Source: Thermoanaerobaculia bacterium | GTDB taxonomy: Bacteria; Acidobacteriota; Thermoanaerobaculia; Gp7-AA8 | Assembly (NCBI GenBank): GCA_034665065.1 | Contig: JAXDGL010000008.1 | Span: 319,412 to 383,411 of the forward strand | DNA: 64,000 nucleotides | Reading direction: 5' to 3' | In this document: in pieces, positions 1 through 64,000 of the stretch | Numbering within the stretch: the first letter of the stretch is position 1 | How the letters are laid out: each line of letters begins with the position of its first letter | Position numbers and translations under genes: made by a program | Notes under the pieces: generated by a model | Seen by the model: only the letters and a program-made list of their open reading frames with translations | Told to the model about the DNA's origin: nothing | Database searches by the model: none

Positions 1-79
1 GGTTTCGTCAGTGCACGATCATTCGTCGAGCCACCTGGCCAAACGGCGCCTGACCACTTCGTGCTCCATGTAGGTGCGC

Positions 80-760
80 CTACGGGCGTTGTTGCCCTCT
101 CCGCGCCACGATCGACATGAACTCCTGGCGCGTTCGTTCATCGCTGCGGAACTCGCCGCGCAGCACGTTGGTCTCCATGAACGACGATTCCTGCTCCACG
201 CCGCGCATGACCATACACATGTGAATGCCGCCCATCCAGACGGCGATGCCGCGTGGCTCCAGAATCCGCTCGATCGTATCGGCCACGTCGTGGGCGAGAT
301 GCTCCTGCGACTGCAAGCGCCGCATGTGCACTTCGACGATGCGCGGAATCTTCGACGCGCCGATGATCATCGTCTCCGGAATGTAGCCGACGATGAAATG
401 GCCGAAGAACGGCAGGATGTGATGCGCGCAGAGCGTCTTGTACGTTCCGCCGATCACGACGAGGTTCTGGCACTGCTCGTCTGCCGCCGAACATGCTTTG
501 CGAAAAAGCGTCGTCAGTTTCTTGATGTCGGTGTAGTCGTAGCCGCTCGTCATCGTCACGAGCGACTCCGCCCATCGCCGCGGCGTGTCGCGAATGTTCT
601 CGTCTTCCATGTCGACGTGCAGAAGTTTGAGCGCTTCGCGAAGGTGATGTTGTAGCCGCTCGCGATCGACGGAAGGCCGCGGCATCGCCAGCAAGCGATC
701 CTCGACGATCGCTTCAACCTCTGGCTCGATGATGAGATCTGTAGGGAGTTGGCTCTTCAT
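80..760 (-). CDS. folE: GTP cyclohydrolase I
   Basis: 226-aa ORF with the conserved FolE C-terminal core (…GGIHMCMVMRGV…, HHILPFFG). Complete, stop at 80. Confidence 0.85.
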   Translation of the reverse strand: MKSQLPTDLIIEPEVEAIVEDRLLAMPRPSVDRERLQHHLREALKLLHVDMEDENIRDTPRRWAESLVTMTSGYDYTDIKKLTTLFRKACSAADEQCQNLVVIGGTYKTLCAHHILPFFGHFIVGYIPETMIIGASKIPRIVEVHMRRLQSQEHLAHDVADTIERILEPRGIAVWMGGIHMCMVMRGVEQESSFMETNVLRGEFRSDERTRQEFMSIVARRGQQRP

Positions 761-819
761 ATCGTGAGAGAGTTTACGTGATATATCGTTTTACAAGCCT
801 AAGTTTGTTAAAGTAGTAA

Positions 820-850
820 TTGACAACTGAATGAGCGTTCATTCATACTC
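820..850 (+). promoter_or_regulatory. sigma70-like promoter with embedded palindromic operator
   Basis: AT-rich upstream region. TTGACA at ~820-825, a CATACT/TACTCT -10 candidate at ~843-850, and a perfect inverted repeat TGAATGAgcgTTCATTCA (~828-845) between them. Followed by an AAGGAG RBS and the ATG at 917. Confidence 0.4.
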
Positions 851-916
851 TCTTTCGCGCTGTCTTACCGCGGCGGAATGAATCGTGTAATCAGCCCCAG
901 CCGAAGGAGTTTTCAA

Positions 917-2821
917 ATGGCCGAAGTCAAATCACAGGGTGCCGTCGATGCGATGGATGTCGCCGAGGGTGCGCGCGAGACCGAGTGGGAAAAGCCGTCG
1001 TTTGTTGGGGATCTTTTTCTCGGCAAACTCAATCTCGATCTGATTCATCCGTTCCCCGAGCAGCCGGAAGCGGATCGCGCAGAGGCCGATGATTTTCTTG
1101 CGCGCATGGAGCGATTCCTCGCGGAGAACGTCGATGCAGAGAAGATCGATGAACAGGGCGAATACGACTACTCGCTCTTCGACGGACTGAATCAACTCGG
1201 CGCCTGGGGCATGAAGATCCCGAAAGAATATGGCGGCCTTGGATTCAGCGCCACGAACTACAACCGCGCCATCGGACTCGTCGCGACGTGGTGCGGATCG
1301 ACGGTGGCCTGGCTTTCCGCGCATCAGTCGATCGGCGTTCCGCAGCCGCTCAAACTCTTCGGTACACCCGAGCAGAAGAAAAAGTATCTGCCGCGTCTCG
1401 CCAACGGAGCGATCTCCGCGTTTGCCTTGACCGAGCCGGGCGTCGGATCGGATCCGGCTAAGATGGAGACGACAGCAACCAAGTCACCCGACGGCAAGGG
1501 CTGGATCATCAACGGCCACAAGCTCTGGTGCACAAACGCCACGAAGGCCGAGCTTCTCGTGGTCATGACGCGTACCGCTCCGAAGATCGTCAACGGCAAA
1601 GAGAAGAAACAGATCACAGCGTTCATCGTCGAGACGAACAGTCCAGGGTTTTCGATCGAGCATCGCTGCCAGTTCATGGGGCTGCGCGGCATCGGCAACG
1701 CCCTGATCAAGTTCGACAACGTCTACGTTCCGAATGAGAACCTCCTCTGGGGAGAAGGCCTCGGACTCAAGCTCGCGCTGATCACGCTGAACACAGGTCG
1801 CCTCACGATTCCTGCCGGTTGTGCTGCGGCGGGGCGAAAGATGGTCGACATCGCCAAGGACTGGTCGAATGAGCGCGTGCAGTGGGGCGCTCCAATCGGC
1901 AAGCATGAAGCCGTGGCAGCGAAGATCGCCTGGATGGCGTCGCACACGTTCGCGATGGAAGCGATCGTCTGGCTGACGTCCGGTCTCGCTGATCGCGGCA
2001 ACGTCGATCTGCGGCTCGAAGCGGCGATGGCGAAACTCTTCAACACCGAAGTAGCGTGGACGATCTCCGATCACCTCGTGCAGATCCGCGGCGGACGCGG
2101 ATATGAAACGTCGCAGTCGCTGCGCGCACGTGGCGAGAAAGCCTATCCGGTCGAGCGGATCATGCGCGACATGCGCATCAACCGCATCTTCGAGGGCACG
2201 AGCGAGATTCAGCACCTCTTCATCGCCCGCGAGGCAGTCGATCCGCACATGAAGCGCGGCTTCAAGATCCTCCAACCCGAAACCCCGACCGGCGAAAAGA
2301 TCAGCGCCGCGGCGAAAGCGGGCCTGCACTACGCCGGCTGGTATCCGTCGCGCTACCTCGGCTGGTCGCGTTTCCCGAAGTTCAGCGAGTTCGGCAAGCT
2401 GACGGGACACATGGGCTACATCGAGCGCACGTCGCGCCATCTCTCGCGCTCGATCTTCCACGCAATGATGCGCTTTCAGGCGAAGCTCGAGCGCAAGCAG
2501 ATGGTGCTCTTCCGCATCGTCGACATCGGCACGGACCTCTTCGCCATGGCTGCAGCAATCAGCTACGCCACGATGCTCGCCAAGAAAGGCGGCGCCGAAA
2601 AGAAGAACGCCGTCGACCTCGCCGACGTCTTCTGCCGCGAAGCGCGCATGCGCATCGACGCGAACTTCCACAATCTCTTCACCGATCACGATGACGCGGC
2701 CTACAAGCTCGTGATGAACCTACTCAAGGGCGAGTTCGACTGGTTCAAAGGCCAGGTCGTCGAAGAGCCTGTGATGCCGACTCCGGAACAGATCGAAGAG
2801 GCGATGGCGAAGCTGGCGTAA
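917..2821 (+). CDS. long acyl-CoA dehydrogenase (~634 aa, FadE-like)
   Basis: ACAD family motifs (GLRGIGNALIKFDNVYVPNENLLWGEGLGLKLALITLNTGRL; C-terminal FEGTSEIQ). The ORF track starts at 878; the ATG at 917 has a strong AAGGAG RBS 10 nt upstream. Confidence 0.85.
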   Translation: MAEVKSQGAVDAMDVAEGARETEWEKPSFVGDLFLGKLNLDLIHPFPEQPEADRAEADDFLARMERFLAENVDAEKIDEQGEYDYSLFDGLNQLGAWGMKIPKEYGGLGFSATNYNRAIGLVATWCGSTVAWLSAHQSIGVPQPLKLFGTPEQKKKYLPRLANGAISAFALTEPGVGSDPAKMETTATKSPDGKGWIINGHKLWCTNATKAELLVVMTRTAPKIVNGKEKKQITAFIVETNSPGFSIEHRCQFMGLRGIGNALIKFDNVYVPNENLLWGEGLGLKLALITLNTGRLTIPAGCAAAGRKMVDIAKDWSNERVQWGAPIGKHEAVAAKIAWMASHTFAMEAIVWLTSGLADRGNVDLRLEAAMAKLFNTEVAWTISDHLVQIRGGRGYETSQSLRARGEKAYPVERIMRDMRINRIFEGTSEIQHLFIAREAVDPHMKRGFKILQPETPTGEKISAAAKAGLHYAGWYPSRYLGWSRFPKFSEFGKLTGHMGYIERTSRHLSRSIFHAMMRFQAKLERKQMVLFRIVDIGTDLFAMAAAISYATMLAKKGGAEKKNAVDLADVFCREARMRIDANFHNLFTDHDDAAYKLVMNLLKGEFDWFKGQVVEEPVMPTPEQIEEAMAKLA

Positions 2822-2844
2822 CGTGGAACGCATATAATCGGCGC

Positions 2845-4065
2845 ATGCTCAGCTCGCCCACGCCGCTTCTGCGGCGCGTAGCCATCGAGAATTTCAAGAG
2901 CATCGCAAAGTGCCGCGTAGATCTCGCTCCGCTGACGATCCTCGTCGGGCGCAACGGTTCTGGTAAGAGTAACTTTCTCGACGCACTGAAATTTGTTGCC
3001 GACGCGCTTCAGACGTCACTCGATCACGCGATCCGAAGCCGAGGAGGTATCGACGATGTGCGCCGTCGAAGCACCGGCCATCCCCGAAACTTTGGGATAC
3101 GTCTGGAGCTTCTTCTTCCAAACCTTCATAGGGCGGACTTCACATTCGAGATTGCCTCTCGTCCCGGAGGATCGTTCGCCGTAAAGAACGAAGAGCTTAA
3201 TGTAGTTTCGCCGAGCGGCTCGAAAACGGCAAATTATCACCGCGAGGAAAGGAGGGTTTCTTCCGAGAGCCATACAACAATGCCTCCTGTGCTCGACGAC
3301 CGCCTCTTTCTCGTCAACGCCGCTGGCCTTCCGGAATTTAGGCCCGCATATGATGCCCTCGTTGCGATGGGTTTCTATAACCTTGATCCCGAAGCGATGC
3401 GGGAGCCGCAGGCACCCGACGCTGGAGAGTTGTTGCATCACGATGGAAGTAACATTGCCAGCGTAGTGGGACGTTTGTCGGCACATCCGTCGGACGTTTT
3501 AGCTCGGATCAGTGACTACCTCCGGCACATTGTTCCTGCCGTCGAAAGTCTAGAGCGAGCACCTCTTGGACCGCGCGAGACGTTGCAGTTTTTGCAGAAG
3601 GTAAAAGGCTCTAAGTACCCGTGGCGTTTCTATGCCTCCAGTATGTCGGACGGCACGCTTCGGGCTCTCGGCGCGCTTGTCGCGGTTACACAATTTGCGG
3701 AAGGCGCACAGACGGTGCGACTAGTTGGTATAGAGGAACCTGAAACCGCACTTCATCCTGCCGCCGCTGGAGCGCTTATGGATGCCTTAAGGGAGGCGAC
3801 GAAACACACTCAGGTGATTGTGACCACGCATAGTGCCGATCTGCTTGATCAAGTCGATATCGATCGTGACGGGCTGCTGGTTGTCGTGTCGACAGACGGC
3901 GTCACCAGAATCGCCCCGGCGGATGAAGCTAGTATCAACGTTGTTCGTGAGCATCTCTACTCAGTCGGTGAACTGCTGCGAGCGGATCAACTTGTCCCCG
4001 ATCCTACAAGTCTCGAAGAACAGGATCAGCTGGAGTTGTTCTCAACCGGCACCGCGGCCCAATGA
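2845..4065 (+). CDS. ABC/OLD-type AAA ATPase (AAA_21/AAA_15-like)
   Basis: Walker A VGRNGSGKSNFLDAL near the N-terminus. Walker B/D-loop region RLVGIEEPETALHP and TTHS near the C-terminus. Architecture matches ATPase subunits of OLD/PARIS/AbiL/Gabija-like systems. Confidence 0.8.
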   Translation: MLSSPTPLLRRVAIENFKSIAKCRVDLAPLTILVGRNGSGKSNFLDALKFVADALQTSLDHAIRSRGGIDDVRRRSTGHPRNFGIRLELLLPNLHRADFTFEIASRPGGSFAVKNEELNVVSPSGSKTANYHREERRVSSESHTTMPPVLDDRLFLVNAAGLPEFRPAYDALVAMGFYNLDPEAMREPQAPDAGELLHHDGSNIASVVGRLSAHPSDVLARISDYLRHIVPAVESLERAPLGPRETLQFLQKVKGSKYPWRFYASSMSDGTLRALGALVAVTQFAEGAQTVRLVGIEEPETALHPAAAGALMDALREATKHTQVIVTTHSADLLDQVDIDRDGLLVVVSTDGVTRIAPADEASINVVREHLYSVGELLRADQLVPDPTSLEEQDQLELFSTGTAAQ

Positions 4066-4649
4066 GCCGCTTGGCCGTCTTCCCGATCGTCGAAGGGCAC
4101 GGCGAAGTCGAGTCGATTCGCACTCTGGTTACGCGCATCTGGACGGAACTTCTCCATCAGGACTACGTAGTTGTCTCGCGTCCTTTGCGCATTCCTCGGT
4201 CGAAAATCACGAAGAGCGCCGAGATTCGCCGGGCTGTAGAGCTCGGCCGCCGGAAGTTGCAATCCGAGCTCACGGATCGCCGACTGGTCCTTGTACTTTT
4301 CGACGCAGACAATGATTTGCCGTGCAGGATTGCGCCCCAGGTTCGCTTGCTTCTGCCTGACCCTGGAATCGACGTCAGCATCGTGGTGGCCAATCTGGAA
4401 TACGAGACGTGGTTCGTCGGTGCCGCAGAGTCGCTGAGCGACTTCATCGATGTGCCAGCTCATGTTCCCGATTCACCTGAGACAGAGCGGTGCCGCAAAG
4501 GTTGGGTCGAGCAACGAACGAAGTCAGGGCGATACAGCGAAACGATCGACCAGCCGAGGTTCACTGCTCGGATGGATCTCATCGCCTGTCGCAGACGGTG
4601 CCCTTCGTTCGACAAATTATGCCGTGAGCTGTTCGCTTACACCGTTTAA
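4062..4649 (+). CDS. TOPRIM-like (DUF4276-type) partner protein
   Basis: 195 aa. Start overlaps the ATPase stop (ATGA, translational coupling). Conserved Glu in FPIVEGHGE and LVLFDADND (DxD) resemble a TOPRIM catalytic core. Family assignment is from memory of DUF4276-like proteins. Confidence 0.65.
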   Translation: MSRLAVFPIVEGHGEVESIRTLVTRIWTELLHQDYVVVSRPLRIPRSKITKSAEIRRAVELGRRKLQSELTDRRLVLVLFDADNDLPCRIAPQVRLLLPDPGIDVSIVVANLEYETWFVGAAESLSDFIDVPAHVPDSPETERCRKGWVEQRTKSGRYSETIDQPRFTARMDLIACRRRCPSFDKLCRELFAYTV

Positions 4650-4870
4650 TCCCGAATCTTTTCTTCGTCATCCGCCGTCTCGCTTCCCTTGTACGTCGCC
4701 AGACAGTCGCCGCACAACATGTCGCTGTTGTTGTCGCCGGGTGCGGGAACGAAGCCGTCACGCTGCACGACTTCGAGGAAACAGGCCGTGTACTCCTCAG
4801 GCATCTCACCGCGAACGCTCGCGGTTCGGCCGCAGTCGCGGCATCGAAGGAGCGTCTGCCCTTCCATCAC
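4646..4870 (-). CDS. small zinc-ribbon protein
   Basis: 74 aa with CRDCGR…CGDC (two CxxC pairs). Its start overlaps the stop of the upstream peptidase gene by 4 bp (ATGA). Confidence 0.45.
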   Translation of the reverse strand: MMEGQTLLRCRDCGRTASVRGEMPEEYTACFLEVVQRDGFVPAPGDNNSDMLCGDCLATYKGSETADDEEKIRD

Positions 4871-6582
4871 TTTTCTCCGGCCGCGGGAAAGACGGGTGTG
4901 ATGTCGACGGGGATGTCCTTCAGCGTCGCGTTGACTGCGGCCATCTCCGGCGTTTCCTTTCCGTAGCGATCGAGCAGCGCTTTCGCGCGCGGATAGTCAC
5001 CCGTCGCTTCGATCGTCAACAGTTCCGTGGCGAGATCGCGGACTGCGTCGCGCGATTTCGCGAAGTCGACGGTGAAGCGGCCGCCCGCGATCGGCGTGAC
5101 CGCGCCTTTCTCGCGCAGCCAGTTCCACTGAATCGCGGTACCGCGTCCGTGCGCTTCTCCGACTCCGAATCGTGTCGAGCGGAACATGAGGCCGGCGTAG
5201 GTCGCCAGCAGTTGGCGTTCATTGAAGGCAGTGACGAGTCCGTGCTGCTGTGCATAGAGAAGATTCCAGACGCCGAGAACGTCGGCCTTGCACTCTTCGA
5301 CGGTCGAGAAAAGCTCTTTGAGCGGGATGCGTACCTCGACGCGTTTGCCGTCCGCTTGCGTCAGGAATCCTGGCCCGAGGCCGTGGGAGAGCTCGTGGAA
5401 GAGAACGTGATTGAAGAACGCATCGAACGAGACGAGACTTTGCAGCGACGAATCGAGCACGCGCGCGGCGATCGGCTTGCCGCTCTGCCGGAACTTGGCA
5501 TCCATCACGTTCTTGAGCAGGACTTTCTTCGAACCTTTCTTCTCGCGCACCACTTCGTCGTTCGGCAGATTGAACGCCGCAGTCTGCACGCCGTTGCGCG
5601 CGTCGCCGGCGGTGTAGAGCTCCTGCACGACTTTGATCGGCGACTCGCTGCCGCGGTTGGGATTCTTGTACTGCTCCGGCTCCGGCAGATTCTTCTCCAT
5701 GTCCGGAAGCGCCTTCGCATACGCGGCGAGCTTCGCGCTTTCGGGTTTATCGACGACGGTCACGAACGACTCGTACGACGCTTTGTAGTTGAAGAGATTG
5801 TCTTCGTAGACTTCGTACGGACCGATGACGACTTCGATGTTGCCGGCGAGGTCCATCCAGGCCATGTCACTCTCTCGATAGTTGTCGGAGAGCAGCGCGT
5901 CGGCGCGGGCGGAGAGAAAGCGCTTCAGCGTTGCATCGGTCGTGATCGCCGCGGCCTCGCGAAGATTTTGCGCAGCCGGCTTCAGGTAGTCAGCGTAGTA
6001 GGCGGCGTACGGAATGCCGACGAGGTTCGTACCATCGCGCCGGACGACGGCGAAGAGTCCCTCCAGCTCCTCCTTCTGCGATGGATGCGCGGCAACGTAG
6101 CGCTCGAATTCATCCTTCGTGATGTCGGACGGATAAAACGCGGCGCCCGGCGGCTTCGCGCCTGCGGTTCCGAAAGGCGCGATGAACGGCTCGTCGCTCT
6201 TCAATCGGTCCCAGCGGCCTTTGTTGGCGATGAAGTAGTCGAGAGCCGCTTTCTGGAGTGGCCCTCCAGCGCTGGCATCGCCGAGCTTTTTCAGAAGCAG
6301 CGGATTCTCTTCGCTGACCTGTCGCCAGTAGATCTCCTCGATTTGCTTCGACGCCTCGATCAGCTTGGCCACGACCTGACGCTCATTGTCATTGAGCAGC
6401 GCGTGGTCGTAGTCGATGACCGTGCGCGGAAGCTGGGCCATGCGCTGCGCCGTATCGGGCGCGATCGGGGATGACGCAGCCGCCGTTGATGGTGTTGCCG
6501 CCGGAGCGGTTGACGTCGGAGTGGTTGCTGTCTGGCACGCCGTGGCGGCGGCAGCAATGAGGAGGATCAGTCGTTTCATCAC
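4867..6582 (-). CDS. secreted/lipoprotein HEXXH zinc metallopeptidase (DPP-III/M49-like)
   Basis: N-terminal signal with lipobox-like …AATACQ, a Thr/Ala/Pro-rich linker, and an FHELSHGLG HExxH motif. 571 aa. Confidence 0.7.
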   Translation of the reverse strand: MMKRLILLIAAAATACQTATTPTSTAPAATPSTAAASSPIAPDTAQRMAQLPRTVIDYDHALLNDNERQVVAKLIEASKQIEEIYWRQVSEENPLLLKKLGDASAGGPLQKAALDYFIANKGRWDRLKSDEPFIAPFGTAGAKPPGAAFYPSDITKDEFERYVAAHPSQKEELEGLFAVVRRDGTNLVGIPYAAYYADYLKPAAQNLREAAAITTDATLKRFLSARADALLSDNYRESDMAWMDLAGNIEVVIGPYEVYEDNLFNYKASYESFVTVVDKPESAKLAAYAKALPDMEKNLPEPEQYKNPNRGSESPIKVVQELYTAGDARNGVQTAAFNLPNDEVVREKKGSKKVLLKNVMDAKFRQSGKPIAARVLDSSLQSLVSFDAFFNHVLFHELSHGLGPGFLTQADGKRVEVRIPLKELFSTVEECKADVLGVWNLLYAQQHGLVTAFNERQLLATYAGLMFRSTRFGVGEAHGRGTAIQWNWLREKGAVTPIAGGRFTVDFAKSRDAVRDLATELLTIEATGDYPRAKALLDRYGKETPEMAAVNATLKDIPVDITPVFPAAGEK

Positions 6583-6603
6583 ACTCTCCTTCAGAACGCG
6601 GGA

Positions 6604-7254
6604 TTGTACGTGAGCCGAACGCTCTGCTATCGTCAGGCCACTTCCAGCCGAGGTTCTCTATTGATCATCGAGTGCACGAGCTGTCACGCGCGGTATCAGT
6701 ACGACGAGGACCGCTTCGACCGGAAGCCGGTGAAGAAGATCAAGTGCGCCAAATGCAGCACGGTGTTCGAGATCCAGAATCCTGCGTTCGCCGAGAAACC
6801 GGAGCCGTCCACCGGTGAGTCGACGTTCGCGCGGCGCGAGGAGACCCGCACGCGCGCGCCCGAACCGAAAGAGACGAAGGAGACGACCGAGGAGTCGCGC
6901 CTCCCGGATCGCGGCACCGGTCCGCGGCCAGCACAACCACAGTTGCCAACGGGCAGGCGCATTTCGATCGCCGTCATCGCCGGGACGGACGCCGGGATGG
7001 TGTATCGAGTAGAGAAGCCGCGCATCACGATCGGACGCGCCGGCGCCGACTTGACCATCAACGACGGCGAGGCGTCGCGCCAGCATGCCGCGATCGAAGT
7101 GCGCGACACGGTCATCACCGTCGAGGATCTGAAGTCGACGAATGGAACGCTGATCGACGGCGAGAGGATCATCCAGCCGGTCGAGCTTCAGGACAAGGCG
7201 GAGTTCCAGATCGGCGGCACGACGCTGATGCTGATCATGACGGACGATGGGTGA
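6604..7254 (+). CDS. FHA-domain protein with N-terminal MJ0042-type zinc ribbon
   Basis: CTSCHARYQYDE…KCAKCSTVFE zinc ribbon. C-terminal FHA domain (ITIGRAGADLTINDGEASRQHAAIE…STNGTLIDGERI). The likely true start is the TTG at 6661 (MIIECTSCH…). Confidence 0.8.
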   Translation: MYVSRTLCYRQATSSRGSLLIIECTSCHARYQYDEDRFDRKPVKKIKCAKCSTVFEIQNPAFAEKPEPSTGESTFARREETRTRAPEPKETKETTEESRLPDRGTGPRPAQPQLPTGRRISIAVIAGTDAGMVYRVEKPRITIGRAGADLTINDGEASRQHAAIEVRDTVITVEDLKSTNGTLIDGERIIQPVELQDKAEFQIGGTTLMLIMTDDG

Positions 7255-7537
7255 TTGATTGCGCTTCGCGCGTTGTCGGTTGTCGGTTGGTTGCGCTTCG
7301 CGCGTTGTCGGTTGTCGGCGCTTCGCGCCTTTTCTAGAACGATCCTGCCCCGTCTTGGGCGGCGAGTATTCCAAGCATGAAGAGTTCGATCAGCTCCCGA
7401 ATTCGACACTGGCGCAGACAACGCGCGAAGCGCAATCAACCGACAACCGACAACGCGCGCAGCGCAATAAGACAACGCGCGAAGCGCAATCAACCGACAA
7501 CCGACAACGCGCGAAGCGCAACAAGCGCAGCGCAATA
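7255..7537. repeat. composite direct+inverted repeat of a ~36-bp GC-rich unit
   Basis: Unit TTGATTGCGCTTCGCGCGTTGTCGGTTGTCGG occurs twice in direct orientation (7255-7328) and twice as reverse complement (7419-7537). Can fold into a long hairpin with a ~90-nt loop. Confidence 0.8.
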
Positions 7538-7553
7538 CCGATACACTCTCCGC

Positions 7554-8345
7554 GTGGACGCACTCCGCACGCTCTATCGCTATCGCCAGCTCATCGCGGC
7601 GCTCACCGCGCGCGATCTGAAGGCGCGGTACCGCGGCTCGATCCTTGGCTTTTTTTGGTCGCTGGCCAATCCGCTGCTCCTTCTGGCCGTCTATACGATC
7701 GTCTTCACCTTCTTTTTTCCGTCGAGTCTCATTCATCCCTATCCGTTGTTTCTCTTCTCCGGAATCCTGCCGTGGACCTTTTTCTCGGCGGCGGTACTCG
7801 AGTCGACGTCGGCGATCTCTTCGAACGCGGGGCTGATCAAAAAGGTGATGTTTCCCGCGGAGGCGCTGCCCTTGGTGACGGTGGCATCGCATCTGGTTCA
7901 CTTCGTTCTCGCCATGCCCGTCCTTTTGCTGGCCACGCTTGGCTTCGCGCTGCATGGCGACATTACGATCACCATGAACATCCTACTGGTGCCGCTGCTC
8001 ATGATTCTGCAGACGCTCTTCGTCGCCGGCATCGCCATGACCGTGTCGTCCGCGTCAGTGCTCTTTCGCGATCTGCGCGACATCCTCACGAACCTGATGC
8101 AGCTCGGATTCTTCGTGACGCCGATCCTCTTTCTGGTCGACCGCGTTCAGTCGCGCCCTCTCCGTGCGCTGCTGCGGCTCAACCCGATGACGCCCTTCGT
8201 CGTCTCGTATCAGGACGTGCTTTTCTTCGGACATCTGCCGGGCATCGCCGACATTCTGCTGATCCTCACGTACGCATTCGGATCGCTGGCGATCGGCGTG
8301 ATGGTGTTCGGCAGGCTGCGCGACACGCTGGCCGAGGCAATCTAG
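7554..8345 (+). CDS. ABC-2 type transporter permease (Wzm/KpsM-like polysaccharide exporter)
   Basis: LRTLYRYRQLIAALTARDLKARYRGSILGFFWSLANPLL is the typical ABC-2 N-terminus, followed by six predicted TM helices. The ORF track starts at 7377 inside the repeat region; the GTG at 7554 is the likely start. Confidence 0.8.
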   Translation: MDALRTLYRYRQLIAALTARDLKARYRGSILGFFWSLANPLLLLAVYTIVFTFFFPSSLIHPYPLFLFSGILPWTFFSAAVLESTSAISSNAGLIKKVMFPAEALPLVTVASHLVHFVLAMPVLLLATLGFALHGDITITMNILLVPLLMILQTLFVAGIAMTVSSASVLFRDLRDILTNLMQLGFFVTPILFLVDRVQSRPLRALLRLNPMTPFVVSYQDVLFFGHLPGIADILLILTYAFGSLAIGVMVFGRLRDTLAEAI

Positions 8346-8406
8346 CGGGCGCAACTGATCGCCGACGACTCACAGGAAGACCGCAACTCAAGCGGCTTCC
8401 GCGTCG

Positions 8407-8606
8407 AAAATGTTGAATGTTGAATGTTGAATGTTGAATGTTGAGTGTTGATCGTGCGCCGCCATCCTCCGTTCGTTCAACACTCAATACTCATCATTTA
8501 CAATTTAATGAATCCAACATTTAATATCCATCATTTAACATACAATATTAACATCCGCCATTTAACACTCAACATTTAACATTCAACATTCAACATTCAA
8601 ATGTTC
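8407..8606. repeat. AT-rich imperfect palindrome built from TTGAATG heptamer arrays
   Basis: 5x tandem TTGAATG (8409-8445) and its reverse complement CATTCAA x3 (8580-8606) flank a ~120-bp AT-rich core carrying repeated CATTTAACA-like motifs. Sharply lower GC than surrounding DNA. Confidence 0.8.
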
Positions 8607-8749
8607 GCTGAACCAGAATCATCGTTCTGCGCGAAGATTCTCAGCATCCAAGGTACAGCCGGCCTGGAAGACGCTTCGGCGCCGGCAACGGAACGACGAA
8701 CCCCCGCTCCCCACACCCATCCCGTATCATGTCGCGCCGCGGAGGTCGA

Positions 8750-10372
8750 ATGTCCAGACGTCTCCTCTGTTTCTCGTTCTTACTTCTTCTCGTTTCGCTT
8801 CCGGCTCTTGCCGACTCGCCGGGCGTGTACGCAATCACGGGTGGCACGATCCACCCGGCCAGCGGGCCGGAGATTGCGAACGGCGCGGTGATCATTCGCG
8901 ACGGTCTGATCGAATCGGTGGGCTACGCGGTGGCCATCCCGCTCGACGCCACGGTCATCGACGTGAAAGGGGGCCACATCTACCCCGGCCTCATCGATGC
9001 GATGACGTCGCTCGGTTTTCCAAGTGCGAGCGCGCCACGACGACGCGGTGGTGGGGGAGCAGCGGCGCGCGCGCCGGCAGCCGATCCGTTGCCCGAAACG
9101 GGGCCGTCGTTTCTCGCCTTTCGCGAGGCGAAGCTCTCCGACGATGACGTCGACGCCAAGCGCGCCACCGGCGTGCTGACGATCGTCACCGCACCTTCGT
9201 TCGGCATTTTTAACGGCCAGGCCGTCGCGCTGAACCTCGGCGGCGGGACGATGGAATCGCGCGTCGTTCGCAATCCCGCATGGCAGCAGATCTCGTTCAA
9301 TCCGCGGCCCGCGTGGACGTATCCCGATTCGCTGATGGGCGTGATCTCGTACATCAAACAGACGCTGCTCGACGCGCAGCAGCACGCGGTTGCGAAGTCG
9401 ATTTACGACAAGAATCCGGCCGGCTACAAACGTCCTGACGAGAGTCCATCGCTCGACGCCCTCGGCTCCGTGCTGCGCCGCGACGTGCCGCTCCTCTTCG
9501 TCGCCGACAGCGAGTTGATGATCCGTCGCGCCGAAGCAATCGCCAAAGAGTTCAACGTGCGGCTGATCATCGCCGGCGCGCGGCAGGGCTACAAGATCGC
9601 CGATGAGTTGAAATCGATCGGCGCGCCCGTGCTGGTCTCGACGAAATGGCCCGTCGCGCCGGCGGAGAAGGAGGATCGCGACGAGCAACCGCTGCGCGTC
9701 ATCCGCGACCGTCAGCTCGCGCCGACCACTCCCGCGGTGCTGGCAAAGAGCGACGTGCTCTTCGCGCTCGTCAGCGGTGCCGGGAAGACCGGCGACTTCA
9801 TTCCCGGGATACGCAAAGCGATCGAGAACGGGTTGTCTGCGGACGACGCGTTGCGCGCCACGACGATCAACGCAGCGAAGATCGCCGGCATCGACCGGCA
9901 GCTCGGATCGCTCGATCGCGGCAAGATCGCGAACATCGTCATCACCGACAAGCCGATCTTCGACAAGGAAGCGAAGGTGAAACGGATCTTCATCGACGGC
10001 CGCGAATCGAAAGTAGCTGTCGAGGATGAGAAAAAGAAACCGAGTGGCGGGACGGCGACGGCGGGAGCATCGGCGTCGAGCATCGACGGCAGTTGGAGCT
10101 TCATCGTCAAGACCACCGCCGGCGACGCGAACATCTCCGCGACTCTGCGCGTCGAGAATGGCCAGATCAGCGGCACGTTCTCCGGCGACCGCGGCTCCGG
10201 CAGCATCGGCAACGGAACGTTCGACGGCACGACGGTCGAGTTTTCGATCGCCGGCCGCGGCAAGGAAGAGGCGGGCGACTGGCTGTTCCACGGCACGCTG
10301 CACGGCGCGAACATGGAGGGAACTGTAGCGACGACGCTCGGCACGTTCCCGTTCACGGGGAGTAAGAAATGA
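8750..10372 (+). CDS. secreted amidohydrolase-family protein (paralog 1, metal-binding HxH replaced)
   Basis: Signal peptide [21 protein letters not shown]. Amidohydrolase fold motifs ([17 protein letters not shown]; C-terminal [13 protein letters not shown]). The canonical HxH after the GLID motif is absent. Confidence 0.8.
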
Positions 10373-10416
10373 AAATCATAAAAGACGTTGTCGGTTTTCG
10401 GTTGTCAGTTGTCTGC

Positions 10417-10566
10417 CATTCCGAGCCCGGCGGCGCCCCGGAGGGGCAAAGTACGGCGAGGAATCCCCTGCCGTTCGCCTCTACCGCCGCCCGCCCTTCG
10501 TTTCAAGAAGGGGATTCCTCGCCGCGCTCCACCCCTCCGGGGTTTCGCCGGCTCGGAATGACAGCG
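10417..10566. repeat. MITE-like palindromic element, family A copy 1
   Basis: Termini CATTCCGAGCCCGGCG … CGCCGGCTCGGAATGACAGCG. Inner inverted pair GAGGAATCCCCT/AGGGGATTCCTC. Related copies at 13401-13460 and 28873-29082. Confidence 0.8.
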
Positions 10567-11940
10567 ATGCCGCTGCTCCTCGCAGTTGCAGCGTTTGCGC
10601 AGACAACTCCTCCAACCAACGACATCCTCATCCGCGACGCGACGATCCTCACGATTACGCATGGCAAGATCGAGCATGGATCGATCCTCGTGCATGGCGG
10701 GAAGATCGCCGCGGTCGGCGGGAATGATCGCGTGACGGCGCCGGCGAATGCGACGGTCATCGACGCTGCCGGCAAGTTCGTGATGCCCGGCATCATCGAC
10801 ACGCACAGCCACTCCGCGGTCGAAGGAAGCGTCAACGAAGTCTCGCTGCCGAACACCGGGATGGTGCGCATCGGCGACGTTCTCACCAACGAAGACATCG
10901 ACGTCTATCGCCAGCTCGCCGGCGGGACGACGACGGCGCTCGTCCTGCACGGCTCGGCGAATCCGATCGGCGGCCAGTCGCAGATCGTGAAGTGGAAGTG
11001 GGGACATCCCATCTCCGAATGGCCGGTCTCCGATGCCCCTCGCACGATCAAGTTCGCCCTCGGCGAGAATCCGAAGTCGTCGAACTTCCGGCCGCCGCCG
11101 GGGATCCCTGCGCAATACCCGCAGACGCGCATGGGCGTTGAGGAAGTCATCCGCCAGTCGTTCACCGATGCGAAGGATTATCTGGCGCGATGGGACGACT
11201 TCGACGCGCGCAAGAAGCGTGGCGAGAATCCCATTCCGCCGCGGCGCGATCTCCTGATGGAGACCATGGCCGACATCCTACGCGGCAAGATTGACGTCCA
11301 CTCGCACTGCTACCGCGCCGACGAGATCATGATGCTGCTCAATGTCTCCGACGAGCAGGGCTTCAAGATTCGCGAGCTGCAGCATGTGCTGGAAGGCTAC
11401 AAAGTGGCGAAGGAGATCGCCGCGCACGGAGTCGGGGGCGGCACGTTCATCGACTGGTGGGGATTCAAGGCCGAGGCCTATGACGCGATTCCGTACAACG
11501 TGGCGCTGATGGATCGCGCCGGCGTGCTGACGTCCGTGAACTCAGACTCAGGCGAGCTGGCGCGGCATCTCAATCAGGACGCCGCGAAAGCGATGAAGTA
11601 CGGTGGACTGTCGGAAGAAGAAGCGCTGAAGCTCTGCACACTCAACGGCGCGAAACAGCTCCGGCTCGATCATCGAATCGGATCGGTCGACGTGGGCAAG
11701 GACGCCGATCTCGTGATCTGGAACGGCCATCCGCTGTCGGCGTACTCGCGCGTCGAGACGACGCTCGTCGATGGCGAGATCGTGTTTGACCGCCAGCGCG
11801 ATCTGGCCATGCGCGCGCAATTAGCCGCGGAAAAGAAGGATCGTTTGAAGAAAGAAGCGGACGACGAAGCAAAGAACAAGAAGCCATCGAAGCCCGGCAA
11901 GAGCGACGAAGAGACGAAGCCGGAGGCAACCAATGATTAA
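10558..11940 (+). CDS. secreted amidohydrolase (paralog 2, intact HxH)
   Basis: Signal peptide [29 protein letters not shown] metal-binding motif. C-terminal [15 protein letters not shown]. The ORF-track N-terminal extension (10369-10557) is translated MITE sequence. Confidence 0.85.
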
Positions 11941-13282
11941 CCTGGGACCGCGGGCGTCCCGCCCGCATTCGACGCCTCCAGTGCTGAGATTGATAGTCGC
12001 GCTTCTCCTCGCCACATCGGCTTACGCGCAATCGGTCATCCCGAACAGTCCCGGCAAGAAACCGACCTTCGCCATCCGCAACGCCACGATCGTTCCGGTG
12101 ACTTCGCCGCCGATCGCGAACGGCACGATCGTCTTCGCCAACGGCGTCATCACGGCCGTCGGCGCCAACGTCACCGTTCCCGCGAACGCGACCGTCATCG
12201 ACGGAACGGGCCTCTTCGTCTATCCCGGTCTCATCGACAGCGGCTCGCATGTCGGACTCGAAGAGATCAGCGCCGTTCCCGGCACCGTCGACACCGCGGA
12301 GTTGGGCGATATCAATCCGAATGCGCGCGCCGAGGTTGCGGTGAATCCGCATAGCAACGTGATACCGGTGACGCGCGTGAACGGAATCACAACTGTCGTC
12401 AGCGAGCCTGAGGGAGGCATCATCTCCGGCTCGTCGGCGATGATCCAACTCGCCGGATGGACGCCGCAGGAGATGACGCTCAAGGCGCCGCTGGCGATGC
12501 ACATCCACTTCCCGCGCTTGCGGACCAATGCGTTCGACGAAGTTCCGCAGGATGAAGAGGCCACGAAAGAAGCGGCGAAGAATTACACGAAACAGATCGA
12601 CAAGCTGCGCGACACGTTGCGCGACGCGCAGGCATACGGGCGGGCATCCGCGGCGCGCACGAATCATCCAGAGATCAAGCGCGTCGATCGCGATTTGATG
12701 CTCGAAGCGCTCGTTCCGGTCGTCGAAGGACGCGAACCGGTGGTGATGCACGCGAACCTGGAGCGCGATATCCGTGCGGCGATCAAGTTTGCCGATGAAT
12801 TCAAATTGAAAGTGATTCTCGCTGACGCCGAAGATGTGGCGAAGGTCATTCCCGAACTGAAGTCGCACAAGATCCCGGTGATTCTCGGGCCGATCCTCTC
12901 GATGCCGCCGCGCGAAGACGATCCGTACGATCTCGTCTACGGCAACGCCAGGACGCTGTTCGACGCGGGCATTCCGTTCGCGATTCAGTCGCTCGATGCG
13001 CACAACGCGCGCAATCTACCGTATCAGGCCGCTGCGTGCGCGGCGTTCGGGTTGCCGAAAGAGGAAGCGTTGCGCGCGGTGACGATCGCGCCCGCGCAGA
13101 TTTTCGGGATGGCCGATCGAATCGGATCGCTGGAGGCGGGGAAGCTGGCGAACATCATCGTCACGGACGGCGATCCGCTGGAGATCGTTACGCACGTGAA
13201 GCGGCTGTTCATCGGCGGGGAGGAGATCTCGCTGGAGACGAACCAAACGTTGCTCTACGAGAAATTCAAGGCGAGGCCGTGA
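11933..13282 (+). CDS. secreted amidohydrolase-family protein (paralog 3, HxH degenerate)
   Basis: Overlaps paralog 2 by 8 bp. [15 protein letters not shown] (SH instead of HxH). C-terminal [16 protein letters not shown]. Confidence 0.8.
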
Positions 13283-13298
13283 AGCCTCTCGGCGGTCA

Positions 13299-13386
13299 CC
13301 AGTGATCAGTGATCAGTGATCGGTGGTCAGAAAGTCAGGACGCTGGATAGCGATTCCTGATCTGGTCACTGATCACTGATCACTTG
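13299..13386. terminator. hairpin of inverted AGTGATC heptamer arrays
   Basis: AGTGATCAGTGATCAGTGATCGG … CTGGTCACTGATCACTGATCACT, immediately after the amidohydrolase 3 stop. Confidence 0.55.
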
Positions 13387-13400
13387 ATTGTCGCTTCGTG

Positions 13401-13460
13401 GGCGGAGATTCCTCGCCACCCGCCGCTCCGCCCGCTCGGAATGACAGCGAGAATGACAGC
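13401..13460. repeat. family A MITE half-copy
   Basis: GGAGATTCCTCGCC…CGCTCGGAATGACAGCGAGAATGACAGCG matches the right half of the family A element. Confidence 0.6.
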
Positions 13461-13497
13461 GCAAAATTCGGCGCGCTGCGTGTGAGAGATCGTGTCG

Positions 13498-13632
13498 TCA
13501 GCGATAGATCATCGCCGCTGTCGCCGAGATGATGAGCGACGCGGTCCAGAGGATCGTGAATACACGCCACGATTGCCGGCCGCTGCGTAGATCGAACGAT
13601 GTTTCGCTAACGAACTGCTTGATCTGGGTCAT
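13498..13632 (-). CDS. 44-aa hydrophobic peptide (hypothetical)
   Basis: Not in the ORF track (<60 aa). MTQIKQFVSETSFDLRSGRQSWRVFTILWTASLIISATAAMIYR. A GGAGAA RBS lies 6 nt upstream, directly downstream of the 13672-14007 gene on the same strand. Confidence 0.3.
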   Translation of the reverse strand: MTQIKQFVSETSFDLRSGRQSWRVFTILWTASLIISATAAMIYR

Positions 13633-13671
13633 CTGACGTTCTCCGGGCTCGCGGTTTTGCACATCTCATGC

Positions 13672-14007
13672 TCAGTTGTTGACGGTGTTGAGTGGATTGA
13701 CCGGAGCGGTCTGCTCTGGCTCCGAGGTTTGCGCCTGTTGGATGGGAACCGTGCGAGTGCCGAACGCGTCGATCGGCCACACATCGAGCGGCAGCGTGCG
13801 TCCGTTGGCGGCGAGGTAGACCGTCTCGCTCGTGAGCAATTCGATCGAGCCATTCGCAGGGATCGCGAAGCGCTCGCCGGCGTAGGTGAACATCGCGCCG
13901 GGCGTTCCCACGAACTTGTACGAGACGGTTCCTTTGTGGCAGACCGGGGCGGCGACTGGCGCGTGGTGGAGGAGGGCGGCGAGGGTGATTGCGTGCAGGA
14001 TGTTCAT
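13672..14007 (-). CDS. small secreted hypothetical protein
   Basis: Signal peptide MNILHAITLAALLHHAPVAAPV. ~111 aa after the internal Met. The longer ORF-track version starts at 14037. Confidence 0.5.
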   Translation of the reverse strand: MNILHAITLAALLHHAPVAAPVCHKGTVSYKFVGTPGAMFTYAGERFAIPANGSIELLTSETVYLAANGRTLPLDVWPIDAFGTRTVPIQQAQTSEPEQTAPVNPLNTVNN

Positions 14008-14169
14008 GCCCTGGACATACTCCAAGGGCGGTACCATGCAAGAATCTCAGTAGAATCAACGACTTAGTAAATCGTGCGCGATTTGAACGTCGCGAAATCA
14101 GACAGAGTGTCCTGATATCGTACGGTGAGAGATTCGCCTGATCGCGTGTATAGTCCGCCCAGTTCTTTC

Positions 14170-14335
14170 CCAATTTCTCTGAGTCAGTGAACGGGAAGCC
14201 GGTGTGATGCCGGCGCGGCCCCCGCCACTGTGACCGGCGACAACTCGCTCCACGATAGCCACTGCATCTACCGATGCGGGAAGGCGGCGCGACGAGGATG
14301 ACCCGGAAGCCAGGAGACCGGCTGGCTCGGAACCC
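14170..14335 (+). ncRNA. cobalamin (AdoCbl) riboswitch
   Basis: GGGAAGCCGGTGTGATGCCGGCGCGGCCCCCGCCACTGTGACCGG … GGGAAGGCGG … B12 box GAAGCCAGGAGACCGGC, directly upstream of the btuB-like receptor. Confidence 0.8.
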
Positions 14336-14371
14336 ACTTTTGATTCTCTTCTTCGGAGGGAAGGAGTCGTC

Positions 14372-16204
14372 ATGAAGCGTGTTCTCGCTGCGTCTCTGCT
14401 TTTTGCTGTTTCCTCGTTCGCTCAATCCACCCCACAACCCGTAACCATCAACGACCAGATCGTCGTCACTGCCTCGTCGTTACCGGAGACCTTGCAGGTC
14501 ACTCCTGCCGCTGTCAAGGTCATCACGCGTGCCGACATCGCCGCGCGCGCCGCGCGCGATGTCGCCGACGTTCTTCGCGAAGTTCCCGGCCTCGTGCTCG
14601 CGCGCAGCGGCTCGCCCGGCAAAGCGACCTCGCTCTTCACGCGCGGCGCGGCGTCGACGCAGACGCTCGTCCTCTGGAACGGGATCGCGTTGAACAATCC
14701 CTATTTTTCCGGCTACGACTGGGGACGTTTTTCGACCGCCGGCGTCGAACAGATCGAAGTCGTACGCGGACCCTACTCCGCGCTGTACGGTTCAGAAGCG
14801 ATGGCGGGAGTGATCAACGTATTGACCGCGCCGCGCACGAGCGCCGTTCATGGCGACTTCGAGAGCGGTAGCCATGGCTTGCGCAATGCCGCGCTCAACG
14901 CGACGTACGCCGCGGAAACGATCCAGGCCGCCGGCAGCTACGAGCATCGCGCCGATGATGGTTTCAACGCCAATGACGATTTCCGCCAGAACAGCGCCGG
15001 CGCGAACGCGAAATGGATTCCGTCCGACTCCTTTTCCATCGGCGCTTCCGGCCGCCACACTTCCTACGACCTCGGCATCCCCTTCAACACAAATGCCGCA
15101 GGCACCGCACTCGTGCCGAGCCTCGATCGCCGTCAGAGCGGGACGGAGACGCAGATCGCCATTCCGGTTAGTCTGACGCTCGGCCGCTTCATCAGCGATC
15201 TGACGCTCTCCGACAATCATCGCCGCGATGATTTCTCCGATCCTGCCGATCCGTTCACGACATCGACGTCGACCGATGCGAAGACGCGCCGCGCACGCTT
15301 GACGACGCGGTTTGTTACATCGGTAGGTACGATCGTCGCCGGCGGCGAGTACGAGCGCGACCTCGTCAGCGACGTCACCAACTACGGTCCGAATTTTCTC
15401 GCCAAGCGGCGCACCGATCACTCCCTCTTCATCGAAGACCGCTATTCGCATCCCATCAGCCAGACCACGCACTTCGAGCTCAGTGCCGGCGTCCGGCGCG
15501 ACCGCTTCGATACGTTCGGTGGACAGACGTCACCGCGCGTCGCCGCGGCCATCGTTCGAGGAACGACGAAATGGCGCGCCGCCTATGGCACCGGCTTCCG
15601 CGCTCCCTCCCTCGGCGAGTTGTACTACCCGTTCTTCGGTAACGCCGCGCTGAAAGCGGAGTCCAATCGAAGCTATGAGATCGGCTACGACGCGCCGATG
15701 GGACGCGACGGACTCTTCTCGCTGACATACTTCAACAGCCGTTACCGCAATCTCATCACCTTCGATCCCGTCACGTTCATCTCGCAGAACATCGGACGCG
15801 TGCGCGCCGACGGCGTCGAGGTCGGGATCACCAATCAGGTGAGCGCGAACGTCTACACCGCCTTCAGCTACACGTACCTGCATCGCGACGAAGATGAGAA
15901 GACCGGCCTGCGCCTGCTCCGCCGCCCGAAGCACTCCGGATCACTGGCGACCGGCTATCGCAACGGCGCGATCGACACGAACATCGCCATCCTCCGCACC
16001 GGCGAGCGCGACGACTCGCAAGCCGTTCTTCCATTCGGCCGCGTAACCAACAAGTCCTACACGACGATCGACGTCAACGTGCAATACCACATGGCGCACG
16101 TCTCCCCATTCGTAAAGATCGAGAACCTGCGCAACACGGCGTACCAGGAAGTCGTCGGCTACGCATCGCCGGGGCGAAGAGTGATCATCGGCGTGAAGTT
16201 CTAA
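14372..16204 (+). CDS. btuB: TonB-dependent outer-membrane cobalamin receptor
   Basis: Signal peptide, TonB-box/plug region (DQIVVTASS…VVRGPYSALYGSEAMAGVINVLT), C-terminal beta-barrel ending in F. Preceded by the B12 riboswitch. Confidence 0.85.
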   Translation: MKRVLAASLLFAVSSFAQSTPQPVTINDQIVVTASSLPETLQVTPAAVKVITRADIAARAARDVADVLREVPGLVLARSGSPGKATSLFTRGAASTQTLVLWNGIALNNPYFSGYDWGRFSTAGVEQIEVVRGPYSALYGSEAMAGVINVLTAPRTSAVHGDFESGSHGLRNAALNATYAAETIQAAGSYEHRADDGFNANDDFRQNSAGANAKWIPSDSFSIGASGRHTSYDLGIPFNTNAAGTALVPSLDRRQSGTETQIAIPVSLTLGRFISDLTLSDNHRRDDFSDPADPFTTSTSTDAKTRRARLTTRFVTSVGTIVAGGEYERDLVSDVTNYGPNFLAKRRTDHSLFIEDRYSHPISQTTHFELSAGVRRDRFDTFGGQTSPRVAAAIVRGTTKWRAAYGTGFRAPSLGELYYPFFGNAALKAESNRSYEIGYDAPMGRDGLFSLTYFNSRYRNLITFDPVTFISQNIGRVRADGVEVGITNQVSANVYTAFSYTYLHRDEDEKTGLRLLRRPKHSGSLATGYRNGAIDTNIAILRTGERDDSQAVLPFGRVTNKSYTTIDVNVQYHMAHVSPFVKIENLRNTAYQEVVGYASPGRRVIIGVKF

Positions 16205-16270
16205 TCTGCGTTTATCTGCGACATCTGCGGAACAGCTTTTATCCGCAGATGAACGCAGATTTACGCAGAT
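16204..16270. terminator. ATCTGCG-repeat hairpin
   Basis: ATCTGCGtttATCTGCGacATCTGCGG…CCGCAGATgaaCGCAGATttaCGCAGAT directly after the btuB stop. The same motif family recurs at 38241-38300 and 44090-44176. Confidence 0.6.
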
Positions 16271-16532
16271 GGAACCCTGGGAACGCGGGCGTCCCGCCCG
16301 CCGAGTGACATATACGGCCTGCATGAACGCATCGCCGCGGAACGCTGGCGTCTCGCCGGCTGGCCCGGCGCGCGTCCTCGCCGCCGAATGGTGAAGTTTG
16401 CGCCGGCGTTGTGTTACCAGCGAGAGATTCGGCAGCGAGACGCAGCCGATCCAGCCGGCGGGGACGCCAGCGTTCCGCCGCGTAAACTTGCGTTCGCGGT
16501 AGGTGTCACAGCGGGCGAGACGCCCGCGTTCC
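16268..16532. repeat. nested GC-rich palindrome (GGGAACGCGGGCGTCCCGCCCGC family)
   Basis: Outer arms CCCTGGGAACGCGGGCGTCCCGCCCGCC (16272-16300) and GCGGGCGAGACGCCCGCGTTCCCAGG (16505-16530). Inner arms at ~16340-16370 and 16448-16480. The same motif recurs at ~11945. Confidence 0.6.
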
Positions 16533-16678
16533 CAGGCTCACGCTGGCCATGCCATCGCCTCCGCGAGTCCTGGCAACGCGGCCGACAACTTCGTCGATGC
16601 AGGTGCCGGCGATCCCGTCCAGCTCGGGGGCCAGCACGCCGCTGACGCCGTCTCCGCGAGCTGCGCCAGAAGTACTGC

Positions 16679-16861
16679 GTGACACAGCGACAGCTCTCCT
16701 TCGCGACGGGACTCACCGAGGGATACATCAGCAACATGGAGAGAGGCCTGAAGGTACCCAGTCTCACCACGATCCTCCGCCTCGCTGTGGCCCTTGGCTG
16801 CAAGGTAAAGTTAGTGTCGATCTTCGACAAGACCGACCTGCCGGCGATCCTTCCGAGATGA
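16679..16861 (+). CDS. XRE-family HTH fragment (possibly truncated)
   Basis: 60 aa, LSFATGLTEGYISNMERGLKVPSLTTILRLAVALG. This is helices 2-5 of an HTH_3 fold; helix 1 is missing. Lower-GC neighbourhood. Confidence 0.4.
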   Translation: MTQRQLSFATGLTEGYISNMERGLKVPSLTTILRLAVALGCKVKLVSIFDKTDLPAILPR

Positions 16862-16961
16862 TCACTCTTGTTGCCGTTCACCGTCCCACCAATAATGATT
16901 AGCCGCTGCCGAACTCATAGCTGGCTCGCACGACGCGTCGCTTTCCGCGATAATCCATGTT

Positions 16962-17921
16962 GTGATGGACACCCTCGAAGATAAGGCGCGCATCCTGCTG
17001 GAGGCCGCCGAACAGGCCGGCTGGTCCGATGCACCAAGCATTGTTCAGAGAGTTAAAGGCCTTCAACGCGGGATTCCGGCGGAAGATGAATTGTCCGTCA
17101 TCCTACACTGGCTGGGACGCTGCAAACTAGTACACAAGTTAGATCAGACGCAATACCCTGCAACGTCTCGTGCGCAATGGCGAGTTCCCGACCTGCTCGC
17201 TTTTTTCGATTACGGCGGTCATACAGTTCCTGTGCTGATCGAAGTCAAGCGTACGAAGCGAGACAAGCTAAAGTGGAAGCGCCAATATCTTGAGAGCCTC
17301 CAGTCGTATTCCGAAGCCGTCGGAATCCCTCTCTTAATCGCGTGGAAGTTCGCGTCGCTGTGGTGCTTGTTCGAGCCGTGTCACTTCCGGCTCGCTCATA
17401 CCAATCTCCACGCCAGATTCTTAGATGTCATGCCTCACACGTTAATGAGTGTCCTGGCGGGCGACTTTTCCTTTGCCCTTCATCCCGGGGTCGCGTGGCA
17501 TCTGCACTGGCGCAAGTTAAAGAACACCGGTCCCCAAGGCTGGCATCTTCAGGTTGAACGATCGTACGTGACCAACGTGGCTGGTAACGAAGTTCAATCT
17601 GCACCAGGCATTTTGCCGCTCCTCGCGTGCTTTCCAAATTACTCCGAACATAGGCATACACGAACACATATCCATCAAACGTTCACGGTACCAAGTGGTG
17701 GGGCCGCCGAATTCGCCCACCGTTGCCTCAGTCAACTCGTCGCCGTGTTCGGCGGCCGCGATAGACCGAAGAGCTGGCGCGCGTATCTTCAAGGCACGCG
17801 GCTGCCCACGCTCGCCGAAAACTTCCACGACACCGTTCATAACCTCGGTTCCGGATTTGTACATCACCTTTTCCGCGTCAGACCCGTCGCCACTCCCGCG
17901 TTCTTGCCGAGGTCGGGCTAA
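16962..17921 (+). CDS. hypothetical protein, possible PD-(D/E)xK nuclease-like
   Basis: 319 aa. Markedly lower GC than flanks. PDLLAFFDYGG…VLIEVKRTK resembles a D…E-x-K nuclease core. Confidence 0.5.
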   Translation: MMDTLEDKARILLEAAEQAGWSDAPSIVQRVKGLQRGIPAEDELSVILHWLGRCKLVHKLDQTQYPATSRAQWRVPDLLAFFDYGGHTVPVLIEVKRTKRDKLKWKRQYLESLQSYSEAVGIPLLIAWKFASLWCLFEPCHFRLAHTNLHARFLDVMPHTLMSVLAGDFSFALHPGVAWHLHWRKLKNTGPQGWHLQVERSYVTNVAGNEVQSAPGILPLLACFPNYSEHRHTRTHIHQTFTVPSGGAAEFAHRCLSQLVAVFGGRDRPKSWRAYLQGTRLPTLAENFHDTVHNLGSGFVHHLFRVRPVATPAFLPRSG

Positions 17922-18092
17922 CTCCTCGGAGCATCCGGTCGCGTGCTTTCGTTGGCCCGGCGCCCGAGCCGCCTTGCGCAGCAGCCGGCGCGCTACTCTG
18001 CACTGCCGCATGAAGGAACGCGGCGGCTGAGCGAAAGAAACGTTCGCCATGCTAGCCGTTCGCGCACAAATCGTGCTTCGCCATCCCTCGCC

Positions 18093-19871
18093 ATGGCGAA
18101 AAACACCTCTGACTTCCTGATCGAACGTCTCAACGCCTGGGGCGTCAAGCGCGTTTATGGCTATCCCGGCGATGGCATCAACGGCATCCTCGGCGCGCTT
18201 GATCGCGCGGATGGCGCTATCGACTTCGTCCAGGTGCGGCATGAAGAGATGGCGGCGTTCATGGCTTGCGCGCACGCCAAGTTCACCGGGGAAGTGGGCG
18301 TCTGCATCGCCACGTCGGGGCCGGGCGCGATTCATCTGCTCAATGGTTTGTACGATGCCAAGCTCGATCATCAGCCGGTCGTGGCGATCGTCGGGCAATC
18401 GTCGCGGCTGGCGATGGGTGGGAGCTATCAGCAGGAAGTCGATCTGCAAACGCTCTTCAAAGATGTGGCGAGCGAGTATTGCCAGACTGCGATGGCGCCC
18501 GGCGCGGTGCGGCACCTCGTCGATCGCGCCATCCGCATCGCGCTGGCCGAGCGCTCCGTCACCTGCATCATCATTCCCAACGACGTGCAGGAAGAGCCGT
18601 GGGAGGATCCGCCGCACGAGCATTCCACGATTCACTCCGGCGTTGGTTACTCGAGTCCGCGCATCATTCCGGCTAACGAAGACCTGCACCGCGCCGCCGA
18701 TGTTTTGAACGCCGGCAGCAAGGTGGCGATGCTCATCGGCGCCGGGACCTTTCGCGCGATGGACGAAGTGATCGAAGTCGCCGATCTTCTCGGCTGCGGC
18801 GTCGCCAAAGCGCTCCTCGGCAAGGCCGCACTCCCCGATGATCTCCCATTCGTCACCGGATCCATCGGCCTCCTCGGCACGAAGCCGAGTTGGACGATGA
18901 TGTCGGGCTGCGACACGCTGCTGATGGTCGGGTCGAGTTTTCCGTATCCCGAATTCTTGCCCGAGGATGGGAAGGCGCGCGCGGTGCAGATCGACATCGA
19001 CGGACGGCAGCTCTCGATTCGCTATCCGATGGAGGTCAACCTCATCGGCGACAGCAAAGAAACGTTGCGCGCACTCATCCCGCTTCTGCAGCGAAAGAGC
19101 GATCGTAGTTGGCGACAAATGCTTGAAGATGCCATTCGCGAATGGTGGGAAGTGATGGACGCGCGCGCGATGGACGACGCCGTGAATGGCATCAACCCGC
19201 GGCGCGTGTTTCACGAGCTGTCGCGGCGGCTGCCTGACAACTGCATCCTCTCCGCCGACTCCGGCACCACCGCGAGCTGGTACGCGCAACATCTTCGCTT
19301 CCGCCGCGGCATGATGGGATCGCTCTCCGGCAATCTTGCCACGATGGGACCCGGCGTGCCGTACGCGATCGCCGCAAAGTTCGCGTTTCCGGAGCGCGTG
19401 GCCATCGCCTGCTGCGGCGACGGCGCGATGCAGATGAACGGGCTGGCCGAGTTGCTCACGGTGGCGAAGTATTGGAAGGAGTGGTCGAATCCGCGGCTCG
19501 TCGTCTGTGTCCTCAACAACCACGACCTCAACATGGTGACGTGGGAAGAACGCGTACTTGCCGGAGATAAGAAGTTCGAAGCGTCGCAGAACGTGCCGGA
19601 ATTCAACTACGCGAAGTTCGCCGAGTCGATCGGATTGCGCGGCGTTCGTGTCGAAGATCCGGAGCGTGTTGGCGCAGCGTGGGACGAGGCGCTGTCCGCG
19701 GACCGGCCTTGCATCCTCGATTTCCGCACCGATCCGGACATTCCTCCGCTGCCGCCGCACATCACGTTCGAGCAGGCGAAGAATTTTGCATCAGCAGTTC
19801 TTCATGACCCCAGCCGCAGCGCGATCATTCGCAATGCGATGAAGCAGTTGATGGATTCGTTCAGTAGTTAG
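18093..19871 (+). CDS. poxB: pyruvate oxidase / pyruvate dehydrogenase (quinone)-like TPP enzyme
   Basis: Strong collinear similarity to E. coli PoxB from memory (N-terminal GVKRVYGYPGDGINGI, GPGAIHLLNGLYDA; TPP-binding GDGAMQMNG; C-terminal EQAKNF). The ORF track's upstream extension (17943) is not supported. Confidence 0.85.
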   Translation: MAKNTSDFLIERLNAWGVKRVYGYPGDGINGILGALDRADGAIDFVQVRHEEMAAFMACAHAKFTGEVGVCIATSGPGAIHLLNGLYDAKLDHQPVVAIVGQSSRLAMGGSYQQEVDLQTLFKDVASEYCQTAMAPGAVRHLVDRAIRIALAERSVTCIIIPNDVQEEPWEDPPHEHSTIHSGVGYSSPRIIPANEDLHRAADVLNAGSKVAMLIGAGTFRAMDEVIEVADLLGCGVAKALLGKAALPDDLPFVTGSIGLLGTKPSWTMMSGCDTLLMVGSSFPYPEFLPEDGKARAVQIDIDGRQLSIRYPMEVNLIGDSKETLRALIPLLQRKSDRSWRQMLEDAIREWWEVMDARAMDDAVNGINPRRVFHELSRRLPDNCILSADSGTTASWYAQHLRFRRGMMGSLSGNLATMGPGVPYAIAAKFAFPERVAIACCGDGAMQMNGLAELLTVAKYWKEWSNPRLVVCVLNNHDLNMVTWEERVLAGDKKFEASQNVPEFNYAKFAESIGLRGVRVEDPERVGAAWDEALSADRPCILDFRTDPDIPPLPPHITFEQAKNFASAVLHDPSRSAIIRNAMKQLMDSFSS

Positions 19872-19925
19872 TTGTAGTCTTTCAGTAAATACGTCGATGA
19901 ACTGCGGGTACCGCGGAAGAATCCG

Positions 19926-21701
19926 ATGATGACAACTGATCTGGCCGTTGCGCTTCGAAAAGACGGGTACAAAGCTGCATGGTTCGCCATCGCCATCCTC
20001 GCCGCGCTTCCGTTGCGTGCACAGACTCCGCCGACGGATGTTCTCCTCGATCAGATCGCGGGACTGGTCGACCGCGGCAAGGTCAATGTGCAGGTCGATC
20101 TGCAGGCCGGGCGCGCCGCGATCACTCCTGAATGGACGCTTGAAGTCGCCGGAACGCCGCAGGCCAGCCTCGCCATCGAAGCGGATCAGGGGCGGGTACG
20201 GCGCGTCGACATCGCGGTGACCGGCGGCGAGTTGCTGATCGAGGGCAGAGGTCTGCGGCCTCAACTTTCAATCGAAGGCTTTCGCTTCGAAGAGGGAAAA
20301 GGAATCACGGAGGCACGTTTTCGCGGCCGAGGGATATGGAGGCCGGTCATTGGGCTTTTCCGGACACTGGCTGGACCGGCGCTGCGCCATCTGGAGATCC
20401 CTACCGACATCAAATCGATTCTTCGCGGCGATCTCTTCACGTCGAAGAAAAGCTCGAGCGGAAGCACCGACTCATTTCTCGGGCTTGTCCGCGAGGTGCA
20501 CATCAACAACACAGAGTTCGTGGCATTCGCCGGCTATCCGCTCGGCATCGGAGAGACGATCGATTTGCGAACGGCTGCGCATCCCAGCTCGGGAACGGCG
20601 CTCCGTGCGGCGATCGACAAGGCGACGTTCCGCCCCGCGCGCGATGGACAACCGGCCCAATTCGAAGCCGATGGCCGCATCGACGGCGAGATCGAGAATG
20701 GCTCGGTAGCCTTCGTCGGCAGCCGCTGCACGTTCTCGCACGGTGAGCTGAAGGAAGGCGCATTCCATGCGTCATCGAGCAAGGACGGCAAGCCGGAAAC
20801 ATCCTTTTCCGCCACCGCTCTCACTCTCGATCTCACCTCGGGAGAATTCCGGTGGCCGGGCGGACCGAAGATCGGCGTGGACGCGCCGTCGCACTTCGCC
20901 GTTCGATCGCTTCACGTGCGTCCCGATGGACGCTACTCCGGTATCGTCGACGCCGCGTTGTTCGGAAAGGTCGGAGCCATCGAGCGCGCGGGAACGATCG
21001 TGTCCGCAAGGGACATCGAGTTGCGCACGCACGGAGCGACGATCGCCGACGGGAAAGCGACCGGCGACGTGACGGTTGCCTTCCAGTACCGCCTCGACCA
21101 CAAGCTCGTCGTCCGTTACCCGGTCCAGGAATTAGGCGAACGGCAGGTACCGCTGGAGCTTCAAGGATCCTTCGCCGCTGATTTCCATTTCAAGGATGCA
21201 GGAGGCGATGAAGGGGAAGTCACCGGTGCCTATCAGTTCACGATGCCGTGGGCGCCGGTCGAGAAGGCTGCGTTCGAAGTGCTGCGCGCGCGATGGCGGA
21301 AAGACATCGCGCCGGCTATTCGCGAAGTCGACTTCGTGATCGAGCCGAAGCGTTTCGGTCCCTGCGGGCGCGATTGCTTCCTTCTCGATGTCGTGCTGAC
21401 CGCCGAAAAGCCAAAGAAGAAAGGGTTTCTTTTTCAGCAGATCTGCAACGCGGAAGGGAAAGCAGCGCTGGTGGTCGACACGCCAAGCCGCAGTCTGCGC
21501 CTGAGCAATCTTCAGGTCGAGCCGCGATGCGAGGGCGTCTTCGGCATGTTGGTCGATTTTGCCGCGCCGTTTCTGATGAAGAGCTACAGCGACGTAACGC
21601 TCCTGCAGATGCCCGCCGATCTCCCCTTCACCATCGAGTCCGTCGGCACGGGCACAGACTCGATCTCCATCGGCGGAAAAATCGCGTTTGCGATGAAGTA
21701 G
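19926..21701 (+). CDS. secreted hypothetical protein
   Basis: 591 aa. Signal peptide AWFAIAILAALPLRAQ. No recognisable catalytic motifs. Confidence 0.55.
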   Translation: MMTTDLAVALRKDGYKAAWFAIAILAALPLRAQTPPTDVLLDQIAGLVDRGKVNVQVDLQAGRAAITPEWTLEVAGTPQASLAIEADQGRVRRVDIAVTGGELLIEGRGLRPQLSIEGFRFEEGKGITEARFRGRGIWRPVIGLFRTLAGPALRHLEIPTDIKSILRGDLFTSKKSSSGSTDSFLGLVREVHINNTEFVAFAGYPLGIGETIDLRTAAHPSSGTALRAAIDKATFRPARDGQPAQFEADGRIDGEIENGSVAFVGSRCTFSHGELKEGAFHASSSKDGKPETSFSATALTLDLTSGEFRWPGGPKIGVDAPSHFAVRSLHVRPDGRYSGIVDAALFGKVGAIERAGTIVSARDIELRTHGATIADGKATGDVTVAFQYRLDHKLVVRYPVQELGERQVPLELQGSFAADFHFKDAGGDEGEVTGAYQFTMPWAPVEKAAFEVLRARWRKDIAPAIREVDFVIEPKRFGPCGRDCFLLDVVLTAEKPKKKGFLFQQICNAEGKAALVVDTPSRSLRLSNLQVEPRCEGVFGMLVDFAAPFLMKSYSDVTLLQMPADLPFTIESVGTGTDSISIGGKIAFAMK

Positions 21702-21850
21702 GTCCTCGTTGGCGGATACTGCGTGTGGGACGTACCGAATCGCGGATCGCCCGACACGATCGATGCGCTTGACCGCTGCACGTTCGTCTGCCGCTGGGAG
21801 TTAAGCGGAGTGCCGCTCCATCTCGGACGCCATCCGAGTTTTCTTCGCGT

Positions 21851-21880
21851 CCTCCGCGTCTCCGCGTGAAACGGTTTTGA
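21851..21880. repeat. family C repeat (CCTCCGCGTCTCCGCGTGAAACGGTTTTG)
   Basis: Same ~30-mer recurs at 27131-27183 (as a full palindrome) and 36238-36270. Confidence 0.7.
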
Positions 21881-21893
21881 CTCTCTCGAAACG

Positions 21894-24797
21894 TCACGGC
21901 GGCCCGAACAGATCCTCCGGGATCTCAACGCGCGGCAGCTCTACGGAAACGCGCAGCGGGAGCGCGATGGGTGGCTCGACCTTCAGGCCGAGCGCCGAGA
22001 CAGACGGCGTCTGAATCTCTCGCTTGACTGCGATTCGCGGCTCGGTGCCGATCCGGATGGCGCTGCTCATCTGCAAGGGCACGAGGGTGGCGCGCGACAG
22101 CGCATGGAACGCGTCGTCGAGCGCGCGTCGTTGCGAGGACGGCATCGCGCCGAACGCAGCGACCGGCATCGGATGCGGCGACGTCGTGTGTACGATGCGT
22201 AAGTCTTTCGCATGATCGGCGAGCAATGGGTTTGATTCAGAAACGAGCGCGGCGTCCGTCCGGCCGTAGAGCGCGTTCGCGAGCGCGGTGAGATCGTCGG
22301 CGACGCGATTCGTTACGGTGACGCCGTCATCGCCGAGGGAGTCGACGGCGCTGATCATCTTGCCGCGAAGGTCGGGAAGAGATTTGGCAATGCTGCGGAC
22401 AGGAACGACGACGACGCGGCGGTAGGTCGTCCGGCCATCGCGGCTGAGGGTGTAGCGCGGCGTGAATCCACCATAGAGAAACTCCGGATTGGCGATCACG
22501 ACACCGACACTCTCGCTGTTCGCTTTGATGAACGCCCGCGCATCGTCGGCGCGGCGGAAGAGCTCCGTCTTCAGCGGGAGGGACGAGGCCGCGGCCAAGC
22601 TGTTGACGATCGCTGTGGCCCCCTCGGCGAGCTTCTTCTCGTTCTCCGCCGGTGAGTCGGGAAGGAACACGACGACTGTGAGCCGCTGCTGCGGCGCGCT
22701 CGCGTCAATCGGCAGGGATGACTCCTCGACTGGCTGCGCCGCCTCCAGATTCTTTTTCGCCATCGCTGCGAGTGGAGCGGGAAGATCGCCTGCGATTGCG
22801 CGCGTCAGCGCATCGCGCGCGGGAGCCTCCGAACCTGCGACGAGATCGGCGGTGCCGCGCAGAAACAGTGCGATCGATCGCTGTCGATCGCCCGTGGCGT
22901 TGATGCGATCGGCGATTTGCCGCGCGCGTCGCGCGGCCGCTTCGTCCTGCCGTGCGACTGCTTGATCGAGATCGGCCGCCGCCTGCGACAGAAGCGCGAT
23001 CGTCAGCGATTGACGGGCGCGGGCGCAGACGTCGGCCGCCGGGCCCAGAACGAGCTCGAGTGACGGACCGCGAGAGTTTCCCCACCCCGATGGCCTATCG
23101 CAACGGATCGCCGACAGCAAATCCGCTGTATCGTCATATCGCTTGTCCGCCATTGCCACTTCGCCTGCTGCGAGCGCAACTTCGTTCCAGTCAGCAAATG
23201 CCTTGTGCGCGGCCGCAAGGTGCGGTGACGCTTCAGGATTTCGTCCCACTTGCCACAGCAGGATGCCTGCATCGCCACGCGCAACCGGCGACGCACTCTG
23301 CGCGAGCGTTCGCGCCGCAGTCTCACGTTTCCCATCCAGCGCCTCGAGAACGGCGGTAACGTCCGGACTCGTGGCGTGCAGCGCGCGAAGCGTCGATGCA
23401 TTCGGATTCTGACGAGCATTGATGATCGCCAGCTCGTTGCGCAGCACTTCGCGTCTCGGTTCGCGCGCCAGAAGCGATTCGATCGCGGCGCGCTCTCCGG
23501 CGAGATCGTTGGCGTCGCGTGCAACCAGCGCGCGCTCGAGGGTCACGACCTTATTTGAAGGCGCCGCCGCTTGCGCGCGATCGAGGAGCGATTTCGCGTC
23601 GTCGAGGCGTTTGTCATGTCGCGCCATCCGGCCGAGGAGGAGCAGCGATTCGGCGTCGTTGGCGTCGAGTTTCAGAGCGTCTTCGAGTGACGCACGAGCT
23701 CCCGATTGATCGCCGCGCGCGAGCTGCGCACGTCCGAGGATCCGCAGCGCGGCGCGCTTCGAATCGGCGTCGAAATGCGGCATCCCGTCGTGCAACCACT
23801 TGATCGCCTCGTCGTGTCTCGCAGCGCGAAACGAAATCGTCCCGAGGTGCAGATAGGCCAGCGGCAGCGTCGCGTCGCTGGCGAGCGCTTTCTTGTACTC
23901 CTCCTGCGCGCGATCGTTCTTCCCTGTGGTGAAGAAAAGAAAACCGAGGTTGTAGTGCGCGGCGGTGGTGTTCTCGAGGCCGGCGGATTTCTGATAGGCG
24001 TCGATGGCCTCGTTCCACTTGCTCTGTTTGAGATAAATCGCGCCGAGGTTCGCGTAGGCGCGGGCGTGGATGGCCTCGACCGGTTGATGCTTCGCGAAGG
24101 CCTGATCGATCGGAGCCAGCGCCATGTGATAGGCGTCGAGCGCTTCGTCGTAGCGGCCGGCCTCGAACAGAACGGCGCCGAGGTTGTAGTAAGCGCGCAG
24201 CATCTTCTTGTCGAGATCGAGGGCTTTTCGGAACGCGGCGATGGCCTCGTCGTTTCGGGAGAGCGCGACGAGCAGATTGCCGCGGCTGAACTGGTATCTG
24301 GCGTCGTCGGGTGCGAGTTGCGTCGCCTGGTTGATCGCGGCGAGCGCATCGTCGTTGCGATTCAACGAGCGGAGAATCGTGGAGCGCAGGGCATGCGACG
24401 CGGCGTCGCGCGGGCTCTTCTCGATCGCCGAGTCCACGTACTTCAGCGCGTCTGCATGTTTGCCGAGCTGCTGTGCGGCCGCGGCTGCGTTCGAAAAAAG
24501 CGCGCGGTCGGACGCACCGTTGGCGATTCCGTGAAGGAACACTTCGTACGCCTCGGTCGTCTTTCCACGCTCGAAATAGATCGCGCCGAGGTTCATGTAG
24601 GCCGACGACAAGGACGGCGCGACCTCGATGACGCGCCAGTAGGCCGCGATGGCGTCATCGAAGCGCTTGGCGTCGCGCGCGCGATCGGCGTCTTCCATCA
24701 GACTGCGCGCGACTTCGGGCATTTCCTGCGCGCGCGCTGCCGGTGCGAGCATCGCAATCGCGATCAAAGCCGTGGCGAGGATGCGGTTCAGCATCAC
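21894..24797 (-). CDS. large TPR-repeat protein (secreted)
   Basis: 967 aa. Signal peptide. More than 10 TPR-like units (AYxNLGxxYxxxGxxxEAxxxYxxAL). Confidence 0.85.
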
Positions 24798-25489
24798 ACT
24801 CCGGCCATCGACGCGGCGATCGACTGAAAAATGCCAAGCCCGTCGCTGTTGCCGAGCAGCGCCTCGGCGCAGCGTTCCGGATGCGGCATCATCCCCAGCA
24901 CGTTGCGGCCCTCGTTGCAGATGCCTGCGATGTTCCGCGACGATCCGTTCGGATTCGCTTCACGCGTGAGGCGTCCCTCGGCGTCGCAATAGCGAAAGAT
25001 CACCTGACGATTGCGTTCGAGCGCATCGAGCGTGGCGTTATCCGCGAAGTAGTTCCCTTCGCCGTGCGCGATCGGCATGCGCAGGATTGCGCCGCGCTCG
25101 AGCTCGCAGGTGAACGGAGTGTCGGTCTCTTCGACGCGCAAAAAAACTTCGCGTCCGAGAAAGCGGAGATGCTCGTTGCGCATCAACGCTCCCGGCAGCA
25201 GTCCCGCCTCGGTGAGCACCTGAAATCCGTTGCAGATGCCGAACACGAGACCGCCACGATCGGCGTGCGCGCGAATCGGCTCCATCACCGGCGCGAACTT
25301 CGCCAGCGCGCCGGCGCGAAGGTAATCGCCGTACGCGAAGCCACCGGGAACGATCACGCAGTCGGCGCCGCGAAGGCCGGTCTCCTTGTGCCAGAGCACG
25401 TCGACGTCCGCGCCGAGGAGGTCGCGCGTGACATGAACCGCATCGTGATCGCAGTTCGAGCCGGGCAGGAGGACGACGCCGAATTTCAT
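24794..25489 (-). CDS. purQ: phosphoribosylformylglycinamidine synthase subunit PurQ (glutaminase)
   Basis: [16 protein letters not shown]…GICNGFQVL…MPHPER class-I glutamine amidotransferase triad context. Confidence 0.9.
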
Positions 25490-25556
25490 GCAGCGTTGAT
25501 TCTATGCGGAGGGTGATGACGTGTCATGCGCGGCGGGGAGGACGGGTGCGCAGTTC

Positions 25557-25748
25557 CCTGTCATCCTGAGCCGCCGATGTCCCGGCAGGGGCTGAGGACG
25601 GTCGAAGGACCCCTTCTTCGTGCCATGATTCTTTCCGCCGCCGCCCCTTCAACCAATTAGGGGGTCCTTCGACCGTCCTTCGCCGCCGGGCACGTACGGC
25701 GCGAGAGCAAAGAGTTGAGCGGGCGGCTTCGGCGGCTCAGGATGACAG
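25557..25748. repeat. MITE-like palindromic element, family B copy 1
   Basis: Termini CTGTCATCCTGAGC … GCTCAGGATGACAG. Inner arms GGTCGAAGGACCCC / GGGGGTCCTTCGACC. Second copy at 33621-33804. Confidence 0.8.
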
Positions 25749-25783
25749 CATCGGTGGGCGGCGCGGCGGAAAGTCCTGAGTAC

Positions 25784-26860
25784 TTACTTCGCTACTGCCG
25801 CGCGCGGCGCTTTATAAATCGTCAGGAATCCGGCGCGGTCGGTGACGATCACCGTGTTGCTCTTGCGGTCGTAGGCCATGGCGTAAGCAGCAACGCCGTA
25901 GAGCGAGGCGGGAGTCACGCGGCGGTTGCCGCCGGCAAAACCGCCATTCGCGGCGCAACGGCGCTCGGCGAAGAGGAGCAGGTCGGATGACGCGAGTGCG
26001 GCGATCTGCGCGCCGCTGCCTTCGGGGAGGCAGATCGAGTCGCTGCTGGTGAGATCGCCGAAGTCGATGGCCATGCGCATCTGACCGTTGGTTCCCGCGG
26101 CCATCTGCTTCACCGGCTTCCCGACGCTGATCGCTTTCTCGAACAGCGATCCGCGGCTGAGCGCGACCAGCGCCTGGTCATTCGCGGCGAAGAGCGCTTC
26201 CTCGATCGTCTTATCGGTTTGCAGCGGCTCGCGCGCAAGCTCGGCGAACGTTGTCGTGTCGTAAAGCGCGACCGAGGTTGCCTTCGTGTTGCCGAAGTCC
26301 TCGGTCGCGACGACGGCGAGCAACGAACCGTTCGCGCTCGCGGCGATCGCCATCGGATCGTCGAGGTTGATCGTGTGCAGCTCTTTTTCACCCTCGGCGT
26401 CGTAGACATGAACGTGGCGGCCGAGCGTGTAGAGATACCGTCCCTTCGGATCGGGAAGCGCGTCGCGGATTGGTTCTCCCTCGGTCGTGATCTCGCGGCG
26501 CACGGCGAGATCGGGAAGCGAGAGGATCGTCGTGCTCTCGTCGCTGCCGTTGGCGATGTAGAGGCGCGTGCCGGCGGCGTTGATGCGCATCGTTACCAGC
26601 TCTTTGGTCGAGGCGATGTCAACGGAGTCGAGCACGAGTCGCTGTTTGACGGCGCCCGTTTTCGGATCGATGGCCACGACTGCCTGCGGTTTGGCCACGC
26701 CGGCGTAGATCGTGCCGTCGTTGCCCACCGCGACGCCGTGCGGATCGCCGGGAAGCTCCCAGCGCTTGACGATTTTCTGGTCGCGCGTGACGACGGACGT
26801 GAGCGGTTGCGCGGCGAGAGGAATCGCCAGCGCGAGAAGCAGCGCGACGCTACTCGTCAA
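25784..26860 (-). CDS. YVTN/NHL-type beta-propeller protein (secreted)
   Basis: Repeated …GVAVGNDGTIYAG… / …RLYIANGSDES… beta-propeller blades. Signal peptide VALLLALAIPLAAQ. The start (TTG/GTG) abuts purS, so the exact start is uncertain. Confidence 0.65.
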   Translation of the reverse strand: MTSSVALLLALAIPLAAQPLTSVVTRDQKIVKRWELPGDPHGVAVGNDGTIYAGVAKPQAVVAIDPKTGAVKQRLVLDSVDIASTKELVTMRINAAGTRLYIANGSDESTTILSLPDLAVRREITTEGEPIRDALPDPKGRYLYTLGRHVHVYDAEGEKELHTINLDDPMAIAASANGSLLAVVATEDFGNTKATSVALYDTTTFAELAREPLQTDKTIEEALFAANDQALVALSRGSLFEKAISVGKPVKQMAAGTNGQMRMAIDFGDLTSSDSICLPEGSGAQIAALASSDLLLFAERRCAANGGFAGGNRRVTPASLYGVAAYAMAYDRKSNTVIVTDRAGFLTIYKAPRAAVAK

Positions 26861-27098
26861 TCGTGTACGAAAAATTCTCGATGACGGTGTTGGCGAGCAG
26901 CCGCTCGCACATCTGGCGAAGCTGGCGTTCGATTTCTTCGCGAGGCTGACCACTGTCTGCAAGCGTGACCCGAAACAGCTTGCCGGCGCGCACATCTTCC
27001 ACCCCTGCGAATCCAAGCGTGCTCAGCGAATGCTGGATCGCCTTTCCCTGCGGGTCGAGGACGGATGGCTTGAGCTCGACGATGACGGTGGCTTTCAT
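26850..27098 (-). CDS. purS: phosphoribosylformylglycinamidine synthase subunit PurS
   Basis: 82 aa. MKATVIVELKPSVLDPQGKAIQHSL…RVGKLF PurS signature. Confidence 0.85.
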   Translation of the reverse strand: MKATVIVELKPSVLDPQGKAIQHSLSTLGFAGVEDVRAGKLFRVTLADSGQPREEIERQLRQMCERLLANTVIENFSYTIDE

Positions 27099-27130
27099 GT
27101 GGTGATGATATCTCTCACAAAAGAGGAACG

Positions 27131-27183
27131 GTCACGCGGAGACGCGGAGACGCGGAGGGAAGTGCTCCGCGTCTCCGCGTGAA
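27131..27183. terminator. family C perfect palindrome
   Basis: TCACGCGGAGACGCGGAGACGCGGAGggaagtgCTCCGCGTCTCCGCGTGA between convergent/divergent genes. Confidence 0.6.
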
Positions 27184-27256
27184 AGCCTTTGCGGTTGTGT
27201 TAACCAACGAACACCCACACCGTATTAGCTCCCGAGTTTTCAATTCGGAGGGTTCC

Positions 27257-27763
27257 ATGAACGAAGTATTCATTCTGATTCCAATCGTCATCTCCATCGG
27301 CTTCTTTGCGATGGTGGCATTCATCGTTTGGGCCGCGACGAGCGCGAAGAACCGGCGCGCGGCGCTCCAGGCAGATGTCCAGACGCGTCTCATCGATAGG
27401 TTCAGCAACGCGCCGGAGTTCGTCGATTTTCTCAACTCGGATACAGGCAAGCAGTTCCTGACCGGCGTCGACAAGATGCCGCAACTGATGGCGCGCGACC
27501 GCATCATCGGCGGCGTTTCCCGCGGCGTGATCATCATGCTCCTCGGCGCGGCCTTCATCGCCATCTGGATCGCCGACAGCAACATCGACTTCATGTACCC
27601 CGGCTTCATCCTCATGGGACTCGGCATCGGGTTCTTCATCTCGACGCTGGTCTCGCTCAAAATGTCGCAGAGATTCGGACTGATCGGCGACGATACGCCG
27701 ACGCCGCGCGAGATCGTGAACCAAAGGCTCGACCGCCGTGATGCGACGGAAACGCAGGCGTGA
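27257..27763 (+). CDS. membrane protein (hypothetical)
   Basis: GGAG RBS. Predicted TM segments (IPIVISIGFFAMVAFIVWAA; IIMLLGAAFIAIWIA; FILMGLGIGFFISTLVSL). First gene of a sigma/anti-sigma operon. Confidence 0.6.
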   Translation: MNEVFILIPIVISIGFFAMVAFIVWAATSAKNRRAALQADVQTRLIDRFSNAPEFVDFLNSDTGKQFLTGVDKMPQLMARDRIIGGVSRGVIIMLLGAAFIAIWIADSNIDFMYPGFILMGLGIGFFISTLVSLKMSQRFGLIGDDTPTPREIVNQRLDRRDATETQA

Positions 27764-27848
27764 GGCGGACGTGTTCGTGGAAAATGCCCTGACCTCGCCG
27801 TTCGGAGCCTCCGTGCAAACGGCGGCTCCGCAACGGCCTCAACGACCG

Positions 27849-28346
27849 ATGGACGAACCAGCATTCGAGGCCTTCTATCGCAAGACGGCCGGAGGTATCT
27901 GGTCGTACATCTATCGGATGACGGGCGACGCGGCGATGGCGGACGATCTGCTGCAGAAAACGTTCTTCAAGTTCATCCGCAGCAATCCGGGGATCACGGA
28001 TGAGGATCACCTTCGCCGCTACGTCTACAGGACTGCGACGAATCTCGTCTTCGATCATTTCCGCGAGACGAAGCGGGAACGGACGCGCGCGCTCGATTGG
28101 ATTCCTGCCGAGGCGCGGCCGGATCGGAGCGATTTGCGGAATGACATGGCGCGCGTCTTCGCCGATCTGAAGCCGCAGGAGCGCGCGCTGTTGTGGCTGG
28201 CGCATGTGGAAGGAAATTCGCACGAGGAGATCGCCGAAGCGATCGGCGTAAAATCGAAGAGTATTAAGGTGATGCTTTTTCGTGCACGAAAACGGCTCGG
28301 CGAGATGTTGACGAAGAAAGGTCTGGCACCGGAGGTGACGCGATGA
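27849..28346 (+). CDS. ECF (sigma-70 family) RNA polymerase sigma factor
   Basis: Region 2 (DLLQKTFFKFIR…YVYRTATNLVFD) and region 4 (LKPQERALLWLAHVEGNSHEEIAEAIGVKSKSIKVMLFRARKRL). Confidence 0.85.
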   Translation: MDEPAFEAFYRKTAGGIWSYIYRMTGDAAMADDLLQKTFFKFIRSNPGITDEDHLRRYVYRTATNLVFDHFRETKRERTRALDWIPAEARPDRSDLRNDMARVFADLKPQERALLWLAHVEGNSHEEIAEAIGVKSKSIKVMLFRARKRLGEMLTKKGLAPEVTR

Positions 28347-28828
28347 CGGCGGAATGCGCATTCGAAGCGAACGTCCTCGACGCGGTCGCAAACGGTTCGT
28401 GGACGGAATCACTGCGCGCGCACGTCGCGTCGTGCGATGACTGCGCGGCGGCGGCCACGGTGGGTCCATGGTTGACGCAATTCGCGGGAATCGACGAGCG
28501 CGAGCACATTCTTCCCGATCCCGCAGTGTTGTGGCTGAAAGCGAAGTTGCTTCGTACCAGCTCGGCGGTCGAGCGGGCGTCGCTGCCGATCACGCGGCTT
28601 CAGATCGCGGCGTATCTGATCATCGCCGCCGGCTGGGCCGCGATCCTGACGTGGAAATCGAGCGCGCTTCAGGCCTGGATCGACCACCTCTCCCCCGGCC
28701 ACATGATCCTCGGCGCGACCGGTGCGCAAGCGAGCGCGTCGATCTCGATCAGCGTGCTCATCGCCGTCATCGCCCTGGCGTCAGCGACCGTCGGTGTGGC
28801 CATGCACACGATTCTGGCGGAGGAGTGA
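28343..28828 (+). CDS. anti-sigma factor (zinc-finger, membrane-anchored)
   Basis: 4-bp overlap with the sigma gene. HVASCDDC (HxxxCxxC zinc anti-sigma motif). A TM segment follows (IAAYLIIAAGWAAILTW). Confidence 0.7.
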   Translation: MTAECAFEANVLDAVANGSWTESLRAHVASCDDCAAAATVGPWLTQFAGIDEREHILPDPAVLWLKAKLLRTSSAVERASLPITRLQIAAYLIIAAGWAAILTWKSSALQAWIDHLSPGHMILGATGAQASASISISVLIAVIALASATVGVAMHTILAEE

Positions 28829-28872
28829 ACGTGAATCGTGAGACGCGAGCAACGCTGACTCCTCGCGCGTTT

Positions 28873-29082
28873 GTCATTCCGAAACGGCGAAACCGCGGGG
28901 GCGGACAGGGCGGTGGGAGCGGTGGAGCACGGAGAGGAATCCCCTGACGCTGGCCATGGCTTCGCTTCGTAGGCGGGGGATTTCTCATCGTGCTCCGCCG
29001 CTCACACCCGCCCTCCCACCCCCGCGGTTCCGCCGATTCGAAATGACAGCCGTGTTTGATCGGCCCTTTCGAAATGACAGGC
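28873..29082. repeat. MITE-like palindromic element, family A copy 3
   Basis: GTCATTCCGAAACGGCGAAACCGCGGGGG … CCCCCGCGGTTCCGCCGATTCGAAATGACAGC (+ second TTTCGAAATGACAGG tail). Inner GAGGAATCCCCT / GGGGGATTTCTC. Confidence 0.8.
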
Positions 29083-29115
29083 GGTGGCTGATCCACATAG
29101 AGGCGACGCTGCCCG

Positions 29116-29862
29116 TCAGAACGTCGCCCACAGCAGTACGCGCTTGAACGTGTAGAAATACGGCCGGTGCTCACCGAGCTGTTTGACCAGTCGCTCGGTG
29201 TACTGAGCGAGAAACTCTTCGTAGCGTTCGTCTGCGAGCGCTTCGCGATACGGCGTCAATGTCGAGCCCTTCGTCCATTCGACGACATCACGCGTTGACG
29301 GCAGCACGTGGCCGTAGACCTGAAGCCGCACGTGTTGCCGCGCGAAACCGATGTGATGCAGCAGCGAGGCATAGCGCTCGGGTAGCAGCACGTTGACTGT
29401 GCGCGGCTCGATGCCGAACGACGCCGCGAGCTCGGCGGCGATGCGATGCGAAGGATGATCGTGATTCGCAGGCATCTGCACGGCGATCTGTCCATGCGGC
29501 GCGAGAAGAGCGGCGAGCCTTGTGAAGAGACGCACGTGATCGCCGATCCAGTGCAGCGCAGCGTTAGAGAAGACGAGATCGAATGGACGATCAGCGACGA
29601 AGCCCTCGATCTTGCCACGCTGGAAGTGCAGCACTTCGGAGTCGAACGAATTCGATTTCAATAGCATCGTCTCCGAGCTGTCGATCCCGATCGTCTCCTC
29701 GGCGGCGAGATTTTCGTGCAGCGCGCGCGTCAGCTCGCCCGTGCCGCAACCGAGGTCGACGACGCGCATGCGTGGCCGCCGCTCGATCAGCGCGACAAGA
29801 TCGTGAAACGGCAGCGCGCGCTCGTCTTTGAATCGTTCGTATTGCGTTGGATCCCAGCTCAC
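29116..29862 (-). CDS. tam: trans-aconitate 2-methyltransferase
   Basis: VSWDPTQYERFKDERALPFHDL…VVDLGCGTGELT (SAM-binding) …FDLVFSNAALHW. GTG start overlaps the upstream gene stop (GTGA). The remainder of ORF 29116..31026 is an Arg-rich artefact. Confidence 0.8.
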   Translation of the reverse strand: MSWDPTQYERFKDERALPFHDLVALIERRPRMRVVDLGCGTGELTRALHENLAAEETIGIDSSETMLLKSNSFDSEVLHFQRGKIEGFVADRPFDLVFSNAALHWIGDHVRLFTRLAALLAPHGQIAVQMPANHDHPSHRIAAELAASFGIEPRTVNVLLPERYASLLHHIGFARQHVRLQVYGHVLPSTRDVVEWTKGSTLTPYREALADERYEEFLAQYTERLVKQLGEHRPYFYTFKRVLLWATF

Positions 29863-32747
29863 CTCAAGTGATCCCAATTCATGATCGCGTTCGTGACCAG
29901 CGCGTAGCTGCCTTGCGTGTTCTGACGCCACATCGGATTGTTGGCGAAGAGGAGGATGTGGCCTTTGCCGCGCGGACAATCGATGACGAGCGGTTTGCCG
30001 GCGATCTCGTCCCCGCCTTCGAGCATGCCGGACATCAAGAGTTGGTCCGCTTGCTTCGCGAACGACACGATGACGCGCGGCCGATCCTCGGCGCGGATCT
30101 GTGCGTAGTCGGAGTTCCATGGCGCGTCTTCGGGCGTTTGAAATCCTTCCTCGCCTGGCGCCGGCTTCGGACGTTCCGGCATCGGCGTGAAGGTGCGGCC
30201 TTGCGCGATGTCGGGATCGTTCTTGCCGCCGCGCCCACTCGGACGTGACTCCGGTGGTGGCGCATTCTGACCGACCTGGAAAATTGGCGATCCGGCGTAG
30301 TAGACCGGCATCGTGTCGTCGTAGCCGGCGGCGATCGGACTCTTTTTGTCGGTGATCGATGCGAGAAGGATCGTGCCCGGCGCGCGCAGTTTCTGCGGCT
30401 CGATCACGCGGACCCATCGCGCCAGTCCGTACTGCACGGCCCAGACCGACGTGTCGCGCGCGGTGATCAGCAGGCCGCCCTCTTCGACGAAGCGCGTCAG
30501 GTGATCGACGCCGGAGAGGCCGAGGCCGGGACGCATGTCGTCGGTTTCGTCGATGCCGCCGAGGTTTGGCGTGATCTCGGTCTTGTGCCACGGAAGAGGA
30601 GGGCCGGGTGGAAGGCCGTTCACGATCTCTGCGGATGAGTTGGAACCGCCTGTCGGCGCGAAGAGGATGACGTCGAACTTCTCGCGGAGATTCGCCGCCT
30701 TCGCCACTTCCTGCGTCGAGATGTAGGTGAAGGGGATGCCCAGCGATTCGAGTCCGAGGCGGAACCATCCTTCGTCCTGCGTGCGAAGCCAGGTGTGAAG
30801 GATGGCGATGCGGGGAAGGTGGAGCTCGTGCGTCTTCGTTGCGGCGGCGGCCGCTGCGGTCGCGACGACCGAGCCCGCGGCGTACTTCCTTGTTCCCGAT
30901 GTGAATGCCTCGTCCGCGATGAGCCAGCGAGCCTTGGGTGCAGCCCAAACAGCGCGCGCAACGCTGGTGTCCGCGGCGTTTTCGAGAATCAGCGGCGATG
31001 AGCTCTCGGGCGTTGATCCGCTCCACGCATGCATCGGAACTTTGAGCACGTCGGGATTCGCGACGCGTTTGAAGTCGACGTTCTTGAGATAGCCGAGCGT
31101 CCAGCCGGTATCGTCGTACACCTTCTCGTCGCTGCGGACGTATTGAATATCGAGCATCGCGTCGGCGAGGCGCGAGTAGGGCTGATCCATGCGGACGATG
31201 AAGCTGCCCTTTGCGAAGGTGATTGGGGCGTTTGGATCGGGCTTGGGTGCACGTAGGTCGGACTCTCCAGTCCGACTCTTTTCCGGCGTCGCTTCAGAAG
31301 TCTGTCGGACTGGAGAGTCCGACCTACGTTCCGCGGAGGCTTCAGGTTTGGGCGCTGGCGGCGGCCAATTCGCAGCCACACTGAATGGCGCATCAGACTG
31401 CTGTACTTCGACTCCGTGCGTGCGTAGAAGATTCATCAGATCGGTGAGCTGACCTTGTCGTTTCTGCGCGCCGTCGAAGACCCATGCTGCGGGACCTTCG
31501 TTCGCCGCTTTGGCCATCGAGCGCTTGCCGAGCAGGTAGAACTGATCGAGGAAATGCTGACGTCGATCGGCGAAGTCGGAGAGCGCGAGCAGCAGTCCGC
31601 TCTGCTGATAGTTGATGTTGTTGCGCAGCGACCACTTCACGGTGCTGAGGGGCGGATTGGGTCGGAACCAGGCGCGGTCGCTCTGTCCGCGCACGACGCG
31701 GTCGGCCGTGATCGGAAAGCGATTGCCGAACGTCTCGTAGAAACGGCCGATGGCGTTGTGTCCCTGGCCGGCCCACATCATGTAGTTCGGGGCCCAGCCG
31801 TCATAGAAGCCGTACGTCCAGACGCCAGGCAGTCCGCGTTTGGTCAGCTCCTGCACTTCATGCCACGCCATGCGCTGCCACTCATCGATGACGAGCGGAT
31901 CGAGCGATGGGTTGTACGGACCGGTGCCCGTCGAGATGTAGAGAAACGGCACCGACTCGTGAAGATCGTGGATGACCTGCGGGTGGAACTCGAAGAACGT
32001 ATGCAGCACGTTGCGGCTGAGCGCGAGGGCGAGGCCGAGGTTGTCGCGATTGTTGTCGTGGGCAACGTAGTGGCCCCAGTAGACGAGTGGAGGAACGGGA
32101 CGATTCGGATTGGCGTCGCGCCAGCGGGCGAGATCGACCTGACGGTCGCGGCCATCGACTTCGACGACGGGCGTGATGAGGACGATGACGTTGTCGCGGA
32201 TCTTGCGAATCAGCGGCGAGTCTTCGACGGCGAGACGATACGCGAGCTCCATCAGCATCTCGGGGCTGCCAGTTTCCGGCGAGTGAATCGAGCCGGTCAT
32301 GTAGTAGATCGGCTTGCCGGTGGCGATGAGCTTCGATGCGTCGTCATCCGTCAGCGTGCGCGGATCGGCGAGTCGTTTGGTGACGTCACGATAGCGATCG
32401 AGATGCGCGATCGTCTCGTCGGAGGCGACAGCGACGGCGATCATCTCGCGTCCTTCTTCACTCTTGCCGATCGAGAACACTTTCACGCGCGGTGACGCCG
32501 ACTCGAGCGCGCGCATATAGCGGTTCACATCCTGCGAGTAGGTGAGGTGGCCGTCCGCTCCCGCGATGTAGCCGAAGAATTTCAACGGTGTCGGCACGCG
32601 CGACGAAGCCGGCAGGTGATCGACCATCTCGGTCGTGAACTGCGGTCCGGTCGTGAACTGCTTGATCTGCCGCGTGTAGTCGGCGTCGTTCTGTTGCTGC
32701 GCAACGGCCGTTGTGGCGAAGAGAATCGCGAGTGCGAAGCGTTTCAA
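29859..32747 (-). CDS. M14-family zinc carboxypeptidase-like large secreted protein
   Basis: 962 aa. Signal peptide. M14 core context (…YYMTGSIHSPETGSPEM…VYWGHYVAHDNNRDNLGL…HDLHESVPFLYISTG). Confidence 0.8.
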   Translation of the reverse strand: MKRFALAILFATTAVAQQQNDADYTRQIKQFTTGPQFTTEMVDHLPASSRVPTPLKFFGYIAGADGHLTYSQDVNRYMRALESASPRVKVFSIGKSEEGREMIAVAVASDETIAHLDRYRDVTKRLADPRTLTDDDASKLIATGKPIYYMTGSIHSPETGSPEMLMELAYRLAVEDSPLIRKIRDNVIVLITPVVEVDGRDRQVDLARWRDANPNRPVPPLVYWGHYVAHDNNRDNLGLALALSRNVLHTFFEFHPQVIHDLHESVPFLYISTGTGPYNPSLDPLVIDEWQRMAWHEVQELTKRGLPGVWTYGFYDGWAPNYMMWAGQGHNAIGRFYETFGNRFPITADRVVRGQSDRAWFRPNPPLSTVKWSLRNNINYQQSGLLLALSDFADRRQHFLDQFYLLGKRSMAKAANEGPAAWVFDGAQKRQGQLTDLMNLLRTHGVEVQQSDAPFSVAANWPPPAPKPEASAERRSDSPVRQTSEATPEKSRTGESDLRAPKPDPNAPITFAKGSFIVRMDQPYSRLADAMLDIQYVRSDEKVYDDTGWTLGYLKNVDFKRVANPDVLKVPMHAWSGSTPESSSPLILENAADTSVARAVWAAPKARWLIADEAFTSGTRKYAAGSVVATAAAAAATKTHELHLPRIAILHTWLRTQDEGWFRLGLESLGIPFTYISTQEVAKAANLREKFDVILFAPTGGSNSSAEIVNGLPPGPPLPWHKTEITPNLGGIDETDDMRPGLGLSGVDHLTRFVEEGGLLITARDTSVWAVQYGLARWVRVIEPQKLRAPGTILLASITDKKSPIAAGYDDTMPVYYAGSPIFQVGQNAPPPESRPSGRGGKNDPDIAQGRTFTPMPERPKPAPGEEGFQTPEDAPWNSDYAQIRAEDRPRVIVSFAKQADQLLMSGMLEGGDEIAGKPLVIDCPRGKGHILLFANNPMWRQNTQGSYALVTNAIMNWDHLR
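31251..31329. repeat. perfect intragenic palindrome inside the M14 peptidase CDS
   Basis: ACGTAGGTCGGACTCTCCAGTCCGAC …31-nt loop… GTCGGACTGGAGAGTCCGACCTACGT. Translated in-frame as …RRSDSPVRQTSEATPEKSRTGESDLRAP…. Confidence 0.75.
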
Positions 32748-32901
32748 GGAGACTCCTTTTTGCGGCTGCGGGAGTAGCGAAGGGACTGCGGCCGCGGCTT
32801 CGGTGCTGGGGTGCGGTCCGCGACGCGAGACAGAGCTTATCGAGTTACAGCCCGCATCGAAAGGAATCGTTGCCGTCGTCCGAACGCCCGCAGATCATGA
32901 C

Positions 32902-33522
32902 TTACATCAATATGCCATTCCTCACGAAATCTGAGAGATCCTTGATGATCTGCGCAGCGGGCTTTCCGAAGGGCTCGGGGACGTTGAAGAGAATCTCGAT
33001 CGTGAAGTAGTTGAAGAAGACGCGCGAGGTGATCAGGAGAGCGGCAATCGGCGTGACCGACGGGCGAAGGCGTTGCTTGATGGTGCCGAGTGCTTCTTCG
33101 CCGACGAAGGCACCGAAGCGCTGGCCGAGGCCGCCGTAGAACCTGCGGATGTGTGTTCCTTCGAATTCGATGACGTCGACGAAGATCAGTGCGAAGTAGG
33201 GCTTGAACTCGCGGATGGAGTCGCGCGCGGCTAGTCCGAGCTGCTCGATATTGTCGGGAAACTGTCCGATCGATAACGCGCGCGTGTAGGGATAACGCTT
33301 CGTTTCCGTGATGCTCCAGAACTCGTCGAGCAGCGAGCGGAAGATCGACTCTTTGTCGGGGAAGTGATGGTAGACATTCCCGGTAGAGATTCTCGCTTTC
33401 TCGGCGATCTCGCGCACGGTTGTGGCGCGAAATCCCTGATGGGAGAACAACTGCAGCGCGGCGTCGAGCACCTGCCGCCGGCTGCGCTCCGACTTCTCCT
33501 CTCGTTGCATGGGCACCTGCAA
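32902..33522 (-). CDS. TetR-family transcriptional regulator
   Basis: N-terminal HTH RRQVLDAALQLFSHQGFRATTVREIAEKARISTGNVYHHF. Confidence 0.85.
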   Translation of the reverse strand: MQVPMQREEKSERSRRQVLDAALQLFSHQGFRATTVREIAEKARISTGNVYHHFPDKESIFRSLLDEFWSITETKRYPYTRALSIGQFPDNIEQLGLAARDSIREFKPYFALIFVDVIEFEGTHIRRFYGGLGQRFGAFVGEEALGTIKQRLRPSVTPIAALLITSRVFFNYFTIEILFNVPEPFGKPAAQIIKDLSDFVRNGILM

Positions 33523-33620
33523 TGATGACTGTCCGCGCGAAGGATAGGTTCAAAACGATGGCGCGCGTTAGTCCATCGCATTAATAGACGGACGCGTTGT
33601 TGGGTTTTCACACATCCAAA

Positions 33621-33804
33621 CTGTCATCCTGAGTCGCCGAAGGACACGAAGTGCCGGAGGACGATCGAAGGACCCCCTGCTTCGCCGCGACGGTCTTGTT
33701 GCGTCGCGTTTAGAGCAATTGGGGGGTCCTTCGACCGACCTTCGCCGCGATGCCTGCCGGTGCATGAGCAGAGTGGAGGCGCGGCTCGGCTGCTCAGGAT
33801 GACA
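33621..33804. repeat. MITE-like palindromic element, family B copy 2
   Basis: CTGTCATCCTGAGTCGCCG…GATCGAAGGACCCCC…GGGGGGTCCTTCGACC…GCTCAGGATGACAG. Collinear with the copy at 25557-25748. Confidence 0.8.
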
Positions 33805-33869
33805 GTGTCGAATGGCCGCGCTCTTGGTGGAACACCTCGCCTCTCCCTCCCTGTTCTAAACTCCGACTC

Positions 33870-36002
33870 ATGTCCATTCACGCGCGTGTCGACGCGCTCC
33901 TCGGGCGGCTCGCTTCCACGCCGCAGTTTCCCACGCAGGGTCAGACGATTTTCGTCGACCTCGAGCGTCAGGAAGTGCGGCGCGCCTACATCCCCCTCCG
34001 CGTCGTCGAATCGCTCCTCGGCGGTCGCGGCGTGAACATGTACCTCCTCCACAACCTGCTCGATGAGACGCTCGATCCGATTCATCCTCACATTCCGCTG
34101 ATCTTCGGCACCGGCATCCTGACCTCGATGGTGCCGTCGGCGTCGCGCGGCAATGTGACGTCGTGGTCTCCTGAGTCGCGCGTCCTGATGGATTCGAACG
34201 CCGGCGATTACTTCCCGTCGTTCATGAAGCTCAATGCGATCGATCACCTCGTGCTCTACGGCAAAGCTGCGAAGTGGACGCTGCTTCATTTCGAGGGGAA
34301 CGAGCCGAAGTTCATCGACGCCGCGCCGTGGGTCGGTCTCGACAACATCGATCTTCGCGAACGGATCGCCGCAGATTTTCACGGGGTCGAAGGGAAGGAC
34401 TACGGACTCGCTGCGATCACGACCGCGGGCGAGAATCTCGTCCTCTGCTCCGGCATCATGGCCGGTCCGAAAGCCATCTACGCGCGCGGCGGTCCGGGCG
34501 CAAAGATGGGCGGACTGAATCTAAAAGCAGTTTTGATTCAGGGGCGTGCCGCCGATCTCACCACCGCGCGTCCGCACAAACTGCGCAATCGCGACGTCGC
34601 GCTCAAGCTCCTCTCGACATCCGTCGTCAAGAACGCGCTGAAGAAACGCGGTACGCCATTCCTCTACAAACCCTCGCGCATGCTCGGCGCGATGGGAACG
34701 AAGAACAACCAGGAGACGACGTGGACCGATAAGCTCGACGCCGAGAACATCGACCCGTACCGTCCCGGGATGGAGGGTTGCTTCGCCTGTCCGGTGAATT
34801 GCCGTCCGCTGAATGACATGAGTGGGGGTGGGGAGTGGGGAGTGGGGAGTGGGGAGTCTTCTGTGCGGGAGTCGGGAGTCGGGAGTCGGGAGTCGGAGAG
34901 AGAAACCTTCGTCCACTCAGTGCGTGAACAGAAAGCAGAACTAGAGAGCGGAGAGCGTGAGAATGTTGACGCGCTGCATTCCGCTCCGACCCTCGACTCC
35001 CGAAAACCGACTCCCGCGCCAGACAAATACATCAAAGGCGACGGCCCCGAGTACGTCACGCTCGGCAAGTTCGGACCGAACATCGGCATCAGCGAAGTCA
35101 CGCAGGTTCTTCGTCTCAACAACATCTGTAACGACCTCGGGCTCGATACCGCGTCCGCTGGATCTGCGATCGCATGGGCGATGGAGCTGTATCAGCGTGG
35201 CATCATCACAATCGAGCAGACGAAGCTCGATTTGACGTGGGGCAACTACGACGTGATCGAGCAGTTGTTGTTCATGATCGCGAAACGCGAGGGGATCGGT
35301 GACGCCATCGCTGATTCGTCGCAGGCCGTGGCCAACGGCAAGTATCCCGCTGAAGCGCTCGACTATCTGATGGCGGTGAAAGGACTGACACAGAGCGATC
35401 CTCACGACGCGCGCATTCTCAAGGCGTTCGCGCTCGGACTCGCCGTTGCCACGCGCGGGATGGATCATCTTCGCAACCGCGTCACGCTGGAGATCAACGC
35501 CAAAATCAACGACTCGCCGGATTTCAAAGCGGAGTTGTATGGCGGCGCCGTGTCCGCGGAGCCGAACAGCTACGAAGGCAAAGAGATCGCTGTCCGCCGC
35601 TGCGAGAACATCTACGCGGTCGGCGATTCGGTGGGCATGTGCCGATTCACGACGAAGCTCTTCAACTCGCCGTCGTTGCCGGGCTATCCGGAGTTCGTCG
35701 ATCAGGTGGCGAACGTCACCGGCATCGAGCTGACGAACGAACAGATCGACCACATCGGATTAAACGTCATGGGCGTCGAGCGTCTCATCAATCAGAAGAT
35801 CGGCGTGACGCGCGCGGATGACACGCTGCCGAAACGCTGGTTCGAAGAAGCAATCGGGGTCGGTCCGTACAAGGGCGAGAAAATCGATCGCGGCGAGTTC
35901 GACAAGATGCTCTCGCGCTTTTACGAGATCTCGAACCTGACCGCGGAAGGCCTGCCGAAGCCGGAATGGCGCGAAGAGCTCGAAGAGGTTCTGGCGTCAT
36001 GA
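33870..36002 (+). CDS. aor: aldehyde:ferredoxin oxidoreductase (tungsten/molybdopterin AOR family) with ~70-aa in-frame repeat-derived insertion
   Basis: AOR N-terminal domain. 4Fe-4S Cys motif GCFACPVNC. AOR-like C-terminal domain. 710 aa, versus ~600-aa AORs recalled from memory. Confidence 0.85.
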   Translation: MSIHARVDALLGRLASTPQFPTQGQTIFVDLERQEVRRAYIPLRVVESLLGGRGVNMYLLHNLLDETLDPIHPHIPLIFGTGILTSMVPSASRGNVTSWSPESRVLMDSNAGDYFPSFMKLNAIDHLVLYGKAAKWTLLHFEGNEPKFIDAAPWVGLDNIDLRERIAADFHGVEGKDYGLAAITTAGENLVLCSGIMAGPKAIYARGGPGAKMGGLNLKAVLIQGRAADLTTARPHKLRNRDVALKLLSTSVVKNALKKRGTPFLYKPSRMLGAMGTKNNQETTWTDKLDAENIDPYRPGMEGCFACPVNCRPLNDMSGGGEWGVGSGESSVRESGVGSRESERETFVHSVREQKAELESGERENVDALHSAPTLDSRKPTPAPDKYIKGDGPEYVTLGKFGPNIGISEVTQVLRLNNICNDLGLDTASAGSAIAWAMELYQRGIITIEQTKLDLTWGNYDVIEQLLFMIAKREGIGDAIADSSQAVANGKYPAEALDYLMAVKGLTQSDPHDARILKAFALGLAVATRGMDHLRNRVTLEINAKINDSPDFKAELYGGAVSAEPNSYEGKEIAVRRCENIYAVGDSVGMCRFTTKLFNSPSLPGYPEFVDQVANVTGIELTNEQIDHIGLNVMGVERLINQKIGVTRADDTLPKRWFEEAIGVGPYKGEKIDRGEFDKMLSRFYEISNLTAEGLPKPEWREELEEVLAS
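34822..35028. repeat. intragenic heptamer-array palindromic element (GGGGAGT / CGGGAGT arrays)
   Basis: GGGGAGT x4, CGGGAGT x3, then inverted CTCCGACCCTCGACTCCCGAAAACCGACTCCCGCG. Translated as MSGGGEWGVGSGESSVRESGVGSRESERETFVHSVREQKAELESGERENVDALHSAPTLDSRKPTPAP inside the AOR. Confidence 0.75.
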
Positions 36003-36226
36003 TCACTGTCCGACTGCCGGAGCCGCTTCGCGAAGGCCGCAGCGAAGTGATGACGATGAATGCCGCATCCATCGACGAGATCATCGCCCGGCTCGATCTT
36101 GCCGGCGACCGCGATGAGCTCTTCAACTTTGCCGTGAATGGCGAGCTGATTCTGCACGGCGAGAAAAACGTCGTGCTGAAGAACGGTGACGAAGTGGAGA
36201 TCGTCGTTGCCTTCGCAGGCGGGTAA
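35999..36226 (+). CDS. moaD: MoaD/ThiS-family sulfur-carrier protein
   Basis: 75 aa ending …VVAFAGG (C-terminal Gly-Gly). Start overlaps the AOR stop (ATGA). Confidence 0.75.
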   Translation: MITVRLPEPLREGRSEVMTMNAASIDEIIARLDLAGDRDELFNFAVNGELILHGEKNVVLKNGDEVEIVVAFAGG

Positions 36227-36237
36227 CCTCGCTCCGC

Positions 36238-36270
36238 GCCCTCCGCGTCTCCGCGTGAAACGGTTTTGGC
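36238..36270. repeat. family C repeat copy
   Basis: CCCTCCGCGTCTCCGCGTGAAACGGTTTTGG. Confidence 0.7.
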
Positions 36271-36304
36271 CTGAACCGCCTCGCCCCAGATAAACTTCAC
36301 AGCG

Positions 36305-37561
36305 ATGACCACCTTCCAGACTCCACGCGACGGCGAGCGGATGATCGCGGTCGAAGAGGCGCAGGAGCGCGTGCTCGCGGAAGTGGAGACGCTGAGCGTT
36401 GATGACGTGGCGTTCATCGACGCTCATGGCCGCGTGCTCCGCGAAGATGTTCACGCCACGTACGACATTCCGCAGAAGGACAACACGGCAATGGATGGCT
36501 ACGCGGTGCGCGCGGACGACATCGCGGCGGCGACGGCCGACGCGCCGGTGTCGCTCAAAGTCATCGAAGATCTCCCCGCAGGAACTGTGGCCACGCAAAT
36601 CGTCAAACCGGGCACCGCCATTCGCATCATGACCGGCGCGCTGATGCCTGACGGCGCCGACACGGTCGCGCACGTCGAGATCACCGATGCAGGCAGCGAT
36701 GTCGTCCGAGTCTTTCGTCCGATGCGGCGTGGCGTGAACATCCGCAAGCGCGGCGAGGACATGCACACCGGCGATGTCGTGCTGTGCGACGGCACGCCGA
36801 TCCACGCAGCGGAAGTCGGCGTCCTGGCGAGCGTGCAGAGGGCGAGTGTGCGCGTGGGGCGTCGTCCGACCGTAGCGATTCTTTCGACGGGCGACGAGAT
36901 CATCGACATCGGCGACGCCGTCACTCCGGGCAAAGTCGTGAATTCGAACTCGTACTCGCTCGCGGCGCTGGCGCGGGAGGCGGGCGCGATTCCCCGAATG
37001 ATCGGCATCGTGCGCGACACGCGCGAGGCCACCATCGCCGCCATCGAGTCGGCGCTCGAATCGGATTTCATCATCTCGTCGGGCGGCGTTTCCGTCGGTG
37101 CCTACGACTTCGTGAAAGACGCGCTCGACGCACTCGGCGCCGAGACGAAGTTCTGGCAGGTGGCGATGAAGCCCGGCAAGCCGGTCGTGCTCTCGCGGCT
37201 TCGCGGCCGGCTCTACTTCGGCCTGCCCGGAAATCCGGTCTCCTGCATGGTCTCCTTTCTTTTGTTCATCGCGCCGGCGATTCGGAAGGCGATGGGGCAG
37301 AAGGAGAATCTGCTTCCGCCGATTGTGCGGACGCGCGTGCTGGCATCGCTGAAATCGCGCGGCGACCGGCGCAACTACATGCGCGTACGCGTCGCCGCGC
37401 GTGACGGCGAGCTCGTCGCGCAGCCGATGACGTCACAAGGCTCCGGCGTCTCGACATCGATGGTGCAGGCAAACGGCCTCGTGATCGTGGAGACCGGGGT
37501 CACCGCAATCGAGGCCGGAACGCTCGTGCCGACGGTGCTGGTCGGACCGGTACAGTCGTAG
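36305..37561 (+). CDS. moeA: molybdopterin molybdotransferase MoeA
   Basis: MoeA N-terminal, MPT-binding (GD…ILSTGDEI…SGGVSVGAYD) and C-terminal domains. Start may be the internal Met at 36341. Confidence 0.85.
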   Translation: MTTFQTPRDGERMIAVEEAQERVLAEVETLSVDDVAFIDAHGRVLREDVHATYDIPQKDNTAMDGYAVRADDIAAATADAPVSLKVIEDLPAGTVATQIVKPGTAIRIMTGALMPDGADTVAHVEITDAGSDVVRVFRPMRRGVNIRKRGEDMHTGDVVLCDGTPIHAAEVGVLASVQRASVRVGRRPTVAILSTGDEIIDIGDAVTPGKVVNSNSYSLAALAREAGAIPRMIGIVRDTREATIAAIESALESDFIISSGGVSVGAYDFVKDALDALGAETKFWQVAMKPGKPVVLSRLRGRLYFGLPGNPVSCMVSFLLFIAPAIRKAMGQKENLLPPIVRTRVLASLKSRGDRRNYMRVRVAARDGELVAQPMTSQGSGVSTSMVQANGLVIVETGVTAIEAGTLVPTVLVGPVQS

Positions 37562-37714
37562 GATCCCGCGATAACGGGCAACTTCGACGATCACGTTTGG
37601 GAGCTCTCGATCACGACAGCACTCGCATAGACAGCACTCCCTGTATGGCTGCGAACTGAAGGCTACGCTGATCGGGTGTGGCGTTTTTTTTGAGAAAACA
37701 GCGTGGAGCGATTA

Positions 37715-38128
37715 TCAATCGCGGCGATTAGCGAAAAGCGCGGGTGCGACCACCCACGCGATCAGCAGCACGCAACGCAATCCTCCGTGATCGGGCGAGC
37801 CGAGGAGCGCGAACCATTGATGCCCGGAGCTCATTCTCATGATGATCTCTGTGGCGATCCCGAACAGGAGCCATGCTGTCCCCGTAAGAAGGGCGTGATC
37901 GAGTGTGGCCTCGTGTGTGGCAAATCGAATGTACGTTGCTGCGGCTGCAACGATCGCAAGTACCTCGAGGACGACGCATGCCACCGGCATGGTCGCGCTC
38001 GTCGACTGGTGGATGCTGGCGACCAGCACTGCTGCGATGATCCAGAATACGAATACGAGCACCGCCCTCAGTGCCGCATTCAGTTTTCGCGGTGTAACGC
38101 GCGCCTCCGAGCGAGTCAAGGTCGTCAT
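37715..38128 (-). CDS. membrane protein (hypothetical)
   Basis: Internal Met start MTTLTRSE… gives ~137 aa with 3-4 TM helices. The ORF-track N-terminal extension runs through the island inverted repeat and is unlikely. Confidence 0.5.
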   Translation of the reverse strand: MTTLTRSEARVTPRKLNAALRAVLVFVFWIIAAVLVASIHQSTSATMPVACVVLEVLAIVAAAATYIRFATHEATLDHALLTGTAWLLFGIATEIIMRMSSGHQWFALLGSPDHGGLRCVLLIAWVVAPALFANRRD

Positions 38129-38240
38129 ACCGGCCTCCTGACGTACGCAACAGAAGGCGTACCGGGGCCTCGTAAGGAAGTGCGAAGCAGGGTACGGATA
38201 ACTCGTTAAGAGTGGGTTAAGAGTTTCGAAAGGGGCGCGC

Positions 38241-38334
38241 GTCCGCAGATTACGCAGATGTTCGCAGATGAAGATTGATTCCAATCTGCGTCAATCTGGG
38301 TAGTGGTCTAGTTTGACCGAAGGTTTGTAACATG
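38241..38334. repeat. left terminal inverted repeat of the 5.9-kb lower-GC island
   Basis: CCGCAGATTACGCAGATGTTCGCAGATGA…CTGGGTAGTGGTCTAGTTTGAccgaaggtTTGTAACATG. The reverse-complement partner lies at 44038-44176. Confidence 0.7.
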
Positions 38335-38622
38335 TTTGCGGGTACGCCATCACTACCTCAATTCACGGGAAAGCTCTTCGTTCGCGAGTCTGACGAACGT
38401 CTCGACTACGACACTCCGCAGTTGATCCGCGACGCGCTGCACGATCTGGCCTTCGATGTCGTGGTAGAGCCCCTGCTGTTCTTCGTCATCGCCCCGGCCA
38501 GTTCATGATTCCGGTTTCAGAGCAGGCGTCAGTCATCGCTCCAACATTTGCCGAAAGACGAAACCATTCGTCCGCGAATCTCTCGCCGTGCTCGCGCGTG
38601 ATCACATCGACGATATCCAAGC

Positions 38623-38883
38623 TCATTCCGTCTCCCTGCTCTCCAGAACGGCGACATAGACCGCTTCGTCAGCTCGCGACAGCTCAAACAGTTCCACGAT
38701 GTAGACGGGACGAGAGAGCATTTCGGAAGCGGTTTCCGCAAGGGCGATCATGAGGCGGCGTGTTGGCTCACACTCACCCCCGCGCAACCGCCGAAACTGC
38801 GAAGGGCTGATCCCGGCGCGCTTCGCGAACACAGAACCCCTGACACCACACGCCCGCATGAAACGCATCGAACCGCGTCGCAC
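38623..38883 (-). CDS. XRE-like HTH regulator (divergent from 39004 gene)
   Basis: VFAKRAGISPSQFRRLRGGECEPTRRLMIALAE resembles an HTH_3 helix-turn-helix. Confidence 0.45.
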   Translation of the reverse strand: MRRGSMRFMRACGVRGSVFAKRAGISPSQFRRLRGGECEPTRRLMIALAETASEMLSRPVYIVELFELSRADEAVYVAVLESRETE

Positions 38884-39003
38884 GGCGTTCCTTTATGCGG
38901 CGCTCCCGGCGCTCTGGCATCGGCCACGTTTTCCTTTGCACACCGATAGCATGTCACACTCATAGCATGACTAGCAACAGGAACATGGACGCACACTCAA
39001 AGC

Positions 39004-39231
39004 ATGGCTGTTCGTCCGGTCGAGAAGTTCGCCGCGCACCTTCGCGAGTTGCGCGAGAAGCGTGGACTCTCGCAGACGAAGCTCGCGGAGCTGGCCGGGC
39101 TCAATCGGAACTACGTCGGCGACGTGGAACGCGGTCGCCGGAATCCATGCTTCGATAACATCATCAAGCTGGCCGAGGGGTTGAACGTCTCGCCATCGGA
39201 ACTCTTCCGGCCATTTGACAAACGGCGGTAG
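39004..39231 (+). CDS. XRE-family HTH transcriptional regulator
   Basis: LRELREKRGLSQTKLAELAGLNRNYVGDVERGRRNPCFDNIIKLAEGLNVSPSELF is the canonical HTH_3. Confidence 0.8.
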   Translation: MAVRPVEKFAAHLRELREKRGLSQTKLAELAGLNRNYVGDVERGRRNPCFDNIIKLAEGLNVSPSELFRPFDKRR

Positions 39232-39249
39232 CGAACCGATACTCCCTTT

Positions 39250-39516
39250 ATGCCAAAGGGGTCAAGCAAGCGCCCGAAGAAGCGCGAGGACGAAGCGCAG
39301 GCCGCCGTCCGCGTCATGAACACGATCGCCGCGAGGTCTGAGGCGGACGCGCTCGATGATGCACCGGTTGAGATCACTGACGCCATGCGCGCCGCTGCCG
39401 CCGCGTTCGGGCGCATGGGCGGAAAGATTGGCGGACCGGCGCGAGCGGCGAGCATGAGCGCGAAGCGGCGCTCCGAGATCGCCAAGAAAGCTGCGCGTGC
39501 GCGTTGGCAAAGGTAG
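39250..39516 (+). CDS. hypothetical small basic protein
   Basis: 88 aa. Lys/Arg-rich ends. 18 nt downstream of the XRE gene. Confidence 0.4.
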   Translation: MPKGSSKRPKKREDEAQAAVRVMNTIAARSEADALDDAPVEITDAMRAAAAAFGRMGGKIGGPARAASMSAKRRSEIAKKAARARWQR

Positions 39517-39656
39517 CCCGCTCGGATCAAGGCAAGCGAGGTTACCGGAGTCGTTAGGGTGAGTGCTAAAGTGTAGGCGAGCAAAGACACGAAAACCGGC
39601 TGGCAGGTCGGTCGTGCGAAGTTACGTGAGGGGCAATCGAGCGTGGAGATCTTGCC

Positions 39657-40247
39657 ATGCCGATGTTTGCTTGTCAAAGCAGTCCAGGATCATCAAGTCA
39701 ACCGATTGCAGCGTACGGGTTCCCAATGCCGCTCGCCGAAAGTGATATCAAAGAGCTGTTGAGCTTTACCTACATGCGGGCCATCGCCGCAAGGGCTGGG
39801 TTCCGCGTCAATCATCCGTACCCTGACCGCCAACATGATGACTTGCAAATCGACTCGTGCGGTCGATTAGAGCCGGACGGCTGGAGTGCAGCGCGCATCG
39901 ATTTTCAGGTCCGAGCAACAACCACGATCCCCCTTGCTGATGGCGGCGAATTCGGATTCCAGGTCGAAAGGTCTCTGTATGATGACCTTCGGGATGATAG
40001 GCGCTGCGCACCTTTGTTGCTGGCTGTCTTCATAATGCCGCCGAACCCCGAGCAATGGCTGAGCGCTACTGCCGCCGAACTGATCACACGCCACTGCGCC
40101 TATTGGGGCAACATTAAGGGCGCGCCGCCTATCGAGGCAGAGTCTCGCGTCCTACACGTCAAACGCGCCAACACACTCACGGCGGCTTCGCTAACCGATT
40201 TGATGAGGATCGCCGGACGGCGGCAGGAGATTGGCGATGCTTTATAA
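39657..40247 (+). CDS. DUF4365-like hypothetical protein
   Basis: 196 aa. Lower-GC codon usage. Loose resemblance to the DUF4365 family (recalled). Confidence 0.5.
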   Translation: MPMFACQSSPGSSSQPIAAYGFPMPLAESDIKELLSFTYMRAIAARAGFRVNHPYPDRQHDDLQIDSCGRLEPDGWSAARIDFQVRATTTIPLADGGEFGFQVERSLYDDLRDDRRCAPLLLAVFIMPPNPEQWLSATAAELITRHCAYWGNIKGAPPIEAESRVLHVKRANTLTAASLTDLMRIAGRRQEIGDAL

Positions 40248-41367
40248 AGGTCTGCCGGTCGACTCCCTGAAGCATGTCAATTACATTGCCGTGCGCAATT
40301 ACATCAAGAGCCGTGGCTGGACCAGGATCGGTAACGGCACAGGCACGGCATTGTTTCGCTCTCCGAGCGATCCAGATGCTGAAGTACTCTTGCCTCTGTC
40401 GAAGATGTTCTCTGACTATTCGATGCGCATAGGAGATCTGATCCTAGCGGTGTCGGAAATCGAACAGATTCCCCCGGTACGGTTGATGGCTGATCTACTG
40501 TTGCCGCCCAGCGATATATTGCGTTTCAGTGTTCAAGCGACGGACACGTCTAGCGGTACCGTGCAATTCGACAGCGGCATGGATTTGTACGCCGGTATTC
40601 GCACAGCAATGCTAAGTTCTGCGAGAGCCGCCGAACATCCCGAGAAATATTTCGAGCGCCTAAAGGATTCGGACGACTTTGTGTCGCAGTGCCGACTTGG
40701 ACAGACGGAGTTCGGCAGTTTTACCGCCACGTTTGTGTGTCCTGTTGAGGCGCTGCCTGAAATCGACGTGCAGCCTGATCTCTTCGCTGATTTAGCACAC
40801 GCGCCGACTGCTAGAGAACCATTCGCGCGCAAAGTCACGCGGACACTCATGCAGGCTGTCGCTATCGTCGCTAACGCCATTGCAAATGATACCGTGGCTG
40901 ATTTGATTGCCTCGACAGGGCCGGTTAGCGCGAATCTATGTGAAGCGTTGTTAAGGATGGAGCCGGTACAGGACGGTCAATTGACAGTCGCCTCAAGCTG
41001 GGCGCGTGTATTGATTCCACCGGCCGATACCGCTGCTTATGTTGTAATACCAAAAGAATACTTCGGTCCCATTGCGGAGATCGCGACTGCGCTTCGTCCT
41101 TCAAAGGAACCAAAGGATGCACCTTTCGTAGGCAAGGTCATTACGTTGGCCGGACAGGAGCACGATGGCGAGCTGTCCGGTCCAGTGACACTTTACATCT
41201 TGACGGATGACGAGCCGGTCCGCGCTCGGGTGAGTCTGAGCCACGATGACTATATGAAAGCTTACGACGCGCACGGTAGAATGACGGCGGTTTCTATTAC
41301 CGGGAAATTGAAGCGCGCCTCACGATCGGCTGAGATCATCGATTACACCGATTTCAAACTTGTTTAG
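40231..41367 (+). CDS. hypothetical protein (partner of 39657 gene)
   Basis: 378 aa. Overlaps the upstream gene by 17 nt. No recognisable motifs. Confidence 0.55.
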   Translation: MAMLYKGLPVDSLKHVNYIAVRNYIKSRGWTRIGNGTGTALFRSPSDPDAEVLLPLSKMFSDYSMRIGDLILAVSEIEQIPPVRLMADLLLPPSDILRFSVQATDTSSGTVQFDSGMDLYAGIRTAMLSSARAAEHPEKYFERLKDSDDFVSQCRLGQTEFGSFTATFVCPVEALPEIDVQPDLFADLAHAPTAREPFARKVTRTLMQAVAIVANAIANDTVADLIASTGPVSANLCEALLRMEPVQDGQLTVASSWARVLIPPADTAAYVVIPKEYFGPIAEIATALRPSKEPKDAPFVGKVITLAGQEHDGELSGPVTLYILTDDEPVRARVSLSHDDYMKAYDAHGRMTAVSITGKLKRASRSAEIIDYTDFKLV

Positions 41368-41586
41368 TAGCTCGCTATCCACGTCCTGTCCCTCCCATAT
41401 CGATTCCGCTTTCGGTGTGCGTTGGTCCCTGTTGGTCCAAGGCCGGTCCAGCCACCTGCGAGAGCGTGGCGTGACGCACCGACAGCAGCCGCCGTGTGTT
41501 ACGATCCTGTCGGGCGGTAGTGGCGACTGATCATCGTTCCGACGCCGGACAGCTCGCGCCCGGTCCGCCCGAAGTGCGTTCCTAGC

Positions 41587-42435
41587 GTGGGCAGGAGCGC
41601 GAGCGTGAGCGTGAAACGACGGCGGAAGAGTGCGCGCGCAGACGAGTCTCTCGCCGATTTACAAAGCACCGATCCCTTCGCAGATATCGACTTTATCTCC
41701 TCGCAGCTATGCAATGAGCGATCAGGATGGAGCGACCCGCCCGCCGAAGACATCGTTACTCTGCAAGTGTCAAGGACGGTCCAAGCCTCCTTCAGCACTC
41801 GCGCGTTAGTTGCCGGCTTAATGGTCGGATTTGACGACATTCTTAGCACTTCGCCACGCGGTTCCGAGTTCGAAGCATCACTCCGCGAGTTAATGAGTCG
41901 CCGCCCCGACCTCTCGGAGAGCGAAGCGCGCACAGCCCGCCTAAAGCTGCACGCAGCCGCTGTCCAAATTTTCACCTCCGAGGCGGCCAGAGCATTTGAG
42001 CAGTTGATTCCACAGTTGCTGAGCCTCGCTGTCACCGTTGCCGTCGCCGCAGCAGAGCCGATTGCGGCTGAAGCCGCGCAGGGGTATCAGCCTCGGGACA
42101 TTAAGACCGGCGAGAGAATACGTTTCACGTTTCCCAAAGAGAGAAAGATCGAGTGGCGCGAGGGAATCTTGCGAGACACAGAGAGTGAAATCCGGAAGAT
42201 CCTCGGGAAGCTTAAAAGCTCTCCAGGGGCAAAAGGTACCGCAACGCGCGACCTTCACGCCTTTCAGCGGCGCGAGGAAGTATTTGCTCGTGAGAAAGCG
42301 AGCGGCAAGAGCGACCGACTCGCGTGGACGGCGGCGAAGGCTACCGTGCAGAACGAATTCCCCAAGCTACGCAAAGAAGCTACCTATGAAACTGCTATGA
42401 GGCGCGGTAGGCGGATCGCTCCCCCGAAGAAATAG
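41587..42435 (+). CDS. hypothetical protein
   Basis: 282 aa. Competes with the antisense ORF 41499..42035. The plus-strand ORF is favoured by length and codon bias. Confidence 0.4.
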   Translation: MGRSASVSVKRRRKSARADESLADLQSTDPFADIDFISSQLCNERSGWSDPPAEDIVTLQVSRTVQASFSTRALVAGLMVGFDDILSTSPRGSEFEASLRELMSRRPDLSESEARTARLKLHAAAVQIFTSEAARAFEQLIPQLLSLAVTVAVAAAEPIAAEAAQGYQPRDIKTGERIRFTFPKERKIEWREGILRDTESEIRKILGKLKSSPGAKGTATRDLHAFQRREEVFAREKASGKSDRLAWTAAKATVQNEFPKLRKEATYETAMRRGRRIAPPKK

Positions 42436-42718
42436 AGGAGAGTAATTCATCGCCCCATCTAATCCCGCCCGCACAATTCTTGCCCCCATCGAAAGCAAAG
42501 AATCTTCTATCCGATATTGCTCGCGCAGAAATGGCGTGCTTCACTCAGCTCCACAAGCCGAAGCCTGTTTGCGGCGGGGGGAAAGGAGTTGATGTGCATG
42601 AGAAGACTGCAAGCCGTCCGCGTTCTGGTCACCGACGCGGAGAGCGGCCAGAAACACGAACGCCGTCTCGGGTAGTTGCTTGACCGGCAACCGAGACGGC
42701 GGGTGGTGATCCTGCGAT

Positions 42719-42795
42719 GCTCCCGTAGCTCAATCTGGACAGAGCGGCGGTCTACTAAACCGACGGTGTGGGTCCGAGTCCCACCGGGAGCGCCA
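42719..42795 (+). tRNA. tRNA-like gene with atypical anticodon (parses as ACU)
   Basis: Cloverleaf: acceptor GCTCCCG/CGGGAGC, D-arm GCTC-AATCTGGACA-GAGC, anticodon arm GCGGT-CTACTAA-ACCGA (G27·A43 mismatch), T-arm GTGGG-TCCGAGT-CCCAC, discriminator G, CCA. The short variable loop is inconsistent with Ser. Confidence 0.55.
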
Positions 42796-42906
42796 ATTCT
42801 ATTCGCACGCGGGCTGCCGGTCCAGCGGTAGCTCGATATTGTTACATCTTCAATCTTCACCCCTCAAGCATTGACGTTCTGACCCCTCAAGCATATATTT
42901 TCTTAC

Positions 42907-43791
42907 ATGAACAAACTCTCCAGTGACGCCCGCGCCCGCATCATCATGGCTCTGATCGAAGGCAACTCGATCGCGTCTACGTGCCGGATGACGGGCGCGG
43001 CAAAGATGACGGTGCTGAGTCTCATCCGCGAAGTCGGCACCGCATGCGCCGCGTTCCATGACGCGGTTGTGCGCGACCTCGCAACGGAGCGCGTGCAGGC
43101 CGACGAAGTATGGTCGTTCTGCGGCATGAAGCAGAAGAACGTCCCTGCCGACTTGCAAGAGACGGTCGGCATCGGCTCGATCTGGACGTGGACGGCGCTT
43201 GATGCGGACACGAAGCTGATGATTTCTTGGCTGGCGAGTAACCGTAGTGCGGAAGCTGCGAACGCGCTCCTCGCTGACCTCAAGTCCCGCACGTCGGCAT
43301 CGAACGAAATCCAAATCTTCTCGGATGGACTGGCGTAGTACATCGATGCGGTCCGGCAGAGCTTCGCACCCGGTGAAGCGAACCTTGGTCAAGTCGTGAA
43401 AACCTACGAAACCAGTAGTCCGCAGCCGGGCATGAATCCGAACAGTGCGGCGAGTAGGTATTCACCGGGACGCCTGCTCTCGATCGAGAAAACTGCACCT
43501 CTCGGCACGCCGGACATGAAGCACGTTTCGACCTCGTTCATGGAGCGGTTCAACCTCACGCTCCGCATGCAGAACCGGCGCTTCACGCGCCTGACGAATG
43601 GCTTCTCAAAGAAGTTCGAGAACCATTGCCACATGCTTGCAATGACGATGGTTTACTACAACTTCTGCCGGAAGCATCAGTCACTGAAGGGCCGGACGCC
43701 CGCGATGGCGGCGGGACTTACCGAGTATCGTTGGACGGCGGCGGATCTGCTGTCGCTGGAGATGTGGAGCGCGGCGGAAGCGGCAGCCTAG
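42907..43791 (+). mobile_element. IS1-family DDE transposase interrupted by a single in-frame TAG
   Basis: Recalled similarity to E. coli IS1 InsA HTH (ARIIMALIEGNSIASTCRMTG) and InsB (DEVWSFCGMKQKN; …IFSDGLA*YIDAV…; ERFNLTLRMQNRRFTRLTNGFSKKFENHCHMLAMTMVYYNF). ORFs 42907-43338 and 43396-43791 share a frame; the TAG at 43336-43338 is the only interruption. Confidence 0.75.
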
Positions 43792-44037
43792 CGCAGCCGC
43801 TTGCGCAGCTCACGCCGTATCTGATCCGCTATTTCGTCATCAGACTTCCCATGGTCTACGACGAACTCCACCAACGGATCACGGAGGATATGCACGTGCC
43901 ATTCGTTATTCGTTTGGCTGCCAACGATGCTCCATAGCGCGGTTACGCCGAATTCACCCTCGACAATAGGTTTCGCGATGGCCGTCAATTTGGATTGCAT
44001 GATTGTGGAGGGGTCGCTGGCCCCCGTTCCCTACCCC

Positions 44038-44176
44038 ATGTTACAACTTCCACTTCAAACTAGACCACTACCCAGATGTGTGCAAATGGACGGTTTCATC
44101 TGCGCCGATGTTGGTCCGCGACACAGGTGTATGCAGAGGAAGGGCTTATCTGCGAACATCTGCGTCATCTGCGGAT
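44038..44176. repeat. right terminal inverted repeat of the island
   Basis: CATGTTACAActtccactTCAAACTAGACCACTACCCAG…ATCTGCGAACATCTGCGTCATCTGCGG is the reverse complement of 38241-38334, with a ~50-nt indel. Confidence 0.7.
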
Positions 44177-44865
44177 CAAACTGGTTCGGCGATGAACCGG
44201 TAGCCAACCCATGGCTCGGTCACGATGTATTGCGGCTCGGAGGGATTGGGCTCGATTTTCTTACGCAGTGAGCTCATGTGAACGCGCACGGTGTCGGCGC
44301 TCGTGCTTGGAGCGGAGCGCCAGACGCGGGCGATGATCTGCTCGATGAACATCGGCTTCCCCGCGTTTGTGGCGAGCAGCTCCAGCAGTGAGAATTCGGT
44401 CGGGGTGAGGCGCACTTCGCGGTCGTCCTGCACAACTCGGCGGCGTTCGAGGTCGATGGTCAGGTCCGGAAACGCGAGAGTGGTCGCGGTGGGCGTCGTG
44501 GTCCGGCGGAGATGGGCGCGGACGCGGGCCAGGAGCTCGGCCATGGAGAAGGGCTTGGTCACGAAGTCGTCGGCGCCGAGGTCGAGGGCTCGGACTTTGT
44601 CGGCATCGGCGCCGCGGACGGAGAGCACGATGATGGGTATTCGCGATGTTGCGCGAATGCCGGCGATCAAATCGAATCCGTCCGAGCGCGGCATGGCAAG
44701 ATCGGTCAGTACGAGATCGGGCGCCTGCGATTGAAACGCGCCTATCGCTTCGCTTCCGTCGGCCGCGGTCGATGTCGTGTAGCCGGCTGCGCGGAGTTCT
44801 TTCGACAGCGATTCGCGAATGGCGGGATCGTCGTCGGCGATGAGAATCACGTTCGAGATGGTCAT
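44176..44865 (-). CDS. OmpR/KdpE-family response regulator
   Basis: Receiver domain (ILIADDDPAIRESL…DLVLTDLAMP) and winged-helix output (RLTPTEFSLLELLATNAGKPMFIEQII…VWG). Confidence 0.9.
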   Translation of the reverse strand: MTISNVILIADDDPAIRESLSKELRAAGYTTSTAADGSEAIGAFQSQAPDLVLTDLAMPRSDGFDLIAGIRATSRIPIIVLSVRGADADKVRALDLGADDFVTKPFSMAELLARVRAHLRRTTTPTATTLAFPDLTIDLERRRVVQDDREVRLTPTEFSLLELLATNAGKPMFIEQIIARVWRSAPSTSADTVRVHMSSLRKKIEPNPSEPQYIVTEPWVGYRFIAEPV

Positions 44866-46352
44866 GAAGATTCCTCGCCTGTGAGTAATGCTGCGGGAAG
44901 ATCGATGCGCGCGATGGTACCGCCGCCCGGCCGCGGTGCCAGTCCAATGCTGCCGCCGTTTGCCGCGGCAAGGCTGCGCGCGATCTCCAGCCCCAGTCCG
45001 CGCTGGGCAACGTCGGCGGTCTCCGTTGCCACGTTGCCATCAGCGTCGACGACGCCTGGCGGGAGCCCAGGTCCGCGATCGAGAATCTCGATGCGCACTT
45101 TCTCGTGATCGAGTGGATGATTGCGCGCCACGAGCTCGATCGGTGCCGCGGCAGGAGAAACGCGGTGGGCGTTTTCGAGGAGGTTGACCAGAATCTCCAG
45201 CGCCAGTGAGGGATCGACGTTGGCGTCGGCGCAGTCAGGCTCGACGTGCAGCGTGATCGGGCGTGCGCTGAAGACGATCGGCAGGTTTTCGCGCACGGCG
45301 CGAAAGAGATCGGCGGGAGGTGTCGGCTCGCGCCGCGGTTTTGCTTTTCCAGCTTCGAGCCTCGCCATCGCCAGCAGGTTGTCGATGCGCCGCCGCAGGC
45401 GCGCGGTCTCTTCCGCAATTGCCGCGGCATCTTCGAGGAGCTCCGGATCGGCACCGGCACGGCGGCGAATCGACTCGGTGCGGATCGTCACGGCAGTGAT
45501 CGGCGTGGTGAGATCATGCGAAATGGCTCGAAGAAGTGATGTCTTGAGCGCTTCGCTTTCGCGCAAGGCCTGGACGTGCGCGTTCTCTTCGATGAACCGT
45601 TCACGCTCGACTGCCAGGGCCACAAGGCGCGATGCGGATTCCAGTGCCTGCTTCGATGCTTCGGTTCCGCGGGCGACCAGCGCTCCGGTGGTCTTGCCGC
45701 CGACGATGAGCGGGAGATAGACATCGCGGCCCAGAGGCGACGGAAACTCCAAAGGCTCCTTGTGCCGGCCCACGCCGGCGATCAGGTCTTCGATCTCCTC
45801 CGGCTTGTCGCCGATCCAGGAGATGACGTTCTGCCGGAAGGGGCTGCCATCGAAGAGGACGAGTCCTCCGCCGCGCGCGCCGAGGAGTTGCAGGGCACGG
45901 CCGGCGGCTTCGCCGAGCGCGCCGACGCGGTTGGAAGCAGTGAAAAGGTCGATGCTCAATCCGTAGAGCGTCTCCAGCTCCATGCGCCGCTGCTCCGCCT
46001 TCTCCGCCTGGACACGCGCCGCGACGACAAGGCGGTTCACGGTGACGGATGCGATGAGAAATGACGCAAGCGCGAACCAGTTGGCCGGGTTCTCGATCGT
46101 GAATGTGTAAAGCGGCGGAAAAAAGAAAAAGTTGTAGCAGAGGGTGGCGATGACCGAAGAAACCGTTCCGGCCAGCAGTCCGCCCCACACGGAGATCAAC
46201 AGGACGACGATGAGGTAGGCGAAGCCGATCGTGCTTGGGTTCAGCCCGAGGGCGCTGCCAGCGGCGGTGACGAGAGCGAGCGATCCCAGCGCTCCGGTCC
46301 AGATGCTCACCTGTCTGGTTTGGCGGATCATGCGGGAAACAGTGAAACACAA
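44862..46352 (-). CDS. sensor histidine kinase, KdpD C-terminal-like (DUF4118-GAF-HisKA-HATPase)
   Basis: 4 TM helices, GAF-like segment, H-box LRAISHDLTTPITAV, HATPase G-boxes (ILDRGPGLPPG; GLGLEIARSLAAANGGSI). Lacks the KdpD N-terminal sensor domain. Confidence 0.85.
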   Translation of the reverse strand: MCFTVSRMIRQTRQVSIWTGALGSLALVTAAGSALGLNPSTIGFAYLIVVLLISVWGGLLAGTVSSVIATLCYNFFFFPPLYTFTIENPANWFALASFLIASVTVNRLVVAARVQAEKAEQRRMELETLYGLSIDLFTASNRVGALGEAAGRALQLLGARGGGLVLFDGSPFRQNVISWIGDKPEEIEDLIAGVGRHKEPLEFPSPLGRDVYLPLIVGGKTTGALVARGTEASKQALESASRLVALAVERERFIEENAHVQALRESEALKTSLLRAISHDLTTPITAVTIRTESIRRRAGADPELLEDAAAIAEETARLRRRIDNLLAMARLEAGKAKPRREPTPPADLFRAVRENLPIVFSARPITLHVEPDCADANVDPSLALEILVNLLENAHRVSPAAAPIELVARNHPLDHEKVRIEILDRGPGLPPGVVDADGNVATETADVAQRGLGLEIARSLAAANGGSIGLAPRPGGGTIARIDLPAALLTGEESS

Positions 46353-46360
46353 GGACTAGC

Positions 46361-46445
46361 GATGGGCGATGAACGATGAACGACGAGGGTGAAGGATGAA
46401 CGACGAGGCTACATGATCGTTAGTATGCGTTCATCCTCACCCCGC
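46361..46445. repeat. palindrome of GATGAACGA units
   Basis: GATGGGCGATGAACGATGAACGACGAGGGTGAAGGATGAACGACG…CGTTCATCCTCACCC in the divergent intergenic region. Confidence 0.55.
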
Positions 46446-46500
46446 CTCGGTTCCTGGAGTCCTGGACTAATGTCGATACCTTTGTCTATACTATTTGTTC

Positions 46501-46740
46501 ATGAAGGAGAGGGCAAAGATTTTCCAAAACGGAGGAAGCCAGGCAATCAGGCTTCCGAAGTCCTGCCGCTTTGATGACGGCCAGCATGAGGTGCTCGCCA
46601 AGCGTGTTGGCCGCCGTGTCATCCTGGAAGTGGCCGATGAGTGGACCGACGACTTTATCGCGGCGCTCGGCGCATGGAAAGAGTCGATCGAGAGGCCCCG
46701 TTCTCGGAGCATTTCAAAACTGAGAGATCCATTTGAATGA
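46501..46740 (+). CDS. vapB: VapB antitoxin (AbrB/SpoVT fold)
   Basis: MKERAKIFQNGGSQAIRLPKSCRF… is the AbrB-type swapped-hairpin N-terminus. 4-bp overlap with vapC. Confidence 0.8.
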   Translation: MKERAKIFQNGGSQAIRLPKSCRFDDGQHEVLAKRVGRRVILEVADEWTDDFIAALGAWKESIERPRSRSISKLRDPFE

Positions 46741-47135
46741 GCCTGGCGTTCATGCTCGACACCGATACCGTGAGTTTCGCCTTGCGCGGACAAGGGCGGG
46801 TCGGCACCGCTATCCTCAAGCACCGTCCTTCTGATCTCTGCGTGAGTGTTATCACTGTGGCCGAGTTGCGTTACGGCGCGACGCGGCGCAAGTCGGCAAA
46901 GCTGCATGAGCTGATCGGCACATTTACGCGCAACGTGGAAGTCGTGCCATTTGATGACCCCAGTGCTCTGGAATTCGGACGCATCGCCAGCCATCTTGCA
47001 GATGCCGGTTCACCAATCGGCGAGCTCGATACCCTGATTGCTGCACATGCGATGAGCCTTGATCTGACACTCGTTACGAACAATGGGAAGCATTTCGGGC
47101 GCGTGCCGGGACTGAGGCTTGACAACTGGTTGTAG
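46737..47135 (+). CDS. vapC: VapC PIN-domain toxin
   Basis: MLDTDTVSF…ITVAELRYG…LDTLIAAHAMSLDLTLVTNN conserved PIN acidic residues. Confidence 0.85.
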   Translation: MSLAFMLDTDTVSFALRGQGRVGTAILKHRPSDLCVSVITVAELRYGATRRKSAKLHELIGTFTRNVEVVPFDDPSALEFGRIASHLADAGSPIGELDTLIAAHAMSLDLTLVTNNGKHFGRVPGLRLDNWL

Positions 47136-47320
47136 CCGGCGCCTACCATCGCTGCCGACCGAGGCGCGAGACCAATCGTTGCCGTTTCATCACGCCGGTT
47201 CCGTGCAGCTGCGAATCGAGCCCGGACATTTTTTCGATGAATCTGGCACCATTGCATCCAATCGTTCATCGTCGATCGTAAGTCTGCCGGTACGCAAAAC
47301 AACTTGAAGAGGAGATTTCT

Positions 47321-47683
47321 ATGAATAGCCGTGATCTTGCCCGTTATCTCGTACTCGGTGGTGTCGTCGCCGGCCTGACCGCCGGAACCAATCTGCGTGC
47401 CGGCCAGACGAAGTCGTCCGCGCTTTCGCTCAACCAGTCGTCGCAGGCCGTGAAGATGGCCGACACTGCGAAGGCTGCTGACAAGCACGCCTGTAAAGGC
47501 CTCAACGGCTGTAAGGGCCAGGGCGCCGACGGCAAGAATGAATGCAAAGGCCAGGGTTCCTGCGCGTCGAAGGAGTACAAGCACGACTGCGCCGGCCAGA
47601 ACGCCTGCAAGGGCCAGGGCGCTGGCGGCAAGAACGAGTGCAAAGGCAAGGGCGGCTGCGCCGTTCCGCCGAAGGCGTCGTAG
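47321..47683 (+). CDS. Cys/Gly/Lys-rich secreted RiPP-precursor-like protein (bufferin-like, 8 Cys)
   Basis: Signal peptide, then two half-repeats CKGLNGCKGQGADGKNECKGQGSCA / CAGQNACKGQGAGGKNECKGKGGCA (8 Cys). Immediately upstream of a DUF692/MNIO gene. A rho-independent hairpin follows (CCGGGGACGGGCgaatGCCCGTCC). Confidence 0.65.
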   Translation: MNSRDLARYLVLGGVVAGLTAGTNLRAGQTKSSALSLNQSSQAVKMADTAKAADKHACKGLNGCKGQGADGKNECKGQGSCASKEYKHDCAGQNACKGQGAGGKNECKGKGGCAVPPKAS

Positions 47684-47721
47684 TAGTTCCGCTCCCGGGG
47701 ACGGGCGAATGCCCGTCCTTT

Positions 47722-47862
47722 GGGGTGGGGAGTGGGGGTGAAGTTAGAAGGGTGAAGAGTGAAGAGTGAAGAGTGAAGGGTGAAGAGTGAAAGTAAGACA
47801 ACTAATCCCTCTTCACACTTCACACTTCACTCTTCACACTTCACCCCTACTCCTCACCCCCA
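47722..47862. repeat. heptamer-array palindrome (GGGGAGT / GTGAAGA arrays)
   Basis: GGGGTGGGGAGTGGGGGTGAAG…GTGAAGA x5 … inverted TCTTCAC x4 …CCCCTACTCCTCACCCCCAC. Lies between the precursor gene and the MNIO gene. Confidence 0.75.
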
Positions 47863-47869
47863 CAAAACC

Positions 47870-48859
47870 ATGAATCGATTCCAACTTCCTGACCTTGGTA
47901 TCGGCATCGGCCTGAGGACCGTGCATTACGCGCACATCCTCGACAACGATCCGGCCATCGACTGGTTCGAAGCGCTCTCTGAGAACTATCTCGATACTGG
48001 TGGCCGTCCGCGTTACGTGCTCGAGAAAATCGCGGAGCGCTATCCGATCGTTCTGCACGGCGTGTCGATGTCGATCGGCGGAACCGATCCGCTCGACTTC
48101 GACTACCTTCGCAAACTGAAAGCGCTGGCACGTTCCGTCAATGCGCGCTGGATCTCCGATCATCTCTGCTGGACTGGAGTCAGCGGCCGCAACGTACACG
48201 ATCTGCTACCGATGCCTTACAACGAAGAGTCGCTTCGTCACACCGCGGAGCGCGTGCGGACCGTTTCCGAATTTCTGGAGACGCCGCTCGTCGTCGAGAA
48301 TCCATCGTCGTACGTCGAGTTCAAAGCATCGACGATGACGGAGTGGGATTTTCTCGCCGCGCTGGGCGAGCAGAGTGATTGCGGCTTGCTCCTCGACGTG
48401 AACAACATCTACGTCAGCTCGTTCAATCACAGTTTCGATCCGAATACCTACGTCGACGCGATCCCCGCCGACCGCGTCGTACAGGTTCATCTCGCCGGCC
48501 ACGCCAATCACGGTACGCACATCATCGACACGCACGACAACTTCGTGATCGACGAGGTGTGGCAGCTCTACGCACGCGCTAGCGCACGCATCGGCAATGT
48601 CTCGACGCTGATGGAGTGGGATGCGGATATCCCCGATTTCGAGACGGTGCATGCCGAGGCGCGGAAGGCGGAGGCGTTTCGTGAATCGGGGAGTGGGGGG
48701 TGGGGAGTGGGGAGTGGGAGAAAAGGCGATACGCTCCAAGCTGCGATCGCCGAGTCGCAAGTAGAAGACTCAGCGCCCGCCGAAACTCCGGTCCTCTTAT
48801 CCCCGAAACCCGACCACCGACATGCGACTCCCGCAACAGAGGCTCCCCTTGCCATCTGA
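47870..48859 (+). CDS. DUF692 / MNIO family enzyme (MbnB/BufB-like) with repeat-derived C-terminal extension
   Basis: MNRFQLPDLGIGIGLRTVHYAHIL…DWFE…ENY xylose-isomerase-like TIM-barrel signature of DUF692. The C-terminal ~55 aa (…ESGSGGWGVGSG…SPKPDHRHATPATEAP) is encoded by a GGGGAGT-family repeat (48686-48850). Confidence 0.85.
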   Translation: MNRFQLPDLGIGIGLRTVHYAHILDNDPAIDWFEALSENYLDTGGRPRYVLEKIAERYPIVLHGVSMSIGGTDPLDFDYLRKLKALARSVNARWISDHLCWTGVSGRNVHDLLPMPYNEESLRHTAERVRTVSEFLETPLVVENPSSYVEFKASTMTEWDFLAALGEQSDCGLLLDVNNIYVSSFNHSFDPNTYVDAIPADRVVQVHLAGHANHGTHIIDTHDNFVIDEVWQLYARASARIGNVSTLMEWDADIPDFETVHAEARKAEAFRESGSGGWGVGSGRKGDTLQAAIAESQVEDSAPAETPVLLSPKPDHRHATPATEAPLAI

Positions 48860-49661
48860 TCTCGCGCTGGCGCCGTTGCAGGAATGGATGCAGGCCGTCG
48901 TGACGCATCCCGGTGACGTGCACGACGCTGCCAAAGCGGCGGCGATCGATATCGACTCGATTGTGCTGCCGTCGAAAACGTTGCAGCCGCTGCAGCGCGT
49001 TGGCATCTATCACAGCATGTATTTGCTGCGGATGATCGAAGCGCTTGAGATCGATTACGCCGCGCTCGCGCATTTCATCGGCGGGCACGCGTTCGGGCAT
49101 CTCGTGTCCGACTACGTACAGCGCTTTCCATCCCGAAGCTGGACGTTGAACCGGCTCGGCGATCATCTCCCCGAGTTCATCGCCGGCTCGACGATGAAGC
49201 GGCGTGTGTTTCTCTCCGAGATGGCGCGGCTGGAGCTGGCGATGACGCATGTGTTCGAGGCGGAGGAAGCCGAAGCACTGCCGGCGGACGCGATCGGTGC
49301 GGTGCCGCCGGACAAGATCGAGACGCTTCGCTTCACGCCGATTCCCGGACTCCGGCTTCTGGAATTCGGGTACCAGATCAACGACGCGTTTCAGTCGTGG
49401 CGCGAAGAACGCGTCGTCACACCGGTGCGCGGGAAATCGTGGCTTGCCGTTCATCGACGCAACTACGCCGTCTTTCGCATGCCGCTCTCGAAGGAGGCGT
49501 TCGCATTTCTCGACGCACTCATTTCTGGCGAGACGATCGGTGGTGCGATCATGATGTTTCGCCGCCGGTTTCGGCGGATGCCAGAACAGCAGGAGCTTTT
49601 CGGCTGGTTCCGCGACTGGAGCGAGGCGGGACTCTTTGCAGCAATCGACGCCACCGGATAG
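48822..49661 (+). CDS. DUF2063-family protein (MbnC/BufC-like)
   Basis: 279 aa. Overlaps the MNIO 3' end. LQEWMQAVVTHPG… N-terminal region typical of DUF2063 partners of DUF692. Confidence 0.7.
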   Translation: MRLPQQRLPLPSDLALAPLQEWMQAVVTHPGDVHDAAKAAAIDIDSIVLPSKTLQPLQRVGIYHSMYLLRMIEALEIDYAALAHFIGGHAFGHLVSDYVQRFPSRSWTLNRLGDHLPEFIAGSTMKRRVFLSEMARLELAMTHVFEAEEAEALPADAIGAVPPDKIETLRFTPIPGLRLLEFGYQINDAFQSWREERVVTPVRGKSWLAVHRRNYAVFRMPLSKEAFAFLDALISGETIGGAIMMFRRRFRRMPEQQELFGWFRDWSEAGLFAAIDATG

Positions 49662-49670
49662 GAGAACGCG

Positions 49671-50147
49671 ATGATCGGCAAGCTGGTGCAGTGGTACGAC
49701 GTGGTCATGTCGCGCGGATTCGACAAGCTCCGCAGTCCTCTGCTGCTCGCGCTTCGTTTGATCTTCGGTTGGGGACTCTTCCAGACCGGTAAGGGCAAGC
49801 TGGAGAACATCGACCGTTTCACCGACTTCCTCACACATCTTCACATTCCAATGCCGGGTTTCAACGCGCACTTCGTGGCGACACTCGAATGCGCCGGCGG
49901 TTTGCTTCTGCTCATCGGCCTGGCTTCGCGACTGATCGCGATTCCTCTGACGATCAACTTCATCGTTGCGTACCTCACCGCCGATCACGAGGCGCTTGTG
50001 GGGTTTTTCAAAGATCAGGAAGCGTTCACGAGCGCGGCGCCATTTCTTTACCTGCTCGTTTCGCTGATCGTGCTCGCGTTTGGTCCCGGACTCTTCTCGC
50101 TCGACGCGCTCATCCGGCGCGTTTTTCTGCGCCGCCGGACGGCCTGA
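49671..50147 (+). CDS. DoxX-family membrane protein
   Basis: 4 TM helices (LLALRLIFGWGLFQTGKGKL…). Last gene of the operon. Confidence 0.8.
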   Translation: MIGKLVQWYDVVMSRGFDKLRSPLLLALRLIFGWGLFQTGKGKLENIDRFTDFLTHLHIPMPGFNAHFVATLECAGGLLLLIGLASRLIAIPLTINFIVAYLTADHEALVGFFKDQEAFTSAAPFLYLLVSLIVLAFGPGLFSLDALIRRVFLRRRTA

Positions 50148-50205
50148 GCGGCGACTCACCTATTGGCCGTCAAGCCGTTCGAGAACGTCCGGGCGCATTT
50201 CGGGC

Positions 50206-50691
50206 TCACTCGGCGTCGATGCAGAGGTTCGTGTTGGTGGTGACGGCAGCCGGTGCTTCCTCGATCAGCCGGCGTGCGCCGGCGAAGCGCCGCGCCCAAT
50301 GCGTGGCATTCAGCGAGGCGATGGCGACGCCGTGCCGCGCGGCGTGAACGAAATGCCCGCCGCCGATGTAAATGCCGACATGCGAAATTCCTCGAAGGCG
50401 GCCTCCGTGAAAGAAGACGAGATCGCCCGCTATCAGCTCCTCGCGTGCGACGGCGCATCCCTGCTTGAATTGGCGCGCCGCCGTTCTCGGCAACGCGACA
50501 CCGACGACGCGAAATGCGCGCTGCACGAGCGCTGAACAATCGAGTCCCTTCGGCGAATCGCCGCCGAGCCGGTACGGGAAGCCGGCAAACGTTCTGGCCA
50601 TCTCGACGACCATCGTCGTGGCCGGCGCGGCTCCGGTCGATTGCGCTGATGCAGTCGTCGTCACACCGCACGCCAGAAATAAAACCAGCAT
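50206..50691 (-). CDS. NlpC/P60 (C40) peptidase lipoprotein
   Basis: Internal start MLVLFLACG (lipobox). YRLGGDSPKGLDCSALVQRAF…GDLVFF…ISHVGIYIGGGHFVHA carries the Cys/His catalytic motif. Confidence 0.7.
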   Translation of the reverse strand: MLVLFLACGVTTTASAQSTGAAPATTMVVEMARTFAGFPYRLGGDSPKGLDCSALVQRAFRVVGVALPRTAARQFKQGCAVAREELIAGDLVFFHGGRLRGISHVGIYIGGGHFVHAARHGVAIASLNATHWARRFAGARRLIEEAPAAVTTNTNLCIDAE

Positions 50692-50694
50692 CAG

Positions 50695-51099
50695 CACGAG
50701 CGATGAAGATTGCCTGCTTCTCTCACGCGGGCGGCTGACACAACGATGGCGGCACTCGCCGCAGTTGAATAGATGCGCGGTCACGAGACTCCCCGCTCCG
50801 GTGAACACGAGAACGGTCTCCGCCGGCCCGTGCAGAAGCAACCTGCTTCCGATGATCGCGGCCAGCCCGGCGCCGATGCCGATCCGCGGAAGCAATGCGC
50901 CATTGCGGCGGAACGACGCGCGTATGGCGGAGAGGCCGATGAGCAGGGAAATGCCGGCGATCCATGTCTCGGCGGTTTCGCTGTGCTTCGCGGCCGCCGG
51001 AAGCGAAACGAGAATCAACGGCGTGGCCAGACAGTGAATGGCGCAGAGGATGGATACTGCAGCTCCGGCGCGGTCGATCCTCGTCTGCGATGTTTGCAC
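50695..51099 (-). CDS. MerC-like membrane domain (in-frame with the NlpC/P60 gene, no intervening stop)
   Basis: ILCAIHCLATPLIL…FNCGECRHRC. Paired Cys motifs at both ends of a 4-TM segment, as recalled for MerC mercury transporters. Confidence 0.4.
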
Positions 51100-51415
51100 T
51101 CAGTCCACCTCCGGATTCGAGTGGCAGACGGTATTGGACCAGCGCTCGTCTTCGCCAGCGATTCTCTGCCTGTGCGCAAAAAGCATCGATGAGAGGTCGT
51201 TCCGGTTCAATCAGCGGTACGAGCAAGCTCCCGGCTCCGTCCGCTTAGCCGCTGGTCTCGCAAGACGGACGTGATACTGCATGCAGCACGATGCTACAGC
51301 GAAGTACCGCGGCCCGAGTGGCAGTCGTTCCGGTGTGATTGCCGTTCACCGGGTGAATGGTTCCATTCATTGAAAAACGCTCTTACCACGCGGACGGCGC
51401 GGGCATCGTGCGCGG

Positions 51416-53605
51416 ATGTACCAATCGACGCGACGTTTCCTCCCTCTCACTCTTCTCACCTTTCTTCTCGCCGGATCACTTTTTGCGCAGACCTCCGGGA
51501 CTCTGACCGGCAAAGTTACGACGGGCGCCGGCGCACCGGTCGCCAGTGTGGACGTTCAGCTCGTCGATCTGCGACGCAGCACGACGGCTGACACATCCGG
51601 CGCGTATCGATTCGACGCCGTTCCGCCCGGCCGGCACCTCGTGCAGGTGGTCAGCGCACGCGCCGGCACTTCGGTGCGCCAGATCGATACCTCTGGCGCG
51701 AACACAACGCTTGACGTCGTCCTCGACCTCGCCGTTCACCGCGAGGAAATCGTCGTCAGTGCCACCGGCGGTCCACAGATGGCCTCGGAAGCTGCGCAAC
51801 CGGTGGACGTCATCTCCGGCACCGACCTTCAGGCGCGACAGCAGCCGACCCTCGGCGAAACGCTGGCCAATGAGCCTGGCGTTTCCTCAACCGGATTCGT
51901 CCCAGGCTCCAGCCGTCCGCTCATCCGTGGCCTCGGCGGCGACCGCATCCGCATTCTGGAGGATGGCATCGGCACCGGCGACGCGTCGAACGTCAGCCAG
52001 GATCACAACGTCACGATCGATCCGGTCAACGCCCGCAGCATCGAGATCGTGCGCGGACCGGCCACGCTTCTCTACGGGAGCAATGCCATCGGCGGCATCG
52101 TCAACGTTCTCGATGATCGCGTTCCCACCAGCGCGGCGAAAGGGATCAACGGCTCGGTAGACCTGCGCGGCACCTCGAATGCGCATGAGCGCAACGGCGA
52201 GATCTCGTTGGACGGCGGCAGCGGCATGTTCGCCTGGCACGGCAATTACGGACAGCGGAAGACCGGAGACTACGACACGCCGATCGGCAAGCTGTTCAAC
52301 AGCGATATCGACGCGAAGAACGGTGCCCTCGGCGCGTCGCTCGTCGGCGCCAAAGGCTTTCTTGGGCTCGCCTACAGCGGTTACGACACGAACTACGGCG
52401 TCTCGAATGCCGGACCGGGCGTTGAGCCCGAGGAAGTCGTGCGCATCGACATGCGAAACCGGAAGTGGGACCTGCGCTCCGAGCTCGAAGGCGGCGGTGG
52501 TCCGTTCAGCCGCTACCGCTTCCGCTTCGGACGGTCGGATTACACGCACTCCGAGGTCGCCGACGGCAATACGAACATCACGTTTCACAACAAGTTCAAT
52601 GAAGGCCGCCTCGAGGCGACGCAGCAGGCGTTTGGCGCGCTCACAGGCTCGATGGGTGTGCAATTCTCGAAACGCGATTTCTTTACCACCGGCGAAGAGC
52701 TTCTTCCGCCGACCCTGACGAAGAACATGGCAGCCTTCATCTTCGAGGAGGCGGGGAAGGGCACGTGGCGTTTGCAGTTCGGCGGGCGCTTCGAGAATCA
52801 GAAGGTGAATGTTGCGTCGGACGAACTGCCGGACCGCAGGTTCAACGGTCTGTCAGGCTCGGGCGCGCTTGTATACGTGCCGAACGCCGGCTACTCGGCG
52901 TCGTTGGCGCTGTCGCACTCGGTTCGCGCCCCGGTAGCGGAGGAGCTGTATTTCCGCGGCGCGCATGAGGCGACGTTCCAGTTTGAGATCGGCGATCCGA
53001 ACCTTCGCAAAGAAACGTCGAACGGCCTCGATCTTTCCTTTCACAAGCGTACCGGCATGGTGACGGGGACGGTCAGCGTCTACGCGAATCGCTACAACGG
53101 CTACATCTTCCAGGATCCCACCGGCGACGAAGAGGAAGGCTTTCCGGTATTTGTCTTCGCGCAGCGCGATGCGAAGTTCAACGGTGCGGAAGGTCACGCC
53201 GACATCTCGCTCTATCACACGGATCCGAATCATCTGGCGCTGGAGATCACCGGCGACTACGTTCACGCCGGCCTGTCGAATGGCGGAGGTCCGATCCCGT
53301 TCATTCCGCCTGCTCACCTCGGCGTCGGCCTGCGATTTCAGGGAGAAGCGCTCTATTTGCTGGCCGAGGCGCGGCATGCGGCGAAACAGGATCGCGTAGC
53401 GGACTTCGAGACGACCACCCCCGGGTACACGCTCCTGAACGCGGCGATCGGCTACCGGTTCTTCGCCGGCAATACCGTCAGCGATGTCATGTTGCGCGGA
53501 AGCAATCTGACCGACAAGCTGGCCCGCAACCACGTCAATCCGCTCAAGGACGCAGTGCCGCTGCCGGGCCGCGACATCACGTTGTCATATCGACTCACGT
53601 TCTGA
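51416..53605 (+). CDS. TonB-dependent receptor with N-terminal carboxypeptidase-regulatory-like domain
   Basis: Signal peptide. CarbopepD_reg (GTLTGKVTTGAGAPVASVDVQLVD…), plug (IEIVRGPATLLYGSNAIGGIVNV), barrel ending LSYRLTF. Confidence 0.85.
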   Translation: MYQSTRRFLPLTLLTFLLAGSLFAQTSGTLTGKVTTGAGAPVASVDVQLVDLRRSTTADTSGAYRFDAVPPGRHLVQVVSARAGTSVRQIDTSGANTTLDVVLDLAVHREEIVVSATGGPQMASEAAQPVDVISGTDLQARQQPTLGETLANEPGVSSTGFVPGSSRPLIRGLGGDRIRILEDGIGTGDASNVSQDHNVTIDPVNARSIEIVRGPATLLYGSNAIGGIVNVLDDRVPTSAAKGINGSVDLRGTSNAHERNGEISLDGGSGMFAWHGNYGQRKTGDYDTPIGKLFNSDIDAKNGALGASLVGAKGFLGLAYSGYDTNYGVSNAGPGVEPEEVVRIDMRNRKWDLRSELEGGGGPFSRYRFRFGRSDYTHSEVADGNTNITFHNKFNEGRLEATQQAFGALTGSMGVQFSKRDFFTTGEELLPPTLTKNMAAFIFEEAGKGTWRLQFGGRFENQKVNVASDELPDRRFNGLSGSGALVYVPNAGYSASLALSHSVRAPVAEELYFRGAHEATFQFEIGDPNLRKETSNGLDLSFHKRTGMVTGTVSVYANRYNGYIFQDPTGDEEEGFPVFVFAQRDAKFNGAEGHADISLYHTDPNHLALEITGDYVHAGLSNGGGPIPFIPPAHLGVGLRFQGEALYLLAEARHAAKQDRVADFETTTPGYTLLNAAIGYRFFAGNTVSDVMLRGSNLTDKLARNHVNPLKDAVPLPGRDITLSYRLTF

Positions 53606-53608
53606 GCG

Positions 53609-53923
53609 ATGGCCGAGGTCCAGGGCGTCTTCGAGCAAGCCGTGTTGATCGCGGTGGCGACCCTGGACCGCGAGTCGTCGGGTGCAACGATCGTTGCCGC
53701 GGTGCGCGAGCGGCTGCAACGCAACGTGCACTCCGGCTCGGTACACAGCACGTTGCAACGGCTGGAACAGAAGCAGTTGATCACGTCGCGGAAGGGCGCG
53801 ATGCCCGACCGCGGCGGCCGGCCAAGACGTTATTTCGCGGTCAACGAAGAGGGCATTCGCGCGTTGCGCCGCGCGAAGGTGGAGATCCAGCGAGCGTGGG
53901 GCGATTTCGTCGCGGAGCGATAA
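53609..53923 (+). CDS. PadR-family transcriptional regulator
   Basis: IAVATLDRESSGATIVAAVRERL…GSVHSTLQRLEQKQLITS…RRYFAVNEEGIRAL matches the PadR winged-helix pattern. Confidence 0.6.
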   Translation: MAEVQGVFEQAVLIAVATLDRESSGATIVAAVRERLQRNVHSGSVHSTLQRLEQKQLITSRKGAMPDRGGRPRRYFAVNEEGIRALRRAKVEIQRAWGDFVAER

Positions 53924-54171
53924 GGGATCGCGCGCGGACTCAACTTCCGGTGGGTCTCAGGATCGGAGCGGGGTAGCTCGGAACAATCGTCGCAGTAACA
54001 ATCGTGAGCCGTGATTCAACGCCTGGCGAATCAGCATCCGATCGAAGCGATGGAAATCTCGGCGGTCTCGTTCTCGACTTCTTCGAGCGGCTTTTATCAC
54101 GCCGGCATTCTGACAAATCAAACCCGGCGCGATGGGGACTTTGTGCTCAAACTACCGGCTTTCGTCGGGCA

Positions 54172-54951
54172 TCACAGCCGCAGCAGCCGCTCGCGCAGCA
54201 GCCGCGAATGAAAGCGGCTCGTTTGCAGCTCCTGTCCGTTGGATAGCAGCAGCACGAAGGTTCCGCCGGGCATCGGCGTGGCTTTGGTGATCGTGTTGAT
54301 GTTCGCCAGCGTGCCGCGGCTCAGGCGGATGAACTCTTCGCGATCGAGCCGCGCTTCGAGATCCTTCAAACGATAGGAGATCGTGTGCTTCACGCCGCGA
54401 ATGGTCGTCAGATGCAGCAGCTCGCCGTCGGCGATCACGGAGGCGACCTCATTGACCGGCACGAGCACGATCTCGTTCTTGCGGCGGACCGGAATGCGCC
54501 GTAACGGACCCGCGCTCGTGGCCTCGAACGCGCTTGCGGCTGTGCGGACATTCTTCACGGCCGCTGCGCGGGCATCATCGCGATCGAGGCGGTCGATGGC
54601 GCGGCTCACCGTTTCGCGCAGGCGCGCGGCATCGACGGGCTTGAGGAGATAATCGACAGCATTCAGCTCGAAGGCGCGCACGGCGTATTCGTCGTAGGCT
54701 GTTACGAACGCGATCATCGGCATCAAGCCGCGCTTGATGAGGCGCACCACGCCGATGCCGTCGACTTCCGGCATCTGCAGATCGAGTAGCGCCAGATCGG
54801 GTTTCTCGCGCTCGATCAACTCGACCGCAGCCGCTCCGTCCGTGGCCTCTCCGACGATCTCGACGTCGTGGAAGCGCCGCAGCATCGACAGCAACAGAGA
54901 TCGCGCCGGCCTCTCATCATCGGCGACGATCACGCGCAACCGGTCTCTCAT
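54172..54951 (-). CDS. LytTR-family response regulator
   Basis: Receiver domain (VIVADDERPARSLL…DLALLDLQMPEVDG) plus LytTR DNA-binding domain (…LHLTTIRGVKHTISYRLKDLEARL…FIRLSRGTLANI). Confidence 0.9.
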   Translation of the reverse strand: MRDRLRVIVADDERPARSLLLSMLRRFHDVEIVGEATDGAAAVELIEREKPDLALLDLQMPEVDGIGVVRLIKRGLMPMIAFVTAYDEYAVRAFELNAVDYLLKPVDAARLRETVSRAIDRLDRDDARAAAVKNVRTAASAFEATSAGPLRRIPVRRKNEIVLVPVNEVASVIADGELLHLTTIRGVKHTISYRLKDLEARLDREEFIRLSRGTLANINTITKATPMPGGTFVLLLSNGQELQTSRFHSRLLRERLLRL

Positions 54952-56750
54952 GCGCGCCTCGCGATCGGGAGGAGGATCTCGGCGCGCGTTTCGTCAGCCG
55001 TAGCGACGAGCGTCAGACTGGCGGCATCGCCGTACTGATGGCGCAGGCGCGCATCGAGGTTCGAGAGCCCTACGCCCTGCTGCCGGCCGCGGATGATGTC
55101 CGACTCGGTCGCCCGAGCGCCGCTGTTGCGGACAGTAATCGCCAGGATGTCGCCGTCGGAGCGGCTCTCGATGCTGACGCGCCCGCCGCTTCTGCAGTTG
55201 GCGATGCCGTGCTTGATGGCGTTCTCGACGAGCGGCTGGATCATGAGCGCCGGCACGCGGATTCCCCGCAGCTCGCCGGGGACGTCGATGTCGATGCGCA
55301 GTCTTTCTTCGAAGCGTGCGCGCTCGATCTCGAGATAGGCGCTGACCAGGTCGATCTCGTCGCCGAGCGTGGTGGCGGCATCCGCGGAACGGAGGACACC
55401 GCGCAGCAACGCCGTCAGCTTCATCAGCGTTCCGTGGGCGCGCGTTGGCGAAGTCTGGATGAGGTAGCCGATCGTGTTCATGGCGTTGAAGAGGAAGTGC
55501 GGATTCACCTGCGCGCGAAGCGCTCGCAACTCGGCTTCCGTGGCCAGCCTGCTTTGTTGATAGCGCTCGCGCTCGAGCCGGATGGTGTCGATGCGGCGCG
55601 CCGCCAGCAGTGCCATATTCTCGAGCATGGCCAGATCGTCGGAGAGCAAACGACGGCCCCCGGCAAGCGGACCAATCACGAGCGCATAACGCGGCGGCTC
55701 CGTCGTCCGAATGGACATCACGTCGTCACCGGCATCGAGACCCTCTTCGATCCATCGCATCTCATCGGCTGCCAGCGGCGACCGCAATGCATCGGCGAGA
55801 GCATTCATCACCGCAGGCGGCTCTTCCAGCGCACCCAGGGATTGATCGAAATCCTCGCGAAGGCGTTTGTAGTCGACGCGATGCAAGACGACGCGATCGA
55901 CGATCCACGCGGCTCCTCGGCACAACGGTGGATAGAGGAGGGCCAGCCCGGCCCAGAGAATTACGGAGACGCCGACCGCGACCGGATCGCTGCGGAAGTC
56001 ATGCTGCGCGAGGAGTGGCACTTCCACGCCGACGTACAGCCCCGAGGCGATGGCGACGAGCGCGAAGAGGGCGATGGCGCGCTTCAGAAAAAGATCCGCC
56101 AGCGCGAATCGGAAGTCCTGGTAGAGGATCGCGAAAATCAATGGGATCGATGCGTGATGTCCCGCCAGCTCGATGAACCACGATTCCGTTGCACCTTCGC
56201 GGTGACTGAGATGCAAGGCAGAGACAGCGAAGACCGCCAGCGCGACGATCGACCAGCCGCGCGCCGAACCGGTTCGGCGGCGTGTCAGCAGAAAGAGCGG
56301 AATCGTCAGCGCGAGGTAGAACCAGGTGAGTGTCTGCAGAGCGACAACCGAAGGCACTGGCGCGCCGCTGGAAGCCGCTCGGAACATGAGCGTTTCGGCA
56401 ACGGTGCTGATCGCATACGAACCCCAGACGATCGCGGCCGCGGTTCGGCGATGACGCGCCTCCGACTGCGATCGGAGGACGGTGTGGACGACGACAGCAG
56501 GCAGAAACCCGAGGGCGCTGTACGCCGTCGCGATCAGAAAAGGGGATGCGTCGCCGCCCGCGAAGTCGCGAATTCCGAATGCGGCGAGGCCGCTGACGTT
56601 CCAGATGAGTCCGAGGATTGCTGTGACGAGCGGAAGGCGATCGTCGCCCACGCGCCGCCGCACGACCAGCGCGAAGAGCATCGCGTAGAGCGCTGCGCCG
56701 GTCAGGAAGCCAATCAGGTGCACCAGTGCGGCGACGTTGTGGGGCGGCAT
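54948..56750 (-). CDS. LytS-type sensor histidine kinase
   Basis: Multi-TM N-terminus. H-box NPHFLFNAMNTI (His_kinase/LytS type). HATPase (ENAIKHG…GVGLSNL). 4-bp overlap with the RR gene. Confidence 0.85.
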   Translation of the reverse strand: MPPHNVAALVHLIGFLTGAALYAMLFALVVRRRVGDDRLPLVTAILGLIWNVSGLAAFGIRDFAGGDASPFLIATAYSALGFLPAVVVHTVLRSQSEARHRRTAAAIVWGSYAISTVAETLMFRAASSGAPVPSVVALQTLTWFYLALTIPLFLLTRRRTGSARGWSIVALAVFAVSALHLSHREGATESWFIELAGHHASIPLIFAILYQDFRFALADLFLKRAIALFALVAIASGLYVGVEVPLLAQHDFRSDPVAVGVSVILWAGLALLYPPLCRGAAWIVDRVVLHRVDYKRLREDFDQSLGALEEPPAVMNALADALRSPLAADEMRWIEEGLDAGDDVMSIRTTEPPRYALVIGPLAGGRRLLSDDLAMLENMALLAARRIDTIRLERERYQQSRLATEAELRALRAQVNPHFLFNAMNTIGYLIQTSPTRAHGTLMKLTALLRGVLRSADAATTLGDEIDLVSAYLEIERARFEERLRIDIDVPGELRGIRVPALMIQPLVENAIKHGIANCRSGGRVSIESRSDGDILAITVRNSGARATESDIIRGRQQGVGLSNLDARLRHQYGDAASLTLVATADETRAEILLPIARRA

Positions 56751-56835
56751 TCGAGTTGATTATGACGAGAAGGTTCCGACCTGCAAGGCGAGGCCGGTGA
56801 ATGGTTGGTTTCGGGTGATGAATGGTTGGATCTTG

Positions 56836-56998
56836 CGGTTGCGCGGTTGCGCGGTTGCGCGGTTGCGCGGTTGTGAGGTTACGGAGTTGCGAGGTTTCTG
56901 AGTAGATCCTTCGCAGCAACCCAGCAACCCAGCAACCCGGCACCTCAGCACCTCAGCAACCAACAACTCAGCAACCGCGCGAGACCGCAACCCACTGC
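56836..56998. repeat. imperfect palindrome of GGTTGCGC octamer arrays
   Basis: GGTTGCGC x4 + GGTTGTGAGG… then inverted CAGCAACC x3, CAGCACCT x2…. Confidence 0.7.
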
Positions 56999-57027
56999 AT
57001 TCTGTTATCGTCGCGCTCTCTCCTCGA

Positions 57028-57125
57028 GGAGGCGAATGGGGTCTGGTGGCTCCCGCGGTCTTCAAAACCGTTGTTTCGGCGCGGAAGCGTCGAAGGGTCG
57101 GTTCGATTCCGACGCGCCTCCGCCA
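57028..57125 (+). tRNA. selC: tRNA-Sec (selenocysteine, anticodon UCA)
   Basis: 98 nt. Acceptor GGAGGCG(A)/GCGCCTCC, 6-bp D-stem with 4-nt loop (GGGGTC-TGGT-GGCTCC), anticodon loop CTTCAAA (UCA), long variable arm, T-arm GTCGG-TTCGATT-CCGAC, discriminator G, CCA. Confidence 0.8.
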
Positions 57126-57527
57126 TCTAAAACCCTCGCTCCCAAGTCGTCAGAACCCTAGTCTCCCTCGACGTCACCTGAGGCTCGGCGCTGCCTTCGC
57201 TGCGAGCGCTTAATCGCAAAATAACCTTCCGTTCGCCAAAACTTAATCCCCATGGTCCGCAAACGGCCTCACTATGACCGATGTGTGGTTGTGTGTCCAT
57301 TTTTATATAGTATTTTTGGAAACTAGTCCTTAAGTTCATTCTGATACTGCTGCCGTAATAACGCACGTATCTATATGAAAATAAAGGACTTGCACTTTTT
57401 AAACGAACTGCTACAGTGCCCTCCCCAAAGTCGACACGATCGGCTTAGGTCCAATCCAAATAACTCACGAAACCCCTGTAAAAGGTCATCGCGCCTGCAT
57501 CTGGCGCTACCCACAAAAGGAACCCGA

Positions 57528-60500
57528 ATGAAACGAGCTCTTCCCTTTCTTCTTTTGTCGCTTCTTCTCGTCGGATCGCTCGATGCCGCGCCAGGTCGCC
57601 GCCACAAGAAAGTGGCGCAGTCCGAGGTTACGGTGGAGGCGGAGGTGGAGGCAGGCAAGGCGCTTCGTGCCGCCGTTGGCGAGAGGGAGAGGAAGTCGAA
57701 TGAGGATACGGGTACCATCGTAGCCAAGCCGGTGCCGATTCCGTTTGGACCCCCGATTGAGCTGCAACTGAAGCGCGCTGACAGCCGCAAGTTCGATCTG
57801 CGCTCCCTCCCAAGGACGCAGCCGGTACAACAGGAGCGCGCGGAGCTTCCGGAGCCGGCGTTCCACCCTGTCACCGTCCAGGCGACTGGTGTTCCGCCGA
57901 CGGCCAATCTGCCCGCTGTGCCTCTTCCATCGGCTCCGGCGCCACCGCCGATCGCAGTCTACGAGGGGCTCGATCGTTTCAATTGGGGAGCCGGCAGTCC
58001 TCCCGATACGAATGGTGACGTCGGTCCGAACAACTACATTCAGACCGTCAACTCCTCGATTGGCGTGTACCGGAAGTCCGACGGCTTCCAGCAGGCGGCA
58101 TTCACGTTCAACACGTTCATGAGCCAGGGCAACTTCGGCAATCTGTGTGACACCAACAATTTCGGCGATCCGGTCGTCCTCTACGACACATTCGAAGACC
58201 GCTGGATCATCACGGACTTCGCGTTTGTGCTCGACGGCGGCGGCAATGTGGTCGCTCCTGCCTACCAATGTTTCGCTGCCTCGATGACTGGCGATCCGGT
58301 CGCCGGCGGGTGGAACTTCTACTCCATCCAGATCTCGGATGCTCTCAACGATTATCCGAAGTTGGGCATCTGGCCGGACGGTCTTTACATGTCCGCGAAC
58401 ATGTTCACCTTCGGCGCCGGCTCCGCGTTCACGAGCGCCCGCGCCTGGGCCTTCAACAAGGCGCAGATGTATGCCGGAAGCCCGACCGTGAAGGTGGTCT
58501 CCTTCAACATTCCCGGCGGCGATTTCACGGTCATCCCCAGCAACGCACGCTTGCAGACAGGCACGCCGCCACCCGGGCGTCCCAATCTGTTCACCTCCAG
58601 CTGGCTCTTTACGAACGCTCTGACCGTCTATCAGTTCCACGTTGACTGGAACAGCATTTCGCAGTCGACGTTCACGGGCCCGGATACACCCATTGCCGCT
58701 ACGAGCTGGCCGAACGCTGCCGTCGCGAACGCCGCGCAGCCGGGTACGGCTACGCTCCTCGATGTCCTTCAGATCCGCGCCATGGTGCAGAACCAGTACA
58801 CGAACTTCGGCGGCACCGAGTCGTTGTGGATCCCTCATACGGTTCGCCGAGGAAATACGAGTGGATTCGCTGCGCCGCGCTGGTACCAGGTGAACGTCAC
58901 CGGCGGCGCGGTCAACCCTGCTATCCCACAAGCGGCGACGTGGGATCCGGACAATGCCAACGTCGTCAATCGCTTCATGCCCAGTCTGGCGCTTGACCGG
59001 GCCGGGAACATGGCCATGGGCTACAGCACCTCGAGTGGGACGGTCTTTCCCTCGATCATGTATGCGGGCCGGCTGGCAGCCGATGCGGTCAATACCTTCA
59101 GCCAGACCGAGCAGACGTTCTTTACCGGCACCGCTTCACAAACAGGTACGACTCGATGGGGTGACTACAGCGCTATGACGCTCGACCCGGACGGTTGTAC
59201 GTTCTGGTACACGACCGAGTATGCAAATCCGGCGGACCAGACCTTTAATCATCGCTGGCTGACCAAGTTCGGCTCGATCGGAGCATTCCCCGGATGCACC
59301 CCGGTTGGAGCGGGTGGTACGGTTTCCGGTACGGTGACCGCCGCGGCCGGCGGCGCGCCAATCAGCGGCGTCACGGTGCAGTTGGGCGCGGGGCGTTCGA
59401 CGACCACTGACGGCTCGGGCAATTACTCGTTCACCAGCATTCCCGCGGGCACCTACCCGACGATAACCGCGAGCAAACCAGGATTCGTCTCAGGATCCGC
59501 GTCGTCGATCGTCGTCACTGACGCCGGCACCACGACGCAGAACTTTTCGCTGGCCGCTGCTGCGTCGAGCTCCTGCCTCACCGACACCACACAGTCCGAT
59601 TTCTTGACTGGCGTTACTTCCGCAACCGTCGACATCAACACATCTCCCGGCGACGTCACATTGTCCAATGCACCGACCTCTGACCAGGCGAACACCGCCG
59701 GCACGACAACCGGAACCGGCTTTGGCACCCCTGCCTGGACCGGTCAGACCTTCATCGCGGGAGTCAGCGGTCTACTCGTGAAAGCCGATGGCCAGCTCTT
59801 CTGCAACGGTTGCGGCGCGACACCTCCGGACCTCACGCTTTCCCTCCGCGCGACTTCGGCTGGTTTGCCGACAGGCGCTGATCTCGCCACCGCGACGGTC
59901 CTCGGTGCGCAGTTTGCCAGCGGTGCGTCCGTCCTCTTCACGGCGACCTTCGGCTCGCCGGTCTCGATCACTTCCGGAACGCAATACGCTCTGGTCCTGC
60001 GGCCGGTCTCCGCTCCGGCGGGCTCCGGCTATTTCTGGATTCGCTCTTCGCCGAGCACGTACACCAACGGTTCGCGTGTTCTGTCGGCCGACAGCGGCGG
60101 CACATGGTCCGCCGATACCACGCGCGATTACAACTTCAGAACGTACGTTCAGGTCGGCTATGCAGCAGCAGGCAACTTCGTGTCGTCTCCCAAGGATTCC
60201 AATCCGGGAGGCGGACTGACGCCGATCTGGTCGACGTTCTCATGGAACGGTTCCACTCCCGCGAATACATCGTTGCAGTTCCAGCTCGCCGGATCGAATA
60301 ACGTCAACGGACCGTTCAACTTCGTCGGACCGGACGGCACCGCGGGAACATTCTTCACGACCTCACCGGCGCAGCTCTCGCCCCAGTTCTACAACTTCCG
60401 GTTCCTCGAGTACAAGGCATTCCTTGCCACCACCGATCCCAACGTCACGCCCACGCTCAGCGACGCCACCACCTGCTTCAACGACGTCGATTGCAGCAGT

Positions 60501-62930
60501 ACGGCGGCTACGATCACGCCAACACCGGCAGCGGTCTGCACAAACTCGACCGGCAATACCGCCGCTGGTCCGGCTGGCATGATCTCTTACGCATGGGGCA
60601 TTGCCAACGGCACGATCACCTCCGCGACGAACATGCAGAGCATCACCTATACGGCCGGTGCGTCTGGTAGCGTCACGTTGAATCTCACCGTCACGGCAGC
60701 AAACGGATGCATCATCTCCGGCTCGACGCCGGTTACGATCAACCCTATACCGGCCACACCAACGATCACCGCGGGCGGGCCGACGGCATTCTGCAGCCCC
60801 GGCAGCGTCACGCTCACATCGAGCAGCGCTTCGGGTAACCAGTGGTACCTCAACGGAAACCCGATCGGCGGCGCCACGAACAACACCTATGTCGCCACCG
60901 CATCGGGTAACTACACGACCGTTGTCACAGCGCTCGGCTGCAGTAGCGCGGCCTCGAATTCCATCGCTGTGACCGTCAACCCGATCCCGGCCACGCCCAC
61001 GATCACTCCCGGAGGAGCGACGACGTTCTGCGCCGGCGGAAGCGTGACGCTGACGTCGAGCAGCGCAAGCGGCAATCAGTGGCTGCTCAACGGCAATCCG
61101 ATCGGCGGTGCCACGAACACGACGTACAACGCGACGGCCAGCGGCAACTACACGGTCACCGTGACGACGAGCGGCTGCACCAGCGCGCCATCATCGGCAA
61201 CGACCGTGACCGTGAACCCGATCCCGGCCACGCCCACGATCACTCCCGGAGGAGCGACGACGTTCTGCGCCGGCGGAAGCGTGACGCTGACGTCGAGCAG
61301 CGCAAGCGGCAATCAGTGGCGGCTCAACGGCAATCCGATCGGCGGTGCCACGAACACGACGTACAACGCGACGGCCAGCGGCAACTACACGGTCACCGTG
61401 ACGACGAGCGGCTGCACCAGCGCTCCGTCTTCGGTCACGACCGTGACGGTCAACCCGCTTCCGGCCACACCGACGATTACACCCGGAGGCCCGACGACGT
61501 TCTGCGCCGGTGGCAGCGTGACGCTGACCTCTAGTAGCGCGTCCGGCAATCAGTGGTATCTGAACGGCAACCCGATCGGCGGTGCCACGAATACAACGTA
61601 CTCCGCCACCGCCTCAGGCAGCTACAAGGTCGTCGTGACGGCAAGCGGATGCAGCAGCGCTCCATCGGCGGCCACGAATGTAACTGTCAATCCCAACCCC
61701 AACGCCACGATCACGGCGCCGGCCAGCGCGGCAACAGGGTCGACCGGCAACATCGCCTCCGTCGCCAACGCCGGAGTCGGCGCCACCTATAACTGGAGCA
61801 TCACCAACGGCACGATCACGGCGGGCACGGGCACCAACAGCATCACCTTCACTGCCGGCGCGGTGGGAACGTTGACGCTCAACGTCACCGTGACTACGAG
61901 CGCCGGTTGCAGCGACGCCAAATCGGCCAACGTCAACGTCGTCGTTCCACCCGTGACCGTAACCTCGGTGTCGCCGACCGGCGGCACGATCGCAGGCGGC
62001 TCGGCAGTGACGATCAACGGGACAGGCTTCGCCAGCGGTGCGAGTGTCACCTTCGGAGGAGCGACGGCGACGAATGTCGCTGTTGTCAGCGCCATCAAGA
62101 TCACGGCCAGGACTCCAGCCCACGCGCTTGGCGCCGTCAACGTGACGGTGACGAACGTCGATACGACGAGCGGCACGCTCGTCGCCGGCTATCTCTACAA
62201 GGCCCAGCAATTTGATCCGAACAACGACGGCACGATCACCTCGTCGGACATTTTCTATCTTGTGAACTACCTCTTCCTTGGCGGTCCCGCGCCGAGCGCT
62301 GCGGCGGGTGTGTTGTCAGGTGATGCGAACGGCGATGGAGTTGTCAACGCGTCCGATATTTTCTACCTCGTGAACTATCTCTTCCTCGGCGGCCCGCGGC
62401 CTAACGCGGTTCCGACTCTGACGCCTTCCGCTCTTTCGGCGGGCACGACGGAGACGGGCGCGATCGAGGGCTCGATCACGCTTGGCAAACCGTTGCAGCG
62501 CAACGGCCGCTACGTCGTCCCGGTCGTGATGTCGATCGTCCCGGGCTCGATCACCCCGCAGTCGATGGCGTTGCGCGTTCACTTCGACGGGGAAGGAAAC
62601 GTCGGTACTGTGTCCGTTCGTAAAGCAGGTGCGGCGAATGATCTTGCAGTGCCGTTTGAGATCGCGCGCAACGTGGACAACGATCTGTCTTACCTTGTTT
62701 CCTATGGCGGGCTGAATCTTGGACAAAGCCGTTCGGCGGTCGTCGCCGAAATCGAGATCGATTCGGTGGACGGAGCCGTAGGTCTCAGCATCGATCCGCA
62801 GTTGACAATGATCGGCGATCAAGCCGGCCAGGAATCGGCGACGGTTGCGAATGGAAAGCTTCAGGTCAAGGGCGCATCGATTGGCAAGACCCTCATGAAA
62901 CCGAATGCGCATGGAAACGAAGTGAATTAA
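57528..62930 (+). CDS. giant secreted multi-domain protein with Ig-like tandem repeats, a dockerin module and a C-terminal cohesin-like domain
   Basis: Signal peptide MKRALPFLLLSLLLVGSLDA. 5 near-identical ~80-aa repeats (PIPATPTITPGGATTFCAGGSVTLTSSSASGNQW.LNGNPIGGATNTTY.ATASGNYTVTVTTSGC). Dockerin duplicated segment DPNNDGTITSSDIFYLVNYLFLGG / DANGDGVVNASDIFYLVNYLFLGG. Confidence 0.8.
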   Translation: MKRALPFLLLSLLLVGSLDAAPGRRHKKVAQSEVTVEAEVEAGKALRAAVGERERKSNEDTGTIVAKPVPIPFGPPIELQLKRADSRKFDLRSLPRTQPVQQERAELPEPAFHPVTVQATGVPPTANLPAVPLPSAPAPPPIAVYEGLDRFNWGAGSPPDTNGDVGPNNYIQTVNSSIGVYRKSDGFQQAAFTFNTFMSQGNFGNLCDTNNFGDPVVLYDTFEDRWIITDFAFVLDGGGNVVAPAYQCFAASMTGDPVAGGWNFYSIQISDALNDYPKLGIWPDGLYMSANMFTFGAGSAFTSARAWAFNKAQMYAGSPTVKVVSFNIPGGDFTVIPSNARLQTGTPPPGRPNLFTSSWLFTNALTVYQFHVDWNSISQSTFTGPDTPIAATSWPNAAVANAAQPGTATLLDVLQIRAMVQNQYTNFGGTESLWIPHTVRRGNTSGFAAPRWYQVNVTGGAVNPAIPQAATWDPDNANVVNRFMPSLALDRAGNMAMGYSTSSGTVFPSIMYAGRLAADAVNTFSQTEQTFFTGTASQTGTTRWGDYSAMTLDPDGCTFWYTTEYANPADQTFNHRWLTKFGSIGAFPGCTPVGAGGTVSGTVTAAAGGAPISGVTVQLGAGRSTTTDGSGNYSFTSIPAGTYPTITASKPGFVSGSASSIVVTDAGTTTQNFSLAAAASSSCLTDTTQSDFLTGVTSATVDINTSPGDVTLSNAPTSDQANTAGTTTGTGFGTPAWTGQTFIAGVSGLLVKADGQLFCNGCGATPPDLTLSLRATSAGLPTGADLATATVLGAQFASGASVLFTATFGSPVSITSGTQYALVLRPVSAPAGSGYFWIRSSPSTYTNGSRVLSADSGGTWSADTTRDYNFRTYVQVGYAAAGNFVSSPKDSNPGGGLTPIWSTFSWNGSTPANTSLQFQLAGSNNVNGPFNFVGPDGTAGTFFTTSPAQLSPQFYNFRFLEYKAFLATTDPNVTPTLSDATTCFNDVDCSSTAATITPTPAAVCTNSTGNTAAGPAGMISYAWGIANGTITSATNMQSITYTAGASGSVTLNLTVTAANGCIISGSTPVTINPIPATPTITAGGPTAFCSPGSVTLTSSSASGNQWYLNGNPIGGATNNTYVATASGNYTTVVTALGCSSAASNSIAVTVNPIPATPTITPGGATTFCAGGSVTLTSSSASGNQWLLNGNPIGGATNTTYNATASGNYTVTVTTSGCTSAPSSATTVTVNPIPATPTITPGGATTFCAGGSVTLTSSSASGNQWRLNGNPIGGATNTTYNATASGNYTVTVTTSGCTSAPSSVTTVTVNPLPATPTITPGGPTTFCAGGSVTLTSSSASGNQWYLNGNPIGGATNTTYSATASGSYKVVVTASGCSSAPSAATNVTVNPNPNATITAPASAATGSTGNIASVANAGVGATYNWSITNGTITAGTGTNSITFTAGAVGTLTLNVTVTTSAGCSDAKSANVNVVVPPVTVTSVSPTGGTIAGGSAVTINGTGFASGASVTFGGATATNVAVVSAIKITARTPAHALGAVNVTVTNVDTTSGTLVAGYLYKAQQFDPNNDGTITSSDIFYLVNYLFLGGPAPSAAAGVLSGDANGDGVVNASDIFYLVNYLFLGGPRPNAVPTLTPSALSAGTTETGAIEGSITLGKPLQRNGRYVVPVVMSIVPGSITPQSMALRVHFDGEGNVGTVSVRKAGAANDLAVPFEIARNVDNDLSYLVSYGGLNLGQSRSAVVAEIEIDSVDGAVGLSIDPQLTMIGDQAGQESATVANGKLQVKGASIGKTLMKPNAHGNEVN

Positions 62931-62948
62931 GACGGCAAGAGGAAAGAA

Positions 62949-63629
62949 ATGAACGATCACGTCATTGCAATGAAGATTCGTCGTGCAGCCATCCTTGTCG
63001 CCGTGGCCGCTCTGCTATGCGCTCCTGCCGCATGGCCGGCGGTGCTCACACCCGATTCGGTCACGGTGGCAACCGTCAACGGCCCGCAGTACTCGCAGGT
63101 CGACGTGCCTGTGTACATTCGCGATCTCTCAGGAACTCCTCTGGGTCTGGACCAACCACCGGGGTCGCGCATCCAGGCATACAGCCTTACCGTGAACTAT
63201 TCGCCGGCGTCGGCGGTGCAATCGATCAGCTTTTCGAGAGCGGGCATTACGACGCCGCTGACACCAGCATTTGAAAGCAGTCCTTCCAGCGCTGGATCGA
63301 TCTCGCTGCTCGATTCTTTTCAGGAGTCGACCAATCCCATTCCGTTCACACTCAATGCAGCCGCACCGGGAAACCAGGTGGCTCATCTGCTGGTCACGCT
63401 CGCTCCTTCCGCTACGCCAGGCACGGTCATCACGCTGACGCTCGACCCCACGCTCACCCAGCTCTCTAACGACAGCGGCACGACGTCGGAGTCGACAACG
63501 GCGGCCACGCTCACTCTCGTCAATGGCGCGATCACGGTCGTCCCTTCGGTTCCGGCGATGTCGCACACCCTCCTTCTGTTGCTGGCTGTTTCTCTGGCAT
63601 TCATCGGATCGCGTATCATCCGCTTCTAG
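62949..63629 (+). CDS. cohesin-like protein with C-terminal hydrophobic anchor (PEP-CTERM-like tail)
   Basis: Signal peptide. VDVPVYIRDLSGTPLGLDQPPGSRIQAYSLTVNYSPASAV resembles the cohesin beta-sandwich start. C-terminal VPSVPAMSHTLLLLLAVSLAFIGSRIIRF. Confidence 0.6.
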   Translation: MNDHVIAMKIRRAAILVAVAALLCAPAAWPAVLTPDSVTVATVNGPQYSQVDVPVYIRDLSGTPLGLDQPPGSRIQAYSLTVNYSPASAVQSISFSRAGITTPLTPAFESSPSSAGSISLLDSFQESTNPIPFTLNAAAPGNQVAHLLVTLAPSATPGTVITLTLDPTLTQLSNDSGTTSESTTAATLTLVNGAITVVPSVPAMSHTLLLLLAVSLAFIGSRIIRF

Positions 63630-63708
63630 TCATCCCACTTTGCGTGTGCGGCCCGGATTCTCGTCCGTGCCGCACATCGTCGTATGTCACCAATTCCCAG
63701 GACACCTC

Positions 63709-64000
63709 ATGACCTCGAAGCAATCCCCCGCGGTGCTGTTGCTGTTGATTTTTCTGGTACTGATCACGGCGTTCGCTGCCTTGCCGGCATCAGCGCAGGA
63801 CGCGGTGACGATCGGCACGGTCACCGCGAGCGGCAACACGGTCGATGTTCCGGTCTACATCCGCGACGCTTCAGGCACGCCGTTGGGCCTCGATCAGCCG
63901 GCGGGGTCGCGTATCCAGTCGTTCAGCATCACGGTGAACTATTCTCCGTCGTCGGCGGTACAGGCGGTCAGTTTCTCGCGAGCGGGAATCACATCGTCGT
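63709..64000 (+). CDS. cohesin-like paralog (partial, runs off window)
   Basis: VDVPVYIRDASGTPLGLDQPAGSRIQSFSITVNYSPSSAVQAVSFSRAGIT is near-identical in motif to the 62949 gene. Confidence 0.6.
   Translation, partial: MTSKQSPAVLLLLIFLVLITAFAALPASAQDAVTIGTVTASGNTVDVPVYIRDASGTPLGLDQPAGSRIQSFSITVNYSPSSAVQAVSFSRAGITSS

Follow-up and report, generated by a model that had tools for sequence, protein, structure and literature searches.

Among the RiPPs modified by MNIO enzymes, bufferins (captophorins), which are small, secreted, copper-binding proteins, form the largest group and provide a widespread bacterial defence against copper stress. Their clusters are characterized by a BufB-type MNIO and the strict order of precursor, MNIO, and DUF2063 partner, often with a DoxX gene, which is a frequent but not obligatory core gene (Leprevost 2024, Antoine 2025). 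In Buf1, a disulfide links Cys I and IV; in Buf2, Cys I and VI carry no modification and are probably joined by a disulfide, whereas the central Cys show a mass change of −4.03 Da (PMC11626156). The published descriptions of Buf2 include only forms with 6 or 12 Cys.

The locus described here comes from a Thermoanaerobaculia bacterium (Acidobacteriota) and lies in a window of 64,000 nucleotides, the whole stretch of DNA that was analysed. The preliminary description had proposed a bufferin-type operon, and this was borne out by the order bufA–bufB–bufC–bufD and by an MNIO scoring above the curated BufB threshold. The four ORFs were all present where that description had placed them, on the + strand between positions 47321 and 50147:

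47321..47683, + strand: bufA, ORF encoding the 120-aa precursor; stop codon TAG, immediately followed by a second in-frame TAG
47870..48859, + strand: bufB, MNIO (DUF692) bufferin maturase, 329 aa from the ATG
48822..49661, + strand: bufC, DUF2063 partner (PME-type 1), 279 aa
49671..50147, + strand: bufD, DoxX-family membrane protein, 158 aa

This gene content and order was observed directly, as were the family assignments given below. We consider it very probable that the locus is a functional bufferin-type (captophorin) RiPP operon, bufABCD, that acts by the mechanism proposed below. Its precursor is an undescribed but modest variant: where published forms have 6 or 12 Cys, it has two tandem 4-Cys repeats.

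Modular structure of the precursor and its relationship to Buf2

The BufA protein contains 8 Cys with spacings of 5, 10, 5 / 8 / 5, 10, 5, and the composition of its 62-aa core includes G15, K11, C8, and A7. Four segments were distinguished:

47321..47401, + strand: predicted signal peptide, residues 1–27 (MNSRDLARYLVLGGVVAGLTAGTNLRA), predicted cleavage between LRA and GQ
47402..47482, + strand: variable Ser/Ala/Gln/Lys linker, residues 28–54, mean identity 0.44
47483..47569, + strand: module 1, residues 55–83 (KHACKGLNGCKGQGADGKNECKGQGSCAS), with Cys58, 64, 75, and 81 in the pattern C-x5-C-x10-C-x5-C
47579..47665, + strand: module 2, residues 87–115 (KHDCAGQNACKGQGAGGKNECKGKGGCAV), with Cys90, 96, 107, and 113, 21/29 identical to module 1

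The two halves were identical at 21 of 29 protein positions and 66 of 87 DNA positions. When the core was shuffled 2,000 times with its composition preserved, the highest half–half identity was 11/29, so the duplication is real and not an effect of composition. The 8-Cys, internally duplicated precursor of the preliminary description was therefore upheld, and its half-site motif matched half 1 exactly but not half 2, which begins with CAG rather than CKG. The inner Cys of both modules lie in an N-x-C-K-G context and the outer Cys in KH-x-C and G-x-C-A contexts. K-G follows six of the eight Cys, NACKG occurs at residues 94–98, and K-C-G is absent. NACKG is among the common captophorin 5-mers of the Cys-Lys type, and because of its C-K-G and N-A-C-K-G motifs BufA falls in the published Cys-Lys captophorin group, with an MNIO and a PME1 partner adjoining it (PMC13097082). 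AlphaFold2 gave no confident fold for BufA with alignments of 21 and 57 sequences (mean pLDDT 44.4 and 47.9; pTM 0.17–0.20), and because these models were so poor, we claim no disulfide geometry.

A total of 786 homologues were found, so bufA is a real, conserved gene. The sole family match of the precursor in NCBIfam was BufA2 (NF050166; E = 1.2e-07, 31.8 bits, in two stretches), below the cutoff of 60. Pfam returned nothing at E ≤ 0.01 or even at E ≤ 1; DUF2282 is thus not matched, in agreement with the earlier opinion that the precursor is not of the DUF2282/Buf1 type. With 8 Cys in two 4-Cys modules, BufA lies outside the definition of Buf2 by six or twelve Cys; its homology to the BufA2 modules is seen in the BufA2 match and in 60–75% identity to 6+4 forms, which share its predicted signal peptide. 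In a MAFFT alignment, the 4-Cys module fell on the 6-Cys Buf2 module of the relatives; a single gap of 8 residues and a change from Cys to Ala distinguished the two. Read from this alignment, each BufA module is a 6-Cys Buf2 module with positions I, II, V, and VI and without the central III and IV. On the sequence evidence, BufA is a homologue of Buf2/BufA2 (BUF_6/12Cys) in a reduced-module form, and not an isolated new class.

Members of the clade carry 6, 4+4, 6+4, or 6+6 Cys, and the relatives at 60–75% identity to BufA have 6+4 or 6+6. The 6+6 relatives scored 58.7–67.3 bits on BufA2, at or just below the cutoff of 60 and above it, and every form with 4-Cys modules scored 22–44.5, below the cutoff. 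Across approximately 1,100 representative clusters, 4-, 5-, and 6-Cys modules were freely mixed; the 4+4 combination was rare (4 of 150 representatives) and the 4-Cys module alone was common. A crude neighbour-joining tree of 101 clade members, with the central part of module 1 excluded, required at least 11 parsimony changes between module 1 forms, a count from which we draw no firm conclusion on the polarity or recurrence of the 6-Cys and 4-Cys forms because the alignment is too short for a reliable tree. The supplements of PMC12452194, checked for the BufA sequence motif, list accessions only and no sequences.

This series bears on the suggestion that BufA represents an undescribed class, an independent substrate of a bufferin-type MNIO whose chemistry or metal may differ. 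The precursor does score below the BufA2 cutoff and lacks a Pfam model, its relatives are annotated as "hypothetical protein" by NCBI and JGI, and published Buf2 proteins have only 6 or 12 Cys. Nevertheless, the sequences run continuously through 6+4 forms to 6+6 forms near or above the cutoff, BufA2 is the sole family match, the motifs agree with the published Cys-Lys group, and the MNIO is an ordinary BufB. We therefore regard a distinct class as unlikely, and the undescribed precursor subclass of the preliminary description gives way to a Buf2 homologue with 6+4 and 6+6 forms in its own clade.

A joint reading, which we put forward only tentatively as one possibility, is that of a modular Buf2-like superfamily in which 4-, 5-, and 6-Cys modules in one to three copies are combined with a leader/export N-terminus. 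In such a superfamily, the modules would be interchangeable, and how many metal sites a protein has, and of what type, would depend on which of them are combined; the 4-Cys module would represent a natural minimal site of two thiooxazoles plus a disulfide, converging on the stoichiometry of Buf1. The 4+4 protein would then be a two-site metallophore missed by current models and annotation pipelines.

Operon conservation, enzymes, and neighbouring genes

The linkage of the precursor to an MNIO was observed directly: an MNIO gene lay directly downstream in 71 of 80 species-representative loci from several phyla, nearly always followed by a DUF2063 gene, and all 4+4 loci with enough downstream sequence contained bufBCD (L001–L004, L007, and L087). 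It has a bearing on whether BufA could be an unmodified, secreted metallothionein-like metal or redox buffer with free thiols or disulfides, the MNIO being merely adjacent or acting on another target. Such a role would suit the low-complexity core and its lack of a confident fold, and approximately 8 of the 80 related precursor genes had no MNIO within 5 kb (L034, L035, L038, L045, L050, L052, L065, and L069). However, the bufA–bufB–bufC order recurs across several phyla, bufferin precursor genes are known to occur as orphans, the MAG of at least one orphan (L045) has a complete operon elsewhere (L053), and another (L065) is cut off by the contig end. The conservation of the predicted signal peptide also points to a recognition function, and we consider an unmodified buffer very improbable.

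BufB matched the NF050167 MNIO_BufB model over its entire length (profile positions 1–262 of 262) with 365.1 bits against a cutoff of 310, and PF05114 (DUF692) at 4.5e-109, as anticipated for the ORF at 47870–48859. It scored 259 bits on the HvfB model (cutoff 360) and 45 on MbnB (cutoff 325), and it matched PDB 3BWW at 1.5e-54. The protein has a C-terminal extension of approximately 50 aa, which includes a GSGGWGVGSG insert encoded by (GGGGAGT)4; the heptad repeat in bufB lies at 48688–48718. A GTG at 47780, upstream of the ATG, is an improbable alternative start, given that the match to the BufB profile sets in at residue 11 of the protein read from the ATG. BufC matched PF09836 (DUF2063) at 5.5e-14 over residues 19–120 and HvfC weakly (19.6 bits); no PDB sequence match was found for it. 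The start of bufC lies within the end of bufB, an overlap suggestive of translational coupling; an alternative TTG at 48849 is the start called by JGI in L087. BufD matched PF07681 (DoxX) at 2e-17 and the HvfX family with 60.1 bits (cutoff 80), and a DoxX gene follows bufC in the closer relatives only. An oxazolin/fontiphorin-type (Lys-Cys, EGKCG-repeat) captophorin is scarcely credible: although the precursor is Gly/Lys/Cys-rich and repetitive, HvfX is the best NCBIfam match of the DoxX protein, and HvfC is the sole one of the partner, both matches are below their cutoffs, the MNIO passes the BufB and not the HvfB cutoff, the Cys-Lys polarity is the wrong one, there is no 17-residue repeat, NACKG substrates were not processed by a Lys-Cys-type enzyme (PMC13097082), and the absence of the EGKCG motif refutes this reading at the sequence level.

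Upstream of bufA, a two-component pair is separated from the operon by a toxin–antitoxin insertion:

44176..44865, − strand: OmpR-type response regulator (RR), part of a histidine kinase (HK)/RR pair (44176..46352) upstream of bufA
44862..46352, − strand: DUF4118/HisKA histidine kinase, KdpD-like, adjoining the response regulator
46495..47135, between the HK/RR pair and bufA: inserted VapBC pair, with VapB and VapC matches

Orthologues of this HK/RR pair, 84–88% identical, occur on the opposite strand upstream of bufA in L001–L004 and L007, and in L005 and L006 the place directly upstream of bufA is taken by a different, same-strand HK/RR pair; the pair may possibly regulate the operon. Neither a SigF/NrsF pair nor any cop or cus gene occurs in the conserved neighbourhood, which gives no specific pointer to copper. 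The preliminary description had called the flanking genes metal-themed, and the domains are indeed present: MerC (fused to NlpC/P60), a TonB-dependent receptor, and PadR. Among 86 related loci, however, the MerC–NlpC/P60 fusion and PadR had no counterpart, and the TonB receptor had one weak, non-orthologous match (24.6% identity, L014). The flanking genes were rejected as part of the system, and they are no evidence on its function, because none of the 86 loci shows synteny between them and the operon.

Candidate expression signals, predicted leader, and predicted maturation

The sequence around and behind bufA contains the following elements:

47253..47290, + strand: candidate promoter, a conserved block with CATCCA (47255–47260), a 16-nt spacer, and CGTAAG (47277–47282)
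47310..47314, + strand: ribosome-binding site AGGAG at a distance of 6 nt from the bufA start codon, read from the sequence
47687..47730, + strand: GC-rich stem-loop with the core GGGGACGGGC-GAAU-GCCCGUCC, found by folding, directly after the bufA stop
47732..47863, + strand: very long hairpin with inverted GTGAAGA / TCTTCAC heptamer arms, a lineage-specific, length-polymorphic insertion

The CATCCA and CGTAAG blocks were both kept in the window, L007, L001, and L003, and their layout might correspond to an ECF-like promoter. A scan of 46900–50400 for sigma-70-type promoters found none, and a TGGCAC..TTGCA-like string upstream of bufA was rejected as a sigma-54 promoter, its element spacing being 3 nt too short. 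GGAGGAG or AAGGAG occupies the position of the ribosome-binding site in L001, L005, and L007.

The whole 186-nt bufA–bufB spacer folds at −116.3 kcal/mol (z = −12), and among 68 loci, 74% had a structured spacer at this place (z < −2), with a median z of −3.4. A hairpin homologous to the stem-loop at 47687..47730 occurs at the equivalent place in L001 and L007, and the stem-loop is probably an attenuator or mRNA-stabilizing hairpin that sets the precursor:enzyme ratio. In the long hairpin, L007 has homologous outer arms and a different inner sequence, and L087, otherwise identical over 6.3 kb, carries two extra heptads. Terminator-like sites were not above shuffle expectation and none fell in the spacer, where the hairpins lack a U-tract; the stem-loop was not called because no T-run follows it. 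A scan of the whole window at the Rfam gathering thresholds found nothing in the operon, with a cobalamin riboswitch, a tRNA, and a tRNA-Sec elsewhere.

The BufA N-terminus has a positive n-region, a hydrophobic core at residues 9–17 (Kyte–Doolittle 1.5–2.3), and a small residue at −1; the n-, h-, and c-regions and the site between LRA and G were read by eye and from the hydropathy profile. Among 101 relatives, the observed conservation was 85% for the predicted signal peptide versus 44% for the linker behind it (entropy 2.0 bits in the linker versus approximately 0.5 bits in the signal peptide and modules). Because of this difference, the predicted signal peptide probably also serves as a leader or recognition sequence, which agrees with the proposal that it is part of the BufB–BufC recognition sequence (PMC12452194). 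More than a third of the relatives have a twin-arginine-type N-terminus, judged by the motif alone, and an HMM check of the relatives for Tat signals gave no TAT_signal or TIGR01409 matches. If functional, these N-termini would mean Tat rather than Sec export of already modified or folded bufferins.

What follows is a mechanism that we infer, from the chemistry and the choice of modified Cys to the metal, the route of export, and the function of the hairpins. BufA would be synthesized as a 120-aa pre-protein whose conserved N-terminal 27 residues act as both a Sec signal peptide and a recognition element for the BufB–BufC complex. In the cytoplasm, BufB, a multi-iron oxidase, and BufC, a DUF2063/RRE-type partner, would convert selected Cys to 5-thiooxazoles by 4-electron oxidation. 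After Sec export and cleavage behind Ala27, the 93-residue product would chelate excess copper in the periplasm, and the stem-loops between bufA and bufB would probably raise the precursor:enzyme ratio. From the pattern in Buf1 and Buf2, we predict thiooxazoles at the inner Cys in N-x-C-K-G contexts (C64, C75, C96, and C107), and the outer pairs C58–C81 and C90–C113 should form disulfides, so that each molecule would contain two metal sites and weigh 20 Da less than the 9188.2-Da core. The earlier expectation of −4 Da at all eight Cys is probably wrong, since on the model of Buf1 and Buf2 modification should be confined to the inner Cys of each module.

Comparison with described systems

The picture of how bufferin systems work is unchanged by this locus. 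Its significance lies in the finding that a considerable share of the family escapes both the published definition of "6 or 12 Cys" and the curated BufA2 model, all forms with 4-Cys modules falling below the cutoff and being annotated as hypothetical proteins. The 4+4, 6+4, and 6+6 forms in one clade, with near-identical leaders and enzymes, constitute a natural series suited to asking which Cys are selected by the MNIO and how many thiooxazoles are needed per metal site.

The locus shares with Bufferin 2 (Caulobacter vibrioides CCNA_03001, BufB2, BufC2) homologous Cys-Lys-rich modules, an N-terminal signal peptide (predicted here), the BufB-type MNIO and DUF2063 partner in the order A–B–C, a module duplicated in tandem, like that of the 12-Cys forms, and a cluster without a sigma/anti-sigma pair, as published for Buf2 clusters. 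It differs in having four Cys per module rather than six (III and IV are missing; 8 Cys in total), in its DoxX gene, which the Caulobacter buf2 cluster lacks, and in two predicted thiooxazoles per module versus four. Bufferin 1 (BufA1, DUF2282; CCNA_03363–03366) also has four Cys per unit, with an outer disulfide and two inner thiooxazoles (predicted here), in a bufABCD operon that includes DoxX and produces a periplasmic copper chelator (again predicted here). In contrast, the BufA described here does not match DUF2282, has another Cys spacing, comprises two tandem units, has a low-complexity Gly/Lys core for which no fold was predicted with confidence, and has no SigF/NrsF nearby.

Oxazolin, fontiphorin, and gonophorin (HvfA, FonA; Buf_EGKCG) resemble this system in having an MNIO together with a DUF2063 partner and a DoxX-type protein, in their repetitive Gly/Lys/Cys-rich precursor, and in its secretion and 5-thiooxazole chemistry (both predicted here), but they carry K-C-G where BufA has C-K-G, their 17-residue EGKCG repeats are absent from BufA, and the MNIO is below the HvfB cutoff. 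Methanobactin (MbnA/MbnB/MbnC) likewise depends on Cys oxidation by an MNIO to a copper-binding heterocycle/sulfur pair, which is predicted here. However, BufB scores only 45 bits on MbnB (cutoff 325), the partner is DUF2063 and not MbnC, and the operon has no conserved association with transport or uptake genes; methanobactin is a leader-cleaved, secreted chalkophore peptide made from a short MbnA precursor, whereas BufA is a small protein bearing a predicted signal peptide.

Operon genes and repeat hairpins

The preliminary description had placed four ORFs here in the order precursor, MNIO, DUF2063 and DoxX, and all four were found at their expected positions:

47321-47683, plus strand: bufA, precursor, 120 aa
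47870-48859, plus strand: bufB, MNIO, 329 aa
48822-49661, plus strand: bufC, DUF2063 partner, 279 aa; an in-frame TTG at 48849 is the JGI start on the same contig
49671-50147, plus strand: bufD, DoxX, 158 aa

An AGGAG ribosome-binding site lies 6 nt upstream of bufA, which ends in a double TAG stop. The bufB product is an MNIO: it matched Pfam MbnB_TglH_ChrH (4.5e-109) and, across all 262 profile positions, NCBIfam MNIO_BufB (365.1 bits), exceeding the cut-off of 310. The HvfB model gave 259 bits against a cut-off of 360, and the ApyH, ChrH and MbnB models each scored well under their own cut-offs. The solved structure nearest to BufB was 3BWW (1.5e-54). The bufC and bufD products matched DUF2063 (5.5e-14) and DoxX (2e-17), respectively. 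The architecture had been called correctly, and the operon is a real and complete bufferin operon.

In terms of linkage, an MNIO gene lay directly downstream of the precursor gene in 71 of the 80 species-representative genome loci that encode relatives, and in nearly all of these a DUF2063 gene came next. Among the exceptions, L065 lies at a contig end and L045 is an additional copy in a MAG that also carries a complete operon (L053). All 4+4 loci with sufficient sequence (that is, those whose precursor has two tandem 4-Cys modules) contained bufBCD, and DoxX followed bufC only in the closer relatives. In two 6+4 relatives (L005/L006, 10086-11147), DoxX and a methionine sulfoxide reductase A domain (MsrA, 1.2e-53) form one fused gene, a hint that BufD-type proteins may act in redox repair.

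The metal-themed flanking genes, cited earlier in favor of the bufferin reading, did not hold up as evidence. No related locus contained an equivalent of the MerC-NlpC/P60 fusion or of PadR, and for the TonB-dependent receptor these loci yielded a single match, weak and non-orthologous; as far as synteny can tell, these genes are chance neighbors of the operon. The fusion ORF (50206-51099, minus strand) is itself an odd combination, with a MerC domain (8.4e-18) at the N-terminus and an NlpC/P60 peptidoglycan endopeptidase domain (3.5e-28) at the C-terminus. In the closest relatives, the opposite strand upstream of bufA encodes an OmpR-type regulator and a DUF4118/HisKA kinase (84-88% identity); the regulator is at 44176-44865 in the window. 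A role of this pair in regulating the operon is possible, although this is a guess from gene position. In the window, a VapB/VapC (PIN) toxin-antitoxin pair (46495-47135, plus strand) is inserted between this two-component system and bufA; no such pair was present at that position in L001-L004 or L007.

The bufA-bufB spacer is highly structured: in the window it folds at -116 kcal/mol (z = -12), and over 68 loci the spacer had a median z of -3.4, with z < -2 in 74%. Directly 3' of the bufA stop lies a short GC hairpin that has homologues in L001 and L007. The spacer hairpins lack a U-tract, and in the simplest reading the spacer is a putative partial terminator or stabilizer favoring precursor over enzyme. 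It contains one of five long intergenic hairpins in the window; in each, short tandem repeats arrayed in inverted orientation make up the two arms, and the unit differs from site to site. They are listed here with other noncoding features:

7255-7525, 8409-8600 and 34820-35010: long hairpins, intergenic
47732-47863: long hairpin, intergenic, (GTGAAGA)n/(TCTTCAC)n, between bufA and bufB
56835-56976: long hairpin, intergenic, octamer repeat
57028-57121, plus strand: tRNA-Sec, 71 bits, directly after the octamer-repeat hairpin
14168-14340, plus strand: cobalamin riboswitch, 113 bits
42719-42792, plus strand: tRNA, followed by transposase-like ORFs at 42907-43791

Other hairpin units were (AATGTTG)n/(CAACATT)n (z -9.6), (GCGGTTGC)8/(CAGCAACC)8 (z -4.4) and GGGGAGT/CGGGAGT (z -3.4), and no Rfam family matched any of the five. 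Over 6.3 kb, a second assembly of the same contig (L087, JGI 3300044807) differed from the window only in the right arm of the bufA-bufB hairpin, where it had two additional heptads (14 nt; window 47811-47844 versus L087 3363-3563). This array either varies in length within the population or was collapsed in assembly. The G-rich heptad GGGGAGT, which forms the outer arm of the intergenic hairpin and occurs again at 34825-34855, is also present as (GGGGAGT)4 within the 3' end of the bufB coding region (48688-48718). There it encodes GSGGWGVGSG, the opening of a C-terminal extension of approximately 50 aa; BufB has 329 aa in the window, compared with 280 in L001 and 310 in L003.

A duplicated precursor related to Buf2

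The bufA product contains 8 Cys with spacings of 5,10,5 / 8 / 5,10,5. In its 62-residue core, Gly accounts for 24% of residues, Lys for 18% and Cys for 13%. Residues 55-83 and 87-115 were identical at 21/29 positions (66/87 in the DNA), whereas the best half-to-half identity in 2,000 shuffles of the core was 11/29. Low complexity therefore does not explain the internal duplication of this 8-Cys, KG-rich precursor, which is real, as first noticed.

Of the two precursor families proposed for comparison, DUF2282 gave no match; the Pfam scan as a whole was empty, and the precursor is therefore not Buf1. The sole NCBIfam match was BufA2 (BUF_6/12Cys), in two stretches (1.2e-07); its score of 31.8 bits falls short of the cut-off of 60. 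A MAFFT alignment of the 4-Cys against the 6-Cys module contained a single 8-residue gap and one Cys-to-Ala change:

CKSHGNCKSGDAGCAGKNSC (6-Cys module)
CKGQ--------GADGKNEC (4-Cys module)

On this alignment, the 4-Cys module keeps Cys I, II, V and VI and lacks III and IV. On the curated BufA2 model, 6+6 relatives scored 58.7-67.3 bits, spanning the cut-off; all proteins with a 4-Cys module scored 22-44.5 bits, and a single-module 6-Cys protein of the same clade reached only 36.9 bits. The window precursor is thus a Buf2 homologue that falls outside both formal limits of its family, namely the HMM cut-off and the 6/12-Cys count.

Predicted signal peptide and product

Conservation of the predicted 27-residue signal peptide (85% identity, 0.54 bits entropy) matched that of the Cys modules, whereas the linker was variable (44%, 2.0 bits). 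Such conservation is in keeping with a published proposal (PMC12452194) in which the signal peptide belongs to the sequence recognized by BufB-BufC. Among the precursor ORFs of L007-L086, at least 30 of 80 BufA2-like precursors had an N-terminal twin-arginine motif (e.g., MDRREFTKVMG, MNRRDFNKL; in L010, L012, L019, L020, L022, L027 and L028, among others), and approximately 18 of 80 had a lipobox-like Cys. The TAT_signal HMM gave no match, and the observation is one at the level of the motif. The accessible bufferin literature speaks only of Sec signal peptides, and neither "Tat" nor "twin-arginine" occurs in PMC12452194. The N-terminus of the window precursor, MNSRDLARYLV (47321-47365), looks like a degenerate twin-arginine motif.

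In Caulobacter, BufB and BufC turn Cys into 5-thiooxazoles (-4 Da each) ahead of Sec export; in Buf1 the outer Cys are disulfide-bonded and the two inner Cys modified, and in Buf2 the four central Cys are modified and Cys I and VI unmodified (PMC11626156). Transferred to the module map, this pattern would make C64, C75, C96 and C107 thiooxazoles and would pair C58-C81 and C90-C113 as disulfides. The sequence contexts agree, the four inner Cys all lying in N-x-C-K-G and the outer ones in KH-x-C and G-x-C-A. AlphaFold2 yielded no model usable for checking the predicted pairing. The product would comprise residues 28-120, with an average mass of 9188.2 Da less approximately 20 Da and two metal sites.

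Module architectures and comparison with known bufferins

A precursor search against 5.8 billion proteins returned 786 matches, the best 120 of which were examined by sequence and Cys spacing. These came mostly from soil metagenomes and Acidobacteriota/Thermoanaerobaculia MAGs; the nearest genome was a Thermoanaerobaculia MAG (L007, 86% identity), and a 453-kb JGI metagenome contig matches the window. Among these 120, one clade shared the N-terminus MNS[RK][DE]LARYLVLGG and differed in module content: 6+4 (66), 4+4 (36), 6+6 (2) and single 6 (a few). A profile search of 1.84 billion representatives (E <= 0.001) gave 1,134 clusters, in which the window clade was essentially a single 50%-identity cluster (P0034).

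Architectures in the best 150 of the 1,134 cluster representatives
4+5: 55
6+6: 31
single 4: 19
5: 11
6+4: 6
4+6: 5
4+4: 4

By these counts, the 4-Cys module is common in the superfamily and the 4+4 combination is rare.

The 4+5 proteins (P0121-P0262, 55 of the 150), together with L047 (Blastopirellula marina) and L052, form a large and apparently mostly planctomycete subfamily with precursors of approximately 150-200 aa. They combine a Tat/lipobox N-terminus with a 4-Cys and a 5-Cys module, and their C-terminal tail (VPLM..AW.KAR..FE..MK..GK..G.AP) is conserved and helix-like. They scored 23-25 bits on BufA2, all under the cut-off. Five representatives from the profile search (P0175, P0195, P0233, P0257 and P0262; 357-410 aa) begin with a region that is DoxX-like in length and hydrophobic character. 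A Tat-like segment comes next, then a bufferin-like domain of the 4+5-Cys type, and these proteins would be candidate DoxX-precursor fusions. MerC-Buf and cytochrome-Buf fusions have been published, and no mention of a DoxX fusion was found in that account (PMC12452194).

In the literature, 90% of Buf2 proteins have 6 Cys and the others 12, and MNIOs of the same cluster adjoin unclassified signal-peptide ORFs with 1-18 Cys (PMC12452194). A 2026 paper calls such precursors "Cys-Lys" captophorins, with NACKG as a common 5-mer (PMC13097082); this 5-mer occupies residues 94-98 of the window precursor. In the accessible bufferin and captophorin literature, no passage was found that explicitly describes a 4-Cys module or precursors with 8 or 10 Cys. 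We expect the precursor to cause specialists no surprise, and its main value lies in annotation and in the natural series it offers for studies of Cys selection. The earlier suggestion of an undescribed subclass holds only in part: rather than forming a new class, the precursor belongs to the known Buf2/Cys-Lys family as a variant with reduced modules (4+4 Cys).

Follow-up and report, generated by a model that had tools for sequence, protein, structure and literature searches.

Rickettsia palindromic elements (RPEs) and intragenic REPs are the closest analogues of the repeat family described here. RPEs are short palindromes of intergenic regions that also occur, to an unusual extent, as in-frame inserts in housekeeping or metabolic genes with no relation to each other; there they add a peptide at positions compatible with the protein fold, and orthologues lacking the insert are known (PMC10969869, citing Ogata et al., 2000, 2002). 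REPs and REPINs are hairpins tagged by GTAG or CGTC and mobilized by RAYT tyrosine transposases, with a distinct RAYT-like group, named TIRYT, in Acidobacteria (PMC3733652). They lie mostly downstream of genes; a minority sit inside open reading frames (ORFs), coding for 20-82 amino acids, often in replication or repair genes such as uvrA (PMC3733652).

The DNA that we analyzed, hereafter the window, is a 64 kb stretch from a member of the Thermoanaerobaculia. It holds three copies of a repeat built of tandem heptamers: one between two genes of a bufferin-type operon (140 nt), one within the MNIO gene of that operon (153 nt) and one within an aldehyde:ferredoxin oxidoreductase (AOR) gene (195 nt), all in the size range of short hairpin repeats (<300 bp). 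The latter two are in-frame inserts in known proteins for which insert-less orthologues exist. We think it probable that these are three copies of one small non-coding hairpin repeat family that spreads selfishly, the coding copies being near-neutral passengers. What the family adds is a further lineage and variety of a type of selfish DNA already known, rather than a novel property of the enzymes.

RPEs measure about 100-150 bp and keep a conserved consensus and a conserved peptide, whereas the window family has tandem 7-nt arms around hypervariable or unique centers. The RPE host is an obligate intracellular alphaproteobacterium and the host of the window a free-living soil Acidobacteriota lineage; the family further differs in that its tolerance inside genes is put down to a unit with no stop codon in any of the six frames. 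As with intragenic REPs, the heptamer array is found on metagenome contigs in UvrA-like, Pol I-type 5'-3' exonuclease and Pol III alpha genes. However, no consistent GTAG or CGTC tag marks the ends of the elements, such tags being sporadic and confined to the centers, and the stems span 20-55 nt of tandem heptamers against 5-13 bp in REPs. No RAYT or TIRYT gene was present among the ten ORFs in the scanned parts of the window. Nor do the elements show the terminal inverted repeats with target-site duplication that mark MITEs: filled and empty sites compare without a flanking direct duplication, and the terminal inverted repeats would be the heptamer arms themselves.

Cyanobacterial STRRs reportedly consist of tandem 7-nt units, come in several unit families per genome and are mostly intergenic; small dispersed repeats are said to be nested in them. 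Copies that code in frame are not known as a hallmark of STRRs. The likeness is one of design only: the window too has tandem heptamers, in several unit families and for the most part between genes, with GTGAAGA arrays nested in a GGGGAGT palindrome, but its host, judged by nearest relatives, belongs to the Thermoanaerobaculia and is not a cyanobacterium, the unit sequences differ, and the window arrays form complementary left and right arms. The literature library searched has no paper that brings together heptamer tandem repeats, palindromes and Acidobacteria.

Heptamer palindromes in a bufferin-type operon

Bufferin operons of the type BufA-BufB-BufC-DoxX have been described (PMC11626156, PMC12452194), and the window shares their order of precursor, MNIO, DUF2063 and DoxX genes, all on the + strand. 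The precursor gene (47321..47683), whose position is the same across all related operons compared, encodes an N-terminal hydrophobic stretch, typical of a signal peptide, and eight cysteines in repeated CKG-type motifs. Its product matches NCBIfam BufA2 weakly (31.8 bits, under the cut-off of 60), which sets it apart from bufferin operons as described, as do the repeat insertions, which are not part of them. The 329-aa MNIO, or BufB maturase (47870..48859), matches Pfam PF05114 (MbnB_TglH_ChrH) over residues 10-270 with E = 4.5e-109, reaches 365 bits with NCBIfam MNIO_BufB (NF050167; cut-off 310), and carries the same residues at the columns that are invariant in the MNIO alignment. By the BufB score and these columns, the enzyme core is intact. 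Directly downstream, in the same order as in relatives, follow a gene for a 270-aa DUF2063, HvfC-type partner (48849..49661, PF09836), with a probable TTG start, and, last in the operon, a gene for a DoxX, HvfX-type membrane protein (49671..50147, PF07681) that scores 60 bits with NCBIfam HvfX, under the cut-off of 80.

An earlier note on this DNA placed a GGGGAGT/GTGAAGA palindrome between the precursor and MNIO genes, and inverted-repeat search, TRF and folding all bear this out. The element (47722..47861, unstranded, 140 nt) has 55-nt arms at 47722-47776 and 47806-47860 that are 85% complementary around a 29-nt spacer. Within its outer arms, of the GGGG(A/T)GT type (about 47722-47740 and 47842-47861), are nested inner ones made up of GTGAAGA arrays (47738-47791 and 47806-47844, TRF). 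The RNA fold of 47681-47875 reaches -116.3 kcal/mol (z = -12.8), and the DNA fold of the palindrome itself has z = -10.9. This copy is a near-perfect 140-nt hairpin, directly 3' of a native GC-rich hairpin that follows the precursor stop codon (47697..47718, + strand, a stem in the RNA fold). In relatives, the site of the palindrome is empty in L083, L085 and L002, and occupied in L001, L081 and L206 by elements with the outer arms of the window and wholly different centers. A GC hairpin also stands at the corresponding place in the three repeat-less relatives; the native hairpin is older than the repeat.

The palindrome is very stable and sits where RiPP operons often have an attenuating hairpin, which would suit an adaptive reading of the repeats: as G-quadruplexes (GGGG-N3), as hairpins that adjust translation, the decay of the mRNA or the ratio of precursor to enzyme, or as a flexible docking tail or loop in the proteins. 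We hold this reading to be quite improbable. Neither hairpin is followed by a T-run, and a terminator and promoter scan of 47100-49000 scored nothing on the + strand at either of them; on this ground the palindrome is not classed here as an intrinsic terminator. An Rfam scan of 47000-49200 also speaks against a regulatory role, with no family above threshold and only sub-threshold matches to miRNA-precursor models, of the generic long-hairpin kind. The palindrome is likely co-transcribed with the bufferin operon, and a highly stable stem would then separate the precursor from the MNIO gene; speculatively, this stem could stabilize a precursor-only transcript or dampen read-through.

The second copy in the operon forms an in-frame insert of 51 codons in the MNIO gene (48683..48835, + strand; residues 272-322, ESGSGGWGVGSG...KPDHRHATPA), delimited by alignment with insert-less orthologues. 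Its left arm is a GGGGAGT/GGGGGGT array of 4.4 units (48688..48720; TRF reports GGGGAGT x4.4 at 48688-48718), its center spans 48721..48800, with about 60 nt missing from the closest relative, L206, and its right arm is decayed (48801..48834, CCCCGAAACCCGACCACCGACATGCGACTCCCGC). Beyond it, homology to relatives identifies the native C-terminal codons TEAPLAI and the TGA stop (48836..48859), the corresponding ends being NEVPVAV in L206, AEAVHV in L001, GPYATV in L083 and TEVACAV in L085, and AEAVYV occurring as well. The note had read this copy as the last ~55 residues of the MNIO; that it is read in frame stands, but the repeat ends at about 48835 rather than 48850, and TEAPLAI is native. On this alignment it is an internal insertion near the C-terminus and not the C-terminal end.

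Comparison of MNIO length and C-terminus among orthologues, which the note had proposed, revealed insert-less forms of 278-282 aa that end in '...KAEAFR-xx-TEVAYAV'. The six closest orthologues (81-92% identity, 305-313 aa), as well as L206, have heptamer-built inserts at the same codon, so that the extensions of relatives are repeat-structured like that of the window. A frameshift placing the repeat outside the coding sequence is contradicted too: past the insert, the frame leads back into the native C-terminus and the native overlap of stop and start, which confirms the reading. The MNIO insert of the window is a badly decayed palindrome (DNA z = -1.1, RNA z = -2.2); the copy at the orthologous site in L083 is intact (z = -5.1).

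Inserts persist clade-wide at the same codons, and the one in the MNIO adjoins the junction with the partner gene, as an adaptive role would have it; yet insert length and sequence are unconserved across relatives beyond what the heptamer dictates. AlphaFold2 gives a pLDDT of 30-36 across residues 275-329, against >80 for most of the core, and such very low confidence, from which the tail is predicted to be unstructured, also speaks against adaptation. Tryptic peptides predicted from the inserts include GDTLQAAIAESQVEDSAPAETPVLLSPK for the MNIO and ETFVHSVR for the AOR.

The note had further held that the repeat overlaps the start of the DUF2063 gene. That claim rests on ATG 48822, inside the right arm, and is probably wrong; this codon is absent in L206 (GACTTAAGAC) and has no Shine-Dalgarno sequence, and we reject it as the start. 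The most likely start, judged from relatives, is TTG 48849, from which the gene shares 11 nt with the end of the MNIO gene. The homologous position reads TTG in L206, ATG in L082 and L083 and GTG in L085, and from these starts the N-terminus reads M-P-x-S-D/E-L-A-L-A-P-L-Q-E-W. A Shine-Dalgarno-like AGAGG lies 6 nt upstream (48838..48842, + strand), and a GAGG motif recurs at equal spacing in the window, L206, L001 and L081. In these comparisons, the native stop/start overlap and the Shine-Dalgarno sequence are left untouched by the repeat. Two relatives also have repeat copies at the N-terminal end of their DUF2063 proteins; the copy in L001 is an intact palindrome (z = -3.8), and L001 also shows a tandem duplication of the repeat left arm. 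The operon has three variable repeat sites across the relatives compared (L001, L081, L082, L083, L085, L002 and L206).

The sister copy in an aldehyde:ferredoxin oxidoreductase

The AOR gene (33870..36002, + strand, 710 aa; Pfam AFOR_N and AFOR_C) contains an in-frame insert of 65 codons (34824..35018, + strand; residues 319-383). It comprises, on the + strand, five GGGGAGT units (34820-34857), four CGGGAGT units (34866-34896), a unique center and a right arm (34986-35018). Three comparisons bring it out. The AFOR_C match is split into two stretches; the P. furiosus enzyme (1AOR) aligns to window residues 24-322 and 390-703 with nothing opposite 323-389; and the modal orthologue, of 651 aa, runs through the site as 'NDMS-HDHSV-PHDQY', making the window protein 59 aa longer. 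The MNIO and AOR copies are thus placed by their alignments as in-frame insertions, at a near-C-terminal position and in a loop, respectively.

The kinship of the two copies had been proposed from their right arms and their peptides, and both points are upheld. The right arms of the MNIO (48801-48834) and AOR (34986-35018) copies share CCCGAAA[A/C]CCGAC and GACTCCCGC, and, as a direct result of the common heptamer, the peptide GGWGVGSG is nearly the same as GEWGVGSGE. In both coding copies the G-rich arrays are in a better state than the partner arms, which could hint at a non-hairpin function. The AOR insert has an RNA fold z of -3.2; the copy in L208 is an intact palindrome (z = -4.7).

Fifteen AORs, including that of the window, have 14-59 extra residues of the form GEWGVGS/RESGVGS...PTPDSR at this codon. 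The window insert is ~96 nt longer than the syntenic copy in L206, and P0143 and P0183 represent partial-deletion forms. Ten of the 15 have an insert-less relative that is no more distant than their nearest insert-bearing one, and insert-less and insert-bearing AORs reach 98.6% identity outside the insert. Such patchiness, even where proteins are 98% identical in all but the insert, implies repeated gain or loss. Near-identical orthologues that do without it also weigh against adaptation, under which one would otherwise point to the near-perfect G-rich arrays of the coding copies (4-5 GGGG runs at AGT spacing) beside their decayed partners. All 15 inserts share one orientation as well as one codon, which would be odd for random insertion and runs counter to spread. 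Allelic import of the insert was also considered and is not supported: sliding identity of L208 (insert) and L207 (no insert) against L206 and the window revealed no local switch of affinity beside the insert at 120-nt resolution.

Short-read assemblers readily go wrong on palindromes and on G-rich tandem repeats, and the source is apparently a metagenome-type genome, so that an assembly or sequencing artefact has to be weighed. We consider it extremely improbable, as independent assemblies of different samples, taken from several databases (L001 and L208 from NCBI, L081 and L083 from JGI, L082 and L206 from ENA) agree on the insert codons with frames preserved, and as the frame returns to the native C-terminus in every case. 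These comparisons also indicate that the inserts are not a recent invasion of this genome, being shared and diversified within the clade.

Repeat design, distribution and origin

With up to two mismatches allowed, the window has 10 matches to (GGGGAGT)2 where 0.30 would be expected, and every one of them falls in the AOR or the MNIO copy. Neither (G/C)GGGAGT nor its complement contains a stop codon in any of six frames; the heptamer reads GEWGVGS, RESGVGS, TPHSPLP or TPDSRLP. Most other heptamer hairpin units of the window (GTGAAGA, AATGTTG, CAGTGAT, CGATGAA) contain TGA, and its stop-free unit would explain why the (G/C)GGGAGT family, unlike these, persists inside genes. The 64 kb of the window hold only three sites of the family, and relatives have additional ones. 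So low a number speaks against a spreading element.

Arrays of 7- or 8-mers reach about six times the density that they have in ~500 kb of other MNIO loci, unrelated to this one, which favors selfish spread. At least six other hairpin arrays in the window each have their own 7- or 8-nt unit. This variety would be natural had nothing moved, with 7-nt repeats slipping locally in quasi-palindromes, being copied to the other arm by template switching and coming to match between loci by convergence or gene conversion. We judge such a local origin unlikely. It would account for heptamer copy number and unit spelling that vary between orthologous copies, for the duplicated left arm in L001 and for the uniqueness of the centers. 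BLAST of the coding copies' centers against the window and 209 loci returned no second copy; the centers are therefore not assignable to any dispersed family, and the copies are not near-identical as fresh transposition would give, which counts against spread. Local origin also agrees with the lack of a target-site duplication, or of a terminal inverted repeat beyond the arms, at the filled and empty sites compared, and with a Pfam search of ten ORFs (37.7-43.8 kb, a stretch that includes an island absent from L206, and 2.8-4.6 kb) that found no Y1/HUH transposase (Y1_Tnp), two results that likewise count against spread; the scan returned DUF4365, a weak rve_3 remnant, AAA_21 and DUF4276. What it does not readily explain is the same composite design, a left (G/C)GGGAGT array, a short center with a purine-rich start and a right CCGAC/ACTCCC array, at no fewer than four independent sites in this lineage, nor the cleanly empty sites in close relatives. 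Among other repeats of the window, the family at 7255-7525 has a non-syntenic match in L206 at 90-94% identity, which again argues against a purely local process, and other window repeat families recur at non-syntenic places in L206.

Local origin is also at odds with the heptamer array lying in frame within many unrelated genes of metagenome contigs. A scan with the pattern (S)GGGAGT x3 found the array on at least 120 contigs, some within unrelated genes. The matched contigs range over 21-74% GC, and the pattern alone therefore cannot define the element of this lineage; only Pfam-verified ORFs were used. The array is in frame in all eight unrelated genes tested, with Pfam domains that flank or span it: those for a 5'-3' exonuclease, DNA polymerase III alpha, a UvrA-like protein, AcrB, an SCFA transporter, UPF0261 and two Wzy_C proteins. 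The presence of these repeats in many proteins that share no function also tells against the adaptive reading of the inserts.

The core claim of the note, that one repeat family fills the spacer between the precursor and MNIO genes and also codes in two unrelated enzymes, withstood every test made; mobility we infer from patchy presence and absence together with dispersed copies. Because no transposase was found, the mechanism of spread can only be inferred as well. On the reading that we prefer, selfish spread of a small hairpin repeat, an element has a left arm of tandem (G/C)GGGAGT, a right arm of the complement, ACTCCC(G/C)/CCGAC, and a short, variable center, and the family is resident in a clade of soil Thermoanaerobaculia (Acidobacteriota). 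It would spread as selfish DNA, the likeliest route being a hairpin substrate transposed by a transposase encoded elsewhere. Elements would land mostly between genes; within genes they would last only if three things coincide, namely a unit free of stop codons, a length divisible by three and a position in a surface loop or at a terminus. After fixation, arrays would change through replication slippage, nested insertion into the loop and deletion. The two coding copies of the window would then be old, enlarged and decaying, encoding a neutral or nearly neutral disordered peptide.

It is possible, though rather unlikely, that the repeats belong to an undescribed self-nesting kind of heptamer-hairpin mobile DNA, whose unit is selected to be stop-free in six frames and which inserts and excises near-precisely, repeatedly and site-specifically, possibly through a hairpin-specific HUH transposase. 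If so, one codon would show presence/absence polymorphism even between orthologues of 97-98% identity, as in the AOR, and enzyme loops and termini would become rapidly variable disordered segments.

Consequences for the enzymes and the repeat family

Apart from ~50-65 residues of repeat-derived, probably disordered peptide in each, there is nothing unusual about the 329-aa MNIO and the 710-aa AOR as enzymes. For annotation, the DUF2063 gene should start at TTG 48849, and such inserts can mislead gene callers as well as the domain-boundary and length-based classifiers applied to MNIO and bufferin clusters. The patchy presence of the AOR insert at one codon among near-identical orthologues makes it tractable for studying insert gain and loss in natural populations. 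In-frame palindromic repeats, best known in Rickettsia and a few REP-rich species, are now extended to soil Acidobacteriota, and the family offers a simple rule for how repeat families may enter genes: a unit without a stop codon in any of six frames.

In-frame palindromic inserts in two unrelated enzymes

We report that a hairpin-forming heptamer repeat adds in-frame coding sequence to two unrelated enzymes, the BufB-type maturase MNIO (51 codons) and an aldehyde:ferredoxin oxidoreductase (AOR; 65 codons), as an earlier note had claimed. A search of the window for (GGGGAGT)2, allowing up to two mismatches, gives 10 matches where 0.30 are expected. Each of them falls either in the MNIO tail, which carries GGGGAGT x4.4 at 48688-48718, or in the AOR gene (34823-34893); the right arms of both copies have CCCGAAA[A/C]CCGAC and GACTCCCGC in common. 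The note's sequence observations, which include a third, palindromic copy in the precursor-MNIO spacer, thus proved correct.

The enzymes themselves are ordinary. MNIO (ATG 47870 to TGA 48859, 329 aa; Pfam MbnB/TglH/ChrH domain at residues 10-270) scores 365 bits against a cut-off of 310 for the NCBIfam BufB bufferin maturase. Its plus-strand operon encodes, in order, a Cys-rich precursor (47321-47683; only a weak NCBIfam BufA2 match), MNIO, and Pfam-matched DUF2063 and DoxX (49671-50147) proteins, an operon type described previously (PMC11626156; PMC12452194). Upstream lie a minus-strand response regulator and KdpD-like histidine kinase (44176-46352), then a VapB-like/PIN pair (46495-47135); PIN and kinase genes hold the equivalent place in the relatives L081 and L206, as does the kinase in L082, and L206 also carries the response regulator.

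Comparison with orthologues bears out the presence of an insert in MNIO. Most of 120 listed homologues have 276-291 aa and end in '...KAEAFR-xx-(T/A)EVAYAV', and the six closest among them (81-92% identity) have 305-313 aa. L206, the syntenic closest relative, ends in '...AFR-GLGGGEWGVGSGSGASTDLSTTPDHRLKTPA-NEVPVAV' and the window protein in '...AFR-[ESGSGGWGVGSG...KPDHRHATPA]-TEAPLAI', each followed by the stop. Because of these homologue and relatives' ends, we place the insert at 48683-48835 and regard the final seven codons and stop as native. The repeat had been taken for the C-terminal tail of MNIO; it does lie in frame within the ORF, but on this comparison it is an internal insertion and the true C-terminus is native. 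An AlphaFold2 model from a 19-sequence alignment is mostly confident over the TIM-barrel core, with pLDDT of 30-36 over residues 275-329, predicting disorder. The window copy folds poorly (z = -1.1 as DNA, -2.2 as RNA), and its centre is ~60 nt longer than that of L206.

The claim that the repeat overlaps the DUF2063 start is probably wrong. ATG 48822, inside the decayed right arm, was rejected as the start: it is TTA in L206. DUF2063 gene calls in relatives begin 11-14 nt upstream of the MNIO stop (TTG in L206, ATG in L082 and L083, GTG in L085), all yielding M-P-x-S-D/E-L-A-L-A-P-L-Q-E-W, and the window has TTG 48849 at the homologous position, outside the repeat. AGAGG lies 6 nt upstream, and the GAGG motif and its spacing are common to L001, L081 and L206. 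With this start, the repeat ends just before the ribosome-binding site. The native MNIO/DUF2063 stop/start overlap is unaltered, and translational coupling is hence probably preserved. Apart from the native C-terminus and this start, the note's observation is largely confirmed, and its interpretation is supported.

In AOR, the insert occupies 34824-35018, and the window protein has 710 aa against a modal orthologue of 651. Proteins without it read 'CRPLNDMS-HDHSV-PHDQYVKGDGPEY', while 15 sequences, the window's included, carry 14-59 additional residues at the HDHSV site, in which a short acidic centre separates a preceding GEWGVGSGES or RESGVGSRES from a following APTPD(S/P)RxPTP. Compared with L206, the window insert has an additional GGGGAGT block and a longer centre. 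The P. furiosus AOR (1AOR) aligns with residues 24-322 and 390-703 and has nothing opposite 323-389, placing the insertion in a loop following the Cys-x2-Cys-x3-Cys motif. A ~75-nt dispersed repeat lies upstream of the gene (33615-33690), with a diverged second window copy at 25558-25620; in L206 it occurs twice in inverted orientation, at a place that is not syntenic (4534-4706).

Occupied and empty sites among relatives

Across relatives, the operon has three variable repeat sites: the precursor-MNIO spacer, the MNIO codon and the DUF2063 N-terminus. At the MNIO codon, L085 and L002 lack the insert. L083 has a compact, near-perfect palindrome (GGGAGTC x4, a 12-nt loop and CCGAC-type repeats; DNA fold z -5.1), L001 has a duplicated left arm, and L081 and L082 carry additional variants. 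The DUF2063 N-terminal coding region holds the repeat once in L001 (3959-4050) and twice in L081 (3940-4110; gene call of 329 aa vs 270), and is unoccupied in the window.

The spacer site is empty in L083, L085 and L002. Where occupied (window 47722-47861, L206 19840-19945, L001 2880-2990, L081 2891-2990), its arms are conserved across the four genomes and its 30-45-nt centres are wholly different in each. The window arms (47722-47776 / 47806-47860; 55 nt, 85% complementary) have GGGG(A/T)GT-type outer ends, with GTGAAGA arrays opposite TCTTCAC arrays nested inside in place of the centre. The palindrome folds strongly as RNA (47681-47875: -116 kcal/mol, z = -12.8) and, alone, as DNA (z = -10.9). 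A terminator scan found no T-run following the hairpin, and a putative role in setting the precursor:enzyme transcript ratio is plausible. Tandem arrays of 7/8-nt units also lie just ahead of the MNIO start in unrelated taxa (Planctomycetales, Kordia, Pirellulales; L053 2825-2945, L059 2834-2975, L023 2961-2992), hinting that this spacer more widely attracts or tolerates them.

In a neighbour-joining tree of AOR in which the insert was masked, the sequences that carry it are interspersed with insert-less sisters, and for 10 of these 15 the closest insert-less relative is at least as near as the closest insert-bearing one (up to 98.6% identity). L208, with the insert, and L207, without it, share 93% DNA identity over the entire gene, with no local switch of affinity beside the insert, and AORs P0143 and P0183 resemble partial deletions. 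These patterns are thus most simply read as recurrent gain and/or loss at a single codon.

A stop-free unit and other arrays

As a heptamer array runs through all three frames, a heptamer palindrome stays open only if its unit is stop-free on both strands. GGGGAGT and CGGGAGT are, reading GEWGVGS / RESGVGS and TPHSPLP / TPDSRLP, and this shared unit explains the near-identical peptides in MNIO and AOR; GTGAAGA, AATGTTG, CAGTGAT and CGATGAA each carry TGA. The rule predicts in-frame arrays of this unit inside unrelated genes, as found on metagenome contigs: in a 5'-3' exonuclease, DNA polymerase III alpha, a UvrA-like ATPase, an AcrB pump, an SCFA transporter, a UPF0261 protein and two Wzy-type proteins, each with Pfam domains flanking the array on both sides or spanning it.

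Arrays with a unit of 7 or 8 nt number ~17 in the window, about six times denser than in unrelated MNIO loci totalling ~500 kb. Most of them form facing pairs and lie in intergenic spacers (7255-7525, 8409-8600, 13300-13384, 27134-27180, 56835-56976 and others). Hairpins with units of their own (AATGTTG, CAGTGAT, ACGCGGAG, CGATGAA, GCGGTTGC) lie at 8409-8600, 13300-13384, 27134-27180, 36232-36256, 46367-46408 and 56835-56976, all in spacers between long high-GC3 ORFs. GTTGTCG, stop-free on both strands, is repeated four times at 10387-10413, ~18 nt past a possible ATG (10369) of ORF 10366-11940, and may be another translated repeat or reflect a wrongly placed start. A 1862-codon ORF (57345-62930) contains a 237-nt unit x3.9 (83% matches; 60739-61666); these repeats probably correspond to Ig-like domains in a large surface protein.

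Spread and relation to known elements

The comparisons above establish that the copies form one family, that they are inserted in frame, that close relatives differ in having them, and that arrays vary in length, nest and decay; the inserted MNIO tail is predicted to be disordered. From this we infer that the repeats probably spread as selfish DNA, after which a survivorship filter would have kept copies with a stop-free unit, a length of 3n and a position in a loop or terminus. A purely local origin by slippage and template switching is possible, but it does not readily explain why one composite design recurs at many unrelated sites. It also fits poorly with a complex palindrome at 7255-7525 (32-nt units of GTTGTCG x2 plus GCGCTTCGCGC), apparently a second, dispersed family, whose copies in L206 (7573-7741; 90-94% identity) are non-syntenic. 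No target-site duplication was seen between filled and empty sites, no transposase among ten ORFs scanned with Pfam (37.7-43.8 kb and 2.8-4.6 kb), and no Rfam family above threshold for the MNIO-region repeats (47000-49200). A ~5.8-kb segment of lower G+C (38298-44148), missing from otherwise syntenic L206, is likely an inserted island; it encodes a DUF4365 protein (39657-40247) and, at 43396-43791, a weak integrase-core remnant, and several of its ORFs lack a Pfam match. An AAA_21 ATPase (2845-4065) adjoining a DUF4276 protein (4062-4649) looks like a two-gene defence-type module.

The tandem-heptamer design resembles that of cyanobacterial STRRs. In their behaviour, in frame within unrelated genes, the window repeats are like Rickettsia palindromic elements, which are inserted in frame across many unrelated genes (PMC10969869), and like intragenic REPs, which encode 20-82 aa, frequently within replication and repair genes (PMC3733652). 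Membership of either family is not supported, since the window repeats have no GTAG or CGTC tag, their stems are far longer and built of tandem heptamers, and no RAYT gene was found among the window ORFs scanned. The literature searched contained no description of heptamer palindromic elements in Acidobacteriota. Of interest here are a new lineage and variant of in-frame palindromic repeats, gain and loss that are unusually patchy for one codon, and the stop-free unit as a simple rule for the tolerance of such repeats within genes.

Follow-up and report, generated by a model that had tools for sequence, protein, structure and literature searches.

Does the 98-nt tRNA gene at 57,028 of this 64,000-nt stretch of DNA from an uncultured Thermoanaerobaculia bacterium (the whole stretch is called the window below) encode a selenocysteine tRNA, and does the DNA around it bear the marks of UGA recoding and of island integration that a sequence-only reading had led us to expect? 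We find that the gene is very probably a functional selC. Its neighbourhood shows neither split selenoprotein genes nor an integrated island.

ARAGORN reports two tRNA genes in the window, one of which is selC: a tRNA-SeC(tca) at exactly 57028-57125 of the forward strand, where the sequence-only reading had placed it. Infernal aligns the Rfam model RF01852 (tRNA-Sec) to 57028-57121 over its full length (1-91) with 71.1 bits (E 1.5e-12). The gathering score of the family is 47 bits, so the covariance model accepts the Sec fold. The two detectors are independent and agree on coordinates and identity, which supports the assignment; for a 39-nt pattern drawn from the 5' half of the gene, 0 matches are expected in shuffles. 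The minimum free energy (MFE) structure is the expected cloverleaf, at -48.6 kcal/mol, with the following parts:

57028-57125 (+): selC, tRNA-Sec(UCA), 98 nt, CCA encoded (ARAGORN, RF01852, MFE fold, covariation)
57028-57034 / 57115-57121 (+): acceptor stem GGAGGCG/CGCCUCC, 7 Watson-Crick pairs (MFE fold)
57035 and 57114 (+): eighth acceptor layer, A8.G87, non-Watson-Crick (sequence, MFE fold)
within selC (+): acceptor/D linker A9 U10, 2 nt, normal (MFE fold)
57038-57053 (+): D arm, stem GGGGUC/GGCUCC of 6 bp, loop UGGU of 4 nt (MFE fold)
57055-57071 (+): anticodon arm, 5-bp stem topped by a C.U non-pair (MFE fold)
57060-57066 (+): anticodon loop CUUCAAA, 7 nt with U33 (sequence)
57062-57064 (+): anticodon UCA, which reads UGA (ARAGORN, RF01852; tca in all 41 Acidobacteriota loci listed)
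57074-57095 (+): variable arm, 9 bp and a GGAA tetraloop (MFE fold)
57097-57113 (+): T arm, stem GUCGG/CCGAC of 5 bp (MFE fold)
57122 (+): G73 discriminator (sequence)
57123-57125 (+): encoded CCA (sequence)

Most hallmarks named beforehand are therefore in place: the UCA anticodon within CTTCAAA (57060-57066), the 6-bp D stem (GGGGUC/GGCUCC) with its 4-nt loop UGGU, the long variable arm (9 bp and GGAA) and the discriminator G at 57122. The "extended acceptor" stands only by length: each strand has 8 residues, but 7 layers alone form Watson-Crick pairs and layer 8 is A.G. The acceptor/T branch counts 13 layers, namely 7 Watson-Crick layers, one non-Watson-Crick layer and the 5-bp T stem. Given the 8 acceptor residues and the normal 2-nt linker, the geometry is of the 8/5 type by length with one layer mismatched, and not a shortened branch.

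We then compared the gene with its homologues. One genome per bacterial species was scanned with the 5'-half pattern, which gave at least 120 loci, and 119 tRNAs (87 distinct) from these loci and the window were aligned. Across the 87 distinct homologues listed, pairing stands at 92-100% in four stems, those of the acceptor (7 bp), the D arm (6 bp), the anticodon arm (5 bp) and the T arm (5 bp), and the many pair types found per position amount to clear covariation. All D-stem pairs are 97-100% paired, with covariation at three of the six; the five T-stem pairs are 100% paired and covary; in the variable arm, pairing is 93-99% for the six outer pairs and lower for the inner ones. Both non-Watson-Crick layers of the window gene are common to most of these 87 homologues, in several phyla: layer 8:87 is Watson-Crick in only 10% of them, and layer 27:45, at the top of the anticodon stem, in 3%. 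Among the matches listed, G73 is invariant in all 104 tRNAs with a readable 3' end, and 93 of the 104 encode CCA.

At many non-acidobacterial loci, tblastn with SelD, SelA and SelB probes detects selD, selA or selB adjoining this same tRNA. These sel-clustered genes belong to Coriobacteriia, Actinomycetota, Acetobacteraceae and Clostridia, and their eighth layer is non-Watson-Crick too (A:C, U:C, G:G); the window tRNA thus has a bona fide selC architecture. Closer to home, the gene is 93-98/98 identical in at least 38 species-representative genomes of Thermoanaerobaculia/Acidobacteriota, and Thermoanaerobaculia bacterium BP_51 (locus L104) carries an identical copy (98/98). ARAGORN calls tRNA-SeC(tca) in 41/41 Acidobacteriota loci listed. 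The few substitutions among relatives are pair-preserving (C72U, giving G.U; U48-A67 changed to G.U) or fall at unpaired positions. Where a match was reported, most loci resemble the window only from about 57003 to 57125, and the DNA on either side is unalignable. A conserved tRNA, a mostly conserved TGnTATCGT box ahead of it and unalignable flanks together indicate a gene under purifying selection. Altogether, from its sequence, 57028-57125 is very probably a functional selC (tRNA-Sec, anticodon UCA) of this uncultured bacterium.

The similarity to relatives begins exactly at 57003 because of that upstream box:

57003-57011 (+): putative extended -10 element TGTTATCGT (conserved upstream box)

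Its TG lies at 57003-57004 and its TATCGT at 57006-57011; the box ends 16 nt ahead of the mature 5' end of selC. A TATCGT-like hexamer occurs 14-29 nt upstream of selC in 29/39 Thermoanaerobaculia loci listed, with TGn before it in 24 of those 29; only 29 such motifs exist in 322 kb of the selC strand. A consensus sigma-70 scan, which requires a -35 element, called no promoter for selC, and a consensus scan found no canonical terminator. We infer that selC would form a transcription unit by itself, with a predicted start near 57018 and a leader of some 10 nt, and a promoter of its own would explain how its neighbours can change freely.

We propose the following course for the tRNA, the steps of transcription, charging, SelA and SelB being taken from established knowledge of the bacterial Sec pathway. 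selC would be transcribed from its own extended -10 promoter and the leader of about 10 nt trimmed by RNase P. SerRS, recognising the long variable arm and G73, would charge the tRNA with serine, and SelA would convert Ser-tRNA-Sec to Sec-tRNA-Sec with selenophosphate from SelD. SelB would then bring Sec-tRNA-Sec to a UGA followed by a SECIS hairpin in the few selenoprotein mRNAs presumably encoded elsewhere in the genome.

The partners of the tRNA were sought in the DNA at hand. Pfam detects no selA, selB or selD among the 40 window proteins, none lies in the 10 kb beyond either window end, and tblastn finds none at the 41 Acidobacteriota selC loci listed (8-kb loci). The tblastn probes were the E. 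coli SelA, SelB and SelD sequences; they are validated by strong matches beside selC in other phyla. In a SelA profile search of 5.8 billion proteins, the best 120 matches listed were Coriobacteriia-type proteins only and did not reach the Thermoanaerobaculia lineage.

The sequence-only reading had warned that selenoprotein genes might be mis-split at UGA by gene callers. No such case occurs within the window. We scanned for same-frame coding segments joined by TGA, with codon-position GC filters, and obtained four hits, three of which are antisense shadows of real genes. The sole coding-strand junction, at 53603, was considered as a split selenoprotein and rejected: a TonB-dependent receptor gene ends there at its normal stop codon, and a PadR gene comes next. 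Seven further TGA junctions in 299 kb of related loci were likewise discarded as plain adjacent genes without redox-motif context. There is no candidate for a selenoprotein gene with in-frame UGA and SECIS in the window, its +/-10 kb extensions or the 299 kb of related loci. Nor is the aldehyde:ferredoxin oxidoreductase (AOR), suggested earlier as a possible split partner, interrupted:

33870-36002: AOR gene, intact ORF of 710 aa, then MoeA (Pfam)

This ORF contains a heptamer array, GAGTGGG x10.6 at 34820-34893, between AFOR_N and AFOR_C, and stays open across it.

With no selA, selB, selD or selenoprotein gene in the DNA searched, the pathway itself is one that we infer for this genome. Surveys describe tRNA-Sec as "specific to selenoprotein-containing genomes" and as a "perfect marker" (PMC5330540), and selenoproteins are known in Acidobacteria (PMC1794560); we found no literature linking Thermoanaerobaculia with selenocysteine. 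It is reasonable to suppose that the organism decodes UGA as Sec somewhere in its genome, and selenoprotein genes there are plausible. Annotators of this metagenome-assembled genome (MAG) would be well advised to choose a gene finder that allows for selenoproteins, since gene calls with an internal UGA may stop short elsewhere in it.

Three other readings of the tRNA deserve weighing. Allo-tRNAs with UCA are tRNA-Sec-like serine tRNAs that would act as opal suppressors or regulatory RNAs and not carry Sec. Covariance models built for tRNA-Sec are known to pick them up wrongly. Both kinds of tRNA have a long variable arm, G73 and a long D stem capped by a tetraloop, and allo-tRNAs are frequent in Acidobacteria (PMC5389517); the lack of any sel gene near the window selC would suit them as well. 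Their acceptor/T branch is, however, of the 8/4 or 9/3 type, whereas the T stem here has 5 bp, fully paired and covarying over 87 sequences, with 8 residues between it and G73. Moreover, the same architecture and 5' half recur in selC genes of sel operons in other phyla, and the anticodon is UCA at every locus of the class scanned, while those of allo-tRNAs vary. Allo-tRNAs also associate with toxin-antitoxin or transposon loci (PMC5389517). We consider this reading very improbable. A SelC*-type tRNA-Cys, a mimic of tRNA-Sec that inserts cysteine at UGA, could likewise have UCA and resemble tRNA-Sec (PMC5389517), but SelC* tRNAs combine U73 with a modified 8/4 fold, and G73 already contradicts the idea here, as does the 5-bp T stem. 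They have been reported in Firmicutes, Thermodesulfobacteria, Nitrospirae and Proteobacteria, a list without Acidobacteria (PMC5389517), and the chance that this is one of them is vanishingly small.

A relic is the third possibility: the Sec trait would have been lost in the lineage, leaving selC decaying or idle. Neither Sec machinery nor a selenoprotein gene appears in the DNA searched, which comprises about 84 kb from this genome and 299 kb from related loci, and two layers of the stems are non-Watson-Crick. These same layers are nevertheless common in selC genes of intact sel operons, and a decaying gene would sit badly with 93-100% identity in at least 38 species despite unalignable flanks, with a conserved promoter box and with few, pair-preserving substitutions. 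Surveys, besides, did not find tRNA-Sec in genomes lacking selenoproteins (PMC5330540). A relic is therefore very unlikely, and a functional tRNA-Sec remains our preferred reading. An equally slim chance attaches to a more speculative idea, namely that the Thermoanaerobaculia selC, unlinked to selA/selB/selD, with its non-Watson-Crick layer 8 and its own mini-promoter, might work with diverged or non-canonical partners or be an orphan UGA decoder; UGA recoding here would then depart from the E. coli scheme.

The surroundings of selC bear on the second expectation. LEE and PAI-I of pathogenic E. coli are integrated at selC through P4-like integrases, and the sequence-only reading had called selC a hotspot of this kind. 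In the window, selC stands alone, with a divergent LytS/LytTR operon on one side and the gene for a giant surface protein on the other. Its neighbours are:

50148-57002: 6.85-kb block absent from several relatives (blastn/tblastn synteny: L104, L088, L116, L012, L053, L017, L021)
50206-51099 (-): MerC-NlpC/P60 gene, in the 6.85-kb block (Pfam)
51416-53605 (+): TonB-dependent receptor gene, in the 6.85-kb block (Pfam)
53609-53923 (+): PadR gene, in the 6.85-kb block (Pfam)
54172-54951 (-): LytTR response regulator gene, in the 6.85-kb block (Pfam)
54948-56750 (-): LytS-type histidine kinase gene, in the 6.85-kb block (Pfam)
56835-56976: repeat hairpin between the divergent histidine-kinase gene and selC, in the 6.85-kb block (TRF, repeat finder, DNA fold)
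57528-62930 (+): giant surface protein, Ig_7/PKD/TIG/CarboxypepD_reg/Dockerin_1 (Pfam, gene calls)

In its classical sense, the hotspot claim finds no support here. Pfam finds no integrase domain in the genes flanking selC; with up to 3 mismatches tolerated, the 26-nt 3' end of the gene matches the window at a single site, which leaves no att repeat; and GC is 0.63-0.65 across 50-57 kb, like the rest of the window. The gene was also said to abut a dockerin/cohesin locus and a repeat hairpin. Dockerin domain and hairpin are both there, but Pfam detects no cohesin domain. The giant surface protein measures 1800-1851 aa (start at 57375 in the longest ORF and at 57528 in the public gene call) and follows selC also in L012, L036, L053 and L088, by synteny. 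Within its gene, a 237-nt unit repeated x3.9 (83% matches) at 60739-61666 reflects a tandem series of Ig-like (Ig_7/PKD) domains. According to Pfam, the remaining genes of the window have ordinary metabolic and regulatory functions.

On the 5' side, relatives differ in what precedes selC. In L104, L088 and L116, 35-123 nt separate the tRNA gene from the preceding DoxX gene, a member of an MbnB/DUF2063/DoxX operon; the DoxX-selC gap is 1.1 kb in L012, 2.6 kb in L053 and 6.85 kb in the window. The succession of kinase gene, hairpin and selC is common to the window, L017 and L021, at 81% nucleotide identity, with the hairpin at the same place. In L012 and L088, remnants of the right arm of the hairpin persist immediately ahead of the promoter box, which favours deletion there over insertion in the window; comparison of the sequences thus suggests that the 6.85-kb block may have been deleted in L012/L088. 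The changes beside selC are best read as ordinary reshuffling next to a conserved tRNA gene and not as an island inserted by an integrase.

The operon upstream of the block merits a description of its own. It spans 47321-50147 (+) and comprises a small ORF, an MNIO enzyme gene (MbnB/TglH/ChrH), a gene for a DUF2063 protein and DoxX; in several relatives it directly abuts selC. The small ORF contains a 33-nt repeat (11 aa, with Cys) x4.4 at 47513-47654, and a tandem-array hairpin separates this precursor-like ORF from the MNIO enzyme gene. We take the operon to resemble the gig/bufferin-type metal-binding RiPP operons. Elsewhere in the window, a cobalamin riboswitch (RF00174, 113 bits, 14168-14340, +) stands immediately upstream of another TonB-dependent receptor gene (14372-16204), the standard BtuB-type arrangement. 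A tRNA-Ala(GGC) gene lies 0.1-14 kb from selC in several Acidobacteriota genomes (L035, L077, L094, L112); in this genome it is found about 13.8 kb downstream of selC, just outside the window (L125 18002-18077).

The hairpin beside selC is one of a family. Its left array is (GCGGTTGC) x7.8 at 56835-56896 and its right, inverted one (CAGCAACC) x8 at 56914-56976; as DNA it folds at -46.7 kcal/mol (z -4.8). All such inverted tandem arrays consist of a 7-9-nt unit repeated x3-13, a short loop and the repeated reverse-complement unit, the unit differing at every site (GGTTGCNN, AATGTTG, CAGTGAT, GAAGAGT, GGTCGTA and others). The window holds five, at 56835-56976, 7255-7525, 8409-8600, 13300-13384 and 47736-47848, and further ones occur among loci L006-L107. 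Four of the five begin 1-64 nt after a stop codon; that of selC sits in a divergent promoter region. A TRF-based detector counts 19 arrays in 280 kb of Thermoanaerobaculia loci and 3 in the window (5 by eye), against none in the 564 kb of selC loci that belong to other phyla: the arrays are a lineage-specific class. We found no description of such tandem-array hairpins in the literature.

The window proteins are also encoded on contig Ga0467037_0000007 (453 kb) of JGI metagenome 3300044807, a second assembly of this population. Over about 38 kb matched, the two sequences differ by a single base substitution (window 7258); all their other differences are unit-copy changes in three arrays, at 56834/56835, at about 47817 and at 7255-7318 (window compared with L001, L124 and L125). 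The changes amount to one GCGGTTGC octamer, two heptamers (14 nt) and one 32-nt unit. Two Logan contigs, L002 and L003, break off within the octamer array. Either the arrays are hypervariable or they are unstable in assembly.

The other tRNA gene is of a different nature. At 42719-42795 (+) lies a class I tRNA with anticodon ACU, which ARAGORN names tRNA-Ser(act) and the Rfam tRNA model scores at 59.4 bits. Its body is Arg-like (A20, C35, U36). Among 62 metagenomic tRNAs sharing its D arm and anticodon stem, 59 are Arg(UCU), 2 Arg(ACG) and 1 Lys(CUU), and none of the 62 has ACU. Its T loop, UCCGAGU, is atypical and 27:43 is G.A. It belongs to a stretch of lower GC, 38232-44176, which measures about 5.9 kb here and about 1.2 kb in L104, and a weak rve_3 ORF adjoins it. 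The gene is probably a copy of tRNA-Arg, mutated or irregular, that sits on a mobile segment; were it functional, AGY Ser codons would be misread as Arg.

The selC of the window is a routine gene of an already known kind. It brings nothing new biologically, since tRNA-Sec is textbook matter, the identical sequence is present in a public MAG and acidobacterial selenoproteins are known. Two observations may be mildly useful: a stand-alone selC, extended -10 box included, that is conserved throughout the class, and the eighth acceptor layer that is routinely non-Watson-Crick in a large group of tRNA-Sec.

We close by setting the locus beside known systems. Like the bacterial tRNA-Sec of RF01852, of which E. 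coli selC is the prototype, the tRNA has CUUCAAA with UCA, a 6-bp D stem with a 4-nt loop, a 5-bp T stem, a very long variable arm, 8 residues per acceptor strand, G73 and an encoded CCA. In E. coli selC the eighth acceptor layer and the top layer of the anticodon stem are both paired, whereas in the window gene layer 8 is A.G and the sixth (top) anticodon-stem layer C.U. Unlike in many bacteria, neither selA nor selB adjoins selC in this genome. As with selC-targeted islands, gene content beside selC differs between close relatives (the 6.85-kb block), but the variable block is on the 5' side here, the 3' neighbour is syntenic, and integrase, att repeat and GC deviation are all missing. Among variants of tRNA-Sec, Cloacimonetes have a 7/5 branch, and an 8/4 branch with a bulge occurs in Actinobacteria and Chloroflexi (PMC5330540, PMC5389517). 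The window selC likewise has only 12 Watson-Crick pairs (7+5), yet it differs from these 12-bp acceptor/T variants in having 8 acceptor residues and a normal 2-nt linker. With allo-tRNAs and SelC* it shares a tRNA-Sec-like D arm and a long variable arm, and with allo-tRNAs the phylum as well; it is set apart by a T stem of 5 bp (not 4 or 3), a fixed UCA and class-wide conservation, and from SelC* also by G73 in place of U73.
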